Shown piece by piece: positions 1 to 60,760 of a stretch of DNA of 60,760 nucleotides. A model generated the notes under the pieces. That model was not told where the DNA came from and did not search any database. It was given only the letters and a program-made list of their open reading frames with translations. Numbering within the stretch: the stretch's first letter is position 1; every line of letters begins with the position of its first letter. Origin of the DNA: Thermodesulfobacteriota bacterium (GTDB lineage: Bacteria > Desulfobacterota > Desulfuromonadia > Desulfuromonadales > Geopsychrobacteraceae); the NCBI GenBank assembly GCA_028282145.1, contig JANQIN010000230.1, positions 1 to 60,760 of the forward strand, given 5' to 3'. A program made the position numbers and the translations under genes.

Positions 1-744
1 CCCCAAGCGACCCTGGTATTCCTCCACCCAGGTCTGAAGCATCATTTTCTGACTGAGTCGCAGCTCCCGGGCCATCACCTGACCGGCCATCAACCACTCG
101 TGGGCCATGGTGCCGATGGGAGTCAGGCCCAAAGTTTTCGCAAGGTGGACATTGCTGGTTCCCACCAGATGTGCCGGAACTTCGGATTGAAGGGTTGTCA
201 CCACTTCTTCCTGCCATGTTCGTGAAAACCGTCGCCGGGTACCAAAGTCACTGAACAGAAAGCGTCCGTTTTCCGGCTCCTGCCGGATCCATTGCACCTT
301 TTGGCGAAGCCGACGACGGCCTTCCTCGTAGTCCGGCGCAGGCGCCAACCGGCGGAAGTAGAGTTCGTTGACGATGGCCAGCAGCGGGACCTCAAACAGG
401 ATTGTTTCCACCCAGGGGCCGTCGATCAGGATCTCCAGCCGCCCGGTCTCGGTAGACACCTGAACCTGGCCCTCGTCCAGCCGGAAACCTTGAAGAGAGT
501 CAACAAAGTCGTCCGTGAGGTAATCAAGCTTTCGAAGATAGGCCAGTTCTTCCTCGGCGAGGGTCAGACGACAGAGTTCTCTGACCTCTTCTCGAACTTC
601 GTCGGCGACAGGACGCAGATCAACCTCCGAATTTCGACAGGCAAAAGCGTAGGTCGCCGGCAGGTCCGAAAAATGGTGCAATGCACCCTGCATCATCGAG
701 AACTTATATAGATCGGTATCCAGCAGGGAACGAATCATTCCCAT
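1..744 (-). CDS. pncB: Nicotinate phosphoribosyltransferase PncB, N-terminal 248 codons (3' end lies beyond window start)
   Basis: Absent from the ORF track because it is truncated at the window edge. Minus-strand translation from ATG 744..742 gives MGMIRSLLDTDLYKFSMMQGALHHF...DFGTRRRFS...VGTSN...GTMAHEW, collinear with E. coli PncB as I remember it. AGGAGG lies 5 nt upstream. The frame stays open to position 1. Confidence 0.9.
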   Translation of the reverse strand, partial: MGMIRSLLDTDLYKFSMMQGALHHFSDLPATYAFACRNSEVDLRPVADEVREEVRELCRLTLAEEELAYLRKLDYLTDDFVDSLQGFRLDEGQVQVSTETGRLEILIDGPWVETILFEVPLLAIVNELYFRRLAPAPDYEEGRRRLRQKVQWIRQEPENGRFLFSDFGTRRRFSRTWQEEVVTTLQSEVPAHLVGTSNVHLAKTLGLTPIGTMAHEWLMAGQVMARELRLSQKMMLQTWVEEYQGRLG

Positions 745-753
745 GTTAGCCTC

Positions 754-1398
754 CTAATTACTGATCTCGCTGGCTGATGCAACCAGCACGGCACCCGCCT
801 CTCGCATCTGATTCAATGCATCGGACACGGTCTCCTCGGCAATCCCGCGGCAGGCGCCAAGATTGACCACGACCTCAAAACCTGCATCACGAAGTTGCAA
901 CACCGTGGTCTTGACACAATAATCGGTCGCCAGACCACCCACGATCACGGTTTTAACGCCCTGGGACGTCAGATATTCTTTCACCCCGGTGCTCATGGTA
1001 TCGGCCAGATCCCGATACAGGGCACCATAGGGATGCATATCCGGTTCTACCCCTTTGTTCACCACAAAATCATAACCACTGTCGTCCGGTAGGCCGGCAA
1101 TAAATTCAAACCCGAGGGTTCCCGGCACGGCATGTAGCGGCCAGGCAATATCGACGTTCTCCCCTTCAACCGGATCAAAGGGGGCCAGATTATTCGTCCC
1201 TGCAACCCAGACAGCGTTGGGGTTATGAGCGTCCCGGGAAGCGACCCGGACCCGGGCCAGCTTTGCCTGGGCATTCAGCTCGGGGACAATAGCCGTACCC
1301 TCCGGAACCGGCAGTTCCTCCGGGCAGACAGGGGTAAAACAGTTCTGTGGATCGACATCAAAACTGGCGGTCGTTTCAAAATCAACCTGATATCCCAT
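754..1398 (-). CDS. pncA: Nicotinamidase/pyrazinamidase (isochorismatase fold)
   Basis: ORF track 754..1431. Motifs DVDPQNCF, SRDAH and GGLATDYCV are typical of PncA. I moved the start to ATG 1398 (MGYQV...) because GGAGG sits 6 nt upstream. It ends 9 nt before pncB. Confidence 0.85.
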   Translation of the reverse strand: MGYQVDFETTASFDVDPQNCFTPVCPEELPVPEGTAIVPELNAQAKLARVRVASRDAHNPNAVWVAGTNNLAPFDPVEGENVDIAWPLHAVPGTLGFEFIAGLPDDSGYDFVVNKGVEPDMHPYGALYRDLADTMSTGVKEYLTSQGVKTVIVGGLATDYCVKTTVLQLRDAGFEVVVNLGACRGIAEETVSDALNQMREAGAVLVASASEISN

Positions 1399-1430
1399 TG
1401 TCACCTCCCAGCTTATTGTCTCTGTGTACA

Positions 1431-1459
1431 TTTCAATTTATATACCCAGAGTCTATAAT
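1431..1459 (+). promoter_or_regulatory. Candidate sigma70 promoter for the NrtR-like gene (TTTCAA-N17-TATAAT)
   Basis: -35 TTTCAA at 1431-1436, a 17-nt spacer, and a perfect -10 TATAAT at 1454-1459, about 45 nt before ATG 1504. Manual pattern match only. Confidence 0.3.
1438..1458. promoter_or_regulatory. 21-bp imperfect palindrome TTATATAC-N5-GTCTATAA, candidate NrtR operator
   Basis: 7 of 8 arm positions are complementary. It lies in the 105-bp divergent pncA/nrtR intergenic region and overlaps the putative -10. NrtR operators are described as about 21-bp palindromes. I cannot confirm that this matches a published consensus. Confidence 0.35.
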
Positions 1460-1503
1460 AAGTCAACCCTTGGAGAGGGATTCTGCGGAAGGACAGAGAT
1501 GCA

Positions 1504-2223
1504 ATGACCGATACAACCGAACAGGGCTACCTCGATCAGTACGACCCAGCCACCTACCCGATTCCTCTGTTGACGGTGGATATTGCGGTTTTCACCCTCC
1601 TGAACGATCGAATGCAGGTTCTGCTGACTCAAAGAGAGGCCTTCCCCTGCCGTCAGCAGTGGGCCCTCCCGGGTGGGTTTGTCGACCTGGAGAAAGACAA
1701 AGACCTGATGGCAACAGCTCGACGCAAGCTTCAGGAAAAGACGGGACTTCAGGGGGTCTATCTGGAGCAGGTCGCCTCAATGGGCAATGCGAATCGGGAC
1801 CCTCGCGGCTGGTCGACCACCGTGGTCCACCTTGCTCTGGTTCCGCCGGAAGCCCCGGCTTCGACAATTAATCCAGACCGTCTGACTTGGGCACCGATCG
1901 AGGACCTGCCGCCTTTGGCCTTCGACCACCGTCACCTGATCGAACTGGCCTTTGAGCGACTGCGGAGTCGTACGCTCTATACCAGTCTGCCGGCTTTTCT
2001 GTTGCCCAACCCCTTCACTCTGAGCCAGTTGCAACGGGCCTACGAAGCCGTTCTGGGGCAACCGCTCACAACCAAAGCGTTTCGCACCCGAATGCAGGCC
2101 TCCGAAGCCATCGAAGCAACCGAGAAATATCAGACCGGGGCAGGTCGTCCGGCCCGCCTTTTCCGGCATACGAAAGAACCGTTCATCTTCAAACGTTCAC
2201 TCGAGAACGCCCTCCCGGGATAA
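1504..2223 (+). CDS. nrtR: Nudix-related transcriptional regulator (NrtR family)
   Basis: Degenerate Nudix box (GGFVDLEKDKDLMATARRKLQEKTGL) followed by a C-terminal winged-helix-like region. Divergent from pncA-pncB, the classical NrtR context. Confidence 0.75.
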   Translation: MTDTTEQGYLDQYDPATYPIPLLTVDIAVFTLLNDRMQVLLTQREAFPCRQQWALPGGFVDLEKDKDLMATARRKLQEKTGLQGVYLEQVASMGNANRDPRGWSTTVVHLALVPPEAPASTINPDRLTWAPIEDLPPLAFDHRHLIELAFERLRSRTLYTSLPAFLLPNPFTLSQLQRAYEAVLGQPLTTKAFRTRMQASEAIEATEKYQTGAGRPARLFRHTKEPFIFKRSLENALPG

Positions 2224-2311
2224 CTCCGCTTCCCGTTCAAAGTCTGGGTTTCACAGCCGAAAAAAGGAGAACAACTGGACTTAACTCCCCGATACCATTA
2301 GACTCGAGACC

Positions 2312-3010
2312 ATGACCGACACCTCTGAAATACCGCCTCGGTGCCCTGTTGGGGAAGACCAGTGCGAAGCTCTTGATCGTGTTGAACAGCTTGAGCGCAA
2401 GGTTGGAGAACTGACGGACCTGGTTCGGACCGATCCGTTGACGGGCATCCCCAACTTACGGCATTTTACCCAGGCGCTGGAACAGGAGATGGAGCGTACC
2501 CGGCGGTCGGAAAAACCGACGAGCCTGATCATGCTCGACCTGGATTATTTCAAGAAGGTCAACGATACTTACGGCCACGAAGTCGGGAACCAGGCTTTGA
2601 AACATGTGGCCGGCATCATGGTCAAGACTCTGCGGCGAATCGACATCCCCTGCCGTTACGGCGGAGAAGAGTTCGCCATTATTCTGGCCCATACCGACCT
2701 GAGTACGGCGGTCCGTGTGGCCGAGAGACTACGTCTGGCCATCGAACACGCCCCCCTTCCTCTTGAAGACGAACGAACTCTCTACCTGACCGCCAGCCTG
2801 GGGGTGGATGTCTTTACCTACCGTGTGGAACGGACCGTGGAACAATTGATCGAGTCGACCGACCAATGCCTGTATCAGGCCAAGCAGGCAGGCCGGAACT
2901 GTGTCCGCCATGCTCCGGAACCGGAGCTCGACACAAAGGCCTCTGTGTCGGCAGACGAGAAGGCCGGCCTTATGGGGCTCTTTGGGAAAAACGATTCTAA
3001 AGAAGACTGA
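2312..3010 (+). CDS. Diguanylate cyclase (coiled-coil + GGDEF domain)
   Basis: Motifs DPLTGIPNLRHF and RYGGEEF. An RxxD I-site (RRID) lies 5 residues before GGEEF. Confidence 0.9.
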   Translation: MTDTSEIPPRCPVGEDQCEALDRVEQLERKVGELTDLVRTDPLTGIPNLRHFTQALEQEMERTRRSEKPTSLIMLDLDYFKKVNDTYGHEVGNQALKHVAGIMVKTLRRIDIPCRYGGEEFAIILAHTDLSTAVRVAERLRLAIEHAPLPLEDERTLYLTASLGVDVFTYRVERTVEQLIESTDQCLYQAKQAGRNCVRHAPEPELDTKASVSADEKAGLMGLFGKNDSKED

Positions 3011-3031
3011 CACCGATCACGAGGTTTCCCA

Positions 3032-3460
3032 GTGAGTGTTCTCGATCGGATACGCCAACATTTCTGGCAGATCCCGCGTCCGGATCGCCTCATCAACGGC
3101 GATCATTGTTGTGAGTGTGCAGAACACGAGAACGACCTGGCCCCCTTCGACAACACCGACCTTCCCTACTCCGTCATTTCTTCACCGGCTTGGGACCCCA
3201 TCTGTTTCTGCACCCCCGAGGCCTTTCGGTATCTGTTCCCCCGTCTTTGTGAGCTTGCTTCCGTCAAAGGAGACGACTGCTATCTGGATCAATTTCTTGT
3301 CCATCTGGAAAACCGCCATCAGCTTTTTTCATCGGATGAAAAAAGACTGATTCAGGAGCTGTTTCTCGAATGGACCGAGACCCTGAAGACAGAGATAGAA
3401 CGATTTGACCTGGAGCCGGACCTTGATCGCATTTTTGAAGTTCTGGGGGAAGATCTATGA
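3032..3460 (+). CDS. Hypothetical Cys-rich cytoplasmic protein
   Basis: 142-aa ORF with a GTG start and GAGG 8 nt upstream. Contains DHCCECAEHE and several further Cys. I recognise no family. It uses TCA/CTA codons that the neighbouring genes avoid. Confidence 0.55.
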   Translation: MSVLDRIRQHFWQIPRPDRLINGDHCCECAEHENDLAPFDNTDLPYSVISSPAWDPICFCTPEAFRYLFPRLCELASVKGDDCYLDQFLVHLENRHQLFSSDEKRLIQELFLEWTETLKTEIERFDLEPDLDRIFEVLGEDL

Positions 3461-3582
3461 TGTCGGAATGGGAGCAAGCGGTCCGCCAGGACGGGGACGA
3501 AGGTGGATTTTATGGCAAAACCGCCGCCGATTTTGTCGAGGGACCATGGTTTAGGGGGCTGGCAGCTCTTTTGCGGTCCTGA
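3457..3582 (+). CDS. Possible 41-aa ORF translationally coupled (ATGA) to the preceding gene
   Basis: ATG 3457 overlaps stop TGA 3458-3460. Sequence MMSEWEQAVRQDGDEGGFYGKTAADFVEGPWFRGLAALLRS. Below the ORF-track size cut-off, with no homology evidence. Confidence 0.2.
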   Translation: MMSEWEQAVRQDGDEGGFYGKTAADFVEGPWFRGLAALLRS

Positions 3583-3665
3583 CGTGCTGTGATTCGCCCG
3601 GTATCGACCTTAGCGGCCGGTTATGGTAAAACCATCCGACGTCAAATCAGGAAGGCAATCTCTCT

Positions 3666-4064
3666 ATGAACTTTAAGGCACCCGAATGGAAAACCCTAGA
3701 CGATCTGCTGTTGGAAATGGCAGAGATTCTTGTTCGTGAACGCCGCCCGATCACCGTCGACACCCGAGGATGGGATGGAGGAACGGCTCTTCATGTCGCA
3801 GCGGTCTGGAACGATGTCAAGGCCATTGAAACTCTGCTCAATGCCGGTGCCGATATCGATGCGGGTGGCGACAAAGGATGCACCCCCCTCCATGACGCAG
3901 TGATTCAGGGGAATTACGAAGCCGCCGCGGCTCTGGTCAGCCGCGGCGCTTCATTGACCATTCTGGACGAGTTCTGCCAAACGCCGCTCGATCACGCCGA
4001 GATGCGCAACGACCAGCGCTTTATCGTGCTGCTGAAAAGCGGGTCCAGCAGTTCGCTCCAGTAA
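3666..4064 (+). CDS. Ankyrin-repeat protein
   Basis: Repeats GGTALHVAAVWNDVKAIETLLNAGADID / GCTPLHDAVIQGNYEAAAALVSRGASL / QTPLDHA. No signal peptide. Confidence 0.85.
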   Translation: MNFKAPEWKTLDDLLLEMAEILVRERRPITVDTRGWDGGTALHVAAVWNDVKAIETLLNAGADIDAGGDKGCTPLHDAVIQGNYEAAAALVSRGASLTILDEFCQTPLDHAEMRNDQRFIVLLKSGSSSSLQ

Positions 4065-4068
4065 GGCA

Positions 4069-4848
4069 TTACGGCGAAACAGGATCGAGATAGATCCAGA
4101 GAACCGCCCCCAGTTCCACACCCTTGTCCTTTCCGGAAGGGTCCTTCAGGGTGTAATCCGCTTCATTGAGTGCCGCAAAACCCCACCACCCTTCCTTGGG
4201 GCAGGTAAAGGTAAAGACTCCGTTGGCATCGGCCTTGATGACCTGAGTGATATGGAGGTCGCTTGCGGGTTTCATCTTCCCATCCTGGTTATACCGTTCG
4301 ACTTCGACTTCGGCCCCAGGAACGGGCTTGCCGTTCATAAGAACCTGCCCGACAAAAGCATTCCCGGCATAGTTGCCGAAAGGTCGCAGCAGGGGAACGA
4401 TTTCCGTGTCCAGCCCCAGAGGTTCATCCCAGCCGACATCAGCCCCAAAAGCGCTGACGATCGTTTTGGTGATATGGATAATGTGGACATCTTCCGCCGG
4501 TTCCCAATAGGGGGTCGGTTCCATCACATAGCTGATCACACCGGGGCGCTTGACCGCGATATCGGCCTGCCACCCCTGATGCCCCATCACTTGAACCGAG
4601 GAAAGGGTGGAGAGAAGATCGGTCTTCTTCCCCTCTGTCACCGAAAAAAACGCTTTCGGCTTCTTGAGGGTCATGCCGGTCACCTCTGCCGGATGAGAAA
4701 AAGACAGAGTCAGTTGAACTTGGCGGCCGTCAGCGGTCACCTGGTTGGTCGACGGGATCAGCATCCCGAAATGGGCCCAGACCACCGTTGGAAGAGACAT
4801 GAGAATCAGAACCAGAACTGTGCGTACCATTTTTTTCTCCTTGTGCAT
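4069..4848 (-). CDS. nikK: Periplasmic DUF4198/NikK(CbiK)-like metal-uptake component
   Basis: Signal peptide ending VVWA|HFGML. Beta-rich mature protein typical of COG5266/DUF4198. Last gene of the nikM-L-K operon. Confidence 0.7.
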   Translation of the reverse strand: MHKEKKMVRTVLVLILMSLPTVVWAHFGMLIPSTNQVTADGRQVQLTLSFSHPAEVTGMTLKKPKAFFSVTEGKKTDLLSTLSSVQVMGHQGWQADIAVKRPGVISYVMEPTPYWEPAEDVHIIHITKTIVSAFGADVGWDEPLGLDTEIVPLLRPFGNYAGNAFVGQVLMNGKPVPGAEVEVERYNQDGKMKPASDLHITQVIKADANGVFTFTCPKEGWWGFAALNEADYTLKDPSGKDKGVELGAVLWIYLDPVSP

Positions 4849-4886
4849 CAGAAATTTAAAAACGTGTCACTGGCGACAAAAAAAAC

Positions 4887-5345
4887 TTATTTGTTTCGGC
4901 GAACCCGCTGAATTCCGAGACCCAGCCCCAGCAGAATCGCAACGCCCGCTAGGATACGGCCCATTCCCGGCCCTTGCCGCTCATCAATCAGCGCAGCCCC
5001 GTCTTCCTCCTCTGCAAAATCAGCCGCCTTGAGCACCCATTCGCCTCGGTGACCTTCACCGGCATTGATCACTAACTGAATATCCACAGGGTTTTTCCGA
5101 ATCTCAGGGGGAAGGGGGAAGGCCCAGTTCCCCTGAGCATCTGTCTGACCAGTCGCCAGCAAACTGCTATCCGAAAGCAGACGTACCTCAATTTGAGCCC
5201 CTTTGGCCGGTCGTCCCCCGGAAAAAACGCTTTCGACGCGAACTTCGTTTTCCTCGACCCAGGCAAAAAGGTAAAGCCGATGGGCCCAGGCCGCATCGGA
5301 GACAAACAGGACGAACAGGAAACAACACATTAGCGCCCGGGGCAT
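4887..5345 (-). CDS. nikL: NikL-like accessory protein (signal peptide, transthyretin/CarboxypepD_reg-like domain, C-terminal TM anchor)
   Basis: Signal peptide ending AAWA|HRLYLF, a QTDAQGNW motif, and a C-terminal hydrophobic helix followed by RVRRNK. Overlaps nikM by 16 nt. Confidence 0.5.
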   Translation of the reverse strand: MPRALMCCFLFVLFVSDAAWAHRLYLFAWVEENEVRVESVFSGGRPAKGAQIEVRLLSDSSLLATGQTDAQGNWAFPLPPEIRKNPVDIQLVINAGEGHRGEWVLKAADFAEEEDGAALIDERQGPGMGRILAGVAILLGLGLGIQRVRRNK

Positions 5346-5956
5346 CTGCTCCTCCCTACCTGAAGCTGCAAAATTTCAGGTTGAACCTTCAAGAGGAATC
5401 TTACCACATAAAGGGTCACGGCGCCCTCGACCAGAGCAATGGGAAGATGGGCCACCAGGACCAGCTGAGCCGTCCTCCAGAAGGCCTCTCCTGCCAGCGC
5501 CAGAACCCCGCTGGTCAGAACCCCGGACAGGAGCACCGCACCACCGCCACCGAGGAAAGCTGCCATGCTGGCGCTTTTACCACCTTTCTGGAGAAAGCTT
5601 CGACACAGGCAGCCGCAAATAACGGCGGGAAGAGCTAAATTGACGGTAGTCACGCCCAGGACGGTAATACCGCCAAACTGAAACAGCAGTGCTTGAAGAA
5701 GCAGCCCTACCAGAATGGCGGGAAAGGCCGCCCAACCCAGGAGGACCCCCATCAAGCCGTTCAATACCAGATGTCCACTGGCAGGGCCGATAGGGACATG
5801 AACCAAGGTCGCGACGAAGAATGCCGCGGCGAGTATCGCCACGGTCATGATCCGGTCATAATCGATTTTTTGAAGTCCGACAGCAGTACCTGCAGCGGCA
5901 ATGGCTGCACCGGATAATAACACCGGTGCTGTCAGGACCCCTTCTGCAATATGCAT
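5330..5956 (-). CDS. nikM: CbiM/NikM substrate-capture (S) component of an ECF-type Ni/Co transporter
   Basis: The N-terminus MHIAEGVL is the hallmark metal-binding N-terminus of CbiM/NikM. Polytopic membrane protein. AAGAGG RBS. Confidence 0.85.
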   Translation of the reverse strand: MHIAEGVLTAPVLLSGAAIAAAGTAVGLQKIDYDRIMTVAILAAAFFVATLVHVPIGPASGHLVLNGLMGVLLGWAAFPAILVGLLLQALLFQFGGITVLGVTTVNLALPAVICGCLCRSFLQKGGKSASMAAFLGGGGAVLLSGVLTSGVLALAGEAFWRTAQLVLVAHLPIALVEGAVTLYVVRFLLKVQPEILQLQVGRSRCPGR

Positions 5957-5987
5957 AAAGTAGCCTCTTACCCGTTAAATCCAGCCA

Positions 5988-6016
5988 ACCATAACCCCGA
6001 GTAACACGTTTGTCAA
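5988..6016 (-). promoter_or_regulatory. Candidate sigma70 promoter of nikMLK (TTGACA-N17-TATGGT)
   Basis: The minus strand reads TTGACA (6016..6011), a 17-nt spacer, then TATGGT (5993..5988). That leaves a 5' UTR of only about 25 nt, so there is no room for a riboswitch. Confidence 0.4.
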
Positions 6017-6055
6017 TATCGTATGCATCGACTGGCATCAAACCTTTTCTCTAGA

Positions 6056-6078
6056 TTTGTTCATTTTTTTTGAACAAA
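6056..6078. promoter_or_regulatory. Perfect inverted repeat TTTGTTCA-T7-TGAACAAA in the AT-rich nikM/lysE divergent region
   Basis: The 8-bp arms are perfectly complementary. It lies about 40 bp upstream of the nikM -35 and about 30 bp upstream of a possible lysE -35 (TTGCTT 6110). Regulator unknown. Confidence 0.35.
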
Positions 6079-6191
6079 AATTAAAAACTATCATTAATTG
6101 TGTAATAAATTGCTTTTAATACTTTTTTTAAATATAGAAATGTTTCGGATCGCGGTCATGTTAGGATATTCGAGATTGAGGAGGTTCGCAG

Positions 6192-6797
6192 ATGTCATTG
6201 ATTCCATTTGTCGGCGCCATGCTGATTCTTGCTGCCACTCCGGGTCCCGGGGTCTTTGCTGTGCTTGGGAAAGCTCTTTCAGGGGGTGTCAGGCCGGCAC
6301 TTTGGACCATTGCAGGAATTATCCTGGGCGACTTGATCTTTCTTGCCCTGGCTGCAGGAGGCCTGTCGGTTCTCGCTCATACCCTCGGAGACCTGTTTCT
6401 TTTCGTCCGCATTGCCGGAGCGCTCTATCTCATCTGGCTGGGTTTGAAAGCTTGGCGTTATCAGCCCCATCCTCGGGGAATTGTCGGTCAGGGGTCCCAT
6501 TCCCGGTCAAAAGATTTCCTGACCGGGCTGCTGATCACTCTGGGGAATCCCAAGGTGATCCTGTTCTATGCAGGCTTTCTCCCGACCTTTCTTCCGATTG
6601 AACAGCTTACAGTCGGCCAATGGGGGCAGGTTGGCGGCGTCGTGGCCCTGACTCTCTGGTTGGTTCTCGGCGGCTACGCCCTCCTGGCCGATCGGGTTCG
6701 TCACTGGTTCTCCAACCCTTCAACATACAGGTACCTCCATCGAACTGCCGGGACCCTGATGGTCGGCACAGGAGCGGTCCTGTTGATCAAACGGTAA
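6192..6797 (+). CDS. LysE/RhtB-family amino-acid exporter
   Basis: MSLIPFVGAMLILAATPGPGVF... with six hydrophobic segments, typical of LysE/RhtB. GAGGAGG RBS. Confidence 0.85.
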   Translation: MSLIPFVGAMLILAATPGPGVFAVLGKALSGGVRPALWTIAGIILGDLIFLALAAGGLSVLAHTLGDLFLFVRIAGALYLIWLGLKAWRYQPHPRGIVGQGSHSRSKDFLTGLLITLGNPKVILFYAGFLPTFLPIEQLTVGQWGQVGGVVALTLWLVLGGYALLADRVRHWFSNPSTYRYLHRTAGTLMVGTGAVLLIKR

Positions 6798-7156
6798 TGA
6801 GGCTATCTATGCAGGAATTGATCGAGGATATCCGGGATTTTGTGACTGAGCGGGATTGGGAACAGTTCCACACACCAAAAAACCTTGCAGCCGGATTAAC
6901 AGTTGAAAGCTCGGAATTGCTGGAGATTTTTCTCTGGATGACTCCGGAGGAAAGCCGAAATCTGCCGATGGAGACCTTGGCCAAGGTCCGGGAGGAGATC
7001 GGTGATGTCATGATCTTTCTGCTGAATCTGGCCAGCAAATTTGAGCTGGACCCGGTGGAATGCGCCAAAGCCAAGATGGTTCAGAACCGGCAAAAATACC
7101 CGGCTGAGCTGGTCCGCGGGAGCGCAAAAAAGTACGACGAGTACCTCAAAGAATAG
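6797..7156 (+). CDS. MazG-like nucleotide pyrophosphohydrolase (small, all-alpha)
   Basis: RDWEQFHTPKNLAAGLTVESSELLEIF...EEIGDVMIFLLNLA matches the MazG/dCTPase-like EExxE/ExxD pattern. The ORF-track start at 6620 lies inside lysE. ATG 6797 overlaps the lysE stop by 1 nt (TAATG). Confidence 0.75.
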   Translation: MRLSMQELIEDIRDFVTERDWEQFHTPKNLAAGLTVESSELLEIFLWMTPEESRNLPMETLAKVREEIGDVMIFLLNLASKFELDPVECAKAKMVQNRQKYPAELVRGSAKKYDEYLKE

Positions 7157-7212
7157 CTCATTTCAGCGTCTTACCTCCCCGTTGGTTGTGATTCCCGTAA
7201 AGGCATCTAGAC

Positions 7213-9696
7213 TTGAGCCTGGGTGTCACGATTCCTTCTGTACGTGGAGGGCCCTTGGAGCAGGATCACCACCACACAACGACCTTTGAGCTGCCTGCAG
7301 TGCTTCGCCTGGGCACATTGGGGTTGTGTGCTTTACCTCTGATATTATTCGGCCTGGGGGTTTCCCTTTCCTCTCACCCACAGACCATTGACCTGGCGCT
7401 CCTTAAGCATCTTTCTCCCGACGGCCAGCTGTATCAATTGAATCGGTCTCTTTCCGGCAAGTTTGTTCAACCTCTTCTGGAGAGTATTGCTGCCACGACC
7501 GCTTTTCTCACAGGGCTGCTTAGTCTGATTCTGTTCCGTGTCTCGAAAAATCCGATCCTGCCCCTACTGGCGGTCTTTCTCATGGGTGCGGGAGCCATGG
7601 ACGCGTTTCATACACTGGCTGCGAACTCGCTGATTGCAGACAGTATCATTCTGGCCGAGTTTCTTCCCTTTTCCTGGGCTGTTTTTCGTATTCTGACAGC
7701 CTTTTTCTTCTGCCTGGGGGCCGGTCTTCTGCTGCGACGAGGAACCCATCTGGCTCAGGACAGTACTTTTTATTTCGCTCTGGCCTGCATTGTCTCCATA
7801 TGTTTATTGGGGTATGCAACTGTCCACCTGAGCGCTACGGCCCCCCAACTGCCACAGACCATCTTCCCCGACCAATGGATCAGCCGCCCCTTTGATCTGA
7901 TCCCGGTGCCCTTTTTTCTCTTATTGGGCTTTTGGTTTCTGCCTCGCCTTCACCAGAAAGGACCGTCCCATTTCACCCTGGCGCTGCTCTGGTCCATCAT
8001 CCCTCAACTCAGTGTACAGTTCTATATGGCCTTTGGTTCTCAGAGTCTCTACGATCATTGGTTCAATGCCGCTTATTCATTGAAGATACTGGCCTATCTG
8101 CTCCCCTTTTTGGGTCTGATGCTTGATTATCTTGGGAACATCAAGGCGCGGGATGAGGCGGTCGTCCACTCGAACAGGCTGGTGAACGAGCTGTTGGATG
8201 TCCAGAACGAACTTCAGTTTCAGCGCAGCCAGATTGCGTCGATTCTCGACACGGCCGCCGACGGCATTATCACGATCAATCATCGGGGAATTATTCAGTC
8301 GTTTAACAAAGCGGCAGAAAAGATCTTCGGGTATTCCGCCGAAGAGGTGTTGAACCAGAACGTCTCGATTCTCCAACCCCAAGAGGTCCGGGCGCATCAC
8401 GACGACTATATCCAGAAATACATCGAAACGGGTCTTGCCCATATCATCGGTATTGGCAGGGAAGTAGAAGGGCGACACAAAGACGGGCACCCTGTCCCCC
8501 TTTATCTCAGTGTGAGTGAGATTCAGGGCCAGGGAGAAAGACTCTTCACCGGGATTCTTCACGATATTTCCGAACGCAAAGAAGCCAAAGCAAAACTGGA
8601 AGAATCTCTTCTCCGTTTTGAGCAATTGACCGGCAGCATTAACGACATCTTCTGGATGACCAACGCCGACGGATCGGAGATCATTTATGTCAGCCCTGCC
8701 TACGAGAAGATCTGGGGCCGATCTTGCGAATCCCTCTATCAAAACCCGACGGAGTGGCAGCAGGCGATTCACCCGGACGACCTTCCCCGTGTCCAACAGA
8801 TGTTTACACCCGAAAAGCTGGCAGCCGGACAGTACAATGTCGAATACCGAGTGCTTCGTCCCGACGGTGAAACGCGCTGGATCCACGCCATCGGTTATCC
8901 CACACGGGATCACGACGGGGACCTGTATCGAATCTCCGGTATCGCCGCAGACATCACCGCTTTCAAGGAGGTCGAGCGGATCAAGTCGATGTTTATCGCC
9001 TCCATGTCCCATGAGCTGAGAACACCCCTCAATTCGATTATCGGTTTTACGAGTATCACCTGTGAGGAATGGACCGGACCGCTGAATGAAGAGCAGAGAG
9101 CCAATCTGCAGACCGTTCTTCGCAGTGGGAAACATTTGCTGAACCTGATTAACGATGTGATCGATGTTTCCAAGATTGAAGCAGGAAAACTGGAAATCCA
9201 CCTGGAAAACGTCGATGTCGACAGGATCGTCCGGGAAGCCGTGGACACCCTGAGAGCCCAGGCGGACGAAAAAGCTCTCAAACTGGTGGTTGAGGCCCCG
9301 AAGTCATCTCTGAAAACAGACCCGGGACGGCTGCTGCAATGTCTGCTCAATCTGGTGAGCAACGCAGTGAAATACACCGAATCCGGTGAGGTGTCGGTCA
9401 CCCTTGAAACCGGACTGGACTCTCACCTTAACAAATTCAAATCGGGTGTTAAAGTTAGGGTAAAAGACAGCGGAATCGGGATTGAACCTGCTGATATCAA
9501 ACGATTGTTTACGCCTTTTACCCGTTTGGACTCTCCTCTGAAGGCGACCGTTTCCGGAACCGGGCTGGGTTTATACCTGACAGCAAAGCTGTCGCGGGAG
9601 ATTCTGCAAGGAGATATCCAGTGCTCCAGTCAACCGGGAGAAGGCAGTTGCTTCACACTCTGGTTACCGGATCTGAGCGAGATGGATGAGGCATGA
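7213..9696 (+). CDS. Membrane sensor histidine kinase (polytopic N-terminal domain, 2 PAS/PAC, HisKA, HATPase_c)
   Basis: H-box SHELRTPLN and G-box GTGLGLY. About 300 aa of N-terminal TM helices. The TTG start at 7213 is uncertain. Confidence 0.85.
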   Translation: MSLGVTIPSVRGGPLEQDHHHTTTFELPAVLRLGTLGLCALPLILFGLGVSLSSHPQTIDLALLKHLSPDGQLYQLNRSLSGKFVQPLLESIAATTAFLTGLLSLILFRVSKNPILPLLAVFLMGAGAMDAFHTLAANSLIADSIILAEFLPFSWAVFRILTAFFFCLGAGLLLRRGTHLAQDSTFYFALACIVSICLLGYATVHLSATAPQLPQTIFPDQWISRPFDLIPVPFFLLLGFWFLPRLHQKGPSHFTLALLWSIIPQLSVQFYMAFGSQSLYDHWFNAAYSLKILAYLLPFLGLMLDYLGNIKARDEAVVHSNRLVNELLDVQNELQFQRSQIASILDTAADGIITINHRGIIQSFNKAAEKIFGYSAEEVLNQNVSILQPQEVRAHHDDYIQKYIETGLAHIIGIGREVEGRHKDGHPVPLYLSVSEIQGQGERLFTGILHDISERKEAKAKLEESLLRFEQLTGSINDIFWMTNADGSEIIYVSPAYEKIWGRSCESLYQNPTEWQQAIHPDDLPRVQQMFTPEKLAAGQYNVEYRVLRPDGETRWIHAIGYPTRDHDGDLYRISGIAADITAFKEVERIKSMFIASMSHELRTPLNSIIGFTSITCEEWTGPLNEEQRANLQTVLRSGKHLLNLINDVIDVSKIEAGKLEIHLENVDVDRIVREAVDTLRAQADEKALKLVVEAPKSSLKTDPGRLLQCLLNLVSNAVKYTESGEVSVTLETGLDSHLNKFKSGVKVRVKDSGIGIEPADIKRLFTPFTRLDSPLKATVSGTGLGLYLTAKLSREILQGDIQCSSQPGEGSCFTLWLPDLSEMDEA

Positions 9697-10076
9697 AGTG
9701 CGTTCTTGTCATCGAGGACAACCCGGACAATTATCGCCTGATCCAATATGCCCTGAGCCGTGCCGGTTACGTTGTACAACGTGCCGGTTCCGGTGAGATA
9801 GGGGTGGAGACGGCTGCGCCGGAAATGGCGTTTATTGTCATGGACATCAATCTTCCGGGGATCGATGGCTACGAAGCCACCCGGCAGATTCGGGAACGAC
9901 TTGGACCAAAAGCGCCGCCCATCATTGCGATCACTTCATCGGCCATGCGAGGAGACCGGGAGAAGGTCCTGGATGCCGGCTGCAGTGGTTACTTCGAGAA
10001 ACCGATCAATCCGTTGACAATTATCGACCAGTTGCATGAAGCTCTGGGAGGACCCCTTGAAGACCCTGATCGTTGA
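9693..10076 (+). CDS. Single-domain response regulator (CheY-like receiver)
   Basis: VLVIEDNPDN...VMDINLPGIDG...ITSSAM...KP. ATGA overlap with the upstream kinase. Confidence 0.9.
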   Translation: MKCVLVIEDNPDNYRLIQYALSRAGYVVQRAGSGEIGVETAAPEMAFIVMDINLPGIDGYEATRQIRERLGPKAPPIIAITSSAMRGDREKVLDAGCSGYFEKPINPLTIIDQLHEALGGPLEDPDR

Positions 10077-13000
10077 AGACAACCTTCAAGACCGCCGCCT
10101 TCTCCGGTACTATCTGGAACGAAACGGATGTGAGGTCGTGGAAGCAACGGATGGTGAGGTCGGCTTTCAGTTGGCCGAAAAATGCCGGCCAGCCCTCATT
10201 ATCTCTGATGCCCTCATGCCCAGAGTGGATGGCTTTCAATTCCTTCGCAAGATCCGTCGTCATGACAAATTGTTCAACACCCCTTTTGTCTTTTATTCGG
10301 CCGTCTATACAGGCACCGATGACCAGAGGCTGGCCCTCTCCCTGGGGGCCGATGCCTTTATCGTCAAACCCAAAGAGGCCGATGAGTTCTGGCAGGAACT
10401 CAAGGAGGTTCTGGAAGACTGTCGCCTGAAGGCACCTCGAACGCCCGCCACAACGGTCGAAGGCGATAAAGAGTTCCTCGAGCAGTACAGCCAACTGGTG
10501 GCGAGCAAGCTGGGGGAGAAGGCTCACCAGTTGCAACAGAGCGAAGAAAGGTACCGTTCCCTGGTAGAGATGTCCCCCGACTGGATCTGGGAGTTTGATG
10601 AGAACCACATCTTTACCTATGTCAGCCCGAAGGTACGGGATCTGCTTGGGTTCGAGCCTGAAGAGCTTCTGGGGAAGAACGCCTTTGACCCTATGAGAAC
10701 CTATGAGGCCGATCGGGTTGACAACGAGTTTTTCCCAATCACTGAGAAGCAAAAACCGTTTCATGGCCTGATCAATATCAACCGCCACAAGGATGGGCAC
10801 CCGGTTATCATTGAATCTTCCGGTGTTCCCCTCTTTGACGAAGATGGAGTTTTTCGCGGGTACCGTGGGGTCGACCGGGACGTGACAGATCGGGTTGAAG
10901 CCGAAAAGAAAAACAAAAAGCTGGAAGCCCGATTCCAGACAACTTTTGCACAAATGGCCGTCGGCATGGTTCAAATTGCGCCAGATGGTCATTTCCTGCA
11001 AACCAACCAAAAAATGTGTGAGCTGCTTGGATACAGCGAAGACGAGTTGCTGCAAAAAACGTTTCTGGACATCACTCACCCGAACGATATCGACCAGGAC
11101 AAACAACTCGCTCAGTCTCTTCTCGACGGTACCAATGAATCGGTCACCCTGGAGAAAAGGTACATTCACAAAACCGGGCACCCCGTTTGGGTCAAAATCA
11201 CGGGCTCCCTGGTCCGAACAACCGAAGGAGAGCCCGACTACTTCATTGCGATCATCGAAGACATCGCGCAACAGAAAGAGGCCGAGGAGAATCTGAAGGA
11301 AAGCGAAACACGATTCCGCGGGGTTTTCCAGCAGATGGCCGTGGGGACGCTTCTTGCCGATCCGCAAGGACGGTTCCTGGTTGTCAATGACAAGATGTGC
11401 GAAATCGTCGGATATACACAGGACGAACTTCTCGATAAAACCTTTCTTGATATCACGCATCCCGACGACCTTCCCAAAAACAAAGATATTGTAGACAGAC
11501 TTCTCGACCGGACCCTCAAGTCCATTTCTTTTGAGAAACGTTATATGCGTAAGGACGGTTCCTTTGTCTGGGTCAACATCACCAGCTCCGTCGTCTTCAG
11601 CGACAATGGTGAACCGGAATATTTTGTGGCGGTGGTCGAAGACATTCAGCAGCGCCAGGAATTGAAACAGACTCTGGAGTTGACCCAGCATTGTGTCGAC
11701 CAGACCCTGGATGCGGTCTTCTGGGTCCGGGAGGATGGGAAATTTATCTATGCCAACGAGGCCGCCTGTAACAGCCTGGGGTACAGTCGCGACGAGCTGC
11801 TGGAGCTTCATGTCCCCGAGGTGGACAGTTCCCTGACCAAGGAGTCCTGGTCCGGCTTCTGGGAGAAAGCCCTGCAGGAAACACACCTGCGTTTTGAAGC
11901 CGTCCATCGCCGAAAAGATGGCCTCACCTTTCCCGTTGACATTCAGGTCAGTCATCTTCATTTCGGTGACAGCAACTTGCTCCATGCCCATGTTCGCAAC
12001 ATCACGGACAGCAAGAAGCAGCAGAACAAGCTGGAGTCGGCCATCCGGGTGGCGAATCGGGTCCGCAACGAGCTGAATGCCGTTCTCGAGTCGATTACCG
12101 ATGCCGTAATTGTCACCGATACCAGAGGCCATATCGTCATGGCCAACGACAGAGCCGAGCGAATTTTCGGTAAGACATCGATCAAGATCCAGGGGAAATC
12201 TCTGGCAGAGATCACCGATTGCCCCGAATTGGCCACCCATGTCTTCGGGGCCGAACACGACCAGTTTGATTATATGTCGAGCTTTCTGGAAATGACCGAC
12301 CAGGAGCGTAACGAACGACGCGCTTACGAAGCCCGCACCGGTCACGTCCATCATGAGGGGGACAGTCACCGCAACCATGTCACGATCATCCGGGATATTA
12401 CCCGGGAACGAGAAAGCGATCGACTGAAGAGCGAATTTATTGCGACAGCCGCCCATGAGCTGAGAACGCCTCTCACGGCCATCCTCGGTTTTTCCGAATT
12501 GTTGTATGAGGACAGGGACAAACTGCCGGAGCACGACCGCGAATATCTGGAAGACATCATTGAGCGGTCCGAAGTTCTTGAGAAGCTGATCGACCAGCTA
12601 CTCAATCTCAGCCGGATCGAGACCGGGCGCCCGCTGATGATCGAAACCCGGTTGACCGATCTGATTCCGCTGATCGACAATACCCTGAGCCAATACCACC
12701 AGGAAAATGCAGATGGACGCTTCCGTGTGGACGTACAGGCCGAGAGCCTGTTGATGATGATCGACGGCCCCAAAATCGGTCAGGTCCTGGAGAACCTGAC
12801 GACCAATGCCATCAAATACAGTCCCGAAGACTCTCCCATCGATATCCGGATCACCGCCACCGCCGATGAGGTTCAGGTCTCGATCCAAGACCAGGGCAAA
12901 GGAATGACTCCCGAGCAGTTACAACATGTTTTTGAGAAGTTCTATCGGGCCGACAGCTCCGACACGGCCGTTCGCGGTCTGGGGCTCGGCATGAGTATCG

Positions 13001-13155
13001 CCAAGATGATCATCGAGGAACACGGCGGGTCCATCTGGGTAGAGAGTGAACACGGTAAGGGGACCCGTGCCTGCTTTAGCCTCCCCCGCTCCCTGGATCA
13101 GCAGCAACCTGCAAACGTCATGTCCCAATCCAAGCCCTCACCATTGATTCAATAA
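10036..13155 (+). CDS. Receiver-PAS(x4-5)-HisKA-HATPase hybrid sensor kinase
   Basis: N-terminal REC (LIVEDN...ISDALMPRVDG), multiple PAS/PAC modules, H-box AAHELRTPLT and G-box GLGLGMS. The start could instead be TTG 10057. Confidence 0.9.
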   Translation: MKLWEDPLKTLIVEDNLQDRRLLRYYLERNGCEVVEATDGEVGFQLAEKCRPALIISDALMPRVDGFQFLRKIRRHDKLFNTPFVFYSAVYTGTDDQRLALSLGADAFIVKPKEADEFWQELKEVLEDCRLKAPRTPATTVEGDKEFLEQYSQLVASKLGEKAHQLQQSEERYRSLVEMSPDWIWEFDENHIFTYVSPKVRDLLGFEPEELLGKNAFDPMRTYEADRVDNEFFPITEKQKPFHGLININRHKDGHPVIIESSGVPLFDEDGVFRGYRGVDRDVTDRVEAEKKNKKLEARFQTTFAQMAVGMVQIAPDGHFLQTNQKMCELLGYSEDELLQKTFLDITHPNDIDQDKQLAQSLLDGTNESVTLEKRYIHKTGHPVWVKITGSLVRTTEGEPDYFIAIIEDIAQQKEAEENLKESETRFRGVFQQMAVGTLLADPQGRFLVVNDKMCEIVGYTQDELLDKTFLDITHPDDLPKNKDIVDRLLDRTLKSISFEKRYMRKDGSFVWVNITSSVVFSDNGEPEYFVAVVEDIQQRQELKQTLELTQHCVDQTLDAVFWVREDGKFIYANEAACNSLGYSRDELLELHVPEVDSSLTKESWSGFWEKALQETHLRFEAVHRRKDGLTFPVDIQVSHLHFGDSNLLHAHVRNITDSKKQQNKLESAIRVANRVRNELNAVLESITDAVIVTDTRGHIVMANDRAERIFGKTSIKIQGKSLAEITDCPELATHVFGAEHDQFDYMSSFLEMTDQERNERRAYEARTGHVHHEGDSHRNHVTIIRDITRERESDRLKSEFIATAAHELRTPLTAILGFSELLYEDRDKLPEHDREYLEDIIERSEVLEKLIDQLLNLSRIETGRPLMIETRLTDLIPLIDNTLSQYHQENADGRFRVDVQAESLLMMIDGPKIGQVLENLTTNAIKYSPEDSPIDIRITATADEVQVSIQDQGKGMTPEQLQHVFEKFYRADSSDTAVRGLGLGMSIAKMIIEEHGGSIWVESEHGKGTRACFSLPRSLDQQQPANVMSQSKPSPLIQ

Positions 13156-13295
13156 ACCGTTAAGAGAGCCATCGCTTTGGTGAAGGACCCGCGATATTGC
13201 GCGACCGGTGCCCTGTTGAAAATGGGCCCGCGAGGTTGACAAGAACAGGCCGGGGGCGCCATTCTGAAGGTCACCTTGAAAGGAAAGGACACCAC

Positions 13296-13706
13296 ATGAA
13301 AGGTTTGATGCTGGCCCTGGCAGGTCTGATGCTCACAACGGGAGTGGCTATGGCCGAACTGATCAATATCGACAACGACCAACTGATCCAACTCCGGAAA
13401 CAGAAGATTCCTCTGATTGATGTCCGGACGTCCCCCGAGTGGCAGGAAACCGGTGTTGTTGAGGGAAGCCATCAAATGACCTTTTTTGACAGTCGCGGCC
13501 AGTACGACGCCAAAGCCTGGCTGGAGGCTCTGGGTCCTGTCGCCGGAAAGGACGACCCGGTCATCCTGATCTGCCGTACCGGTCGTCGCACCGGCCTCAT
13601 CGGTAACTTCCTGACGCAACAGGTCGGTTATACCCGTGTCTATCACGTCACTCAAGGTATCCGCGGCTGGATTGAAAAAGGAAATCCTGTCGTATCTCCC
13701 CAATAG
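13296..13706 (+). CDS. Periplasmic single-domain rhodanese sulfurtransferase
   Basis: Signal peptide MKGLMLALAGLMLTTGVAMA. Active-site loop CRTGRR. AGGAAAGGA RBS. The ORF-track start at 13197 has no RBS. Confidence 0.85.
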   Translation: MKGLMLALAGLMLTTGVAMAELINIDNDQLIQLRKQKIPLIDVRTSPEWQETGVVEGSHQMTFFDSRGQYDAKAWLEALGPVAGKDDPVILICRTGRRTGLIGNFLTQQVGYTRVYHVTQGIRGWIEKGNPVVSPQ

Positions 13707-13972
13707 TTATGGCCCGGCGAAAAACAGCTTACGACCTCCCTCCCGGCCCGGTAAAGCTATCTTCCGAGACCCGTTTCCGGGCTCTGGTCTGGTGGCAGGC
13801 AGGTTATGGGTACCAGCCGTTAAACTGTCCTGTGTGCAAGAAACGTCTTTCTCCACAGGAAAAACCGTTGTCACTTGAATGCCGAACCCCTTGGTGTACC
13901 TATTCCACCGAAGAGATCCCCTGGGGTGTGTTTGTCGCCTGGCAGGAAAGTCGGCGAAGCGAGGGAGAAACC

Positions 13973-14323
13973 ATGCCTGTTACGATCTATCACAACCCGC
14001 GCTGCAGCAAGAGTCGAGAGACCTTAAGACTGTTGAGAGACCGAAACATTGAGCCCCAGGTGATCGACTATCTGAGAGAACCGCCAGACGAAGAGCAACT
14101 GAAGGCTCTGTTGAAACAACTGGGCTTGGAACCGCAAAAAATAATTCGCTTCAAAGAGCTACGAGCCAAGGAGCTGGTCTTGTCTCCCGAAGATGATCGA
14201 AGTGAAGAGGAGTGGATCCGGCTTCTCGTTGAAAACCCCCGCTTGCTGGAACGACCGATTGTTGTTGCCAACAAAAAAGCGGCCCTGGGAAGGCCGCCGG
14301 AAACAGTTCTGGAGATTCTGTAA
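13973..14323 (+). CDS. arsC: Arsenate reductase, glutaredoxin-coupled ArsC family
   Basis: MPVTIYHNPRCSKSRETL...ERPIVV...GRPPETVLEIL is collinear with E. coli ArsC. GAGGGAG RBS before ATG 13973. Confidence 0.85.
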   Translation: MPVTIYHNPRCSKSRETLRLLRDRNIEPQVIDYLREPPDEEQLKALLKQLGLEPQKIIRFKELRAKELVLSPEDDRSEEEWIRLLVENPRLLERPIVVANKKAALGRPPETVLEIL

Positions 14324-14327
14324 AAAA

Positions 14328-14355
14328 GAGCCCTGGATAACCAGGGCTCTTTTTT
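14328..14355. terminator. Bidirectional intrinsic terminator between convergent arsC and rbr
   Basis: AAAAAA-GAGCCCTGG-ATAA-CCAGGGCTC-TTTTTT: a perfect 9-bp stem flanked by an A-run and a T-run. Confidence 0.8.
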
Positions 14356-14356
14356 A

Positions 14357-14851
14357 TTATTCCGAAATCACATAGGCCTTGGGAGCAGCCCCGCAGATAG
14401 GACAGTTTTCTTCAGGGGCCCCTTCGATGGTGTGTCCGCAAACGGAACAGATGTAGTAATCACAGACAGCCAAGCCTGCCGGATCGTTCAGTGCCTTGGT
14501 GTACAGGTCGGCATGGACCTTTTCCGCTTCGTTGGCAAAACCGAAGTACTGCAAGGCCGTTGCGTTCCCTTCGGCTTCCGCCTCTTTCATCATCTCCGGA
14601 TACATTTCGGTGTATTCGTGCGTTTCACCGCCGATCGCCTCTTTCAAATTCTCCTCAGTGGTCCCGATCCCCTCCATCAGCTTCAGATGCGCGTGCGCAT
14701 GGATCGTCTCGGCGTTGGCTGCAGCGCGAAACAGTTTGGCCACTTGCGGATATCCGTCTGCTTCCGCCTTTTTGGCAAAGGCCAGATATTTCCGATTGGC
14801 CTGAGATTCACCAGCAAAAGCCGCCGCAAGATTGTTCAGAGTTTTACTCAT
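14357..14851 (-). CDS. rbr: Rubrerythrin
   Basis: Diiron four-helix motifs (ESQANRKY, ETIHAHAH, EKVHADLY) plus a C-terminal rubredoxin CSVCGH...CPICGA. AAGGAGGA RBS before ATG 14851. Confidence 0.9.
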   Translation of the reverse strand: MSKTLNNLAAAFAGESQANRKYLAFAKKAEADGYPQVAKLFRAAANAETIHAHAHLKLMEGIGTTEENLKEAIGGETHEYTEMYPEMMKEAEAEGNATALQYFGFANEAEKVHADLYTKALNDPAGLAVCDYYICSVCGHTIEGAPEENCPICGAAPKAYVISE

Positions 14852-14900
14852 CGGTTCTTTCCTCCTTGTGTGTGGACTGGGGGCAACGCCCCTGTTGTTT

Positions 14901-15350
14901 CTATTTGGTCTGGCATCGGGGACAGACGCCAAAGAAATCCATGCGATGGTGGGTGATGTCATACCCGGTCTGTTCAGCCATATGGTTGGCCAGTTGACAG
15001 GTTTTTTCCGGGGACGGATCGAGAATCTCTCCACATTCGGTGCAGATTACATGCGGATGGGGAAACGGCTTATGACCATCGTACCGGCTGCTGGCATCGC
15101 TGAACCCAAGCTCGATCACCTCTCCCACCTCTTTGAGAACGTGGAGGGTCTTGTAGACAGTCGCCAAGCTGGTTGTAGGAAAATCTTTCTGGACCCGTTT
15201 GAAGAGGTTGTCTGCGGTCGGGTGTTCTTCCGATCCGGCCAAAAGTTTCAGAATAGCCAACCGTTGCGGGGTAATGCGAAACCCCTGCGCTCGAAGTTTG
15301 GCTGCCATCTGTTCGAGACGTTTGAACTGGTGTTTTTCTTCTGGGCTCAT
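14901..15350 (-). CDS. perR: Fur-family peroxide-stress regulator (PerR-like)
   Basis: RITPQRLAILKLL..., HPHVICTECG...CPRC (two CxxC pairs). Lies immediately upstream of rubrerythrin. Confidence 0.8.
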   Translation of the reverse strand: MSPEEKHQFKRLEQMAAKLRAQGFRITPQRLAILKLLAGSEEHPTADNLFKRVQKDFPTTSLATVYKTLHVLKEVGEVIELGFSDASSRYDGHKPFPHPHVICTECGEILDPSPEKTCQLANHMAEQTGYDITHHRMDFFGVCPRCQTK

Positions 15351-15364
15351 GTGGCAACTCGCTC

Positions 15365-15389
15365 CTTATGAATAACAATTCTCCATAAG
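15365..15389. promoter_or_regulatory. Imperfect 25-bp palindrome CTTATG-N13-CATAAG upstream of perR (candidate Fur/PerR box)
   Basis: AT-rich core GAATAACAATTCTC, 15-40 nt upstream of the perR ATG, partly overlapping the RBS. Assigned by position only. Confidence 0.3.
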
Positions 15390-15479
15390 CTACCAGAGAA
15401 TTTCCCGGCGTCAAGTCGGACAATTAAAAATTTTCAGATGACAGACTTTCTGTTAGGGTGGCTTTTTTGCGAGGAGGTT

Positions 15480-16364
15480 ATGATCCGAGAACCATCCTAT
15501 TTTCGCGTGTATTGCGCCTTGTCAGCGACCCTGCTTTTCTGGGGGTTGTCATTTGTCGTCACCAAGATCGTTCTGCGGGAGATCGCCCCTTTCAGCCTGA
15601 TGTTCCTTCGGTTCGGCACAGCAGCGCTGCTCTTTCAGGGCTGGCTTCTCTGGCGAGGCCGGACTCCTCTGACGTTGAAACAGCATGGGATATTGGCCCT
15701 GTTGGGTCTGGTGCAACCCTGGCTCTATTTCCTCTGTGAAACCTTCGCTCTGCAATACACCTCAGCCGCGAAGGCGTCCCTGATACTGGCCTCCATCCCA
15801 GTCTTTGTACTGCTGTGTTCGGCCCGTTTTCTGGGAGAATCGATCGACACCCGCCGGGTCATCGGTGCTGGGATGTCGGTAGCCGGCGTGGTTCTGCTGA
15901 CGGTAGCCGCTCCGGGCTTCTCCTTCCGCCTTTCCGGTGAGACATTGGGCGATGTCCTGATGTTTGGTGCCGTAGGAGCCGCCGTTGTCTACACTATTCT
16001 GCTGCGTTTTCTGGGAACCCGGCTCCCGGCTCTGACAACCACCGCCTGGCAGTTCACTTACGGTACGTTGTTTTTTCTGCCCTGGTTCCTGAAAGAGGCT
16101 CCGACACTGCATTGGTGTGAGATCAGCTCCAGTGCATGGCTCGCCTTCGCCGCCCTGACCCTGTTTGCAACGATCGTCGCCTTCTTCTGTTACAGCTACG
16201 CTCTGTGCCATATTCCGGCCAGCAGGGGGACCGTTTTTCTGAATGGGATTCCGCTGGTGACCGTGATCGCGGCCTGGGCCGTTCTGGGGGAGACCCTCAA
16301 CGGTGTTCAACTCCTGGGGGGTGGAATGGTACTGCTGGCCGTCTGGCTGGCCAATCGTGACTGA
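15480..16364 (+). CDS. EamA/DMT-family transporter
   Basis: Ten hydrophobic segments forming two EamA repeats. GAGGAGG RBS before ATG 15480. Confidence 0.85.
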   Translation: MIREPSYFRVYCALSATLLFWGLSFVVTKIVLREIAPFSLMFLRFGTAALLFQGWLLWRGRTPLTLKQHGILALLGLVQPWLYFLCETFALQYTSAAKASLILASIPVFVLLCSARFLGESIDTRRVIGAGMSVAGVVLLTVAAPGFSFRLSGETLGDVLMFGAVGAAVVYTILLRFLGTRLPALTTTAWQFTYGTLFFLPWFLKEAPTLHWCEISSSAWLAFAALTLFATIVAFFCYSYALCHIPASRGTVFLNGIPLVTVIAAWAVLGETLNGVQLLGGGMVLLAVWLANRD

Positions 16365-16423
16365 AACGTCAACGCCGGAAAATTGAGCGGCAGAAAAGCT
16401 TTGGCTGTGGCAAAATAGCTGCC

Positions 16424-16906
16424 ATGAAAAAGATCCTTCTTTCTTTCCTCGGCGCTCTGATTCTTGCCGGAAACTCCCAGGCAGAGGTCGATCTGGTCCG
16501 GGTGGACAAATCGAACCGTAAGATGTATCTGCTGGAACAGGGAAAAGTGGTACGGGAATATTACGTCGCTCTGGGAGGACGTCCTGAGGGGCACAAGCTG
16601 TACGAGGGGGATGAGCGGACACCGGAAGGAGTCTACTCCCTCGATTTCAAATACGAAGAGTCAGAGTTCTATCGGGCCATGCATATCAGCTACCCCAACG
16701 CCTTTGATCTTGAGCGATCGCGCCAGAACGGCCTGGAGCCAGGAGGAAACATTTTTATCCACGGGCAAAAGGGGGAACACAACCCCGGGTCGGTCCTTAA
16801 ACAGGCCAGCGACTGGACCGACGGCTGTATCGCACTCACCAATCCCGAGATGGATGAATTCATGGAGCTGGTTCAGATTGGAACACCGATTGAGATTGAG
16901 TGGTAA
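16424..16906 (+). CDS. L,D-transpeptidase (YkuD domain), secreted
   Basis: Signal peptide, then IFIHGQ...DWTDGCIALTN (catalytic His/Cys motif). Confidence 0.85.
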   Translation: MKKILLSFLGALILAGNSQAEVDLVRVDKSNRKMYLLEQGKVVREYYVALGGRPEGHKLYEGDERTPEGVYSLDFKYEESEFYRAMHISYPNAFDLERSRQNGLEPGGNIFIHGQKGEHNPGSVLKQASDWTDGCIALTNPEMDEFMELVQIGTPIEIEW

Positions 16907-16917
16907 TTGAATCTCGG

Positions 16918-18438
16918 TCAAACGGTATCCAGGGGAATGCACACATGAACCGCAGTGCCCTCATTCACCGTACTCTCGATCGTCAGGCTGCCTCCCATCT
17001 TCCGCAGGGTATCATGGGCCACACTTAGTCCCAGCCCCGTCCCCTGTCCGGGTGGGCGAGTGGTAAAGAACGGTTCGAAGACCCGTTTCAGATCCTCTTC
17101 GGATATACCGACACCGTTGTCGTAGATTTCGCAGCACACCTTTTCCGACTCGGCCCAGGTCCGTATCCTGACCTGACGCTCTTCCACGGTGGGATATCGA
17201 TCCTTCACCGCCTGAACGGCGTTCAGCAAAAGATTCAGCAACACTTGATTCAGCTCACTGGCGTTCCCTCGCACAGCCGGGATATTGCCAAACTCCTCCA
17301 CAATATCCACCACATCCCGATATTCGTTCTGGGCCATCAGCAGAGTTGTCTTAAGCCCTTCGTTGAAATCGTAATCCACCTCTTCCTGGGTCTTGTCGAC
17401 CTGCGAAAAGACCTTGAGGTTCTGGACAATATCGGCGATTCGAGCCAATCCTTCACCGGTCTCTTCCAGAAGATCTCCCGCATCCTCCTGAACCATCCGG
17501 AGTTTTCGTTTGGCCAGGAATTTGTCGATCTCCTCGGCGTGAGGCAGCATCTCTTCGACATTAAAACTGAGGGCTGTCGATTTAAACTTCTGATATTCGT
17601 TGAGCGCTTCGGTGAACTTCTGAACATACTGGTCCAGCATTTTAAGGTTGCCCATGATAAAACCCAGAGGGTTGTTGATCTCATGGGCCACACCGGCAGC
17701 CAACTGTCCAATCCCGGCCAATTTCTCCTGCTGCACCATCTGCATCTGGGTGCGCTTCAATTCGTCGACTTTCTCCTGCAGTTGACTGGTGCGCTCCGCC
17801 ACTCGGTCTTCCAGCTCGGCGTTGACCCGAAGAATCGATTCTTTCCAATAGTTATGTTCTACCTGGAACTGAAAATAGTGGGACAGAAGCTTTCCGATGT
17901 TGAAGTAAATATGGGCGACATGCTCCAGGTGTTCCCAGCTATTGACATGGTGCTTGTCCAGGGCCGCCATGGCGGCATCTTTGTCGGCCACACCCAGCTC
18001 GTCCAGATAACGGCTCAAGTGGTCCCGAATGCCCTCATCGGCTTTCCGTGTAAAGGATTGCCCCCCACTGATATTGCCGATCCTTCGGCCAAAGAGAAGG
18101 ATGGGGGCTGTAAAATCAAAAATTCCCGCATGACATTTATACACCTGCGGCGTCTGCGTTTCCTCCCCGATCTTGCCTCGTTTGGCAGCCTCGGCTTTGC
18201 AACGTTTCGAACCTTCTTCGGTGGTACGAATATGCCTTCCGCAAAGTTCGGTGAAGCCACAATAGGCAAACACGGGTTGCCCATTAGGATCGGAAAGGGT
18301 TGTGGCAACATTGAACTGCTCTGACATCTGCAGAAAAAGATCTTTCAGAAGTGCTTTCTCGTCGGACGTGATCAGAGAAGAGATTTTGAGATTGTCTTCG
18401 CCCAAGTACGCAATCAATTCATCATGGATATCCGTCAT
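16918..18438 (-). CDS. Sensor histidine kinase with N-terminal PocR sensory domain
   Basis: PocR-like CGRHIR...RCKAEA...YKCHAGIFDF, H-box GVAHEINNPLGF, G-box GTGLGLS. Start at ATG 18438 (MTDIHDE) with GGAGGAA upstream. Confidence 0.85.
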   Translation of the reverse strand: MTDIHDELIAYLGEDNLKISSLITSDEKALLKDLFLQMSEQFNVATTLSDPNGQPVFAYCGFTELCGRHIRTTEEGSKRCKAEAAKRGKIGEETQTPQVYKCHAGIFDFTAPILLFGRRIGNISGGQSFTRKADEGIRDHLSRYLDELGVADKDAAMAALDKHHVNSWEHLEHVAHIYFNIGKLLSHYFQFQVEHNYWKESILRVNAELEDRVAERTSQLQEKVDELKRTQMQMVQQEKLAGIGQLAAGVAHEINNPLGFIMGNLKMLDQYVQKFTEALNEYQKFKSTALSFNVEEMLPHAEEIDKFLAKRKLRMVQEDAGDLLEETGEGLARIADIVQNLKVFSQVDKTQEEVDYDFNEGLKTTLLMAQNEYRDVVDIVEEFGNIPAVRGNASELNQVLLNLLLNAVQAVKDRYPTVEERQVRIRTWAESEKVCCEIYDNGVGISEEDLKRVFEPFFTTRPPGQGTGLGLSVAHDTLRKMGGSLTIESTVNEGTAVHVCIPLDTV

Positions 18439-18604
18439 CGCAACGTTCCTCCATCGAAGAGATCCCTCCATTCACTCAACACTCAGAATGAGAGCTTTAT
18501 AATTTTACTTGTTGAGCCCTATTCATTCAACTGCAAAAACCTCATCCTTCAATTTTTTTTTGACAAATCACATCAAAAAATAACGGGAGGAAAGGATTTC
18601 CGTA

Positions 18605-18634
18605 TTGCTATCGGTGGGGATTCCCCGGTAGAAT
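18605..18634 (+). promoter_or_regulatory. Candidate sigma70 promoter TTGCTA-N18-TAGAAT with an 11-bp palindrome GGGGATTCCCC in the spacer
   Basis: -35 at 18605-18610, -10 at 18629-18634, palindrome at 18616-18626. About 38 nt upstream of ATG 18672. Confidence 0.3.
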
Positions 18635-18671
18635 TTCGTCGCTTTGCTCTCGTATGTGGCACGGAGGCCTT

Positions 18672-18923
18672 ATGCAAAAGCCACCCGGAATAAGCCGATT
18701 CAAACAACTGCTTACTCAGGAGCTGTTCCGGCCGGTAGGCCGTCGCAAAAAAGGCGATCTGGAGCACTGCTCCGGCTGCAACGAGAAGGTGGACAGTCGG
18801 GATATGATGCCCGCGCCCGGCAAGGAATCGTCTCAGAAATGGTGCATCGATTGCGTCAACCGTTACCAGGATGACCTGGAGATGCAAAAAGGGGTCGACC
18901 TTGACACCCCTCGAACGTCCTGA
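18672..18923 (+). CDS. Small zinc-ribbon-like protein (83 aa), hypothetical
   Basis: GGAGG 5 nt before ATG 18672. CSGC...CIDC pairs. Codon usage resembles the neighbouring genes (no TTA/CTA/TCA). I recognise no family. Confidence 0.45.
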   Translation: MQKPPGISRFKQLLTQELFRPVGRRKKGDLEHCSGCNEKVDSRDMMPAPGKESSQKWCIDCVNRYQDDLEMQKGVDLDTPRTS

Positions 18924-18952
18924 CACCCCGCCTTCCCAACAGGAGTTGACCT

Positions 18953-19417
18953 ATGGACAGCATCAAGACAATCGCCCTGGTCGCCCACGACAACCGTAAA
19001 CAAGATTTGATCCAATGGGCAGAGTTCAATTATAAAACCCTGCTTCGACACAAACTGGTCTCGACCGGCACCACCGGAAAACTGGTGGAGGCAGCGATTA
19101 AAGATAAGCTGGGAGTCCAGGGGGAAGAGTTCTCGATTCTAAAACTGAAGTCCGGTCCCCTGGGAGGAGATCAGCAACTTGGCGCATTGATCTGTGAAGG
19201 CAAAGTCGATCTGGTGATCTTTCTGTGGGACCCGATGCAGCCCCAGCCGCACGATGTAGATGTGAAGGCCCTGCTGCGAATCGCGGTACTTTACAATGTC
19301 CCCATGGCCTGCAACCGGGCCGCTGCCGATTTTATGATCTCCTCTCCGTTACTTGACCAGCCCTACGAACCGGTTATCAAGGACTATTCGGCCTATATGG
19401 GACGGTTTGGCGTTTGA
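18953..19417 (+). CDS. mgsA: Methylglyoxal synthase
   Basis: IALVAHDNRK...STGTTG...SGPLGGDQQ...DPMQPQPHDVDV is collinear with MgsA. Confidence 0.92.
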   Translation: MDSIKTIALVAHDNRKQDLIQWAEFNYKTLLRHKLVSTGTTGKLVEAAIKDKLGVQGEEFSILKLKSGPLGGDQQLGALICEGKVDLVIFLWDPMQPQPHDVDVKALLRIAVLYNVPMACNRAAADFMISSPLLDQPYEPVIKDYSAYMGRFGV

Positions 19418-19453
19418 GCCCCCCGGGAGCATCCGCCACCCTCTCTCTTTTTT

Positions 19454-19713
19454 TTATTGCCCATGCAGAAGGTCGGGCGGACCGGAATCCTTCTCCAATT
19501 CGATCTCAAAGGTATTCATCCCGGGGGAAAATCGGTAGAGAACACTTTTTCTCCGCCGGGATCATAAAAGATTTCACCATTGACGATGACCCGGACCCTC
19601 GTCTCCCCTTTCTGTTGAACGGAAATGCGTCGCGTTTCCTCCGAATGAAAGGCGAAATTGTCGACCCAGGATGCTGCCCCAGACTTCTGAACCGGAGGAT
19701 TCTCGGGAGGATT
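19454..19713 (-). pseudogene. Frameshifted remnant of a second PA14-like domain downstream of the 19712..20485 gene
   Basis: No start codon. Two reading-frame pieces (19713..19516 and 19519..19454) translate to ...AASWVDNFAFHSEETRRISVQQKGETRVRVIVNGEIFYDPGGEKVFSTDFPPG / MNTFEIELEKDSGPPDLLHGQ. This parallels the C-terminal domain of the upstream protein (GASWIGHLQFDRRIRRTIRIMVNYGEARVFIAGREVF...FPAGLTTVEIDY). Confidence 0.55.
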
Positions 19714-20485
19714 AAAAACTCACCTGGAAATCGGCCGTATTCCAGCGGTTGATATAGTCGATTTCAACGGTTGTCAAACCGGCGGGGAACAGATAGTCGA
19801 ACTCCCCCGAATTTCTGCCGCGAAACACCTCTCGTCCGGCAATAAACACTCGGGCTTCGCCATAATTCACCATGATCCTGATGGTGCGCCGGATGCGACG
19901 GTCAAACTGAAGATGGCCGATCCAACTGGCGCCGAATCTGTCGGCCCGAATACCGTACCGGTTCTTCTCGGAAAAATCGACCCGGACCGACTTCGTGTAT
20001 TCCATGGCAACAGGGGTGGTGACATCGTCGGTATCCAGGTACGTGACGCGGAACATGTCGACCGGAGCGTCTCCCAGGCTATCGAAATTCCGACTCCAGC
20101 GAGAGCCACGCATTTTGACCGGCATCAGAACCCCTTCGTCAACAAGCTCGATATTCGGGCCGTTCTCTTGAGCAGAAGCCGGACCGGTTGACGGGACCGA
20201 AGACGATGGAGGCTCGGGTGGAACTTTCTGTGGATCGGCAAGGGAAGCCGATTCTTCCGACTCGTCCTCAAAAACCAGAGCGACCTCCTCGACTGCAGAG
20301 GTCGCATCACCTGCCTGTGCTTCCAGGGGAGGCGGTTCCACCGGCCGAGAGTCCGGTCGATAGAAAACCATACTCAGAAGGATGATCATGATGGCCAGTA
20401 GAAGAAAGCCGAAGAATAAAAAGGAGAAGACCGAAGAGTTGCCTGAGATCTTGTCCTGCCGTTTGGTATAGGACTTGTTGTTCAT
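19712..20485 (-). CDS. Single-pass membrane protein with Pro/Ser-rich linker and PA14-like beta domain
   Basis: N-terminal TM (FSFLFFGFLLLAIMIILLSMVF), a low-complexity linker, and a C-terminal domain with the ASW-G...F...G..RV.I.G pattern. Confidence 0.65.
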   Translation of the reverse strand: MNNKSYTKRQDKISGNSSVFSFLFFGFLLLAIMIILLSMVFYRPDSRPVEPPPLEAQAGDATSAVEEVALVFEDESEESASLADPQKVPPEPPSSSVPSTGPASAQENGPNIELVDEGVLMPVKMRGSRWSRNFDSLGDAPVDMFRVTYLDTDDVTTPVAMEYTKSVRVDFSEKNRYGIRADRFGASWIGHLQFDRRIRRTIRIMVNYGEARVFIAGREVFRGRNSGEFDYLFPAGLTTVEIDYINRWNTADFQVSF

Positions 20486-20617
20486 ACCCCCTCCAACAGA
20501 AAATGCACGGATATAAAATAAGACAAAAAACGAATAGCGTCAAAGGGTTAGAGTCAAGTAGGATGGTAGGGCAAGAGGTCTTGAGCACTGTCGCAAACCG
20601 GCTTGAGGGGTGGACGA

Positions 20618-21307
20618 ATGAAGAGTACGTTGAACAAATTGATCGATGCTTTTGTAACCCTGTGGTTTCTTCTGACACCACAGAAGGCGTTCTGCAAACA
20701 GGCCCGCAAACCCAACGGTGCCATCGGGCGTTTTATGATGACCCGGATTTTCCTACGCGGAAACGATCCGCTCAACCGATTCACCCTGGACTGTCTGAAC
20801 CCAAAGCCAACCGACCATGTACTGGATATCGGCTTCGGCCCTGGGAAATGGCTCGGCGAGATCGTGAACCGGGTTCCGCAAGGCAAGGTGAATGGCATCG
20901 ACTTTTCCGAAGCCATGGTGCGTCAGGCAACAAAGACTCTTCAAGCCTCCATCGATGCCGGGCGAGTTGCACTGGTTCATGGCGATTGCCGTAAAATGCC
21001 CTACGCCGACAACACCTTTGACAAGGTATTCAGTGTCAACACCCTTTATTTCTGGACCGACCTGGAGGGTTACTTCCAGGAGATCTGCCGGGTTCTGAGG
21101 CCAGGAGGGCGGGTTGTCATTGGTTTTAAAGACAAAGAGCAGCTTCTTCACTTCAATCTGACCGAGGAGGTCTTTTGCTATTACACCCGGGAGGAGGTTG
21201 TGACTGCAATCAAGCGGGCGGGGTTCGACGATGCACATATTCGGGAACGTGAGGAGAATCCGTTCTCCTCCTATTGTGCTGTCGCCACAAAAGTCGGCTC
21301 CGAATAA
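20618..21307 (+). CDS. Class I SAM-dependent methyltransferase
   Basis: Motif I VLDIGFGPGKW and post-I/II motifs (FDKVFSVNTLYF, LRPGGRVVI). The start at ATG 20618 is uncertain. Confidence 0.8.
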   Translation: MKSTLNKLIDAFVTLWFLLTPQKAFCKQARKPNGAIGRFMMTRIFLRGNDPLNRFTLDCLNPKPTDHVLDIGFGPGKWLGEIVNRVPQGKVNGIDFSEAMVRQATKTLQASIDAGRVALVHGDCRKMPYADNTFDKVFSVNTLYFWTDLEGYFQEICRVLRPGGRVVIGFKDKEQLLHFNLTEEVFCYYTREEVVTAIKRAGFDDAHIREREENPFSSYCAVATKVGSE

Positions 21308-21341
21308 CGGACATCATCCGTAGATCGCGTAAACTGGAACC

Positions 21342-21965
21342 ATGACCGACTTGCATTTCACCTATTGTGACACTCATCTCTGGTGGGGCATCCATCAACC
21401 GACCAACGTTCTGAGCAACCTGGTCTTTATCCTTCTGGCGATCTGGGTGTGGCAGCAACCTTCTGCCCGCTGGCACCGTTTCGGCCTGCTGGCCATTGCC
21501 GCCGGCTCGGTTGTCTGGCACCATACGGCGCTTTCCTGGGCTCTGTGGCTCGATATCGGCACGATTGCTCTGTGGGCCTTTCTGTTTGCCGTCGATACCG
21601 CCCGTGTCACCCAAAGACCGGCCTGGATTTTTCTGCTGAGTGCTGCCGGTGCACTGATGGTCTCCGCAGCCGCAGGAAGGCTTCTCGCAGGTCCCCTGCC
21701 CCTGCTGTCGGGTGCTTTCATACCCTTCGCCGCCCTTTTACTCAGCGGGGCTCTGTCCTCACGATTGCGGCCGCCGGTCCGAAGAACCTTTCTCTTCAGT
21801 CTGGCGATGATTCTCCTGGCGATGGTCATGCGGGAGATCGATCTTCTGGGATGCAGTGAAGGTGCCATCGGAACCCATTGGCTCTGGCACACGGCCGCCG
21901 GCCTCTCTCTGTTGGCCCCGATTCGCTTTCTTATCGACCTGGATCAGGGAGAAAAACGAGTCTGA
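21342..21965 (+). CDS. Polytopic membrane protein, ceramidase-like family (tentative)
   Basis: YCDTHLWWGIHQPTNVLSNLVF resembles the N-terminal motif of the alkaline-ceramidase family. Seven hydrophobic segments with conserved His residues. Confidence 0.5.
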   Translation: MTDLHFTYCDTHLWWGIHQPTNVLSNLVFILLAIWVWQQPSARWHRFGLLAIAAGSVVWHHTALSWALWLDIGTIALWAFLFAVDTARVTQRPAWIFLLSAAGALMVSAAAGRLLAGPLPLLSGAFIPFAALLLSGALSSRLRPPVRRTFLFSLAMILLAMVMREIDLLGCSEGAIGTHWLWHTAAGLSLLAPIRFLIDLDQGEKRV

Positions 21966-24265
21966 CGACGGAACAGTTCTTTCACCTTCTCCACCTCCAG
22001 AGGAAACTGAATCAGATCACCGCGGGCCCACAGGGAGACCTGGTCGGAAAAGTTGGTGGAATGAAAGGCGCCGTCCTGGCCGCCGAAGAGGACGAAATAA
22101 TTGGCGTTGGGATCGCTCATATCCGACAGATGGCGGGACTGGCTGCCGAAGGAGGAGGGATGTTTCTCCACAGTCATGGTCCCGACCGATTTGAATACGG
22201 TTTCCACCGAACCTGGGATAGGCAGATCGTAAAGACGGAATGAGCGCCCCAGGTAAGGCACTCTCCCGAGCAGGTGTTCGACGTTGACCCGGTGGATGTC
22301 CCCCCAGGTTTTCCCGTCACGTGCCAGCGGGGAAGCTTTCTGAAGAGCACGGAGCAGCAGGCGCCTTACCAGAGTCGGGTCGGCCTCCGACATATCTTTC
22401 TGCAACTGCTCGGGCAGATAGGTCGTTGCCCACCAGAGCTGATCCTCCCCAGACCGGTCCATGGTCTCGTAAAACTTTGGAGCAAACTCCGCCACCACCG
22501 CCTGGTGCAGATAGGCTCCCTTGGAATCCACCGAATAATGGCCGTCCCAGGACGACAGATGCCGCACCACAGGCCCTGCTCCGGTTGGCAGCTTCTGCCC
22601 CTTGACCAGGGCCACCATCGCCCGACTCAACCGATGATTGCTCAGGCTGTAGGCGTCCCGCTGGAGCCGCTTCAACTCCGCCAAAGACCATTTCTCCTGA
22701 CCGGCCAGTCGTTCATAGATCCTGAGAATCCGATCTTCCCGCGGGAAGGTCCATCCCAGTCGGGTTGGGGGAGTCCGGGCCGGTCGGTTGTTGCTGGAAG
22801 CGATCACCCCGTCAGGCGGGTTAATGATAAAGGGGAGATCTTCAACCGTCAGTATTCGTTGCCAGGCCCGATCACTTTCTTCGGGCATCATCCAGATATC
22901 TTTGGGAAAGTCGGTTTTTCGGGCAGGAACCCAGGCACCGAGAATATGCCCGATGGCTCCATCACGGTCGGCAAAGATCAGGTTTTGCCCAGGCATCGCG
23001 TAGTCCCGAAGGGATGCCTTGATATCCTGCCACCCCTTGGCGCGCATCACGCGCAACATGGACGTGATGTCGTCACTGATCTGGTGCCCCATCCAGCGGA
23101 TGGCAAAATCCCGGCCTTCCGGAAAGGAGAACAGCGAGGTGTCGGAAATCACCGGGCCATAGGGAGACAGTCGGTTGGTCACGGTTTTGTCCCAGAGAAA
23201 CCGCCGCTTGATCGTATGCGTCTCGGTGGTCATCCCTTCGAGCCCGGTCACTTCTACAAGATCGGACGACCATTGACGCATATTGGTCCCGCCCCAGGCG
23301 ATTTCAGGGTTCCGTCCCAGAGCGATCACGGGAATTCCGACCGGCATCAGTCCTACGGCGTGATAACTGGGGGATTTGACCCCCGCCAGAACCCAGAGGT
23401 TCGGCAGGGTAAATCCGAGATGAGGGTCGTTAGCCAACAGAGCGCCACCGGAGCGGGAGCGAGAGGCCGATACCGCCATCGAGTTGCTGCCGGTCCGTGC
23501 AAAGGGTTCCAGAAGAGAGGAAAAGAGATCGGCCTGAGGATGGCTCGCCAGTTTTGTGACGTGCTCCGGCGAGGAAAGACTGGCAAAGGAGGTGACTTTC
23601 TCTTTCTGGGTGGCGGCAAACCGCTGCCAGATTTGAGGCCAGTCTTTCTTTCCCCGGAAAGGCAGGAGTTTCAGCAGAGCCGTCCAGTTGATATCGGCCG
23701 CTCCCAGGCGCCCCAACTGGACGCTGTCCTCCATCGTCCAGGGTTCATTATTCATCCCCAACAGGCCCATCTCGCGGGGCAGGACACGAACATGGGATTT
23801 ATAGAAGTTGATTCCTTCGACGTAGGCTTCCAGCCACTGTCGCCCTTCAGGAGGCATCCGGTCAACAATGGGTTGGGCTGACCGGCCAAAGCCCAACGCA
23901 CGAAGGGCCGCATCGATATCGGTCGTGAAGGGTCCGGCCATTTCGGACAAGCGCCCTGTCGCAATCCTTTTGCCCATCTCCATCTGCCCCAACCGCAGAT
24001 GGGCATGCACCAGTCCCATCGCCAAAGCGGCATCCCGGTCGGTCTTGGCGTCGATAAAGGGGATCTGATGCTCGTTCCAATAGATGGTGACCGGCTGCTC
24101 AAACGGAGGAGAGGGCAGGGAATCCAGCAGCCCCAAGCGTTCTTGAGTACTGACAACAACCGTTCCGGGAAAGGACGTCAACCCCACACAGCCTGCAGCG
24201 ACGATCAGGGTCAGAAGAATCAGGATGCGAACAGACCGTGATTTGAAGGACATAGACGACCTCAT
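21944..24265 (-). CDS. Penicillin-amidase/AHL-acylase family Ntn hydrolase, lipoprotein
   Basis: Lipobox LIVAAGC. GSNSMAVS...LLANDPHLGF around the expected nucleophile Ser. 773 aa, the typical size. Confidence 0.9.
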   Translation of the reverse strand: MRSSMSFKSRSVRILILLTLIVAAGCVGLTSFPGTVVVSTQERLGLLDSLPSPPFEQPVTIYWNEHQIPFIDAKTDRDAALAMGLVHAHLRLGQMEMGKRIATGRLSEMAGPFTTDIDAALRALGFGRSAQPIVDRMPPEGRQWLEAYVEGINFYKSHVRVLPREMGLLGMNNEPWTMEDSVQLGRLGAADINWTALLKLLPFRGKKDWPQIWQRFAATQKEKVTSFASLSSPEHVTKLASHPQADLFSSLLEPFARTGSNSMAVSASRSRSGGALLANDPHLGFTLPNLWVLAGVKSPSYHAVGLMPVGIPVIALGRNPEIAWGGTNMRQWSSDLVEVTGLEGMTTETHTIKRRFLWDKTVTNRLSPYGPVISDTSLFSFPEGRDFAIRWMGHQISDDITSMLRVMRAKGWQDIKASLRDYAMPGQNLIFADRDGAIGHILGAWVPARKTDFPKDIWMMPEESDRAWQRILTVEDLPFIINPPDGVIASSNNRPARTPPTRLGWTFPREDRILRIYERLAGQEKWSLAELKRLQRDAYSLSNHRLSRAMVALVKGQKLPTGAGPVVRHLSSWDGHYSVDSKGAYLHQAVVAEFAPKFYETMDRSGEDQLWWATTYLPEQLQKDMSEADPTLVRRLLLRALQKASPLARDGKTWGDIHRVNVEHLLGRVPYLGRSFRLYDLPIPGSVETVFKSVGTMTVEKHPSSFGSQSRHLSDMSDPNANYFVLFGGQDGAFHSTNFSDQVSLWARGDLIQFPLEVEKVKELFRRQTRFSP

Positions 24266-24328
24266 GGTCCAGCGACGACTCTCCCTTTGTCCTGTGAGTA
24301 CAAGCCAGGGTCCCTGCCCATTTACCGA

Positions 24329-24703
24329 TCAGGCACTGAAAAAGGGCGAGTCTTTCCGATGGATGACAAAAGCGGCTGCACTGCAGACAAAGACCACAAT
24401 CGCCATTCCGAAGAGGGTGCCACCATCGTTGGCGACTTCGATTCCCAGTACAAACAGATGGCTCAGTATGGCTCCTGCCATGATCCCCATGGCTCCCAGG
24501 GCACCCATCCAGGCGGTCCGGGGTACCAATAAAAGAAGGGCCACAACAAGTTCGGCAATGCCGGAGGCATAGCGTCCAAGAGGTTCGACCCCAAGCTGAG
24601 AGAAGATCGCGACGCTTTCCTCGGCACCGGTAAATTTAAAAAAAAGCGTTTGTAACAGAATCACAGCCGGCACAATACGAAGAATCCAGTCCATTGCTTT
24701 CAT
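24329..24703 (-). CDS. DoxX-family membrane protein, paralog C
   Basis: Four TM helices. FKFTGAEESVAIFSQLGVEP...PRTAWMGALG...GAILSHL. Start moved to the second ATG (24703, MKAMDW) because GGAGG lies 5 nt upstream and it aligns with paralog B. Confidence 0.8.
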   Translation of the reverse strand: MKAMDWILRIVPAVILLQTLFFKFTGAEESVAIFSQLGVEPLGRYASGIAELVVALLLLVPRTAWMGALGAMGIMAGAILSHLFVLGIEVANDGGTLFGMAIVVFVCSAAAFVIHRKDSPFFSA

Positions 24704-24845
24704 CAGAGCCTCCATAAAAAGGGTACCACACCCCGACCGAAATCTGGCCGTCGGGGACGGGCTGCTCCAGGGAGCAACCCCAGTCTATCGGGCGCAAGCC
24801 ATGTCCCTTTAAAGACCGGATAAAGAATCGGTAAATCTTCTCACA

Positions 24846-25208
24846 TCAGTCTTCCACCACAAAAGTAACGTCCCGCCGATGAATCAGGAAGGCGGTCAGG
24901 CAGCAAACGAAAACCACCACTGCCAGCGCAAACAGCAGGTTGATTCCAAGAACCAGCAGGTGACTGAGAATCGCACCCCCCATGAGAACCATCCCGCAAA
25001 TGCCGCCCAGCCAGGCGGTGCGCGGAATTACCAGCAGAAAAATCACGATCGCTTCTACCAGAGCAGTCCCGACCCGTCCCCAAGGTTCGACACCCAGCCG
25101 GGAAAAGAGATCGACACTTTCCGGTGCGTTGCCGAATTTAAAGACCAGGCTCCACAAAAGGATTGCAGAGGCAACAGATCGAACGGTCCAGTCCAGAACT
25201 TTGATCAT
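24846..25208 (-). CDS. DoxX-family membrane protein, paralog B
   Basis: MIKVLDWTV...FKFGNAPESVDLFSRLGVEP...PRTAWLGGICG...GAILSHL. AGGAG RBS before ATG 25208. Lacks the EV.xDGG segment present in paralogs A and C. Confidence 0.8.
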   Translation of the reverse strand: MIKVLDWTVRSVASAILLWSLVFKFGNAPESVDLFSRLGVEPWGRVGTALVEAIVIFLLVIPRTAWLGGICGMVLMGGAILSHLLVLGINLLFALAVVVFVCCLTAFLIHRRDVTFVVED

Positions 25209-25255
25209 GGCGAACTCCTGTACGGCTCCAGCTCCGCAGGAGGTCTTGAAAACCT

Positions 25256-25651
25256 CTAAAATGTATGGCCGATCAGCGGCAATTTCTTCCGATGAATCCA
25301 CATGACAACCAGAGTGGAGAGAATCACCAGAAGCATCAGACTGACCAGCAGGCCGCCGTCACCCTGGACTTCCATGCCCAGGGTGAACGTATGGGCCAGC
25401 AAGGCGCCGAGCATCGTCCCAAAACCCAGAATGGCACCGTAGTGGGGCATCTTGGTCAGCAACAGCACGGCGGCCACCCCTTCGATCACGGCAATCACAA
25501 GACGGGTCCCTTCAATCCCCAGGGTCTGGAAAACATAGACGCTTTCCTGAGCTCCGGAAAATTTCATCAACGCGGCATAGCCCAGGATAAAGGCGGCGAT
25601 CAACTGGAACGCCAGTGAAACCCCCTTGACCGTCGGTGACAGAGTTTCCAT
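25256..25651 (-). CDS. DoxX-family membrane protein, paralog A
   Basis: MKFSGAQESVYVFQTLGIE...GALLAHTFTLGMEVQGDGG. Its ATG shares one nt with the stop of the upstream FMN protein (TGATG). Confidence 0.8.
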   Translation of the reverse strand: METLSPTVKGVSLAFQLIAAFILGYAALMKFSGAQESVYVFQTLGIEGTRLVIAVIEGVAAVLLLTKMPHYGAILGFGTMLGALLAHTFTLGMEVQGDGGLLVSLMLLVILSTLVVMWIHRKKLPLIGHTF

Positions 25652-27165
25652 CAGTAGGCCCCTTCCTGGTACAGGTTGCTCGAATCCAGTTCAGCGATCG
25701 AGGTCTTGCCGATGGAGGCCAGCAATTCTTGGTGATCGTGAACCAGACTGGCAACGTAAGCAGCAACCCGTTCAGATTTTTCCTCCACATCCAGACCGTG
25801 CTGGAGATGGGGATGGTGGGTGGTAATACCCACCGGACAGGTGTTTTTGTTGCACTGAAGTGCCTGAATACACCCTATTCCCATCATAAACCCTCGGGCG
25901 GTATAAATGGCATCCGCGCCCAGAGAAAATGCCATGAATTGCCGCCCCGGGTTGACCAGCTTACCGGCAGCCATAAGCTTCAACCGTTTCCGGGCGCCCT
26001 CCTCCACGAGGATCTTCTGCACCTGGGGCAATGCGGCGAAGATCGGTACCCCCATATCGTCCATAAAGGCCTTGGGGGCAGCTCCCGTCCCTCCTTCGGC
26101 GCCATCGATACTGATGTAATCCGGGAAACTGTCGAGCCGTTTCATCGCCTGCACCAGCTCTCGGAACTCGTCGGGGCATCCCAGGCAGAGCTTGATCCCG
26201 ACCGGTAGACCGGACAATCGCTGCACCCGGTGGATAAAGGCCGCGGTGGCATCGGGCGTGGTACATTCGGCATGAAAAGAAGGACTGATGACATCCTGTC
26301 CCATGGGAACGCCGCGGAGTTCGGCAATCTCCGGGGTGATCTTCTCCTTGGGCAGCAACCCGCCTTTCCCCGGCTTGGCCCCCTGGGACAGTTTGATCTC
26401 GATCATCCGGACCTGAGGCAGCGCAGCAATCTCCTGCAGCTTGCCTTCATTGAGGGTGGCATCGCTGTTGCGGACACCGAACTTGGCCGTTCCCATCTGA
26501 AAAATCAGGTCGCAATCCTCCATCAGATGGTATTTGGGGTAACCTCCCTCACCGGTGTTCATGGGGATACCGGCCTTTCTGGCACCACGCGCCAGCGCCC
26601 GGACCGCCCGTTCTCCCAGAGCACCGTAACTCATGGCGCTGATAATGATCGGGTGATTCAGGGTGTAGGGCTGCGGTGCGCCTCGCTCCTCTCCGAAGAT
26701 CAGCCGGTAGGGTCGAATCCGGTCCTTGCTCAACGGATACATCGAGTGACGGAGCTTGATCTCTGAATCGTCAAACAGGAGCTGGGACCCAAACGCCGAC
26801 GACGAATCGATCCCCTTGGCCTTGCGGTAGACCTCGCTTCGTTCAACTCGGCTGAACGGCTTTTCTTCGGTATCGTTCATAAAGAGGTACTGACGGAATT
26901 CAGGTCCGACCGATTCGATCATGTACCGCAATTGGGCGATAATGCCGAAATTGGCCAGCAGAGTATGCTTCTTCTGGCCGTACAGGTAGTACAGGTTGAC
27001 CAGTGTCAGCAGCAGAAAAGAGACGGTCAGGAAGTGGTAGTTAAAACTGACCCTGACGCCCAGAAAACCGAAGAGCAGGGTCAACGCCGGTAAAGCCACA
27101 TTGACCACATTGGCCAGCTTCTCCAGATCCACCTGCAGACTGCCTGAAAGCTTCAATTGCCCCAT
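25651..27165 (-). CDS. Membrane-anchored FMN-binding glutamate-synthase-family protein (GltB domain-2 homolog)
   Basis: Two N-terminal TM helices, then NTGEGGY, KLSQGAKPGKGGLLP and IDGAEGGTGAAP motifs typical of the FMN domain of glutamate synthase. Confidence 0.85.
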   Translation of the reverse strand: MGQLKLSGSLQVDLEKLANVVNVALPALTLLFGFLGVRVSFNYHFLTVSFLLLTLVNLYYLYGQKKHTLLANFGIIAQLRYMIESVGPEFRQYLFMNDTEEKPFSRVERSEVYRKAKGIDSSSAFGSQLLFDDSEIKLRHSMYPLSKDRIRPYRLIFGEERGAPQPYTLNHPIIISAMSYGALGERAVRALARGARKAGIPMNTGEGGYPKYHLMEDCDLIFQMGTAKFGVRNSDATLNEGKLQEIAALPQVRMIEIKLSQGAKPGKGGLLPKEKITPEIAELRGVPMGQDVISPSFHAECTTPDATAAFIHRVQRLSGLPVGIKLCLGCPDEFRELVQAMKRLDSFPDYISIDGAEGGTGAAPKAFMDDMGVPIFAALPQVQKILVEEGARKRLKLMAAGKLVNPGRQFMAFSLGADAIYTARGFMMGIGCIQALQCNKNTCPVGITTHHPHLQHGLDVEEKSERVAAYVASLVHDHQELLASIGKTSIAELDSSNLYQEGAY

Positions 27166-27174
27166 TCCGAGATC

Positions 27175-28557
27175 CTATTGTTTGATGACGAACATCTTTT
27201 CCAGAGTCATATCCCGAAGGGTGTGGCCGATGCCTCCCACCCCGAGCCCGGACTGCTTGTAGCCCCCGAACGGCATCCAATCGACCCGGAAAGCGGTATG
27301 GTCATTGACCATCACTGCCAGCCCTTCCAAATCGCTGATAGCACCCAGCATGACCTGCAGATCGTTGGTAAAAACCGCCGCTTGAAAAGCAAACTCCACC
27401 CCGTTGGCTTGCTCGATCGCCTCGTCCAGGGAATCATAGCTGTTGACACAGACCACCGGACCGAAAACCTCCTGGGTCATGAGCTCGGTATCGGCAGCAA
27501 CGTCCCGAAGCAGAGTCGGGGCATAGGAGGTGTCGGACAGTTTCCGGCCCCCGCAGAGCAACGTAGCGCCACCGGTGACGGCATTCCGGACCCATCGGTC
27601 CACACGGTCCACTTCCCGCGGTAGGATTAACGGTCCGACGTCCGTCTCTTCCAGGGTCGGGTCACCCACCCTGAGACCCTGCACGGCCTGTTGCAGGCCG
27701 TCACAGAGGGCATCGGCGATCTCCTTGTGGGCAAAGATACGTTGTACCGAAACACAGACCTGACCGGCATGGTAATAGCCCCCCTTGGTCAACAGAGGAA
27801 TCGCTTTATCCAGGTCTGCAGTCCTGTCCACAATCACCGGAGCAGCCCCCCCATGTTCCAAAGCACAGGTCGCCCCCGGAGGGAGCTTGGAGCGAAGGTA
27901 CCAACCGACCCGGCCGGAGCCGATAAAGGTGAGGAAAGATATCCGCTCATCGGTCACCAGCCGTTCGGCCACCTCATTCTCACAAAGAACCATCTGACAC
28001 CAGTGTTCCGGCAGACCGGCCTCGTAAAGGATCTGAATCAGGTTACGACAGGATAAGGGGGTGGTCGATGCCGGCTTTACCAGGACCGGGCAGCCGGCCG
28101 CCACAGCGGGTATCGCCTGATGGACGATCAGATTAAACGGGTGATTAAAGGCACTGATCGCGAGTACCACACCACGGGGCACTCGTCGGGTAAAGGCCAT
28201 GCGACCCTCCGAGGCTTTATTGAGCCCCATGGGGATTTCCTCCCCGTGCAGGTGTGTCAGTTCCTTGATTGCGACCTTGATCCCGTCGATCGCCCGATCG
28301 ATCTCCACCCGGGAATCGACCAGGGGTTTCCCCCCTTCCCGGGCCGCCTCCAGAGCCAACTCTAACCGGCGTTCCCGGATCAGGTCAGCGGCCTTTTCCA
28401 GAATCGCCACCCGTTGTTCGACCGACAGCCAATGGGATTTATCCGTATACAGTGCGTAGGCGTTTGCCAGGTGCGACAGGGCTTCCTCTTCGGACTGCAA
28501 GGGCAGTGTCGCCATGGGTGCCTGATCGTAGGCCGAAAGAATTTCGAGTGTGCTCAA
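27175..28557 (-). CDS. NAD(P)-dependent aldehyde dehydrogenase family protein
   Basis: ALDH fold motifs (FTGS-like FIGSGRVG, LEHGG, catalytic GQVCVSVQR, PFGGYKQSG). Start set at TTG 28557 (LSTLEILSAYDQ...) with AGGAGG 6 nt upstream. The ORF-track start at 28608 is less likely. Confidence 0.9.
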   Translation of the reverse strand: MSTLEILSAYDQAPMATLPLQSEEEALSHLANAYALYTDKSHWLSVEQRVAILEKAADLIRERRLELALEAAREGGKPLVDSRVEIDRAIDGIKVAIKELTHLHGEEIPMGLNKASEGRMAFTRRVPRGVVLAISAFNHPFNLIVHQAIPAVAAGCPVLVKPASTTPLSCRNLIQILYEAGLPEHWCQMVLCENEVAERLVTDERISFLTFIGSGRVGWYLRSKLPPGATCALEHGGAAPVIVDRTADLDKAIPLLTKGGYYHAGQVCVSVQRIFAHKEIADALCDGLQQAVQGLRVGDPTLEETDVGPLILPREVDRVDRWVRNAVTGGATLLCGGRKLSDTSYAPTLLRDVAADTELMTQEVFGPVVCVNSYDSLDEAIEQANGVEFAFQAAVFTNDLQVMLGAISDLEGLAVMVNDHTAFRVDWMPFGGYKQSGLGVGGIGHTLRDMTLEKMFVIKQ

Positions 28558-28735
28558 AGGCCGCCTCCTACAGTACCGATCCGGCGTCGGGACCTGGAAT
28601 CTTTTCAAACGTTCAGAGTGAATTCACCGCCGACGGGAAAGGGAAATGGCCGCGAATGATGACTAAAAAAATCATACTTCAACACCGACTTTTTTCAACC
28701 ATTTCAGGTAACTGCGATTTTTTTACCGGCAAGGT

Positions 28736-29569
28736 TCAGGGTGCCAGTTCTGCAGGATCGGGCGCCAAATCGTCGGTGTAGATTTCGCGGCGCCACCGGA
28801 AAGGCAGATCGACAATGGTCCCAGGCGTATCGATCCGATAGAGGGCCCGAAAAATCTCCAGTAAAACGGTTTGTTGCTGATCGACGTTCCCCGGCTCCCC
28901 CAAAGGATGGCCAAACGGCCATTTCAAAAAAACGGTCCGAGGGGGACGCACTGCTTCCGAATAGCTCCGAACAATAGAAATACCGATAGTAGGGATGCCG
29001 CAGCGTTCGATTTCACGTTGGATCAATCCGACGGATTGATTGCAGATCCCTCACGACGGTGTGAGAAGGACCAGATCAACCTGATCGTTTTTCAACAGGC
29101 GACCGACCTCAGCGCCTTGGCGGATCAAGGTTGGGATATGGCGACCATCCACATGTCCCATAAAGCCGAAATGTCTGCGGGAAAGGCTTCCTACCCGTCC
29201 CGCATCGACCCAGTCCCGCAATCGATCCAGGGGGAGGATAATATTCGGGTCCTTTTCCGCATCTCGATGGTCGTAATAGTCGTGGGTAATGGTGAAGTCC
29301 TCGAAAAGAGTCTCACCCGAGAGTTCCCGATAGCTGGGATCACCGTCGGGATCGGTCATATCAAACGGTGCCTGAGAAGAATGGTGGATCCCCGAAGTTG
29401 TCACCAGGCCAACCCGGGCTTCAGCAAGCGCCCGGGTGACGGGGACCCAGGGTACCGCCTGATCACTGAAACTGCGAGGTTCGTAATTCTGTGCCAGCCG
29501 ATCCGACAACCCCGGAATCAGGTTCGCGGCCCGTGCGATAAGCCGATTTTTCGTTCTCTCCCAGGACAT
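28736..29569 (-). CDS. GrdB-family (glycine/sarcosine/betaine reductase component B-like, PF07355-type) selenoprotein with in-frame UGA (Sec173), U-x-x-C motif
   Basis: The ORF-track pieces 29051..29662 and 28736..29026 share one frame and are separated only by TGA 29053..29051. Read-through gives ...DLVLLTPS-U-GICNQSVGLIQREIERCGIPTIGISIV...FGHPLGEPGN. A SECIS-like hairpin follows the UGA. Start at ATG 29569 (MSWERTK) with AAGGAG RBS. Confidence 0.8.
29022..29040 (-). promoter_or_regulatory. Candidate bacterial SECIS stem-loop
   Basis: The mRNA reads AUCAAUCC-GUC-GGAUUGAU: a perfect 8-bp stem starting 10 nt after the UGA, with G and U in the small apical loop. Manual fold only. Confidence 0.55.
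29051..29053 (-). other. In-frame UGA, predicted selenocysteine codon
   Basis: Coding-like sequence in the same frame on both sides. The UGA is two residues before a Cys (UGIC). Confidence 0.75.
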
Positions 29570-29597
29570 GACCACTCCTTTTTTCCTCTCGGGAACT

Positions 29598-29625
29598 TTA
29601 TCACACCTGTTCCAAGCCGTGATAA
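29598..29625. promoter_or_regulatory. Inverted repeat TTATCAC-N14-GTGATAA just upstream of the selenoprotein gene
   Basis: Perfect 7-bp arms, 29-56 nt upstream of ATG 29569. On the minus strand the arms coincide with weak -35/-10-like hexamers (TTATCA-N17-GATAAA). Confidence 0.3.
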
Positions 29626-29760
29626 CGACAGAGAAAACTTCATCTTGCCTTAAGTCCAACAAGACAGAAAAGCATTTTTATATTTGACATGGAGATAAAA
29701 ATTACGTCTTATGGCGACCACGACCTTGAAGCGCGACAGATGAAACGACTGGCTGAAATG

Positions 29761-29790
29761 TGCACGCGGTCTCCTCTCCAGACCCGTGCA
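29761..29790. other. Stem-loop (11 bp with one bulge) adjacent to the terminator hairpin
   Basis: TGCACG(C)GGTCT-cctctcc-AGACCCGTGCA. Confidence 0.45.
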
Positions 29791-29828
29791 TAAAAGGCCG
29801 GCCCTTTGGGGAGGGTCGGCCTTATTCT
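29791..29828. terminator. Intrinsic terminator hairpin (ends the liv...yaiI transcript on the minus strand; also terminator-like when read on the plus strand)
   Basis: GGCCGGCCCT-ttgggg-AGGGTCGGCC. On the minus strand it is followed by UUUUAU, on the plus strand by UUAUUCUC. The single imperfect pair is G-U on the plus strand and A-C on the minus strand. Confidence 0.6.
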
Positions 29829-29954
29829 CGGATGTGAATCGCCTTCCGTGGCTCTCACATGCACGTTTCGCAAAAGGGTGATTTTGCTTCACTTACAAAG
29901 ACAAAGTTCAACCCTTTGCCTTTGACTCGCCCTCTTACAGACACCGAACCAGTC

Positions 29955-30407
29955 TCATCTCTTGAGATGTCGTGCCAAAAAGCGGTCCAGCTGATTGGCG
30001 AAGTGGGTTCGATCGGTCTTGGAAAAGGACGCCGGACCGCCGGTCTCGACGCCGGAGCTGCGCAGTTCGTCCATAAAGTTGCGCATCGCCAGCCGCTCGC
30101 CGATATTCTCTTCGCTGAAAAACTCCCCCCGGGGCTCGAGAGCATGACCACCCTTTTCGATCACCGCTGCCGCCAGAGGGATATCAGCGGTAATCACCAG
30201 ATCCCCTGCGGCCATCCGTCGAACGATCTCCTGATCCGCGACATCAAAGCCGGAGGCAACCTGTACCGTACGGATATGACGGGACCGAGGGACCTGAAGG
30301 GAACGGTTCGCTACGAGAGTCAGGGGAACCTGCACCCGGTCGGCGGCCCGATAAAGGATCTCCTTGACCACCCGGGGACAAGCATCGGCATCAATCCAGA
30401 TCTGCAT
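29955..30407 (-). CDS. yaiI: YaiI/YqxD family protein (DUF188, UPF0178; PIN-like fold)
   Basis: [22 protein letters not shown]...[10 protein letters not shown]...[13 protein letters not shown] is collinear with E. coli YaiI. ATG 30407 overlaps the upstream gene by 17 nt. Confidence 0.9.
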
Positions 30408-30702
30408 CGGTCGTTCTCTGAGAGGAAAGAGGGTGCGCCACCAGTCGACGTTTCTCGACGACAGACAGCTTCTTGAGGGCGGCTTCCCGCCGACTGGCAC
30501 TGGAACGACAGTGCCCGGTTTCCAGATAAACCAGATGTTCCGGCACCCGGCCCCGAAAATATTTAGCGCCTGTCCCGCGTTGGTGCTGAGACAAGCGCCG
30601 TTGGATATCGGTAGTGATGCCGGTATAAAGGGATCGGTCGGAGCAGAGAAGGATATAGACCTTCCAGTTTCTTTTGGACCAATCAGCCCTGGGGTTCTTC
30701 AA
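30391..30702 (-). CDS. GIY-YIG nuclease-family protein (UPF0213/YhbQ-like)
   Basis: [35 protein letters not shown]. The only in-frame start upstream of the domain is TTG 30702. Overlaps the HepT-like gene by 20 nt. Confidence 0.85.
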
Positions 30703-31039
30703 TGCACTTGTAGGCCCCGTGAATCAGGCCCCGCAGGGAGAGAAGCTCTTCCTGCAGAAACGGCCACAGGACATCGATGATCTCGTCCTCCCGCTCCTTC
30801 AGAAAGACATCGCGCAGGCTGGCCATCTCGTCCCAGGGGATATGGCCGAACCGCGTCTTTGCATCCTCCGGCATCAGGCGAGCGCACTCGGCAATCACCT
30901 GCACATTGTACAGAGTCGCTTCAGCGGTCTTGGTGTCGTTAATAAAATCGCCCTGTTCCATGTTCTCGGTATAGCGCCCGGCTTTTTCCATGGAATCCAG
31001 GATCGCTTCAAACAGACAGGCGTATTCCGGCTTACTCAT
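30683..31039 (-). CDS. DUF86/HepT-like (HEPN superfamily) protein with degenerate Rx4HxY motif
   Basis: The overall pattern (...[12 protein letters not shown]...[22 protein letters not shown]...[16 protein letters not shown]...) parallels HepT, but the expected R-x4-H-x-Y reads R-DVFL-K-E-R. Confidence 0.65.
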
Positions 31040-31060
31040 CGTTGTCTCCGTCGTTGGAAC

Positions 31061-31771
31061 CTAATGGCCGCCCAGATAGGCGTTCTGAACATCTTCGTTG
31101 GACAGCAGGGTCGATGCCTGGTCTTCGAGAACGATATTCCCGACTTCCAGGACATAACCCCGATGTGCCAGTTTGAGGGCAGCGCGAGCGTTCTGTTCCA
31201 CCAGCACCACGGTCACCCCCGCTTCATTGATCTGGCGTACCGTATCGAAGATGCGCTTGATAATCAAGGGGGCCAATCCCAGGCTGGGTTCGTCCAACAG
31301 CAAAAGCTTGGGATCGGCCATCAGGGCCCGTCCAATGGCGAGCATCTGTTGTTCGCCGCCGGAGAGGGTTCCGGCCAGCTGCTCTCGCCGTTCCTTCAAC
31401 ACCGGAAACAGCTCGTAGATCCAGTCTCTGGTTTTGATTTCCTTGGCCGCATCCCGGGTGGTGAAGGCCCCCAGGTGGAGGTTTTCCGCCACCGTCAGAG
31501 TCCCGAAGACGCGTCGCCCTTCCGGCACCTGTGCTACACCGGTTTTGACCACTTGATGCGGCTTCATCTTATGGAGTGCCATCCCGTTGAACAGGATCTC
31601 TCCCTCGCAGGCCGGAACCAGCCCGGAGATCGCCATCAGTGTGGTCGATTTCCCGGCACCGTTGGCCCCGAGGATGGTCACGATCTCCCGCGGTTCCACC
31701 CGCAGGTTGATCCCGTGAAGCGCCTCCACATTGCCGTATTTCACTTTTAGATCTTTAATGACCAGATCCAT
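31061..31771 (-). CDS. livF: Branched-chain amino-acid ABC transporter ATP-binding protein LivF
   Basis: GANGAGKSTT, LSGGEQQMLAIGRAL, LLLDEPSLGLAP. Confidence 0.92.
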   Translation of the reverse strand: MDLVIKDLKVKYGNVEALHGINLRVEPREIVTILGANGAGKSTTLMAISGLVPACEGEILFNGMALHKMKPHQVVKTGVAQVPEGRRVFGTLTVAENLHLGAFTTRDAAKEIKTRDWIYELFPVLKERREQLAGTLSGGEQQMLAIGRALMADPKLLLLDEPSLGLAPLIIKRIFDTVRQINEAGVTVVLVEQNARAALKLAHRGYVLEVGNIVLEDQASTLLSNEDVQNAYLGGH

Positions 31772-31813
31772 TTTTTATCCTTAAAGCTTTAAAAGGTTTT
31801 TCTAGCCATACTG

Positions 31814-31974
31814 TAATGTCGTAACCGTTTTGCGCTCTGTGACTTCGGAGTGATTTTTGGTGATGCCAAGGCCTGAAAGCGCAGGCCTAGCCCAAGCTAA
31901 GCCGAGCTTTCAGAACGCCGGCAGCAGCGAAAAGGACCAGAAGGCGCGAGCAGCACAAATGGCTTACGCCATTA
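31814..31974. repeat. Roughly 160-bp imperfect palindromic (long hairpin) element inserted between livG and livF
   Basis: The left arm starts TAATGTCGTAACCGTTTTGCGCT... and the reverse complement of the right arm starts TAATGGCGTAAGCCATTTGTGCT.... A perfect 8-bp core CTGAAAGC (31873-80) pairs with GCTTTCAG (31906-13). An apical GCCTAGC/GCTAAGC stem has a 4-nt loop. The right end overlaps the livG stop codon. Confidence 0.6.
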
Positions 31975-32742
31975 CTCCTCATCATCGTCGGGGCCGAGAT
32001 AGGCCTCAATGACTTTTGGATTATTTTTGACCGATTCGGGATCGCCCTCGGCGATCTTGCAGCCGTATTCGAGCACCACCAGCTTGTCGCAGGCCTGCAT
32101 CACCAGCGACATGTCGTGCTCGATCAGAAAGACGGTAATTCCCCGATCCCGCAGTTTACGGATCAGTTCCAGCAGGGCATCGGTCTCCTGGTGGTTCATC
32201 CCGCCCGCCGGTTCATCCAGAATCAGCAGACGGGGTTTGGTCGCCAGGGCGCGGGCAATCTCCAGCAATCGCTGATTCCCGTAGGAGAGGTTGGACGCCA
32301 GATTGTTGGCTTCATGCCGCAAGCCGACAAATTCAAGTTCCTCCAGCGCCAGGTCCAGCGCGGCCTGTTCTTCGGCGCGCGCCTTGGGGGACTGAAGGAA
32401 GGCGCCGAAGATGCCAGTGGTCATCCGGCAGTGCTGACCGGCGAGGACGTTCTCCAGGACCGACATCTTCTGAAACAGACGGATCGTCTGAAAGGTGCGG
32501 GCGATCCCGGCATCGACAATCTTATGGGTCCGCAACCCCTTGATCGACGCGCCATCAAACAGGACCTGTCCCTGATCGGGGATGTAGTTGCCAGTGATCA
32601 GGTTAAAGACGGTGGTCTTGCCGGCACCGTTAGGACCGATCAGACCGACGACTTCTCCTTCGTCGACGGAAAAGGAAACGTCGTTGACCGCGACCAGACC
32701 GCCGAACCGTTTGGTCATTCCTTCGACGCGAAGCAGGTTCAT
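31972..32742 (-). CDS. livG: Branched-chain amino-acid ABC transporter ATP-binding protein LivG
   Basis: MNLLRVEGMTKRFGGLVAVNDVSF...GPNGAGKTT. ATG 32742 overlaps the livM stop (ATGA). The ORF-track start at 32853 lies inside livM. Confidence 0.92.
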   Translation of the reverse strand: MNLLRVEGMTKRFGGLVAVNDVSFSVDEGEVVGLIGPNGAGKTTVFNLITGNYIPDQGQVLFDGASIKGLRTHKIVDAGIARTFQTIRLFQKMSVLENVLAGQHCRMTTGIFGAFLQSPKARAEEQAALDLALEELEFVGLRHEANNLASNLSYGNQRLLEIARALATKPRLLILDEPAGGMNHQETDALLELIRKLRDRGITVFLIEHDMSLVMQACDKLVVLEYGCKIAEGDPESVKNNPKVIEAYLGPDDDEE

Positions 32743-33704
32743 GAAGAGACCTCCTTCCCGGCTTTGGGTAAGCGGAAGAACCGTGGCCCGGGGGGAAGAA
32801 TCCCCTGAGTGCGGAAGATCATCATGATCATCATCGCCAGACCAAAAAACCACATACGGGCGTTGGCAAACTCTCCGACATACGCCCGCAAAAACTCAGG
32901 CAGGCCGATAATCAAAAAAGCCCCCAGCAGAACTCCGGTGATATTGCCGGAACCGCCGATAATAACGATGATAAAAATCAGCACCGACTCCCAGAAGGTA
33001 AAAGACTCGGGAGAGATAATCGTCATCTTGCTGGCATAGAGAGCTCCGGCCATGCCGGCCCATGCCGCCCCGATGGCAAAGGCCATCAGCTTTGTCCGAC
33101 CGGTGTTGATACCACTCCCCTCGGCGGCAACTTCATCTTCCCGCAAATAGTCAAGCGCCCGGCCGAAGCGACTGTTGCGGAGCCTGTAGAACAGGAAGAC
33201 GGTCATGGCCACAAAGCCCCAGATCAGATAAAGAAACTCATGGGGTTTGCGAATTTTGTAGCCGAAAAGAAACGGTCGGTCGATACCGAAGATTCCGTTG
33301 GGACCGCCGGTCAGTCCAAAGATGTCGTTGACTAGGGCAATCCGCAGGATCTCACCGACACCGACGGTGACGATCAGCAGGTAGTCTCCCCGCAGATGAA
33401 TAATGGGACGACAGACCAACGCTCCTGCAGCCGCGGCCACCAGACCGCAGATCGGTAACGACCAGAGGATGGGTATATCCAATTGGGTATTGAGAATAGC
33501 CGCACAGTAGGCACCGACCGCATAAAAGGCGGCATGGCCCATATTGTAGAGACCGGCATTACCCAGAATCACATTGAGGCTCAGCGCCAGTATGGCGTAA
33601 AGGCCGACGCTGTTCAGGACCTCCAGCCAGAAGCGGTTGAGCACCAGAGGGCTGGCTGCCAGGAGGGCGAAACTGAGAAGATAGCTAATCAGTGTCCGAT
33701 TCAT
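32739..33704 (-). CDS. livM: Branched-chain amino-acid ABC transporter permease LivM
   Basis: Polytopic permease with a typical LivM pattern (GNAGLYNMGHAAFYAVGAY). Confidence 0.9.
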   Translation of the reverse strand: MNRTLISYLLSFALLAASPLVLNRFWLEVLNSVGLYAILALSLNVILGNAGLYNMGHAAFYAVGAYCAAILNTQLDIPILWSLPICGLVAAAAGALVCRPIIHLRGDYLLIVTVGVGEILRIALVNDIFGLTGGPNGIFGIDRPFLFGYKIRKPHEFLYLIWGFVAMTVFLFYRLRNSRFGRALDYLREDEVAAEGSGINTGRTKLMAFAIGAAWAGMAGALYASKMTIISPESFTFWESVLIFIIVIIGGSGNITGVLLGAFLIIGLPEFLRAYVGEFANARMWFFGLAMMIMMIFRTQGILPPGPRFFRLPKAGKEVSS

Positions 33705-34609
33705 CAGATCTTGTCCGCCACCCGCTCACCGAGAAGCCCGGTGGGCCGCACGATCAGGATAAAAATAAGCACACCAAAGGCGATCGCATCTTTCCAGGCG
33801 ATACTGATATAGGCCGCACCCAGGGCCTCAACCAGGCCCAGCAACAGCCCGCCCAGCATCGCACCGGGAATATTGCCGATCCCACCGAGGATGGCAGCGG
33901 TAAAGGCCTTGAGGCCATAGACCCAGCCCATGGTGAAGTTGACCTGTCCGTAGTAGAGGCCAACCATCAAGCCGGCAGAGCCCCCTAGAGCCGGGCCGAG
34001 CAGGAAGACCAGCATGATCACCCGGTCCACGTTGATCCCCATCAACGCTGCGGCCCCCTGGTCGATGGCGGCAGCGCGGATCGCGGTTCCGGTACGGGTC
34101 TTCTGAATAAACAGATAGAGGGCGACCATCAGCACCACCGACGCCACCAGAATCAGAATCCGCATCAGCGGCACCGGCATACCGAAGAGGTGAATCACCG
34201 TGTCGGGCATGATGTTATGGGGGTAGACCTGAATATTGGGGCCGTAGACCAGCATGATACTGTTCTGAATAAAAATCGACGCCCCCAGCGCCGACACCAC
34301 CGCCGACAGACGGGGCGACTGCCGTAGCGGTTTATAGGCCGACCGCTCCAGGATCATGCCGACCAGAGCCACCAGTCCCATCACCATCAACGCCAGGATC
34401 AACACTCCCAGCAGCGGACCGACCCTGTCCGACAGGCCGAAGGAGGTCAACAGAGTAAAACCGAGATAGGCTCCGAGGGTGAACAGGTCGCCATGCGCAA
34501 AGTTGATCAGCTTGAGCACCCCATAGACCATGGTGTATCCCAGCGCGATCAGCGCATAGATACCGCCAACGGCCAGGCCGTTGGTCAGCTGTTGAAAAAA
34601 CTCTTCCAT
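33704..34609 (-). CDS. livH: Branched-chain amino-acid ABC transporter permease LivH
   Basis: MEEFFQQLTNGLAVGGIYALIALGYTMVYGVLKLINFAHGD is the canonical LivH N-terminus. The ORF-track start at 34675 is less likely. Confidence 0.9.
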   Translation of the reverse strand: MEEFFQQLTNGLAVGGIYALIALGYTMVYGVLKLINFAHGDLFTLGAYLGFTLLTSFGLSDRVGPLLGVLILALMVMGLVALVGMILERSAYKPLRQSPRLSAVVSALGASIFIQNSIMLVYGPNIQVYPHNIMPDTVIHLFGMPVPLMRILILVASVVLMVALYLFIQKTRTGTAIRAAAIDQGAAALMGINVDRVIMLVFLLGPALGGSAGLMVGLYYGQVNFTMGWVYGLKAFTAAILGGIGNIPGAMLGGLLLGLVEALGAAYISIAWKDAIAFGVLIFILIVRPTGLLGERVADKI

Positions 34610-34725
34610 GAATTGACTTCTTCGGGAAACGCCACGGGGTGGTGGGCCTGAACCCACCACCCCGGACTTGCACATCAGTTAATGCTTTGGCCTCTCTCGG
34701 AGGGGCCGGAAGTTTATCCTCAGGC

Positions 34726-35847
34726 TTAAGGCTGGAGCACAAAGGCCCCGGAAGCGTCCACCTTGTAGACCTTATAGACCTCGCCGACCCGGTCGCCCTT
34801 GGCGTTAAAGGCGATGGGGCCGGTCAGACCGTTAATCTTGGTGCCCTTCTTTTTCAGGAAGGCGGCAATCTTCTCAGTGTCAGTCGATTCGGCACCCTTA
34901 ATCGCTTCGACGATCGAGAGGAAACCGTCACCGGAGAGCACAGCCCAGATGGAACCGGGGGCGCTGCCGTACTTGGCACTGTAATCGGCGACAAATTTCT
35001 TGGCTTTGGGGTAGGGAAGATCCTGGGGAACCGGCGGACTCAGGAAGTAGAAACCCTCGGCAGCACCTTTACCGGCGATCTTCACCAGATCGGGGTTGTT
35101 GGTGGCGTCACCGCCGATAAAGGGCACGTTCCAGCCGATCTGCTTCTTTTGCTTCAGCAGCAGGCCGGCTTCCGGATAGTAACCGGTAAACAGAACCGCA
35201 TCCGGACCTTTCCCCTTCATTTTGGTCAGGATCGCCGAGTAATCCCGCTCACCGGGGGTCAGAGCATCGGCGAAGACAACGTCGATTCCCATCCCCTTGA
35301 GCAGGCCCATGGTCTCGTCGGCCAGACCTTTGGCATAGCTGGTGTTGTCATGTAGAACAGCCACCTTCTTGAACCCTTTGGCCTGCAGGGTCTGAGCAGC
35401 CACGCGACCCTGCTCGTCATCACGGGGGCTGGTACGCAGGAAGTATTTCAGACCTTTTTCGGTCAGGCGAACGGCAGTGGAACCGTTGGCGATCTGTACC
35501 AGAGGCTCCTCGTCAAAGATCATTTGACCGGCTTCGGTAATGGAGCTGCCGTAGTTACCGACAACCGCTACCACATCGCGAGTGGTCAGACGGGTAGCGG
35601 CCAGAGCAGCGGTACGAGGATCTCCGCCGTCATCTTCCATGACCACTTCCACCTTTTTACCCAATATACCGCCGGCGGCATTCACTTCCGCAGCCAGCAG
35701 TTCGATAATCTGCTTCATCTCCTGGCCTTCGCTGGCCCAGCTTCCGGTCATCGGTGCCATGACACCGATCTTGACCGTTTTGGCAGCCAATGCCGGCGTC
35801 ACCGCCAGCGCCAGAAGCACCAGGGCGAACATCATCTTCCTCAACAT
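34726..35847 (-). CDS. livJ: Branched-chain amino-acid ABC transporter substrate-binding protein
   Basis: Signal peptide, then KIGVMAPMTGSWASEGQ... Type-I periplasmic binding fold. Confidence 0.9.
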   Translation of the reverse strand: MLRKMMFALVLLALAVTPALAAKTVKIGVMAPMTGSWASEGQEMKQIIELLAAEVNAAGGILGKKVEVVMEDDGGDPRTAALAATRLTTRDVVAVVGNYGSSITEAGQMIFDEEPLVQIANGSTAVRLTEKGLKYFLRTSPRDDEQGRVAAQTLQAKGFKKVAVLHDNTSYAKGLADETMGLLKGMGIDVVFADALTPGERDYSAILTKMKGKGPDAVLFTGYYPEAGLLLKQKKQIGWNVPFIGGDATNNPDLVKIAGKGAAEGFYFLSPPVPQDLPYPKAKKFVADYSAKYGSAPGSIWAVLSGDGFLSIVEAIKGAESTDTEKIAAFLKKKGTKINGLTGPIAFNAKGDRVGEVYKVYKVDASGAFVLQP

Positions 35848-36004
35848 AGTCGTACCTCCCGTTCGAATGTTCGAAATCGATCAAAGCTGAATCGTTCCTG
35901 TATAGCATGCACCCAGAATGCAGGCAATAACTGAGTCTTCTCTCTGGCGTCCCCCTCCTTAGTTGTATATGATTGAAGCCCACTATCTTAATCAGGAGGG
36001 ATTC

Positions 36005-38917
36005 ATGGCACTTTCGGGAAACCAGGCCCGCAACACTGGGTTAACGCATATTGTCGGCTTGGGCGCCTCGGCCGGCGGGCTGGAGGCCCTGGAAAGCTTC
36101 TTTTCCGCAATGCCTCCCAACTCCGGGCTGTCTTTTGTTGTCGTACAGCACCTTTCCCCCGATTACGAAAGTCTGATGGATACACTGCTGGCACGAAAAA
36201 CCTCTATGAAGGTCATGCGCGTTGAAGATGGCATGGAAGTCCGGCCCAACTGCATCTATCTGATCCCGCCCAAAAAGAACATGATCCTTTTTCAAAACCA
36301 GCTCCTGTTGACCGACCAGGAAAGAGGGCACACGATCAATCTTCCCATCGATATCTTTCTGCGTTCGCTCGCTGAGAATCAGAAGGAGAATGCCGTCGGA
36401 ATCATCTTGTCCGGCACCGGCAGTGACGGAATGAGCGGCGTCCGCGCGGTCAAGGAAAACGGCGGCCTGGTCATAGCACAGGACCAGATGTCGGCCAAAT
36501 TCGATGGTATGCCGGCCAGTGCTGTATCCACAGGGCTGGTCGACTACATCCTTCCTCCCGATGAGATGGCCGAGCAGCTTCTGCGATATATCTCCCATTC
36601 GAAGAACCAACCCACCGAGACCGCTTTCGACGAATTGACCCAGGATGAAAAAAGCCTGAATCGGATCTTTGGACTCCTGCAACATGAAACGGGTGTGGAT
36701 TTCAGCTGTTACAAGATCAATACCGTGATTCGTCGCATTGAACGACGGATGCGCATTAATCAGGTCACCACCCTGCAGGATTATTCTCAACTTGTCGGAA
36801 CAAACTCCCGCGAACTGGCCAACCTGTACAAAGAGCTCTTTATCGGTGTGACCAACTTTTTCCGGGATCCGGAAGTCTTTGAGCTCCTGCAGGGGAAGGT
36901 TATTCCGGATCTGGTCAAGAACGGTCCAAAGGAGGAAGGGCTCCGCATATGGTGTGCCGGCTGCTCGACCGGTGAAGAAGCCTATTCCCTTGCCATCATG
37001 TTGCTGGAAGAGATGCGGCGACAGAATATCCGTCGAGAGGTCAAAATCTTCGCCACCGATCTGGACAAGGATGCCATGGAATTTGCTATGGCGGGCGCCT
37101 ATCCGGAATCGATTGCTGCGGACGTTTCCGAAGAGCGCCTGAATATGTTCTTCTCGCGTAAAGGCGGGACCTATCATGTCAACCGCCAATTACGAGAGAT
37201 GGTCATCTTCGCCCGACACAATCTGCTCAAGGACCCGCCATTTACGCGGGTGGACCTTATCAGTTGTCGCAACCTTCTGATCTATCTCAACAGCCATGTC
37301 CAGAAAAAGATTCTCAGCTATTTCGACTTCAGCCTCCGGCCTCAGGGGTTTCTGTTATTGGGGACCAGCGAGACGGTCGGCGAGATGTTGAACCATTTTG
37401 AAACAGTCGATACCAAGGCCAAAGTGTATCGAAGTGTGGGTGGTAAGCGCCTCCCTCGGGAAATGCCTTCCCTGGGTGTTTCGAGGGACCGGATGACCGC
37501 CATGACACCACGTCACCACACGCAAGGATTCCTGGCCAACGAAAGACGTTCCGAACCGTTTTACCAGGCCGTGATCAGCGGCTTTGTCCCGCCGGGGCTG
37601 GTGGTTGACGAAAAGTTTGAGATCGTCCATATCTTTCGGGATGTCAGCCAGTTCACCCGCCTCCCTGAAGGACGCCTGACGACCAACCTTCTCAGTGTGG
37701 TGCATGAAGGTATCCGGACCTCCCTCAGCACAGCTCTGCACAAAGCACAGAAATCCAATGAGCATGTGCGGTATCGGAACATTGAATACATGCAGAACGA
37801 TGAAACCTACCAACTGGATCTGGCGGTTCAGTCCTTTGACGATCGGTCTGCCGGGGAGCGGTTTTTTCTAGTCTTCTTTGAGAACTACCAACAACAGGAA
37901 TCTGCCCCGGCATCCGAGGAGATTGACGCACGGTCCACCCGCACCGAGATGGCAAAAGATCTGGAACGCGAGCTCCAGTTCACCAAGGAGAACCTGCAGG
38001 CAACCATTGAAGAGCTGGAGACCTCCAACGAGGAATTGCAGGCGACCAATGAAGAATTGGTTTCCAGCAACGAGGAACTCCAGTCCACCAACGAAGAGTT
38101 GCAATCGGTGAACGAGGAGTTGCACACGGTCAACTCGGAATACCAGAACAAGATTCAGGAGTTGATCTCCCTGAACATGGATATCGACAATCTGATGCAA
38201 AGCCTTGAGGTGGCAACGGTTTTCCTCGATGGCGGGATGTGTATCCGCAAGTTCAGCACATCTGCCAACCGGTTCTTCAATATTCGTTCGCAGGATATCG
38301 GCCGCCCGTTGAACGATCTGACCCATAAACTGAGCAACGAAGTTGAGTTGGTGGACGAGATCCTGAAGGCCAATCAGGAAAAGCAACTTTACCGACGGGA
38401 AGTCCGGACCGAAACCGGCGAGTGGCTGCTGATGATGATCGCACCCTACCCCAAAGAGAACGACAGCCATCGCAAGGACTCGGTGATCTCCTTTATTGAT
38501 ATCTCCACCCTGAAGAAGGCCGAGACGGGGCTGAGGCAGTCCAAGGCCAAGATGACTGCCATCTTTGACTTCAGCGAAGCCTCGATTATCGAGTGTGATC
38601 AAAGCGGAACCATTTTACGGGTCTCCCCCGAAGCAACCCGTATGTTACCTCTGGTAAAAGAGAGCCGGGTCGGCACAAAGCTGGACAATCTTTTTGCTTC
38701 GTTTGAGGATGAGGAGGAATCGCGTATTTCCGACAGGGATCTGCCTTACAAGAAAGTCCTCAAAACGGGAGAGCCGGCCTTTTACGAGGCGTTAAAGATA
38801 CGAAATGCAATGGGCAATCTGACCCAGGTCCGGGCCGGTGCAAAACCTCTTTTAAGCCCGGACGGGGTGCTGGAATCGGTGCTTATCGTTCTTCATGCCG
38901 ACTCTGGAGAGGACTGA
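36005..38917 (+). CDS. CheB methylesterase - CheR methyltransferase - coiled coil - PAS fusion protein
   Basis: CheB-like GLGASAGGLEAL...VVQHLSP. CheR-like RIWCAGCSTGEEAYS...ATDLD. NEEL heptad repeats and C-terminal PAS domains. Start at ATG 36005 with a GGAGGG RBS. Confidence 0.9.
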   Translation: MALSGNQARNTGLTHIVGLGASAGGLEALESFFSAMPPNSGLSFVVVQHLSPDYESLMDTLLARKTSMKVMRVEDGMEVRPNCIYLIPPKKNMILFQNQLLLTDQERGHTINLPIDIFLRSLAENQKENAVGIILSGTGSDGMSGVRAVKENGGLVIAQDQMSAKFDGMPASAVSTGLVDYILPPDEMAEQLLRYISHSKNQPTETAFDELTQDEKSLNRIFGLLQHETGVDFSCYKINTVIRRIERRMRINQVTTLQDYSQLVGTNSRELANLYKELFIGVTNFFRDPEVFELLQGKVIPDLVKNGPKEEGLRIWCAGCSTGEEAYSLAIMLLEEMRRQNIRREVKIFATDLDKDAMEFAMAGAYPESIAADVSEERLNMFFSRKGGTYHVNRQLREMVIFARHNLLKDPPFTRVDLISCRNLLIYLNSHVQKKILSYFDFSLRPQGFLLLGTSETVGEMLNHFETVDTKAKVYRSVGGKRLPREMPSLGVSRDRMTAMTPRHHTQGFLANERRSEPFYQAVISGFVPPGLVVDEKFEIVHIFRDVSQFTRLPEGRLTTNLLSVVHEGIRTSLSTALHKAQKSNEHVRYRNIEYMQNDETYQLDLAVQSFDDRSAGERFFLVFFENYQQQESAPASEEIDARSTRTEMAKDLERELQFTKENLQATIEELETSNEELQATNEELVSSNEELQSTNEELQSVNEELHTVNSEYQNKIQELISLNMDIDNLMQSLEVATVFLDGGMCIRKFSTSANRFFNIRSQDIGRPLNDLTHKLSNEVELVDEILKANQEKQLYRREVRTETGEWLLMMIAPYPKENDSHRKDSVISFIDISTLKKAETGLRQSKAKMTAIFDFSEASIIECDQSGTILRVSPEATRMLPLVKESRVGTKLDNLFASFEDEEESRISDRDLPYKKVLKTGEPAFYEALKIRNAMGNLTQVRAGAKPLLSPDGVLESVLIVLHADSGED
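38021..38146 (+). repeat. Six in-frame 21-nt tandem units encoding (S/T)xNEEL(Q) heptads
   Basis: TSNEELQ ATNEELV SSNEELQ STNEELQ SVNEELH TVNSEYQ. This is the coiled-coil linker inside the CheB-CheR fusion. Confidence 0.8.
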
Positions 38918-39407
38918 GCCGAGGGCGGTTCAGGGTAATAAGAAATTCGGCCGGATCGGTTGCAGGGATCGGTTGAATGTGTGCATCCAGCGGTGCTTCC
39001 GTCGAGTGTGCCCGGGGTAGAAAGTGGACGGTGCCTTCGGCGGCCGCGCCATGGATAACCTGGGAAAAAATTTGCTCCATCTGACCGGAAGCCATGAGTG
39101 GTGCCAGAGGACGGTTCTCTACCTGGGTCGGAGGGATCCCCAGAGCCTGACAGGCAGCCAGGTTGGCCTCTAGAATGATCCCTTCCCGGTTAATGACCAG
39201 CACACCATAGGGCAGGTGGTTCAACAGGAATTTATACTTCTGACACAGGCATTCAAAGAGTTCCTGCGTCTCGCGAAGCTCTTCGTTCTGCAACCGCAGT
39301 TCAATCTCATGGACGCGCAGTTCCTCGATGATTCGCCACTGATTCTCAGCGCCCTGAGATTCAGCCAACTCTTTTTCTGCGGAGGCGCGAAGTCGGTCGC
39401 TATCCAT
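38883..39407 (-). CDS. Stand-alone coiled-coil + PAS domain protein
   Basis: EELRVHEIELRLQNEELRETQ followed by a PAS fold (LPYGVLVINREGIILEANLAA). Start at ATG 39407 with a GGAG RBS. Confidence 0.75.
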   Translation of the reverse strand: MDSDRLRASAEKELAESQGAENQWRIIEELRVHEIELRLQNEELRETQELFECLCQKYKFLLNHLPYGVLVINREGIILEANLAACQALGIPPTQVENRPLAPLMASGQMEQIFSQVIHGAAAEGTVHFLPRAHSTEAPLDAHIQPIPATDPAEFLITLNRPRLSPLQSRHEER

Positions 39408-39439
39408 GATGTCCCCTTCTCCGGTCTGTGGAGGAGCCC

Positions 39440-41107
39440 CTATCCGTGCAGGCACTCCATGACTTTCCTGCTGAAATCGTTGACATTGAATGGTTTTTCA
39501 ACATAGTCGTCGAATCCGGCGGCCTTGACCTGAGGCAGCATCTCGACCATCAGGTGCCCTGAGACGGCCCAGAAACAGGGGCCATTCTCATGAGTCAACT
39601 GGTCTTTCATCCGGCGCAGAACCTCGTAGCCGTCCATTTGGGGCAGCTGCAGGTCGAGAAGTACCAGACCCGGCTGTTGCGCGGAAAAAGCTTTTAACGC
39701 TTCCGATCCGTCTTTGACCCACTGAACCTTCAGTCCCTGCTTCCTCAGGGCCAGTTCAATCAGGCGCCCTGTCTCTATATTATCTTCCACCAGAAGAACA
39801 TCAAGCCCGGTGGTTTCCGGTGCCGTTGCTGCCGGCTTTGTCCTTACCGGGAACGTCACATGGAAAGCGCTTCCCTGATCGATCCGAGAGGTGACGTCGA
39901 TGGTCCCACCGACCTGGAAAAGGAGCTCCTTGCAGATTGCCAGACCGAGGCCAAGACCACCGAAGGGGCGGTCTTCATCGGACTTTTCCTGACTGAACCG
40001 ATCAAAAGCCTCCTTCACATAGGCGGGGTTCATGCCGATCCCGGTATCGACCACATCCACAATCAGCCAGGATTGCCCGGCCTTGTCCCGGTTCCAGTTG
40101 GCTTGCAGAACAATGGACCCCTTTTCGGTAAACTTCAGCGCGTTTCCAACGAGATTGGAGAGAACCTGCCGCAGCACACTCTCACACCCGATCAGTACCC
40201 GTGGAACAGTGGCTGGAACATTCACCTCAAATTCGAGGCTCTTGTACTCTGCCTGGGGCTTGAAGGTACGGTACAGATCGTTGGTCATCTCGCTGAAAAC
40301 GAAAGGGACCTCCCTGTCACCGGAGGTTCCCTTATTCTGCTGGCGATGAAATTTAAGCAGGTCTTCAATGAGGGTCAGCAGATGGTGGGAGGACCGATAG
40401 ATCGTCTCGGAGAAATCCTGTTGCTCAGCGGTCAGTTCCGTTGTGGTCAACAGTTCGTACGCTGCAAGGATGGCCGTCAACGGTGTTCGCAATTCATGAT
40501 TAACGTTGGCGAGAAAATTTTTCTGTCGTTTGAGGAGGTTGAGAGTCTCTTTCTGGTTTTTTTTCTGTTCGGCCTCCAACTCCCGGAGTTGGGTCAGGTC
40601 GATCAGGGTTGTCAGACAGAGAGACTCTCCCTCCTCTTCAAAGGAGGTGCTTTCTATGCGCACCTGCAGGGTCTTACCACCGGGCCCCTCGACTTGGGCA
40701 TCGGCCTTGTGAATGCCTTTTTTTAAAAACGTCTGGGTGCGGTTCTCCGTCACCGTGGTCTGAAAGGGGCTGAGGACCAGAGCCATGAAGGGCAGGCCGG
40801 CGAGAGTTTTTCGCGAACGATCAAATAACGCCTCAGCCGCCCAATTGGCTTCTTTGATCACCCCTTCACTGTCCAGCACAAGGCAGGGGGCGGGGACACG
40901 GTCAAAAAGGTCCTTGTAGCGACGACTCAGATGCATCAGGCGGTTCTGAGACTGACGAAGTTCCTCGTTTTGAATCGTCAGCTCCGCCTGATGAATTTGG
41001 AGTTCTTCCAGGACCTCGGCCATGGAAAGAAAATCATCGTCGGACAGGGCATCCTTCTGCGTGTGAAGGAGGCTTTCGGCACGGCGGCGGAGTTCACGGT
41101 CGGTCAT
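39440..41107 (-). CDS. Hybrid sensor kinase (coiled coil, PAS, HisKA, HATPase_c, C-terminal receiver)
   Basis: EELQIHQAELTIQNEELRQSQ, H-box VNHELRTPLT, G-box GGLGLGLA, REC VLLVEDN...LLDLQLPQMDG. Start at ATG 41107. Confidence 0.9.
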   Translation of the reverse strand: MTDRELRRRAESLLHTQKDALSDDDFLSMAEVLEELQIHQAELTIQNEELRQSQNRLMHLSRRYKDLFDRVPAPCLVLDSEGVIKEANWAAEALFDRSRKTLAGLPFMALVLSPFQTTVTENRTQTFLKKGIHKADAQVEGPGGKTLQVRIESTSFEEEGESLCLTTLIDLTQLRELEAEQKKNQKETLNLLKRQKNFLANVNHELRTPLTAILAAYELLTTTELTAEQQDFSETIYRSSHHLLTLIEDLLKFHRQQNKGTSGDREVPFVFSEMTNDLYRTFKPQAEYKSLEFEVNVPATVPRVLIGCESVLRQVLSNLVGNALKFTEKGSIVLQANWNRDKAGQSWLIVDVVDTGIGMNPAYVKEAFDRFSQEKSDEDRPFGGLGLGLAICKELLFQVGGTIDVTSRIDQGSAFHVTFPVRTKPAATAPETTGLDVLLVEDNIETGRLIELALRKQGLKVQWVKDGSEALKAFSAQQPGLVLLDLQLPQMDGYEVLRRMKDQLTHENGPCFWAVSGHLMVEMLPQVKAAGFDDYVEKPFNVNDFSRKVMECLHG

Positions 41108-41185
41108 GGCAGAGTTCCTTAAAACATTCCAGGTGCCGGGAAATGGCCTCAATCAAACTATGCCCAATCCGGTCTATGCAGTCAA

Positions 41186-42163
41186 CTAGAGTAGCATCTT
41201 CTGGGATTCGTCGCGGGCCATGGGAGCAACAACCAGCGTCTCCTCTTTTTCGCCCTGCCGGAGAAGAACTTCGACCTCGGCCTCGTCTTTGCCCTTGCCG
41301 TAGCTGGCAACAATAGCAGCTGCCTGTTGAATTTCAACATCCCCGGGGTCTCCACACAAAACCCCGGTAGGACCACTGAAATCGGTACAGCGAAGCCGCA
41401 TGGCATCCGGTGAGGCCAACTCCAACATCCGCTCGTTATCGGCCTGATTGCGCCCCACCACCAGTTTGGCATGGCCGGCCAGGCGAAACTGGCGTCCCAC
41501 CTTCAACAGTTCAACATCGGTACAGGTACAATCGGGATCGGCGTCGACCAGGTCCCGCAACCGAACGGAAAAACCGGGTTCGGTCAACAGACACCCGCCC
41601 CCGGACGAGGGATAATCGGTAATCCCCCATTCTTTCGCCAGGGCCTCCTGCCGCTTGCGGGATCGGCCCTGGATATCCAACAGTTGTTCCCGGTCGACCA
41701 ACCCCTGTTCTTCCACCGGAGTAATCGGCAGGATTTTCGCTGACAGAGGCCGCAGAATCCGGTCCGGATAGCCCGAGTAGTTAGCCACAGAACGAAGGGC
41801 GTTGGCGTTCTGACTCATGGGGCGCTGCCCCAGGACCTCCCCCGAGAAAAGGAAATCGTAATCGCCCTCTGCCATCGTTTCTCCCGCCAGACGGAACATC
41901 ATGGCGTGGCAGTCGATACAGGGGTTCATATTTTTTCCGTAACCGTACTTGGGGTTTTTCACCATATCCAGGTGAACGTCCCCGATATCCTGAACGATCA
42001 ACGGGATTTCCATCTGCTTCGCTGCCTTTTGGGCTTTGGTCGCCCCGAAGAACGGGGTGACAAAGCAGATACAGGTAACATCCACCCCTTGTCGTTTAAG
42101 GACCATCGCCGCCAAACTGCTGTCCAATCCGCCCGACAGGAGTCCAAGTGCACGACTCGCCAT
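41186..42163 (-). CDS. PP-loop ATP pyrophosphatase, ThiI/MnmA-like tRNA sulfurtransferase family (no THUMP domain)
   Basis: LLSGGLDSS PP-loop, NPCIDCH, FSGEVLGQRPMSQ. GAGGAGG RBS before ATG 42163. Exact function not assignable. Confidence 0.7.
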   Translation of the reverse strand: MASRALGLLSGGLDSSLAAMVLKRQGVDVTCICFVTPFFGATKAQKAAKQMEIPLIVQDIGDVHLDMVKNPKYGYGKNMNPCIDCHAMMFRLAGETMAEGDYDFLFSGEVLGQRPMSQNANALRSVANYSGYPDRILRPLSAKILPITPVEEQGLVDREQLLDIQGRSRKRQEALAKEWGITDYPSSGGGCLLTEPGFSVRLRDLVDADPDCTCTDVELLKVGRQFRLAGHAKLVVGRNQADNERMLELASPDAMRLRCTDFSGPTGVLCGDPGDVEIQQAAAIVASYGKGKDEAEVEVLLRQGEKEETLVVAPMARDESQKMLL

Positions 42164-42314
42164 AGATAAGTACCTCCTCAAAATCAGTCTACTCTTCCAC
42201 AGGCGTCAATGCACCCGTAGAAGGCGTGATTCTTTACTGAAAAATGCTGTGAAACGCCGGGACGAAACCTACCATAGTGCGTGGGAACCAAACAAGTGAT
42301 CTGGGTCAATTCCG

Positions 42315-42343
42315 TTGACAGATCCGATCTTTGGCCTTAAATT
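42315..42343 (+). promoter_or_regulatory. Candidate sigma70 promoter of pilT (TTGACA-N17-TAAATT)
   Basis: Consensus -35 at 42315-42320, a 17-nt spacer, and -10 TAAATT at 42338-42343, followed by AT-rich DNA before ATG 42397. Confidence 0.4.
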
Positions 42344-42396
42344 TTATTAATTTGATAAGATATTAAAAAATCCTCGATCATTTCGATGGTCGATGC

Positions 42397-43479
42397 ATGA
42401 TGGCACATCCTAGGGAGGTCTCTGTGGCACGGATCGACGCACTGTTTAAACTGATGCAACAAAAGGGAGCCAGCGACCTGCATCTTTCGGCCGGTTCACC
42501 TCCGCTTTTGCGGATCAGTGGCGACATGGAGCCGGTCAAACACCCACCTCTGACCCATGATCAGGCACAAGGTCTCCTTTTTGAGGTTCTCAGCGACGAT
42601 CAAAAAGCCCATTTCCAGCAGACCAACGACCTGGATTTTGCTTATTCGGTTCCAAATCTGGCGCGCTTTCGCGGCAACATCATGATGACTCATCGAGGTA
42701 TCGCCGCTGTCTTCCGGATCATCCCCAGCGAAGTGCTGACCGCTGAACAGCTTGGCCTCCCCGATGGGGTCATGCGGATGACCCATTTTAAAAAAGGCCT
42801 GGTATTGGTCACCGGCCCCACCGGTTCAGGAAAATCGACCACCCTGGCGGCGATGATCGATTCAATCAACAGGACCCGCAAGGAACACATCCTGACCCTG
42901 GAGGACCCGCTGGAATTTATCCACCCGAATCAGCAGTCCCTCGTCAATCAGCGACAGGTCGGAACCCACACCGACTCCTTCTCCGCCGCCCTGCGGGCTG
43001 CCTTGCGTGAAGATCCGGATGTCATCCTGGTCGGCGAAATGCGAGATCTGGAGACGATCAGCCTTGCCATGACGGCCGCCGAAACCGGCCACCTTGTTTT
43101 TGGCACCCTGCACACCAACTCGGCCGCCAAAACCATCGACCGGATTATCGACGCCTTCCCGAAAGATCAGCAGGAGCAGGTGCGCACCATGCTCGGTGAA
43201 AGCCTGCGGGGCGTGATCTGTCAGCAGCTGTTGAAGAAAAAAGGAGGGGGCCGCGCGGCAGCCATGGAGATCCTGCAGGTCAATGCAGCGGTTTCCAACC
43301 TGATTCGTGAGGGCAAAACCTTCCAGATCCCCTCGATTATTCAAACGGGGCGTAAAGATGGTATGCAACTGATGGATCAACACCTGATGGAGCTGGTCAA
43401 ATCGGACATCATCGCGGCCGAAGACGCCTACCGCTGTGCCGCCGTTAAAACTCAGTTCGAGCCGATGCTCGGGCGATAA
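42397..43479 (+). CDS. pilT: Type IV pilus retraction ATPase PilT
   Basis: GASDLHLSAGSPP...VTGPTGSGKSTTLAAMI...ALREDPDVILVGEMRDLETI...TGHLVFGTLHTNSAAKTIDRI is collinear with PilT. Confidence 0.92.
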   Translation: MMAHPREVSVARIDALFKLMQQKGASDLHLSAGSPPLLRISGDMEPVKHPPLTHDQAQGLLFEVLSDDQKAHFQQTNDLDFAYSVPNLARFRGNIMMTHRGIAAVFRIIPSEVLTAEQLGLPDGVMRMTHFKKGLVLVTGPTGSGKSTTLAAMIDSINRTRKEHILTLEDPLEFIHPNQQSLVNQRQVGTHTDSFSAALRAALREDPDVILVGEMRDLETISLAMTAAETGHLVFGTLHTNSAAKTIDRIIDAFPKDQQEQVRTMLGESLRGVICQQLLKKKGGGRAAAMEILQVNAAVSNLIREGKTFQIPSIIQTGRKDGMQLMDQHLMELVKSDIIAAEDAYRCAAVKTQFEPMLGR

Positions 43480-43500
43480 GATATCGAGTAAACTGAAAGC

Positions 43501-45516
43501 ATGGAGGGTAACATTCCCAGCCCCCGGGGGCCCATGGATCAGAAAAATATCCCAAAATTGGACACTCTTCTTCTTCGGGTTTCCCGGTTTCGTGTTTTCC
43601 GAAAGTTCCTTCTTTACTTTTTGCCGCTCGCTTGTCTGTTCACGGGTCTGTATTATCTTGCCTACTACTACAACTTCCATCAGAAACAATCGCTGGAACA
43701 GGCGGCTGAATTCCGACATACCCAATTGGCGCGAGCGGTCCTGATCCGTGATCTCGAACTCATTGCGTCGGACCTCCTCCTTCTCGCCCGAAGCCCGGAG
43801 ATGAGGACCCTGGTTAACAGCGGCAAGAACGGACTCCTGCCGGCGGTTCAGAACCGATTCCTTGACCTTGCCAGAGACCGCCATATTTATGATCAGATCC
43901 GCTACCTGGATCAAACCGGCCAGGAGGTTATCCGAATCAACTTCGATGGAGAGGTTTCCGAAGTGATCGACGAGGACCAGCTGCAGTTCAAGGGCGACCG
44001 ATACTACTTTCAGGAAACATCCCGGCTCGGAGAGAACGAGATCTTTGTCTCTCCTCTCGATCTCAATGTAGAGCGTGGGAAAGTTGAAATCCCCCACAAG
44101 CCGGTGCTCAGAGTCGCTCTCCCAATGGCCAACACCTTTAAGGAGCCTCGCGGCGTTCTGATTCTCAATTACCTGGCCCGTCCCATGCTTCAACGAATGC
44201 GGGCATCTCTCCCGACACAATCCTCCACCATTTACGGCCTCATCAATTCAACCGGGTGCTGGCTGGACCATCCCGATACCGAAAAAACGTTTCGCTTTAT
44301 GTTTGATAAGGCGGGCTGTTTTGCAGAGGAACATCAAGACGCCTGGGAAATCATTCGAGGTTCGAGCGTTGGACAGCTCAACGGTCAACGTGGCCATTAC
44401 ACCTTTGCTCGAATCTCACCCGTCGGTGCCATGACATTGGATCTGACCAAAGTGGCTCGCAGCACCGAACGGGGAGGTCACTGGTGGATCATTGCTTATC
44501 GTCCCTTGAAACCGTTTCCGGTTTTCTCGGGGGAAGAAACCGACCTGATGGTCTTGTTCACCTTTTTGATTCTCTTGGCTTTAGCCGGAGTGGGCTCTTG
44601 GCAGATCGCACGCAGTCGTTGCTCCCGAGAGCAATGGGAGTCGTTTTCCAGCCTTCTGTTCCATGCGGTAGATCAAAGCCCTGCCGGCATTATGATCACC
44701 AATACCGATGGGGATATTGAATATATTAACGCCAAGTTTACCGACCTCTCCGGCTACACGGAAGAACAAGCTCTGGGCCAAAATCCCCGGTTTCTTAAAT
44801 CGGATGAAAAATCTTCCGAGGAATATGCCGACCTTTGGGCGACAATTACCCGGGGGGAAACCTGGACGGGCGAGTTTCATAATATAAAATCCAACGGCGA
44901 TGATTACTATGCCAAAACCTCCATCTCTCCGGTTCTCGACTCGAGAGGAGAAATCGCCCATTTTATCGGTGTGCAGGAGGACGTCACCAGCCAACGTCGC
45001 CTACAACAAGAGCTTCTTCAGCTTGCCACGACCGACCCGCTGACCGGGCTGCATAACCGTCGTTTCCTCTTTGACTGCGCAGAAAAAGAGATTGATCGCT
45101 GTTGCCGCTATCATCACCCGCTCAGTGTCATGTTGATGGACCTGGATCATTTTAAAAAGATCAACGACAGCTTCGGGCATGATGCAGGGGACCAGGTTCT
45201 GAGGGCCGTGGCCCGGATGCTGGAAGGCAATATCCGATCCACCGATCTGGTCGTGCGTTATGGCGGGGAAGAGTTTGTCGTTATGCTTCCGGAAACGGAT
45301 CTAACCAAAACCCTTGCCTTTGCCGAACGACTGCGAGCAGCCGTTGAGGCAATGGAGGTGGAGGGGATCGATGACGGTTGGCCGATCACCCTCAGTATCG
45401 GCTGTTCCCCTTGGCACCCTCACGAGAAGTCCATCGAAGACGCCTTGACACGTGCCGACCAGGCAATGTACCAATGCAAATCCCAAGGGAGAAACCGGGT
45501 CAGCGGTTTCCGTTAA
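43501..45516 (+). CDS. Diguanylate cyclase with periplasmic Cache-like sensor, PAS and GGDEF domains
   Basis: Two TM segments flank a region of about 300 aa. PAS (ITNTDGDIEYIN), DPLTGLHNRR, and RYGGEEF with an RSTD I-site. Confidence 0.9.
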   Translation: MEGNIPSPRGPMDQKNIPKLDTLLLRVSRFRVFRKFLLYFLPLACLFTGLYYLAYYYNFHQKQSLEQAAEFRHTQLARAVLIRDLELIASDLLLLARSPEMRTLVNSGKNGLLPAVQNRFLDLARDRHIYDQIRYLDQTGQEVIRINFDGEVSEVIDEDQLQFKGDRYYFQETSRLGENEIFVSPLDLNVERGKVEIPHKPVLRVALPMANTFKEPRGVLILNYLARPMLQRMRASLPTQSSTIYGLINSTGCWLDHPDTEKTFRFMFDKAGCFAEEHQDAWEIIRGSSVGQLNGQRGHYTFARISPVGAMTLDLTKVARSTERGGHWWIIAYRPLKPFPVFSGEETDLMVLFTFLILLALAGVGSWQIARSRCSREQWESFSSLLFHAVDQSPAGIMITNTDGDIEYINAKFTDLSGYTEEQALGQNPRFLKSDEKSSEEYADLWATITRGETWTGEFHNIKSNGDDYYAKTSISPVLDSRGEIAHFIGVQEDVTSQRRLQQELLQLATTDPLTGLHNRRFLFDCAEKEIDRCCRYHHPLSVMLMDLDHFKKINDSFGHDAGDQVLRAVARMLEGNIRSTDLVVRYGGEEFVVMLPETDLTKTLAFAERLRAAVEAMEVEGIDDGWPITLSIGCSPWHPHEKSIEDALTRADQAMYQCKSQGRNRVSGFR

Positions 45517-46126
45517 GTGGGAAACTTTTCGTCTGTTCGGCAATCTCCCGCGACAGCAGCAGGCTGAAGTTGTTTAACGCCTGATTCATCGCCTTGACCA
45601 GAGCCGGGTAGTCGTCCCCCTGGACCGGTGTTGAAACAGTTCGGCTGCCTTGGGAGAGGACCTTTCCATCGCGCCCCTGCACGACAAAGTTGACCTTGAG
45701 GACAGCCTCCCCCGCCATCTTTCCGTCAAAACGAAGGACCCGTAGTCGCAACCTGAGATCCGGAGCCCATTCGGTTCGCCAGGGAGAATAGATCACATTC
45801 CGGGCCGGCAGCGCCCTCCCCATATTTTCCCCAAGGACCCGGCCGATCCCTTCGTCGAGCGGCTCGGCCCAGACATCAAAGGCTCCGCGGAGCAACCGAT
45901 TGCCCTCGCCCCGATGGACGATCTGCGGCCGATCCAGATAGCCCGGCAGAAGAACTTTGCTGATGCCCAGTGTCGGGGGAGGTTGATCCAGTAATGCCTG
46001 TGCCGTCAAAACCTCGGCCGGCTGCAGAAGATAGTTTCGGCTGCTGGTTTTGGTTCCTTCCCCCAGAGGGGCACAGCCGGCCATCAACAGGGTCGCCGTC
46101 AACCATGCTATCGCTCGCCAGATCAT
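45500..46126 (-). CDS. PqiC/YmbA-like ABC-transport auxiliary lipoprotein (DUF330)
   Basis: Lipobox LLMAGC. Its size and its position after the MCE-domain gene are typical. ATGA overlap with the upstream gene. Confidence 0.7.
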   Translation of the reverse strand: MIWRAIAWLTATLLMAGCAPLGEGTKTSSRNYLLQPAEVLTAQALLDQPPPTLGISKVLLPGYLDRPQIVHRGEGNRLLRGAFDVWAEPLDEGIGRVLGENMGRALPARNVIYSPWRTEWAPDLRLRLRVLRFDGKMAGEAVLKVNFVVQGRDGKVLSQGSRTVSTPVQGDDYPALVKAMNQALNNFSLLLSREIAEQTKSFPLNGNR

Positions 46127-47136
46127 GAGGCGTCTCCTTCGTCCTGTCGCCCGCGCAGCAACATATCGGGGCGCTGCTCCAGTTCGTCCAGCAGAATTCG
46201 CAGAGATCGGGCAGCCGCGCCCAGCTCCCGCAATGTCCGGTTCAGCTCATAATGAAGCTCTGAATCCGGCCCCACTACCTGATCGACCGTTCCCAGAGTC
46301 TGGTCAACATTCTTGAGAGTCCGGTCGGCCGATTTCATGGTCTGTTCGGCGGCATCGGCCAATTTTTGAAGATTGGAGCTGACCGGCTTGACCTCAGACT
46401 CCAGACTGGCCATCAACTGTCGTCCGTCCTGCACCGCCAGGGTCACCTCTTCCATCATCGGCAGCAGCTTCTGATCCAGCTTGGCCGTAAGGTCACGGAT
46501 CGTTTCCAGACTGGTGTCCAGGTTGGCCAGACTCCGTTTCAGCTCCGGCGCCTGCACCAGTTGATTGAACGAATCGATGGCACCGATCGCATTATCCACC
46601 AACCTTTTGAACGGCAGATCACCAACGGCCTTGGCCAGTTCGTCGATACTGGAGGGGACGGTCGGCAGTTCCTTGTATCTGAGCTTTCCACCAATCAGAC
46701 GTGCGGGTTTATTGGGATAAAAATCAAAATCAATCGCCAGGACACCCGTCACAAAGCTCTGCGTCTGGAGCCGGGCCCGTAACCCTCTCTCAACCAAACC
46801 GTCCACCAGATTGTACCGATTGAAACGCTGCAGCATCCCCTGGCCGTCCACCGGCACCATGGCTTCGGGGGAGGTCTCGATCTCCACCAGGACCCGGAAG
46901 TCTTCCCGCTTCTCCCCGACCCGGACACTGACGTCGTTCACCTTTCCGATGGGGACACCGCGAAAGGTGACCGGCGAACCGGCCCGCAGACCCTTGACGC
47001 TACCGTCGAAATAGAGGCTGAAGAACATCCGGTCCTCAATCAGGCCGCCGGCACCGAAAATCAGAACCCCGGCTACGGAGAGGATGATCGCCCCCAGGAC
47101 AAATGCGCCGATCAGCGCAGGATGAGAGGATTTCAT
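46123..47136 (-). CDS. MlaD/MCE-domain protein
   Basis: N-terminal TM, then GLRAGSPVTFRGVPIGKV (MCE core) and a long helical C-terminus. Confidence 0.85.
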   Translation of the reverse strand: MKSSHPALIGAFVLGAIILSVAGVLIFGAGGLIEDRMFFSLYFDGSVKGLRAGSPVTFRGVPIGKVNDVSVRVGEKREDFRVLVEIETSPEAMVPVDGQGMLQRFNRYNLVDGLVERGLRARLQTQSFVTGVLAIDFDFYPNKPARLIGGKLRYKELPTVPSSIDELAKAVGDLPFKRLVDNAIGAIDSFNQLVQAPELKRSLANLDTSLETIRDLTAKLDQKLLPMMEEVTLAVQDGRQLMASLESEVKPVSSNLQKLADAAEQTMKSADRTLKNVDQTLGTVDQVVGPDSELHYELNRTLRELGAAARSLRILLDELEQRPDMLLRGRQDEGDAS

Positions 47137-47909
47137 GCGTCACCTCGCGTCAGAAAGGACCGAACTCGCGGGTCGTCACAATGATGCAGCAGATGGTTGG
47201 GATCACCAGTGGCAATCATGGTCCGACTGTCCGCATCCAGAAAGACCGAATTGGTCCCGATAGCGAAAATACTGGCCAATTCGTGGGTCACCACCACAAT
47301 CGTCGCCCCAAGACTGGCTTTGAGTTCAAGAATCAGTTCGTCCAGAAGGCGGGCACTGATCGGATCCAGGCCGGCCGAAGGTTCGTCGAAAAACAGAATT
47401 TCCGGGTCGAGGGCTATCGCCCGCGCAAGACCGGCCCGCTTCCGCATACCGCCACTGATCTCCGACGGCATATAATCCTCGTACCCGGCCAAACCGACCA
47501 GCGACAGCTTGAACCGGACCAGATCGCGAATGTCGGTGGCCGACAGATCCGTATACTCCTTGAGCGGCAGGGCAACGTTCTCCGCCAGAGACATACTGCT
47601 CCAGAGCGCACCGCTCTGGTAGAGGACCCCGGCCTTGCGAATCACCTCTTGCCGCCGCTCCGCCGGTGCCAACCAAAACGGTTCTCCATCGTAGTAGATC
47701 TCTCCGAAGGCCGGCTTTTTAAGCCCGATGAGATGGCGCAGAAGAGTGGACTTGCCACAGCCGGAGCCTCCCATGATGATAAAGATATCGCCCCGCTCAA
47801 TGGCAAAGTTCAGATTCTGCTGCACCACATTATGGTCGTAAGCCATGGTCAGGTCGTCGACATAAATATGAGGGACCTCAGGCAACATGGCGTCAGAATC
47901 CAATCGCAT
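47133..47909 (-). CDS. MlaF-like ABC transporter ATP-binding protein
   Basis: GGSGCGKSTLL, ISGGMRKRAGLARA, LFFDEPSAGLD. An alternative start at ATG 47888 is possible. Confidence 0.9.
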   Translation of the reverse strand: MRLDSDAMLPEVPHIYVDDLTMAYDHNVVQQNLNFAIERGDIFIIMGGSGCGKSTLLRHLIGLKKPAFGEIYYDGEPFWLAPAERRQEVIRKAGVLYQSGALWSSMSLAENVALPLKEYTDLSATDIRDLVRFKLSLVGLAGYEDYMPSEISGGMRKRAGLARAIALDPEILFFDEPSAGLDPISARLLDELILELKASLGATIVVVTHELASIFAIGTNSVFLDADSRTMIATGDPNHLLHHCDDPRVRSFLTRGDA

Positions 47910-49020
47910 AGTACATGACCGTGATCACCGCACAGGCCACCACGATCCAGATGATCCCCGACACCACCGCCGAAGTGGTTGCCAGCCCTACCGCCTGCGC
48001 CGATCGCCCACACCTCAGGCCGTGCAGGCAACCGGCCATCGCCACCAGGACCCCATAGACCGCGCTCTTGATCAGACCGGCGACAAAATGGCGAATGGGA
48101 ACCGCATCCATCGTCTGATAAAAGTACTGGGCAAAGGTGATCTCACTAATCCCGGAGGTGGTAACAGCCCCCCCCAGAATCCCCATAAAGTTGGCGTAGA
48201 TCGCCAGAAGGGGCATCATCAGAGTCAGAGCCAGAAGGCGTGGCAGCACCAGAAGGTCCATCGGCGGAACACCCAGTGTTTTCAAAGCATCGATTTCCTC
48301 GTTGACTTGCATGGTTCCCAGTTGCGCCGCATAGGCGGCCCCGGTTCGGCCGGCCATGATGATGGCCGCCATCATGGCCGCCATATCCCGAGCCATTCCC
48401 AACCCGACCAGGTTGGCAACGTAGATACTGGCACCGAACAGCTCCAGCTGAACCGTACTGACAAACGCCAGAATGACGCCGACCAAAAAGGAGATCAGGC
48501 TGACGATCGGCAAGGCCTCGGCCCCGCAGGCCGACATCAGGTGCCCCATCTCCCGCCAGCGAAACTGGCTGCGGCCGGTCAGAATCCGGGCGATCCCCTG
48601 GGAGGCGCCCCCGATAAACGACAGCAGATCGCCGAAACTATAGACAACATCGGTAGCCCCGTACCCCAGGCGGGACAGAAAATCATACTGGTGTGTCGCC
48701 TTTTTCGCATCCGCTCTTTCCGGACGGGCCTTCGACAGTTCCAACAGACGATCGACCCCTTCGGGCATCTGGCGACATCGGAGCTCTACCCCCTGCTCCC
48801 GACAGTGCCTACCGAGACGAGCCAGAAAAAGGAGGAGAGTGCTGTCCCATCCTTCGATCTGGGAACCATCGACCCACAACGGCCGATCGGTACGCACCGC
48901 TCCCAAAGCCTTCTGCTGATCCGGCAGGGGCTGCCCCAGACGCCAGAGCCCGGCCAGGGAAAGGACCACCTCGGCAGGAGTCTCCGTCGCCTCGACGGTA
49001 TATGCAGGGGCATTGTCCAC
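47893..49020 (-). CDS. MlaE-like ABC permease with N-terminal STAS-like domain
   Basis: The C-terminal 260 aa is the MlaE permease pattern. The N-terminal roughly 110 aa (VVLSLAGLW...WDSTLLLFL...LRCRQMPEGVDRLLEL) looks like a STAS/MlaB-like domain. Start set at GTG 49020 because the ORF-track start at 49281 runs through the nitroreductase gene. Confidence 0.8.
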   Translation of the reverse strand: MDNAPAYTVEATETPAEVVLSLAGLWRLGQPLPDQQKALGAVRTDRPLWVDGSQIEGWDSTLLLFLARLGRHCREQGVELRCRQMPEGVDRLLELSKARPERADAKKATHQYDFLSRLGYGATDVVYSFGDLLSFIGGASQGIARILTGRSQFRWREMGHLMSACGAEALPIVSLISFLVGVILAFVSTVQLELFGASIYVANLVGLGMARDMAAMMAAIIMAGRTGAAYAAQLGTMQVNEEIDALKTLGVPPMDLLVLPRLLALTLMMPLLAIYANFMGILGGAVTTSGISEITFAQYFYQTMDAVPIRHFVAGLIKSAVYGVLVAMAGCLHGLRCGRSAQAVGLATTSAVVSGIIWIVVACAVITVMYYAIGF

Positions 49021-49034
49021 AGGGTTCCTTTCGG

Positions 49035-49550
49035 TCAGGGGCGAACCTGACAACGCTCCCGGGGCAAAGAACCGGCATCGATAGCCGGCTTGGCTTCCGC
49101 CGGATAACCTACCCCGATAATCGAGGCGACCTCCCAGCCTTTCGGCAGAGCGAGAACCTCTTTCACCACGTCCGCTGCAGGCTGTCCGTCGTCTGCCTCC
49201 CGCAGCCGGACCTGACACCAGCAACTGCCCAGCCCCAGCGATTGCGCCGTCACCTGGACCAGAGCCGCGGCGATGGCACAATCCTCAACCCAGACATCGG
49301 AAAGGCGCGGTTCTGCTGCAATCACGATATTCAGTGGCGCTTCGGCCAGAAAGGCCGCGCCATGAGGCTTGCAATGGGACAACCGAAAGCGCTCTTCGGC
49401 CCCTTCGACAAAGATAAACTGCCAAGGGCGTCGATTCTTCGAGGTTGGGGCCCGGAGACAAGCCTCGATCAACAACGCCCTCAGATCCTCCGCTACCGGG
49501 TCGGGCTCAAACTTGCGGCAGCTGCGACGTTGTCGGATCCAACCGATCAT
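49035..49550 (-). CDS. Nitroreductase-family FMN oxidoreductase
   Basis: RRSCRKF...APTSKNRRPWQF...DCAIAAALVQVTAQSLGLGSCW. Confidence 0.85.
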   Translation of the reverse strand: MIGWIRQRRSCRKFEPDPVAEDLRALLIEACLRAPTSKNRRPWQFIFVEGAEERFRLSHCKPHGAAFLAEAPLNIVIAAEPRLSDVWVEDCAIAAALVQVTAQSLGLGSCWCQVRLREADDGQPAADVVKEVLALPKGWEVASIIGVGYPAEAKPAIDAGSLPRERCQVRP

Positions 49551-49560
49551 CTTCCTCTCC

Positions 49561-50430
49561 TCAGTACTGGGTCAGACGGTAGCCCGCCTGCTCCAGAGCG
49601 TTGACCAGCCCATCGGGTCCCGCCAGATGGGCCGCACCGACAACAACCAGACAGGTCTGATCCGAATTCATATATCCGCGGATCTTCGACAACCAGGCCC
49701 TGTTGCGCTGCCGTATCAAAGCATCATAGACACGGGGATACTGACGAAACTTGGCCAGATAGTTGGCTTCAATATAGGCCATATCCCCGCGGATCCAGGC
49801 CGCAAGAATCTTCTCGACTTCCGTTTCAATGGTGCGTAACTCATTGAGAGTCTGATCCACCATCTCCCGTTGAACCCTGGTCGGCAGCGCATCCAACAGC
49901 CGAAGTTGGTCTTCCAGAGTTTCAAGACCGTAGATCGGCTTCCCTTCCTTCATCGCCCGCGAGAAGAAATGGGCATCCAGCCCCAGAGAAGGATCGTACC
50001 CCAACTGTCCCAGGCGGGCACGGGTCATACTCATGGCCACAAACCAGGGCTTGTATCGGTCAAAGGCACCCGGAGGCAGATCCAGTGTAGTCAGTGCGGA
50101 TCGAACACGCGCATAGAGTTTGTTCCCCAGAGCGTCCTTGAGGCTGTCGCCATGGGGCAAGGTCGAGAGCAGGGTAATTCGCCGCTGCTGTTCCGGCTTC
50201 ACCATCTGGTTCAGATCGACTTCCAGCACCAGACAAGCCGACTCTGAAAAGGCCGACTCCACGGTTTCCGGCAAGGGGTAGTGGGAGGGTTTCAGGAGGT
50301 GCACCGATCCCTGCAGAAAGAGCTGTTTCCCGCCATGCTCCACCCGCCAAAGACTATGCTCTGCCAGCACCGTGCCCGGCCACAGCCAGACAAAAGCGCT
50401 GACACAGATGAAATAACCGAGATATCGCAT
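49561..50430 (-). CDS. TraB/GumN-family protein, secreted
   Basis: Signal peptide, then LWRVEHGGKQLFLQGSVHLL...GLE...VVVGAAHLAGPDGLVNALEQAGY. Start at ATG 50430. Confidence 0.8.
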   Translation of the reverse strand: MRYLGYFICVSAFVWLWPGTVLAEHSLWRVEHGGKQLFLQGSVHLLKPSHYPLPETVESAFSESACLVLEVDLNQMVKPEQQRRITLLSTLPHGDSLKDALGNKLYARVRSALTTLDLPPGAFDRYKPWFVAMSMTRARLGQLGYDPSLGLDAHFFSRAMKEGKPIYGLETLEDQLRLLDALPTRVQREMVDQTLNELRTIETEVEKILAAWIRGDMAYIEANYLAKFRQYPRVYDALIRQRNRAWLSKIRGYMNSDQTCLVVVGAAHLAGPDGLVNALEQAGYRLTQY

Positions 50431-50693
50431 CCTCTGGTCCTGGTTCTGGCCTGAGAAGGACCCTAACAGACCGATTCCATTACGAGTTTTCATTAGTCTA
50501 GCATCCCTGGTGAACAGGACCAAGTTTTCCGTACCCTCCGGGGGCTTGAAATCCGTTCTGTTGTCGATCTTTTCCCGAAACGAGGTCCATTCGTCAAGCG
50601 CACATTTCCCTACAGGAAACAGCGTTATAAACAACCGGCCTCCCGCTTGACAGCTACAGGCCAACTCTATACCTTATGGGTTCCAATTGCGCC

Positions 50694-50711
50694 GGTAACC
50701 GTCCGGTTACC
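50694..50711 (+). promoter_or_regulatory. Palindrome GGTAACCG-TC-CGGTTACC in the 5' leader of the gldA-like operon
   Basis: Perfect 8-bp arms, 10 nt upstream of the AAGGAGG RBS of ATG 50737. Could be an operator or an RNA hairpin. Confidence 0.25.
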
Positions 50712-50736
50712 TCATCCCCAAGGAGGACTCACGTCA

Positions 50737-51702
50737 ATGACTGCCATGATCGATGTCCAAGGACTGCGGAAGGAGTTTGGTCATTTCACCGCAGTGAACG
50801 ACATCAGCTTTTCGGTGGAACCGGGACAGGTTCTGGGCTTTCTCGGCCCCAACGGTGCCGGGAAATCGACCACAATGAAGATGTTGACCGGCTTTCTGAC
50901 CCCCACTGCAGGCCGTATCCATATCTGCGGGATCGACGTCGCCGCCAAACCGGTGCAGGCCAAAAAGAAGATCGGCTACTTACCGGAAGGTGCTCCTCTT
51001 TATGCCGAAATGACCCCAGCCAGTTTTCTCAGTTTTATCGGTGATGTGCGTGGGCTCAAAGGGGCCGACAAAAAAAAGCGCATTGAACAGATCGTCGAGC
51101 AGGTCCAACTGCAGGATGTCTGGAAGCAACCGATCGAGACTCTGTCCAAAGGGTATAAGCGGCGCGTCGGCCTGGCGCAAGCCATCCTTCACGACCCTGA
51201 GGTGCTGGTGCTGGACGAACCGACCGACGGTCTCGACCCCAACCAGAAATTTGAGGTCCGGCAACTGGTGCAGCAGATGGCATCGGACAAGGCGATCATC
51301 ATCTCTACCCACATCCTGGAAGAGGTCGACGCGGTCTGTAATCAGGCGATGATCATCGCCCGCGGACGAATTCTTGCCAACGGGACCCCGAAGGAACTTC
51401 TGGCCCTGTCCCAGTTCAGCGGAGCCTACTCTATCCTGATCACATCGTCCCTCCAATCCACCGTTTCGGCCTCTCTGCAGGCCCTTCCTGAGGTGGCCAG
51501 CATCGAAGCCGCCCCCGAAGGAGACGAGCTCTTCCGGACCACTGCCTTCCCGGCTCCGGACGTCAAACTGCACGAGGTCGTCAGCGGCCTGGTACATGCC
51601 CACGGCTGGCCGGCTCTGGAAATCCGGCGTGAATCGGGACGGCTGGACGATGTCTTCCGTCAGTTGACCACCGAGGTGGGACAAGGGGGTGCCCATGCGT
51701 AA
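50737..51702 (+). CDS. ABC transporter ATP-binding protein (GldA-like, ABC-2 type)
   Basis: GPNGAGKSTT, LSKGYKRRVGLAQA, LVLDEPTDGLD. AAGGAGG RBS. Confidence 0.9.
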   Translation: MTAMIDVQGLRKEFGHFTAVNDISFSVEPGQVLGFLGPNGAGKSTTMKMLTGFLTPTAGRIHICGIDVAAKPVQAKKKIGYLPEGAPLYAEMTPASFLSFIGDVRGLKGADKKKRIEQIVEQVQLQDVWKQPIETLSKGYKRRVGLAQAILHDPEVLVLDEPTDGLDPNQKFEVRQLVQQMASDKAIIISTHILEEVDAVCNQAMIIARGRILANGTPKELLALSQFSGAYSILITSSLQSTVSASLQALPEVASIEAAPEGDELFRTTAFPAPDVKLHEVVSGLVHAHGWPALEIRRESGRLDDVFRQLTTEVGQGGAHA

Positions 51703-52429
51703 TGTTGCTGTGATCTTCCGCCGGGAGATGGCCGGATATTTCGCCACCCCACTGGCCTATGTCTTTGTCGTCATCTTCCTGGTGATGATGTCGGTCTTTA
51801 CCTTCTACGTCGGCAATTTCTTTGCGCGTGGTCAGGCCGATCTGCAACCGTTCTTCACCTGGCACCCCTGGCTGTACCTTTTCCTGGTTCCGGCTCTGGG
51901 CATGCGGCTCTGGGCTGAGGAACGAAAAAGCGGTACGATCGAGCTACTTCTGACCCTGCCGGTCTCCATGTTGGAGGCGGCTCTGGGCAAGTTCCTCGCC
52001 GCCTGGTGCATGATCGGACTGGCGCTGACTCTGACCTCACCGATCTGGATCTCGGTCAATGTCCTGGGACAGCCTGACAACGGCGTGATCCTCGCCAGCT
52101 ACCTGGGCAGCCTGCTGATGGCCGGTGCCTATCTGGCGGTCTGCTCCTGCATCTCCGCCACCACCCGAAATCAGGTGATTGCCTTTGTCCTCTCGGTTGC
52201 CGCCTGCTTTGCCTTCCTGTTGGCGGGCTTTCCGCTGGTGCTTGATTTCTTCCGCGCTTGGGTCCCACAACTGGTGCTGGAAGGGATCAAGACCCTGAGC
52301 TTTCTGGCCCACTTTGAGGCGATTATCAAAGGGGTCATCGATTTCCGTGACGTGGTCTTCTTCCTCAGCTTTATCGCCTTCTGGCTTTATGCCGGGGCCT
52401 GGCTGATCGACCGCAAAAAAGCAGACTGA
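51689..52429 (+). CDS. ABC-2 family permease (GldF-like)
   Basis: Six TM segments. Overlaps the ATPase gene by 14 nt. Confidence 0.8.
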   Translation: MPMRNVAVIFRREMAGYFATPLAYVFVVIFLVMMSVFTFYVGNFFARGQADLQPFFTWHPWLYLFLVPALGMRLWAEERKSGTIELLLTLPVSMLEAALGKFLAAWCMIGLALTLTSPIWISVNVLGQPDNGVILASYLGSLLMAGAYLAVCSCISATTRNQVIAFVLSVAACFAFLLAGFPLVLDFFRAWVPQLVLEGIKTLSFLAHFEAIIKGVIDFRDVVFFLSFIAFWLYAGAWLIDRKKAD

Positions 52430-52441
52430 GAGAGGGAATAC

Positions 52442-54328
52442 ATGAAACGGAGTCCTTTATTTTCACTGGGCGGGCTGCTGCTGGCTGCTGCCGCCTTTGT
52501 CCTGATCAACCTTGCGGCCGCCCCGACACTGAAGCAGGCGCGCCTGGATCTGACCGAAAACAAGATCAACACTCTGTCCGACGGTACCCGGGCCATCCTG
52601 TCTTCGGTCAAGTATCCGGTGACCTTCAAGTTTTTCCTCTCCCGCCAGGCGTTGGAAGAGTTCCCCGGCCTCAAATCCTACACCTCCCGGGTGCAGGAAC
52701 TGCTGGAGGAATATGCCCTCGAATCCGGCGGACAGGTGAGCCTGGAAGTGGTCGACCCGATCCCCTTCTCCGAGGATGAGGATGCAGCCGTCGGCTACGG
52801 CTTGCAGGGTATCCCTGTCGGCGCCTCCGGAACCGGTGTTTTTTACTTCGGCATGGTCGCCGAAACCGCCGATGAGAAGGAGGTGATCCCCTTCTTCCAA
52901 CCGGAACGGGCCCAGTTATTGGAATATGACCTGAGTCAGCTCCTCAATAAATTGAACAACCCACGGAAGATCCGGGTCGGGCTGATCAACACCCTGCGAA
53001 TGCAGGGCGGCATGAACAAGGCCAACCCATCCAGCGGCCTGATGCGACCCTGGGCGATTACCGGGTTCCTCAAGCGGACTTTTGATCTGCGACTGCTGAA
53101 CCAGAATGTTGCCGAGATTCCCGACAGCCTGGATGTGCTGATTCTGGCCCAGCCCAAGCATCTGGACCCGGCGGTGCAATACGCCATCGATCAATACGTT
53201 TTGCGAGGCGGCAAAGTCATCGCTTTCATCGACCCCCTGAGTGAGGTCTCGGCCGCCCGGAACCAGGGGGAGGTCTTTCTCAAGATCGAAGGAATGCAGC
53301 GCATGCTTCGCAGCTGGGGGGCCGAATTGGGCGACAATAAGGTCGTGGCTGACCTGGGAGCTGCCCAGCAGGTCTCCATCAGCCGTACCGTTCGAACCGA
53401 ACTGATCGATTACCTGCCCTGGCTCGAACTGGGCAAGGATCAATTAACGCAAGACGACCCGGTGACCAGCAATCTCAACTCCATTCAGTTGGCCACAGCC
53501 GGGGTACTCACCCCCATGGAAGGGGCCACAACCCAGTTCAAACCTCTAATCCAGTCAACCGAACGGGCAATGCTCATCGAAGCCGCCGAGCTGTCCTACG
53601 CCCCGGATCCACGACGGATGCTGGCGAACTTCAAACCGACAGGTGAGCGCTATGCCATGGCCGCTCGCCTGACCGGCCCCACCCAATCGGCCTTCCCTGA
53701 GGGCCCTCCCATCGGTGAGGACGGGCAACCGGTTGCCCCGCTGATGCTTCATCGAGCCGAGAGTCAGAAAGATATCGACGTGGTGGTCATTGCCGACAGC
53801 GATATGCTGTACGACCGGTTCTGGGTTCAAATCAGCGGTCGTTTCGGCCAACAGGTGGTAACTCCGGTCTCCAACAATGCCGATATGCTGGCGAACGCCG
53901 TGGAGCTTTTGGGCGGCAGCGCCGAACTGATCAATATCCGTTCCAAAGGCACCTATAACCGCCCCTTCACCCTGGTGGAAGAGCTGCGTCAGGATGCCGA
54001 GATCAATTTCCGCGCCAAGGAACAGTTGCTGCGCACTCAGCTGCGAGAAACCGAAGAGAAGCTGGTCAAGTTGCAGCAATCCAGCGGCCGGCGCGGTAGT
54101 GAGGGGCCGACCGCGGAACAGATGGCCGAACTGACCCAATTCCGTCAGGAACAGTTGAAGGTACGAAAGGAGTTGCGGGATGTGCAGTTCCAGTTGCGCA
54201 AGGATATCGAACAGCTGGAAAACCGCCTCAAGGTGATCAATATCGGTCTGATCCCCGGTCTGATCGCCCTGGCGGCCATCGCCCTGGCGATGGTTCGCCG
54301 TCGCCGCGACCGCCGCTTCAAGGGCTAA
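52442..54328 (+). CDS. GldG-like ABC-transport auxiliary protein
   Basis: N-terminal and C-terminal TM anchors around a large exported domain with a C-terminal coiled coil. The gldA/F/G gene order is typical. Confidence 0.75.
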   Translation: MKRSPLFSLGGLLLAAAAFVLINLAAAPTLKQARLDLTENKINTLSDGTRAILSSVKYPVTFKFFLSRQALEEFPGLKSYTSRVQELLEEYALESGGQVSLEVVDPIPFSEDEDAAVGYGLQGIPVGASGTGVFYFGMVAETADEKEVIPFFQPERAQLLEYDLSQLLNKLNNPRKIRVGLINTLRMQGGMNKANPSSGLMRPWAITGFLKRTFDLRLLNQNVAEIPDSLDVLILAQPKHLDPAVQYAIDQYVLRGGKVIAFIDPLSEVSAARNQGEVFLKIEGMQRMLRSWGAELGDNKVVADLGAAQQVSISRTVRTELIDYLPWLELGKDQLTQDDPVTSNLNSIQLATAGVLTPMEGATTQFKPLIQSTERAMLIEAAELSYAPDPRRMLANFKPTGERYAMAARLTGPTQSAFPEGPPIGEDGQPVAPLMLHRAESQKDIDVVVIADSDMLYDRFWVQISGRFGQQVVTPVSNNADMLANAVELLGGSAELINIRSKGTYNRPFTLVEELRQDAEINFRAKEQLLRTQLRETEEKLVKLQQSSGRRGSEGPTAEQMAELTQFRQEQLKVRKELRDVQFQLRKDIEQLENRLKVINIGLIPGLIALAAIALAMVRRRRDRRFKG

Positions 54329-54352
54329 ATTTAAACTTTTGAGCAACGACAA

Positions 54353-54375
54353 AGCCCCGCCTTACCGGCGGGGCT
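54353..54375. terminator. GC-rich hairpin between the convergent gldG-like and 403-aa genes
   Basis: AGCCCCGCC-ttacc-GGCGGGGCT, flanked by ACAAA upstream and GACTGTTTG downstream. The T-tract is weak. Confidence 0.6.
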
Positions 54376-54439
54376 GACTGTTTGATAACAACGTCCATCT
54401 CTGGACTCGATCGCCCCTACTCAGGGCTCTCGTTCATCA

Positions 54440-55651
54440 TTATCTCGTACTGAATCGAACGCCCTCTTCCAGCCAGGGCTCCATATCGATGGACGGATTG
54501 TTCCTGGACCAGGGGAAATGGGTAGATTCGACTTTCGGCCCCGGCACATGGGGGCGACTGGCCTCGGCCCAGAAGCTGTACCGCAAGTCATCCCGTTCCT
54601 GTTCTGCTTCAAGATCCTGCCGGAGGCTGTCCATCACCGGGAAATAGTTTTCCTCCAAAAACACGGCATATTCCACCAATTCGACATTTCCGGTCCACTG
54701 GATCCGATTGTTCTCAAAGCGACAGGCTGCGGTCATTCCGTCACGGATGGCACTCAGGACAGCCTTCGGACTGTCCTCCTCTGCCCAGACAAGGGTCCAC
54801 CCCAGAACCTGCCCGGCTTCGTCAAACGCCATGGGGGCGACTCCGGTCGCCTGCAAGAGATCCTCGAAGTAGCGACCAGCCAGGTCCATCGGCAGACGTT
54901 CCTGCGCCCACGGCCGGTAACTGCTGACCGCATCGATCAGCCCATCCTCTACCGCCTGAGTCAGAAGGCGCCGATGGTCCGCCAGACCCTCGGCGGCGAC
55001 GGAGCGAAGAAGAAGGGACAAACCTCCCGCTTCTCTTACCTGCTGTAACACCGATGCGAGGCGGGCATAATCGTCCAGATCGATCCCCGGCAACAATCGT
55101 CGTTCTTCCATCTGCGCTCTCAATTGTGCCGTGCGACGCCCGGAGATACGCAGAGGAACACCGTGTGGAATTCCCAGAGCCACAATGCCGGGAGCCACCA
55201 TAGACGGCAACTGATTGGCACGGAACCCTTTCGGACCGGTCTTGTTGTCACCAGATTCAACGGCCTGGGGGCTGAACAGGTAGTCCAGGTCGAGCCCACT
55301 GGCGGATTTCTCATCTTCTGCCCGAAGAGCGATACCAACCTTGAGAGGTATACGTCCCGCCAGACGGTCCCGCACCACAAACAGGGATTCCTTCATCGGA
55401 GTTTTCCGCTCGGAGAACCAGATCTCAACAGAATATTCTCCCGGGTAAGGCAGTCGAAGAGATAATCTCCCGTCTTCCATATCCTGGGGAGACAAGCGCA
55501 GCGACCAGGTCGGGAAGACGATCGACTGAATCTGAATCTGCTCAACCTCCCCGGGCATTTGCCACAGGTCCAGGTTTTTCAACAGCACCTGTGTCTCCCG
55601 ATCACAGATCAGGACACGTGGCTGCAGATAGGATTTACCAATTTCGGTCAT
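54440..55651 (-). CDS. Hypothetical 403-aa cytoplasmic protein
   Basis: Long ORF with an AAGGAGGG RBS, last gene of the cytochrome-HK-NtrC string. I recognise no family with confidence. Confidence 0.6.
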   Translation of the reverse strand: MTEIGKSYLQPRVLICDRETQVLLKNLDLWQMPGEVEQIQIQSIVFPTWSLRLSPQDMEDGRLSLRLPYPGEYSVEIWFSERKTPMKESLFVVRDRLAGRIPLKVGIALRAEDEKSASGLDLDYLFSPQAVESGDNKTGPKGFRANQLPSMVAPGIVALGIPHGVPLRISGRRTAQLRAQMEERRLLPGIDLDDYARLASVLQQVREAGGLSLLLRSVAAEGLADHRRLLTQAVEDGLIDAVSSYRPWAQERLPMDLAGRYFEDLLQATGVAPMAFDEAGQVLGWTLVWAEEDSPKAVLSAIRDGMTAACRFENNRIQWTGNVELVEYAVFLEENYFPVMDSLRQDLEAEQERDDLRYSFWAEASRPHVPGPKVESTHFPWSRNNPSIDMEPWLEEGVRFSTR

Positions 55652-55747
55652 GCGAGTACCCTCCTTAAAAGCATCGTAGGATGGAATAAAAACCTGAAGG
55701 GTTAAACGTCGCGTGAGAAAAAGATGAGGGTTTGATGGGGACCGAAA

Positions 55748-57091
55748 TCAGTCCACGTTGAAGTCTTTCAGTTTGCGGCGCAATGTGAGTCGATTGATCC
55801 CGAGAAGGTCGGCCGTCTGGGATTTGTTACACCCGGTCTGCCGATAGATGTTAAGGATATGGGCCCGTTCCACTTCCGCCAGAGTCTCGACCCCTGATTC
55901 GGGCATTTTTTCAACAGAAGCAGGCTCCAGGGCCAGATCAACCGGTTCGATCTCCCCTTCACCATGCAACAGAAGCGCCCTTTCAATGACATTTTTCAAT
56001 TCTCGCACGTTTCCCGGCCAGGGGTAGTATTCCAGGGCGCTTTTGGCCGCCTCGGACAGGCGACAGTCTTTACCTGGGATCTGGCTCTCCAATTGTCGCA
56101 GAAAGAGCTCCGCCAACTGGACAATATCCTCCCGGTGTTCCCGCAATGGCGGGACCAGAAGGGGCACAACATTGAGTCGGAAATAGAGATCTTGCCGGAA
56201 ACGTCCCTCGCTCACCTGGTCACCTAACGATCGGTTGGTGGCGGCCACGATCCGCACATCGACCCGGATCGGACGATCTCCGCCAAGGCGCATCAGGGTC
56301 CGTTCCTCAAGCACCCGCAGCAGCTTGGCTTGCAACTCCAGCGGCATCTCTGCAATTTCATCGAGAAACAGGGTTCCCCGGTGAGCCAACTCGAAAACCC
56401 CTTTCCGAGCTGCCTTGGCATCGGTGAAAGCCCCTTTCTCATGACCGAAGAGCTCGCTTTCCAACAGATTGGCCGGTATTGCTGCACAGTTGACCTTCAG
56501 TAGAGGACCATCCTGGCGGTCGGACTGAAAATGAATCGCCTCAGCGACCAACTCTTTTCCAACCCCGCTCTCTCCCAGAATCAAGGCTGTCGTATTGGAA
56601 GAGGACGCGACCCGTTGAATCAGCTGCCGCAGGTGCTGCATCCTTTCCGAGTCGCCGACCAGTTGTTTTACCGATCGCCGGAGCCGGTGCCGTTGACGTT
56701 GCCGGCAGCCCTCTACCTCAGATCGTAATTGCCGGGTCTCCAAGGCCCGTTCCACGGTCAACTGAAGTTCATCCAGGTCATAAGGTTTGTTGATATAGTC
56801 GTAGGCCCCTTCTTTGAGGGCCCGCACTGCCGTTTTGACCTCGGGGAAAGCGGTCACCACCAGGACCAGGGGAGAGTCGGGCTCATGCAGCTCCGACAAC
56901 AGATCGAGGCCCGAACCGTCCGGGAGCTTCAGGTCCAGAATGAGCAGATCGTAGCTGTTCTGCCGCAGCTCCCGCCGTGCCGAGCCCAAGGTTGCTGCGG
57001 CCCGGGTTTCATACCCTTCTTCCGAAAACAGTTGCAGCAACCCTTCTCGCAGGACGGTTTCATCTTCGACAATCAGAATTCGTCCGGGCAT
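55748..57091 (-). CDS. Sigma54-dependent response regulator (NtrC family: REC-AAA+-Fis HTH)
   Basis: ILIVEDE...[25 protein letters not shown] (GAFTGA variant), [14 protein letters not shown]-terminal [20 protein letters not shown]. Confidence 0.92.
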
Positions 57092-59016
57092 GTTCCCTCT
57101 CTTCGTGGCAATCGAACCTCGGCTACCGCTCCACCGTCCAAGCGGTTCCCCAGGTTGAATTCACCACCCAACTCTTCGATCAATTGCAGCACAATCGGCA
57201 GGCCCAAGCCGGTACCGTCCTCTTTGGTAGTAAACAACGGGTCAAACGCCTTCTCCAGCAACTCCTCCGACAAACCAGGACCGTTGTCCAGGACACGGAC
57301 CCGAACCTGATCGTCCATTTTGTCCACCTCCACCTGAACCCGACCACCATCGGGAACCGCCTGAACCGCATTGAGGATTAGATTCATGAAAATCTGATGC
57401 AGATGCTGCCCCTGCGAACAGACCCGCACCGAACCTTCCGGCAGGTTGAGAGCCAGTTCGGCCCCCTTTCTCTCGGCCTCTTCGCGCAGCAGGAAATCGA
57501 TATCCTGCAACACTGCGCCGACATCGGCCGGGCCGGGAATCCGTTTCCGGCCCGATACCACATAGCCGGTCAAATGGTCGACAAAACCTCCCAGACGATC
57601 GACCATCTCCAGAAGGCGATCCAGGTCGGCTGTTTCCGCCTGCTCAGGGCTCATCTTTCGTTGCAGCATCTGCAACCGAAGCTTTAACCCGGCCAGAGGG
57701 TTCCCTACCTCATGGGCAATAGTCGCTGCCAACATCCCCAGCGACGCCAGGCGGTCGGCCTGAAGTAACTGTTTTTCCAGGCCGGCCAAGGCAGCCCTTG
57801 AGGCTTCGGTCTCGGCCTGGCTTGCTTTAAGGGCTTCAACCTGCAGATCGACTTCATGCTGCAGGTCCTCGTTCCAGCGTTGCAGTCGTTTGTGAGACAT
57901 TTCCAGCGCTTCGGCCATCTCATTGAGGGATTGTCCCAACGCACCGAATTCATCCCGCGAAAGCACCGACGCCCGTTTACCGTAATCCCCTCCTGCCAGA
58001 GCTTCCGCCATACCTGACAGCTTACGGATCGGCTGGCTGAAGCTGCGAGCCGCAAGCACCGCCAGCAGCGCCACAAAGGCCGTCATCGGAATCAGCAGCC
58101 AGAGAATATTCTTTTGCCCCTGCCAGAGAGCTTCCCGGAGCACCGACTGAGGCAGGAGTTTGATCAGGCGCCATTGCTGACCGGGAGCGACCTGAATGGT
58201 ACGCTCGGCCCGTAGTATCCCTTCGGCACCTTCCAGCAGATGGGTGAACTCTTCCGCCGTCCCGGCGTGAAAAACCGACCCGCTCTCCGTTTGCCGCATC
58301 TCCACAAAGCGATTGTCTCCACTGGCCAGCAGGACCTCACCACCAAGCCCGGTTTCAAGCTTCTCCAGCGGGGCCAGCAGTTCGGCACCAAAGACATTGA
58401 GGATCACCACCCCCCGTTTCCGATTAAACGCTCCTCGTACGGGAGTTCCCAATCGGACCACCAACCTTTTGGGTTCCTCCACCCGGCCATATTCCACATT
58501 GAAGTCCAGACGGGAGATATAGAGTTGTCCCAATTCGGCTGCGAGGGCTTCCTTGAAATAATAGCGTTCCCCTTTGTACTGCAGCTGTTCCGGCGGGACC
58601 AGGGTAAACGTCCCCTGATCGTTGTTGACCCGGATATTTTCCATCCCGTCTCGACCGATATAACGTACCTGGAAGTAAAACGGTCCTTGCTCGATAGTAT
58701 CCAGAAATTCCTCTTCCACGGTCTGCCACTGACTCTCGCTCATATAGGGGCGCAGACGGCGGCTGAGAAACCGCTCCAGCGACAGGACCTCCCGCCCGAT
58801 CCCTTCCAATTGCAATTCCAGGGCGTTGGCCGCCGTGGCCACCTCGATCTCCAGTTCGTGCTCCAGCTGATGCCGCAAAACCCCTTCGGCCTGCCAGAAC
58901 ATCCAGCCCGCCAACAGGGCCATCGGACCCAGTGCCAGCCCGACAAAAGCCACCAGCAGCTTGGCACGGATCGAGAAGGAAAAGCGGTTGTGATTTCGGG
59001 AGGTTTGCTCAGCCAT
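57073..59016 (-). CDS. Sensor histidine kinase (periplasmic Cache-like domain, HAMP, HisKA, HATPase_c)
   Basis: Two TM segments, a HAMP domain (PIRKLSGMAEALAGGDYG), H-box IAHEVGNPLAGL, G-box GTGLGLP. Start set at ATG 59016 (MAEQTS). Confidence 0.88.
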   Translation of the reverse strand: MAEQTSRNHNRFSFSIRAKLLVAFVGLALGPMALLAGWMFWQAEGVLRHQLEHELEIEVATAANALELQLEGIGREVLSLERFLSRRLRPYMSESQWQTVEEEFLDTIEQGPFYFQVRYIGRDGMENIRVNNDQGTFTLVPPEQLQYKGERYYFKEALAAELGQLYISRLDFNVEYGRVEEPKRLVVRLGTPVRGAFNRKRGVVILNVFGAELLAPLEKLETGLGGEVLLASGDNRFVEMRQTESGSVFHAGTAEEFTHLLEGAEGILRAERTIQVAPGQQWRLIKLLPQSVLREALWQGQKNILWLLIPMTAFVALLAVLAARSFSQPIRKLSGMAEALAGGDYGKRASVLSRDEFGALGQSLNEMAEALEMSHKRLQRWNEDLQHEVDLQVEALKASQAETEASRAALAGLEKQLLQADRLASLGMLAATIAHEVGNPLAGLKLRLQMLQRKMSPEQAETADLDRLLEMVDRLGGFVDHLTGYVVSGRKRIPGPADVGAVLQDIDFLLREEAERKGAELALNLPEGSVRVCSQGQHLHQIFMNLILNAVQAVPDGGRVQVEVDKMDDQVRVRVLDNGPGLSEELLEKAFDPLFTTKEDGTGLGLPIVLQLIEELGGEFNLGNRLDGGAVAEVRLPRREGTCPDEF

Positions 59017-59075
59017 GAGATTCAGTATAACGCAAAAACATGTGAGTAAGCTCGAGCACAGGGAGGGACGAGCCA

Positions 59076-59102
59076 AAGCCCGGGAGAAGACCTCCCGGGC
59101 TT
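59076..59102 (-). terminator. Perfect 11-bp stem-loop between the cytochrome gene and the kinase gene (possible attenuator or weak terminator)
   Basis: The minus strand reads AAGCCCGGGAG-gucuu-CUCCCGGGCUU followed by UGGCUCG. The U-tract is short, so termination is probably partial. Confidence 0.45.
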
Positions 59103-59173
59103 TGTGAGCAGGAAAAAACCGCGTTTTTCGTAACGGGTATGCCCGGCCCAAGGACGGACCGGGATATCCAACC

Positions 59174-60760
59174 TTACTTGACTGCCTTTTTCAACAGCTT
59201 TTCAATCGCCTGCGTGTGAACCAGGTCGTTCGGCGCGGCAAACTTGCCGTTGACCTTTTCCACCTTCTTCCACAGGGCGTCGTCCACACCGTGACAGGCC
59301 ACGCAGGTCCCGCTGCGACGGATGCGCTGCATCTCTTCTTTATTGAAGGGACGGGCACCATCACGGGCGGTCTGTTGCAACTGTTTACCTTCCTCATCGA
59401 CGAATCGCTCCAGTTCGAAATCGACCGGTGCGTCGCCGTCAGGGAAGTTCTTCTTGATGTCATAGATGCCGCCACCGAGGCCGAGCGCCTTGCTGCTGTC
59501 GTGACAGCTGGTGCAGGACCGAGCTTCTTTACGGACAGTGTGCGGTTGAATCGGGTTATGGCCCATACCGCTGGTGCCGTCGACGGTGGTGAACGTCTTG
59601 TTATTAACGATATTCTTGTCACCATCCATCTGGGTGAAAATCACCTGGCAGCCGGGAATAAACGGGCTGACCTTGCCTTCGCTGTTGATGCCTAAGGCCG
59701 GATCTTCCCAACGAACGTAAGAGCGGCTTTCCTTCCAACTGAAGGCTGTCTTCTGCCGGTTGCTCTTATGGCTGGCCATACTCACGTCGGTGGTCGGTTT
59801 CTCGTTAATCCAGTCACCGTTCGGCTTGCTGATATCCTGCTTGGCATGACAACCGTAGCATTGGGGTGCCCAGTTGGCATGGCAGGCATAGCACTCCAGC
59901 TTGTTCATGTGGGTCGGGTTGGCCACCATCGCCGCATAGCCCTTGCTGCTGTACTTGGCATCTTTGATCTGGGGCACGACATGCTTCTTGCCGGTCATCT
60001 TGGAGGTCAGGACGATCGTGTCGCCTTTCTTCTCCAGATTGGGATAAGGGTTACCCCAGGAGGTCTTCAGCTCGGACGCTTTGTCCATGGTACCGTGACA
60101 GTCCTCACACTCGATCTCCACGCCCTGTTCCCGTTTGGCGTAGATGTTACCGTCGCCATGCAGATCCTGCTTGGTGTGGCAATCGATACAGGTCATGCCC
60201 TTGTCGTAATGGATATCGGCTTCCAGGTGATTGTACATCTTGCCGTGCAGTTTACCCTGCTTACCGCCCTTTTTGGTCCAGGGGGTACCGTAACCGTCAC
60301 TCTCGATGGTACCGATAAAGCTGACACCGGTCCGGCCGCCGCGGTTATGACAGTGCAGGCATTGGGTTTCAGGGATCTTGGTGGTCAGGCGGTGGAATCG
60401 GGGACGGTCTTTCTGGGTCTTGTCGATTGCCTTGTCGCCACCTTCGTAGGTGCCCTTGTCCGAATACACCACATGACAGGCAGCACAACCGCTGGCGCGG
60501 TAGTCGCCATCCCGCTGATGGCCGTCGCTCCACAGGTGGCAACGCAGACACTGGTTACGCAGGTAGTCATCACCCGGGCTATTATTGGGCCCTTCGGGTT
60601 TGGACGGATCGTAGGAGGGGATTTGTGCCAACTCCTTGAGAGCAAACTCCCCTTGAGGATCACCGTCTTTCACCGGTCGTACCGCATATTTCGCGTTACG
60701 GTCCTGCAAACCGAATCCATAACGGGTACCACTGATTTGCCCCGCCATGGTCGCGTGCAG
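59174..60760 (-). CDS. Multiheme c-type cytochrome (at least 9 CxxCH), 5' end probably beyond the window
   Basis: CLRCH, CAACH, CLHCH, CIDCH, CEDCH, CYACH, CYGCH, CTSCH, CVACH. There is no signal peptide after the ATG at 60748, and the frame stays open to 60760, so the true start is likely upstream. Confidence 0.9.
   Translation of the reverse strand: MHATMAGQISGTRYGFGLQDRNAKYAVRPVKDGDPQGEFALKELAQIPSYDPSKPEGPNNSPGDDYLRNQCLRCHLWSDGHQRDGDYRASGCAACHVVYSDKGTYEGGDKAIDKTQKDRPRFHRLTTKIPETQCLHCHNRGGRTGVSFIGTIESDGYGTPWTKKGGKQGKLHGKMYNHLEADIHYDKGMTCIDCHTKQDLHGDGNIYAKREQGVEIECEDCHGTMDKASELKTSWGNPYPNLEKKGDTIVLTSKMTGKKHVVPQIKDAKYSSKGYAAMVANPTHMNKLECYACHANWAPQCYGCHAKQDISKPNGDWINEKPTTDVSMASHKSNRQKTAFSWKESRSYVRWEDPALGINSEGKVSPFIPGCQVIFTQMDGDKNIVNNKTFTTVDGTSGMGHNPIQPHTVRKEARSCTSCHDSSKALGLGGGIYDIKKNFPDGDAPVDFELERFVDEEGKQLQQTARDGARPFNKEEMQRIRRSGTCVACHGVDDALWKKVEKVNGKFAAPNDLVHTQAIEKLLKKAVK

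Follow-up and report, generated by a model that had tools for sequence, protein, structure and literature searches.

A probable mosaic gene run around a recurrent ALDH-FMN/3Fe-4S-DoxX core in a Geopsychrobacteraceae bacterium

The window (the whole stretch of 60,760 nucleotides, 60.8 kb, that was analysed) contains a 7.6-kb run of seven minus-strand genes (Table 1). Judged by its conservation in other genomes, this run is probably a mosaic around a conserved core, consisting of an aldehyde dehydrogenase (ALDH), a membrane FMN/3Fe-4S protein and a DoxX protein, and not one system. Only these three recur together elsewhere; the selenoprotein and the acylase therefore seem to be no more than local neighbours. 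The core would be a derivative of a recurrent operon encoding a thiamine-diphosphate (TPP) enzyme, an ALDH, a membrane GltS-FMN-domain protein and a DoxX_2 protein. The locus of the window lineage is without the TPP gene and carries DoxX in triplicate; the selenoprotein and acylase genes would have been acquired as flanks.

Table 1. Features of the seven-gene run and its surroundings
Feature	Coordinates	Strand	Details
Intrinsic-terminator-like hairpin	29792..29821	-	GGCCGACCCU...AGGGCCGGCC then UUUU
Orphan PrdB-like selenoprotein, 277 aa	28736..29569	-	Sec at in-frame TGA 29051-29053; U-G-I-C motif
UGA and bacterial SECIS-like hairpin	29022..29053	-	AUCAAUCC-GUC-GGAUUGAU; predicted fold
Sigma-70-like promoter match	28671..28698	-	TTGAAA-16-TATGAT, 10/12; in selenoprotein-ALDH spacer
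Aldehyde dehydrogenase, 460 aa	27175..28557	-	PF00171, 403 bits
Membrane-anchored GltS FMN/3Fe-4S-domain homologue, 504 aa	25651..27165	-	PF01645, 294 bits
DoxX1, 131 aa	25256..25651	-	DoxX_2-type; start overlaps FMN stop by 1 nt
DoxX2, 120 aa, extra paralogue	24846..25208	-	52% identical to DoxX3, 30% to DoxX1
DoxX3, 124-128 aa, extra paralogue	24329..24715	-	PF07681 and PF13564
Lipoprotein Ntn-hydrolase, penicillin-amidase family, 773 aa	21944..24265	-	PF01804, 484 bits

Seven co-directional genes in a row are nothing unusual for a bacterium. The meaning of this run had to be judged by conservation across genomes. The layout described in the first-pass annotation was recovered in full: all seven genes are present, as is the in-frame TGA; the ALDH and FMN genes are 9 nt apart, the FMN stop and the DoxX1 start share one nucleotide, and the further gaps are 178, 130 and 63 nt, the first of these being the selenoprotein-ALDH spacer. 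The whole order is kept at one other locus, L081; this shares 96-100% identity with the window and hence represents the same lineage, not an independent observation. The terminator-like hairpin, which lies 3' of the DUF188 gene and 5' of the selenoprotein gene, marks the upstream limit of the locus (-18.4 kcal/mol, z = -3.44; equalled by 3 of 200 shuffles). A convergent gene forms the downstream limit; these would be the operon boundaries. The longer gaps had been suspected of holding promoters or terminators. The 178-nt spacer does contain a promoter-like sequence, which is a consensus match alone in a region holding four such sites versus 3.2 expected. No terminator was detected inside the run; folding of the 178-nt spacer gave no terminator-like structure, and none was detected when one was sought between DoxX3 and the acylase gene. 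All seven genes may thus be co-transcribed in the source organism.

The FMN protein is a homologue of the FMN domain of glutamate synthase (GltB/GltS) with a predicted two-helix membrane anchor (hydrophobic segments at residues 17-41 and 45-63), as had been proposed. Alignment to GltS structures revealed the C-x5-C-x4-C motif and equivalents of E903, Q969, K972 and R992; the three 3Fe-4S cysteines and these four residues are invariant in 121 of 121 FMN-protein sequences. We take the four residues, from the structural literature, to serve the 2-oxoglutarate/glutamate substrate site and the catalytic site of GltS. The PF01645 domain, the cysteines and the four residues are thus shared with glutamate synthase, but the window protein comprises the FMN domain only and is 504 aa long versus about 1500 aa. 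It is without the glutamine amidotransferase, central and C-terminal beta-helix domains and the small subunit, and it scores 111 bits against NF008730 (cutoff 1047). The N-terminal helices and the DoxX partner are further differences.

DoxX accompanies nearly all FMN orthologues. Of 23 independent orthologue contexts, about 22 have a DoxX-type gene directly 3' of the FMN gene (L082-L086, L088-L093, L095, L097, L151, L165-L171 and L174; L087 is the sole exception), and in the nine loci with called genes the FMN stop and the DoxX start overlap or lie at most 13 nt apart. FMN and DoxX nearly always form a translationally coupled pair. FMN paralogues at 34-46% identity are without DoxX. The three DoxX proteins annotated in the window fared unequally: DoxX3 matches DoxX and DoxX_2 above the Pfam cutoffs, DoxX2 matches DoxX_2 weakly, under the cutoff, and DoxX1 has no Pfam match reaching threshold but is 38% identical to DoxX3. 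The likelier start of DoxX3 is the ATG at 24703, behind a GGAGG, and its closest relative is the DoxX partner of the FMN clade at 60-66% identity. The extra copies, DoxX2 and DoxX3, are seen in the window lineage only. Known members of the family (DoxD of thiosulfate:quinone oxidoreductase, DoxX of the M. tuberculosis DoxX-SseA-SodA complex, and Bacillus MhqP) are likewise small multi-TM proteins; the window DoxX proteins plausibly serve a soluble redox enzyme as its partner in the membrane and on the quinone side. Here, however, DoxX is paired with a GltS-type FMN/FeS protein instead of DoxA, a rhodanese or a superoxide dismutase. DoxX1 falls under every Pfam threshold, and quinone binding by this subfamily is putative.

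The ALDH starts with TTG behind AGGAGG, and a near-identical contig has the same 460-aa call. Of the solved structures for which a substrate is named, moss ALDH21 is the closest to it (PDB 5mz5, 293 bits). ALDH21 is an NADP-dependent succinate-semialdehyde dehydrogenase (SSADH) in which R121, Y296 and R457 bind the substrate carboxylate (bioRxiv 10.64898/2026.01.13.699213). Equivalents of all three are present in the window ALDH and are conserved in 119-120 of 120 sequences. The top NCBIfam matches are lactaldehyde, phosphonoacetaldehyde and sulfoacetaldehyde dehydrogenases at 342-292 bits, versus 263 for the SSADH subfamily, with all of these scores below the model cutoffs.

An acetolactate-synthase-like TPP enzyme usually accompanies the ALDH orthogroup (five of six independent contexts); this enzyme matches NF006187, a model named acetolactate synthase, at 842 bits. 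The ALDH also joins FMN-DoxX in at least five other lineages (L168-L171 and L174). Gene-neighbourhood comparison, recommended by the first-pass annotation, thus bore out the association of these three genes but not that of the selenoprotein (none of 80 loci) or the acylase (none of about 30 contexts). The order in L174 and L169 is TPP-ALDH-FMN-DoxX, and in L174 the 9-nt gap and the 1-nt overlap of the window recur; in L168 and L170 it is FMN-DoxX-TPP-ALDH. FMN-DoxX is divergent from ALDH in L171, and L172 and L173 contain TPP-ALDH without FMN-DoxX. The frequency of the link is biased upward in this sample, since four of the six ALDH-anchored loci were picked because their contig was as long as that of an FMN match. 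A lower bound free of this bias is about 6%; among the 119 best FMN clusters, 7 are on the same contig as one of the best ALDH clusters. Most of the roughly 17 independent FMN-side contexts have no ALDH or TPP gene near FMN-DoxX, so the pair need not serve a 2-oxoglutarate/semialdehyde route.

A tentative chemistry for the core is the conversion of glutamate via 2-oxoglutarate and succinate semialdehyde to succinate, with electrons passing via DoxX to quinone; this is the favoured chemistry, but it is less likely than not to be right. The cytoplasm-facing FMN/3Fe-4S domain would run the glutamate-synthase half-reaction in reverse, taking L-glutamate or a close 2-amino dicarboxylate through the 2-imino to the 2-oxo acid. 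Electrons would flow from FMN to the 3Fe-4S cluster, the coupled DoxX subunit and the quinone pool. The TPP enzyme would decarboxylate 2-oxoglutarate to succinate semialdehyde, and the ALDH21-type ALDH would oxidise this to succinate. The earlier idea of a membrane FMN dehydrogenase feeding quinone through DoxX, with ALDH acting on a downstream aldehyde, is plausible. Its source of the aldehyde, an amine released by the acylase, was not upheld: the recurrent TPP partner, which went unseen because the gene is missing from the window, points to a route from amino acid to 2-oxo acid, aldehyde and acid. No TPP gene is present in the whole window or in L081, so the proposed pathway is incomplete at this locus; the decarboxylase may be encoded elsewhere in the genome of the window organism, or the semialdehyde may come from another source.

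A comparable pathway exists in cyanobacteria, where a ThDP-dependent 2-oxoglutarate decarboxylase works with SSADH in a TCA bypass whose members include SynPCC7002_A2770, sll1981 and MaKGD (PMC10418658). The related loci resemble it in having the TPP enzyme directly 5' of the ALDH orthologue, and the window ALDH in having the carboxylate-binding triad of an SSADH (ALDH21). SynPCC7002_A2771 is a further member of the bypass. Zhang and Bryant reportedly noted in 2011 that the cyanobacterial decarboxylase had first been annotated as acetolactate synthase. The likeness of the TPP enzyme to it is one of cofactor class and family name. The window differs in having no TPP gene and in its ALDH21-type ALDH, whose PDB matches at E <= 1e-60 include no cyanobacterial SSADH. 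The bypass as described has no membrane FMN/3Fe-4S protein or DoxX, whereas the related loci join that pair to both enzymes.

The selenoprotein had been called GrdB-like. That identity was rejected, as the PrdB model TIGR04483 scores higher (157.7 versus 61-68 bits); both scores are below the equivalog cutoffs (300 for TIGR04483). The match to PrdB is full-length (residues 41-262 against 20-237 of 238), and the protein shares the U-x-x-C redox motif and the TGA with SECIS hairpin with PrdB and GrdB. The stem of the hairpin begins 13 nt past the U of the UGA. The TGA is kept in 78 of 78 relatives, and the hairpin is preserved across 79 sequences that show compensatory changes of A-U/G-C (26 versus 24 unique sequences) and U-A/C-G. 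By this decoding signal the protein is a genuine selenoprotein, but an orphan. The absence of the canonical partners was confirmed: GrdA, GrdC/D, PrdC and a PrdA/GrdE pyruvoyl partner were found neither here nor as conserved neighbours in the 80 loci of its closest genomic relatives (54-68% identity; Desulfuromonadales and Nitrospirota). No tblastn match to ALDH, FMN, DoxX, acylase or DUF188 lies within 10 kb in those loci. Where a neighbour is conserved it is, unlike in Prd and Grd systems, a rhodanese, whose gene is directly 5' in 37 of the 73 loci with enough upstream DNA; outside this lineage members of the family either accompany a secreted two-domain rhodanese or stand alone. The selenoprotein gene occupies the place held by the TPP gene in L174 and L169. 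It looks like a lineage-specific neighbour outside the conserved core.

The acylase is a lipoprotein, as annotated, with the lipobox LIVAAG|C and a single N-terminal hydrophobic segment. Like other Ntn acylases (D-succinylase, glutaryl-7-ACA acylase and the AHL acylase PvdQ) it has a full-length PF01804 domain and a G|SN self-cleavage site; the predicted beta-chain nucleophile, Ser260, corresponds in alignment to the first residue of solved beta chains. It differs in its lipoprotein anchor and is distant from every characterised member; among PDB entries D-succinylase 7ea4 comes closest (3e-36), and the acylase scores 16 bits against the PvdQ model (cutoff 950). It was found in L081 only, and in none of the roughly 30 independent FMN or ALDH contexts or the selenoprotein loci. 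It too looks like a lineage-specific neighbour, in the periplasm and not part of the core.

These distributions bear on the first-pass reading of all seven genes as one membrane redox/catabolic system, in which the acylase releases an amine, FMN and DoxX oxidise it, ALDH follows, and the selenoprotein has no assigned role. Co-directional genes with short gaps, the two bounds, the lack of a detected internal terminator and the order kept in L081 are in its favour. However, L081 is not independent, neither the selenoprotein nor the acylase co-occurs with the core outside the window lineage in the loci compared, the periplasmic acylase would be separated from an FMN domain and ALDH predicted to be cytoplasmic, and the recurrent TPP enzyme implies a 2-oxo acid and not an amine. 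The single system is the least probable of the accounts considered, and highly improbable.

Alternatively, FMN-DoxX could be a module against quinone, thiol or electrophile stress, like the DoxX-type MhqP of Bacillus, which is linked to quinone resistance, or the mycobacterial DoxX-SseA-SodA complex, with ALDH as a general aldehyde detoxifier and no defined catabolic pathway. Most FMN-DoxX pairs are alone in variable contexts, as often with stress genes; glyoxalase-family genes are near them in L165 and L167, and a thiol/selenol protein adjoins the core in the window. One relative of DoxX has been characterised and has a role in thiol and oxidative-stress homeostasis, according to a citing statement in PMC7907618 (Nambi et al. 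2015). This account is nevertheless unlikely: the invariant GltS-site residues argue for a specific 2-oxo or 2-amino acid substrate, the ALDH keeps its dicarboxylate-semialdehyde site, its orthogroup is paired with a TPP enzyme in five of six independent contexts, and no rhodanese or superoxide dismutase gene adjoins FMN-DoxX in any examined locus. It is very unlikely that the core has another anionic 2-amino or 2-oxo acid as its substrate, for example converting cysteate or phosphonoalanine via sulfo- or phosphonopyruvate and a C2 aldehyde to sulfo- or phosphonoacetate, or that the TPP enzyme condenses a 2-oxo acid instead of decarboxylating it. The ALDH does score slightly higher as a phosphonoacetaldehyde (295 bits) or sulfoacetaldehyde (292 bits) dehydrogenase than as SSADH, and NF006187 names the TPP enzyme, whose substrate is putative, acetolactate synthase; but those ALDH scores are far under the family cutoffs, the ALDH21 relationship and triad point to SSADH, and the examined loci showed no genes for the transport or cleavage of sulfonates or phosphonates.

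'Proline reductase' selenoproteins were catalogued in 2006 for Anaeromyxobacter and Geobacter uraniireducens (PMC1794560), and we assume that these entries represent the orphan family of the window selenoprotein. If they do belong to it, this family, though uncharacterised, has already been catalogued.

The cluster comprises seven minus-strand open reading frames whose coordinates and domains agree with the first-pass annotation. The spacings also agree: the FMN protein gene overlaps DoxX1 by 1 nt, it is separated from the aldehyde dehydrogenase (ALDH) gene by 9 nt, and the other gaps are 178, 130 and 63 nt. The observation is therefore confirmed; its interpretation, a single membrane redox/catabolic system of all seven genes in which the acylase releases an amine, is partly supported. 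The locus is fairly probably a lineage-specific mosaic around a derivative of a recurrent operon encoding an acetolactate-synthase-like thiamine-diphosphate (TPP) enzyme, ALDH, the FMN protein and DoxX. No published description of this operon was found. Neither the selenoprotein nor the acylase should be counted among its members.

Features of the cluster and its surroundings
Feature	Coordinates	Strand	Remarks
Multi-TM protein	21342-21965	plus	207 aa
Acylase	21944-24265	minus	PF01804
DoxX3	24329-24715	minus	Pfam DoxX and DoxX_2
DoxX2-DoxX3 spacer hairpins	24716-24790	minus	two adjacent hairpins and a U-run
DoxX2	24846-25208	minus	DoxX paralogue
DoxX1	25256-25651	minus	DoxX3 paralogue
FMN protein	25651-27165	minus	PF01645
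ALDH	27175-28557	minus	PF00171
Selenoprotein	28736-29569	minus	277-codon frame; in-frame TGA at 29051-29053
DUF188 (YaiI/YqxD) gene	29955-30500
Liv-type amino-acid ABC transporter	31061-35847	minus	binding protein, two permeases, two ATPases
CheB-CheR-PAS fusion	35963-38917	plus	984 aa

The FMN protein (504 aa) has two N-terminal hydrophobic segments, in keeping with the membrane anchor first proposed for it, and PF01645 (residues 166-487) is the sole domain found. It can be aligned to the synthase domain of glutamate synthase (GltS; 7mfm, 1llw). Its C-x5-C-x4-C motif aligns with C1137, C1143 and C1148 of Synechocystis Fd-GltS, and equivalents of GltS E903, Q969, K972 and R992 are kept; the three cysteines and these equivalents are invariant in 121 of 121 orthologues. 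We take the aligned GltS positions to be the 3Fe-4S cysteines and the residues of the 2-oxoglutarate site. Likeness to the GltS large subunit thus covers the FMN domain, the cluster cysteines and these site residues; however, the amidotransferase, central and C-terminal domains are missing, and the NF008730 score (110.6 against a cutoff of 1047) is below the equivalog level. Stand-alone proteins of the 'FMN-binding glutamate synthase family' are abundant and, as the first-pass annotation had it, no assigned function was found for them in the literature. Literature searches on DoxX with glutamate synthase, and on YerD, found no functional study either.

FMN orthologues are 60-78% identical and come from sources named as Planctomycetota, Myxococcota and Proteobacteria. 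Where downstream DNA is available, almost all orthologue loci have a DoxX_2-like gene (127-136 aa) immediately 3' of the FMN gene (L082-L086, L088-L093, L095, L097, L151, L165-L171 and L174); where genes are called, FMN stop and DoxX start overlap or are at most 13 nt apart. The exception is L087, which has no DoxX gene; a convergent gene takes its place. A 448-aa, reverse-transcriptase-like frame with a YADD motif (L087:3200-4546, minus strand) starts about 15 nt past the FMN gene there. FMN paralogues at 34-46% identity are without DoxX. The window has a DUF188 gene shortly upstream of the cluster, and in two metagenome loci (L107:3-329; L109:1445-1882) such a gene stands divergently beside an FMN paralogue of 43% identity.

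The three DoxX proteins differ in their Pfam matches. DoxX3 is above the Pfam cutoffs for DoxX and DoxX_2 (32.2 and 28.9 bits), whereas DoxX2 falls below (22.3 bits against 26.3) and DoxX1, which is 38% identical to DoxX3, has no Pfam match. Three copies are found in the window's lineage only, and other loci have a single copy. They are of two kinds: DoxX1 is like the DoxX that accompanies FMN orthologues of the 69-75%-identity clade, and DoxX2 and DoxX3 (52% mutual identity) are like the one paired with the 60-66% clade. Unlike the DoxX-SseA-SodA complex of M. tuberculosis, the window lacks a rhodanese, and neither a rhodanese nor a superoxide dismutase occurs among the called genes beside FMN-DoxX at the loci examined.

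The ALDH belongs with this pair. The lists of ALDH and FMN homologues have seven contigs in common, and the two genes are adjacent in all five that were looked up. The order is FMN-DoxX-TPP-ALDH in L168 and L170, and TPP-ALDH-FMN-DoxX in L169 and L174; in L171, FMN-DoxX is divergent from ALDH. TPP-ALDH occurs alone in L172/L173, which were picked independently of the shared FMN contigs. The TPP enzyme thus adjoins an ALDH orthologue in L168, L169, L170, L172/L173 and L174. L174 comes nearest to the window: here too ALDH and FMN are 9 nt apart and FMN and DoxX overlap by 1 nt, and the partial gene that precedes its ALDH shares 67% identity with the TPP enzyme of L169. This enzyme passes the NF006187 model ('acetolactate synthase large subunit') with 842 bits against 509. 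The cyanobacterial 2-oxoglutarate decarboxylase was, reportedly according to Zhang and Bryant (2011), also initially annotated as an acetolactate synthase.

Narrower and wider units can be set against this four-gene operon. The first FMN-anchored sample (80 metagenome loci and six further look-ups) contained no ALDH, TPP enzyme or acylase, as would suit FMN-DoxX as the sole conserved unit; that reading was overturned by the ALDH search, which revealed the shared contigs. A unit including the selenoprotein was rejected because tblastn with the window's ALDH, FMN protein, three DoxX proteins, acylase and DUF188 protein gave zero matches in 80 loci around selenoprotein relatives (genome contigs, with flanks of up to 10 kb). 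Apart from the window, the acylase was seen beside the core in one place, L081, a near-identical locus of the same lineage. Conservation of the neighbourhood across the other loci examined holds for ALDH, FMN and DoxX but not for the selenoprotein or the acylase: nothing links the acylase functionally to the core, and no core gene lies near the selenoprotein relatives in the 80 loci. No TPP homologue is present in the window or in L081, and a search for a remnant in the window gave noise-level matches only. The selenoprotein gene sits at the position held by the TPP gene in L169 and L174.

Some further neighbours were seen at these loci. L140 (3-908 and 968-2395) has an acetolactate-synthase-like TPP enzyme (37% identity to the L169 enzyme) directly before a distant FMN paralogue (39% identity), so the TPP-FMN link may extend past the DoxX-associated subfamily. 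The FMN gene of L168 is immediately preceded by genes for DinB_2/FGE-sulfatase and Methyltransf_33 proteins (L168:3099-5458), the second of which overlaps it; the pair resembles the ergothioneine genes EgtB and EgtD. Directly downstream of TPP-ALDH-FMN-DoxX in L169 are genes for YceI, BufA1 (PF10048), an MbnB/TglH/ChrH-like protein (PF05114) and HvfC_N (PF09836) (L169:13361-15972), a set that resembles a bufferin-type RiPP cluster. Such clusters often carry their own DoxX gene. A DoxX cluster of H. influenzae has apparently similar families (UPF0276, DUF2063; PMC7907618).

Among solved structures, the ALDH is nearest to Burkholderia ALDHs and to moss ALDH21; the moss enzyme is an NADP-dependent succinate-semialdehyde dehydrogenase (SSADH). 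In ALDH21 the substrate carboxylate is bound by R121, Y296 and R457 (bioRxiv 10.64898/2026.01.13.699213). Equivalents of all three are present in the window ALDH and kept in 119-120 of 120 orthologues; the score with the SSADH subfamily model TIGR01780 is 263 against a cutoff of 646. In cyanobacteria, a ThDP-dependent 2-oxoglutarate decarboxylase and SSADH turn 2-oxoglutarate into succinate (PMC10418658). Because the FMN protein has a GltS-type 2-oxoglutarate/glutamate site, a glutamate-to-succinate route is the simplest reading of the four genes. The FMN/3Fe-4S protein would convert glutamate to 2-oxoglutarate and pass electrons via DoxX to quinone; the TPP enzyme would convert 2-oxoglutarate to succinate semialdehyde, which the ALDH would oxidise to succinate. 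This route is put forward tentatively, on gene context and conserved residues. The fuller claim is likewise tentative: the widespread, highly conserved FMN-DoxX_2 pair would be a respiratory L-glutamate:quinone oxidoreductase not recognised before and, with an acetolactate-synthase-like 2-oxoglutarate decarboxylase and an ALDH21-type SSADH, would make up the four-gene route. The window differs from the decarboxylase/SSADH bypass in that it has no homologue of the ThDP-dependent decarboxylase, and hence no local gene for that step.

The selenoprotein was at first called GrdB-like. It is PrdB-like instead, with 157.7 bits for TIGR04483 (PrdB; cutoff 300) and 61.5 for TIGR01917 (cutoff 602); the broad subfamily model TIGR01918 is narrowly passed (67.5 against 65.45). 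It shares with the selenoprotein B of glycine/sarcosine/betaine and D-proline reductases a U-x-x-C motif (here TGA followed by G-I-C) and UGA with a SECIS. It differs from D-proline and glycine reductase in scoring below the PrdB and GrdB/F/H equivalog cutoffs; also, as had been noticed of GrdA, GrdC, GrdD and GrdE for the cluster, the window's annotated genes include no pyruvoyl partner PrdA/GrdE, no GrdA, no GrdC/D and no PrdC. The Sec motif was located in 78 of the 80 genomic loci of relatives, and the codon is TGA in all 78. A hairpin, AAUCARUCC-GUG-GGAYUGAU, follows the TGA in these relatives and shows compensatory A-U/G-C (26 versus 24 unique sequences) and U-A/C-G changes. It is a bacterial SECIS within the stretch that codes for the conserved peptide U-G-I-C-N-Q-S-V-G-L-I-Q. 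The protein is a genuine selenoprotein, but an isolated one. Rfam yields no match at gathering scores anywhere in the window and, near the selenoprotein gene, none that is credible at E <= 1.

Hundreds of homologues in the protein collection end prematurely at about 173 aa. The few that are full length (P0002-P0006) have W at the Sec position, or R in P0005; the W is apparently TGA rendered as Trp by some pipelines, and these entries resemble Cys-free, Sec-free homologues but are probably not such. 'Proline reductase' selenoproteins have been listed for Anaeromyxobacter and Geobacter uraniireducens (PMC1794560), and are assumed to be of the same orphan family. The window's protein is thus probably a new member of an already catalogued, uncharacterised orphan group of the PrdB family, for which no functional study was found in the literature. 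When neighbouring frames in the 80 loci were clustered, the sole recurrent neighbour was a two-domain rhodanese (PF00581; about 318 aa; signal-peptide-like N-terminus; for example L001 and L004-L006). Of the 73 loci with sufficient upstream sequence, 37 have it directly upstream and co-directional; none was found in the window. Rhodanese and selenoprotein may act as a pair in sulfur or selenium trafficking.

The acylase matches PF01804 with 484 bits and carries a lipobox (LIVAAG/C), which upholds its description as a lipoprotein. In alignments with solved structures, Ser260 (G/SNS) falls on the first residue of the beta chains. From these features it is classed as a periplasmic lipoprotein Ntn hydrolase with a predicted N-terminal Ser at the alpha/beta processing site; PF01804 and the predicted nucleophile Ser260 are what it shares with the penicillin-amidase family. 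It is distant from characterised enzymes (best match D-succinylase 7ea4, 3e-36), and unlike the AHL acylase PvdQ it does not reach the NF051460 cutoff (16.4 against 950). Co-transcription with the core is possible in the window, given a 63-nt gap that has no recognisable terminator. The multi-TM gene, which has no Pfam match and is conserved in L081, faces the acylase gene in convergent orientation, with 22 nt shared at the acylase 3' end.

The 178-nt and 130-nt gaps had been proposed as sites of promoters or terminators. The 178-nt spacer preceding ALDH does contain a sigma-70-like promoter match, by consensus only. The hairpins of the DoxX2-DoxX3 spacer (-30.7 kcal/mol) are chance-like, no better than shuffles (z = -1.3), and a weak attenuator there is possible. 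No convincing terminator was found within the cluster; the selenoprotein gene is preceded by a strong terminator-like hairpin, which like the promoter site is a consensus match only. Further upstream is the co-directional Liv-type transporter, which is complete, with DUF188 and the terminator-like hairpin between it and the cluster. Beyond it is a gene encoding a CheB methylesterase fused to a CheR methyltransferase and then PAS domains.

The seven-gene selenoprotein/acylase system as first posed does not hold, and the finding shrinks; the acylase is an unrelated neighbour of the core. The pairing of a rhodanese with an orphan PrdB-like selenoprotein is a lead for selenoprotein biology. The core supplies a testable function for a large family of unknowns: DoxX is their near-obligate partner, and several lineages add a putative decarboxylase and a putative semialdehyde dehydrogenase. 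These partners suggest a glutamate:quinone oxidoreductase feeding a 2-oxoglutarate decarboxylase/SSADH route. If true, this would assign a role to the large group of proteins named 'FMN-binding glutamate synthase family protein' and would supply one DoxX subfamily with a defined redox partner.
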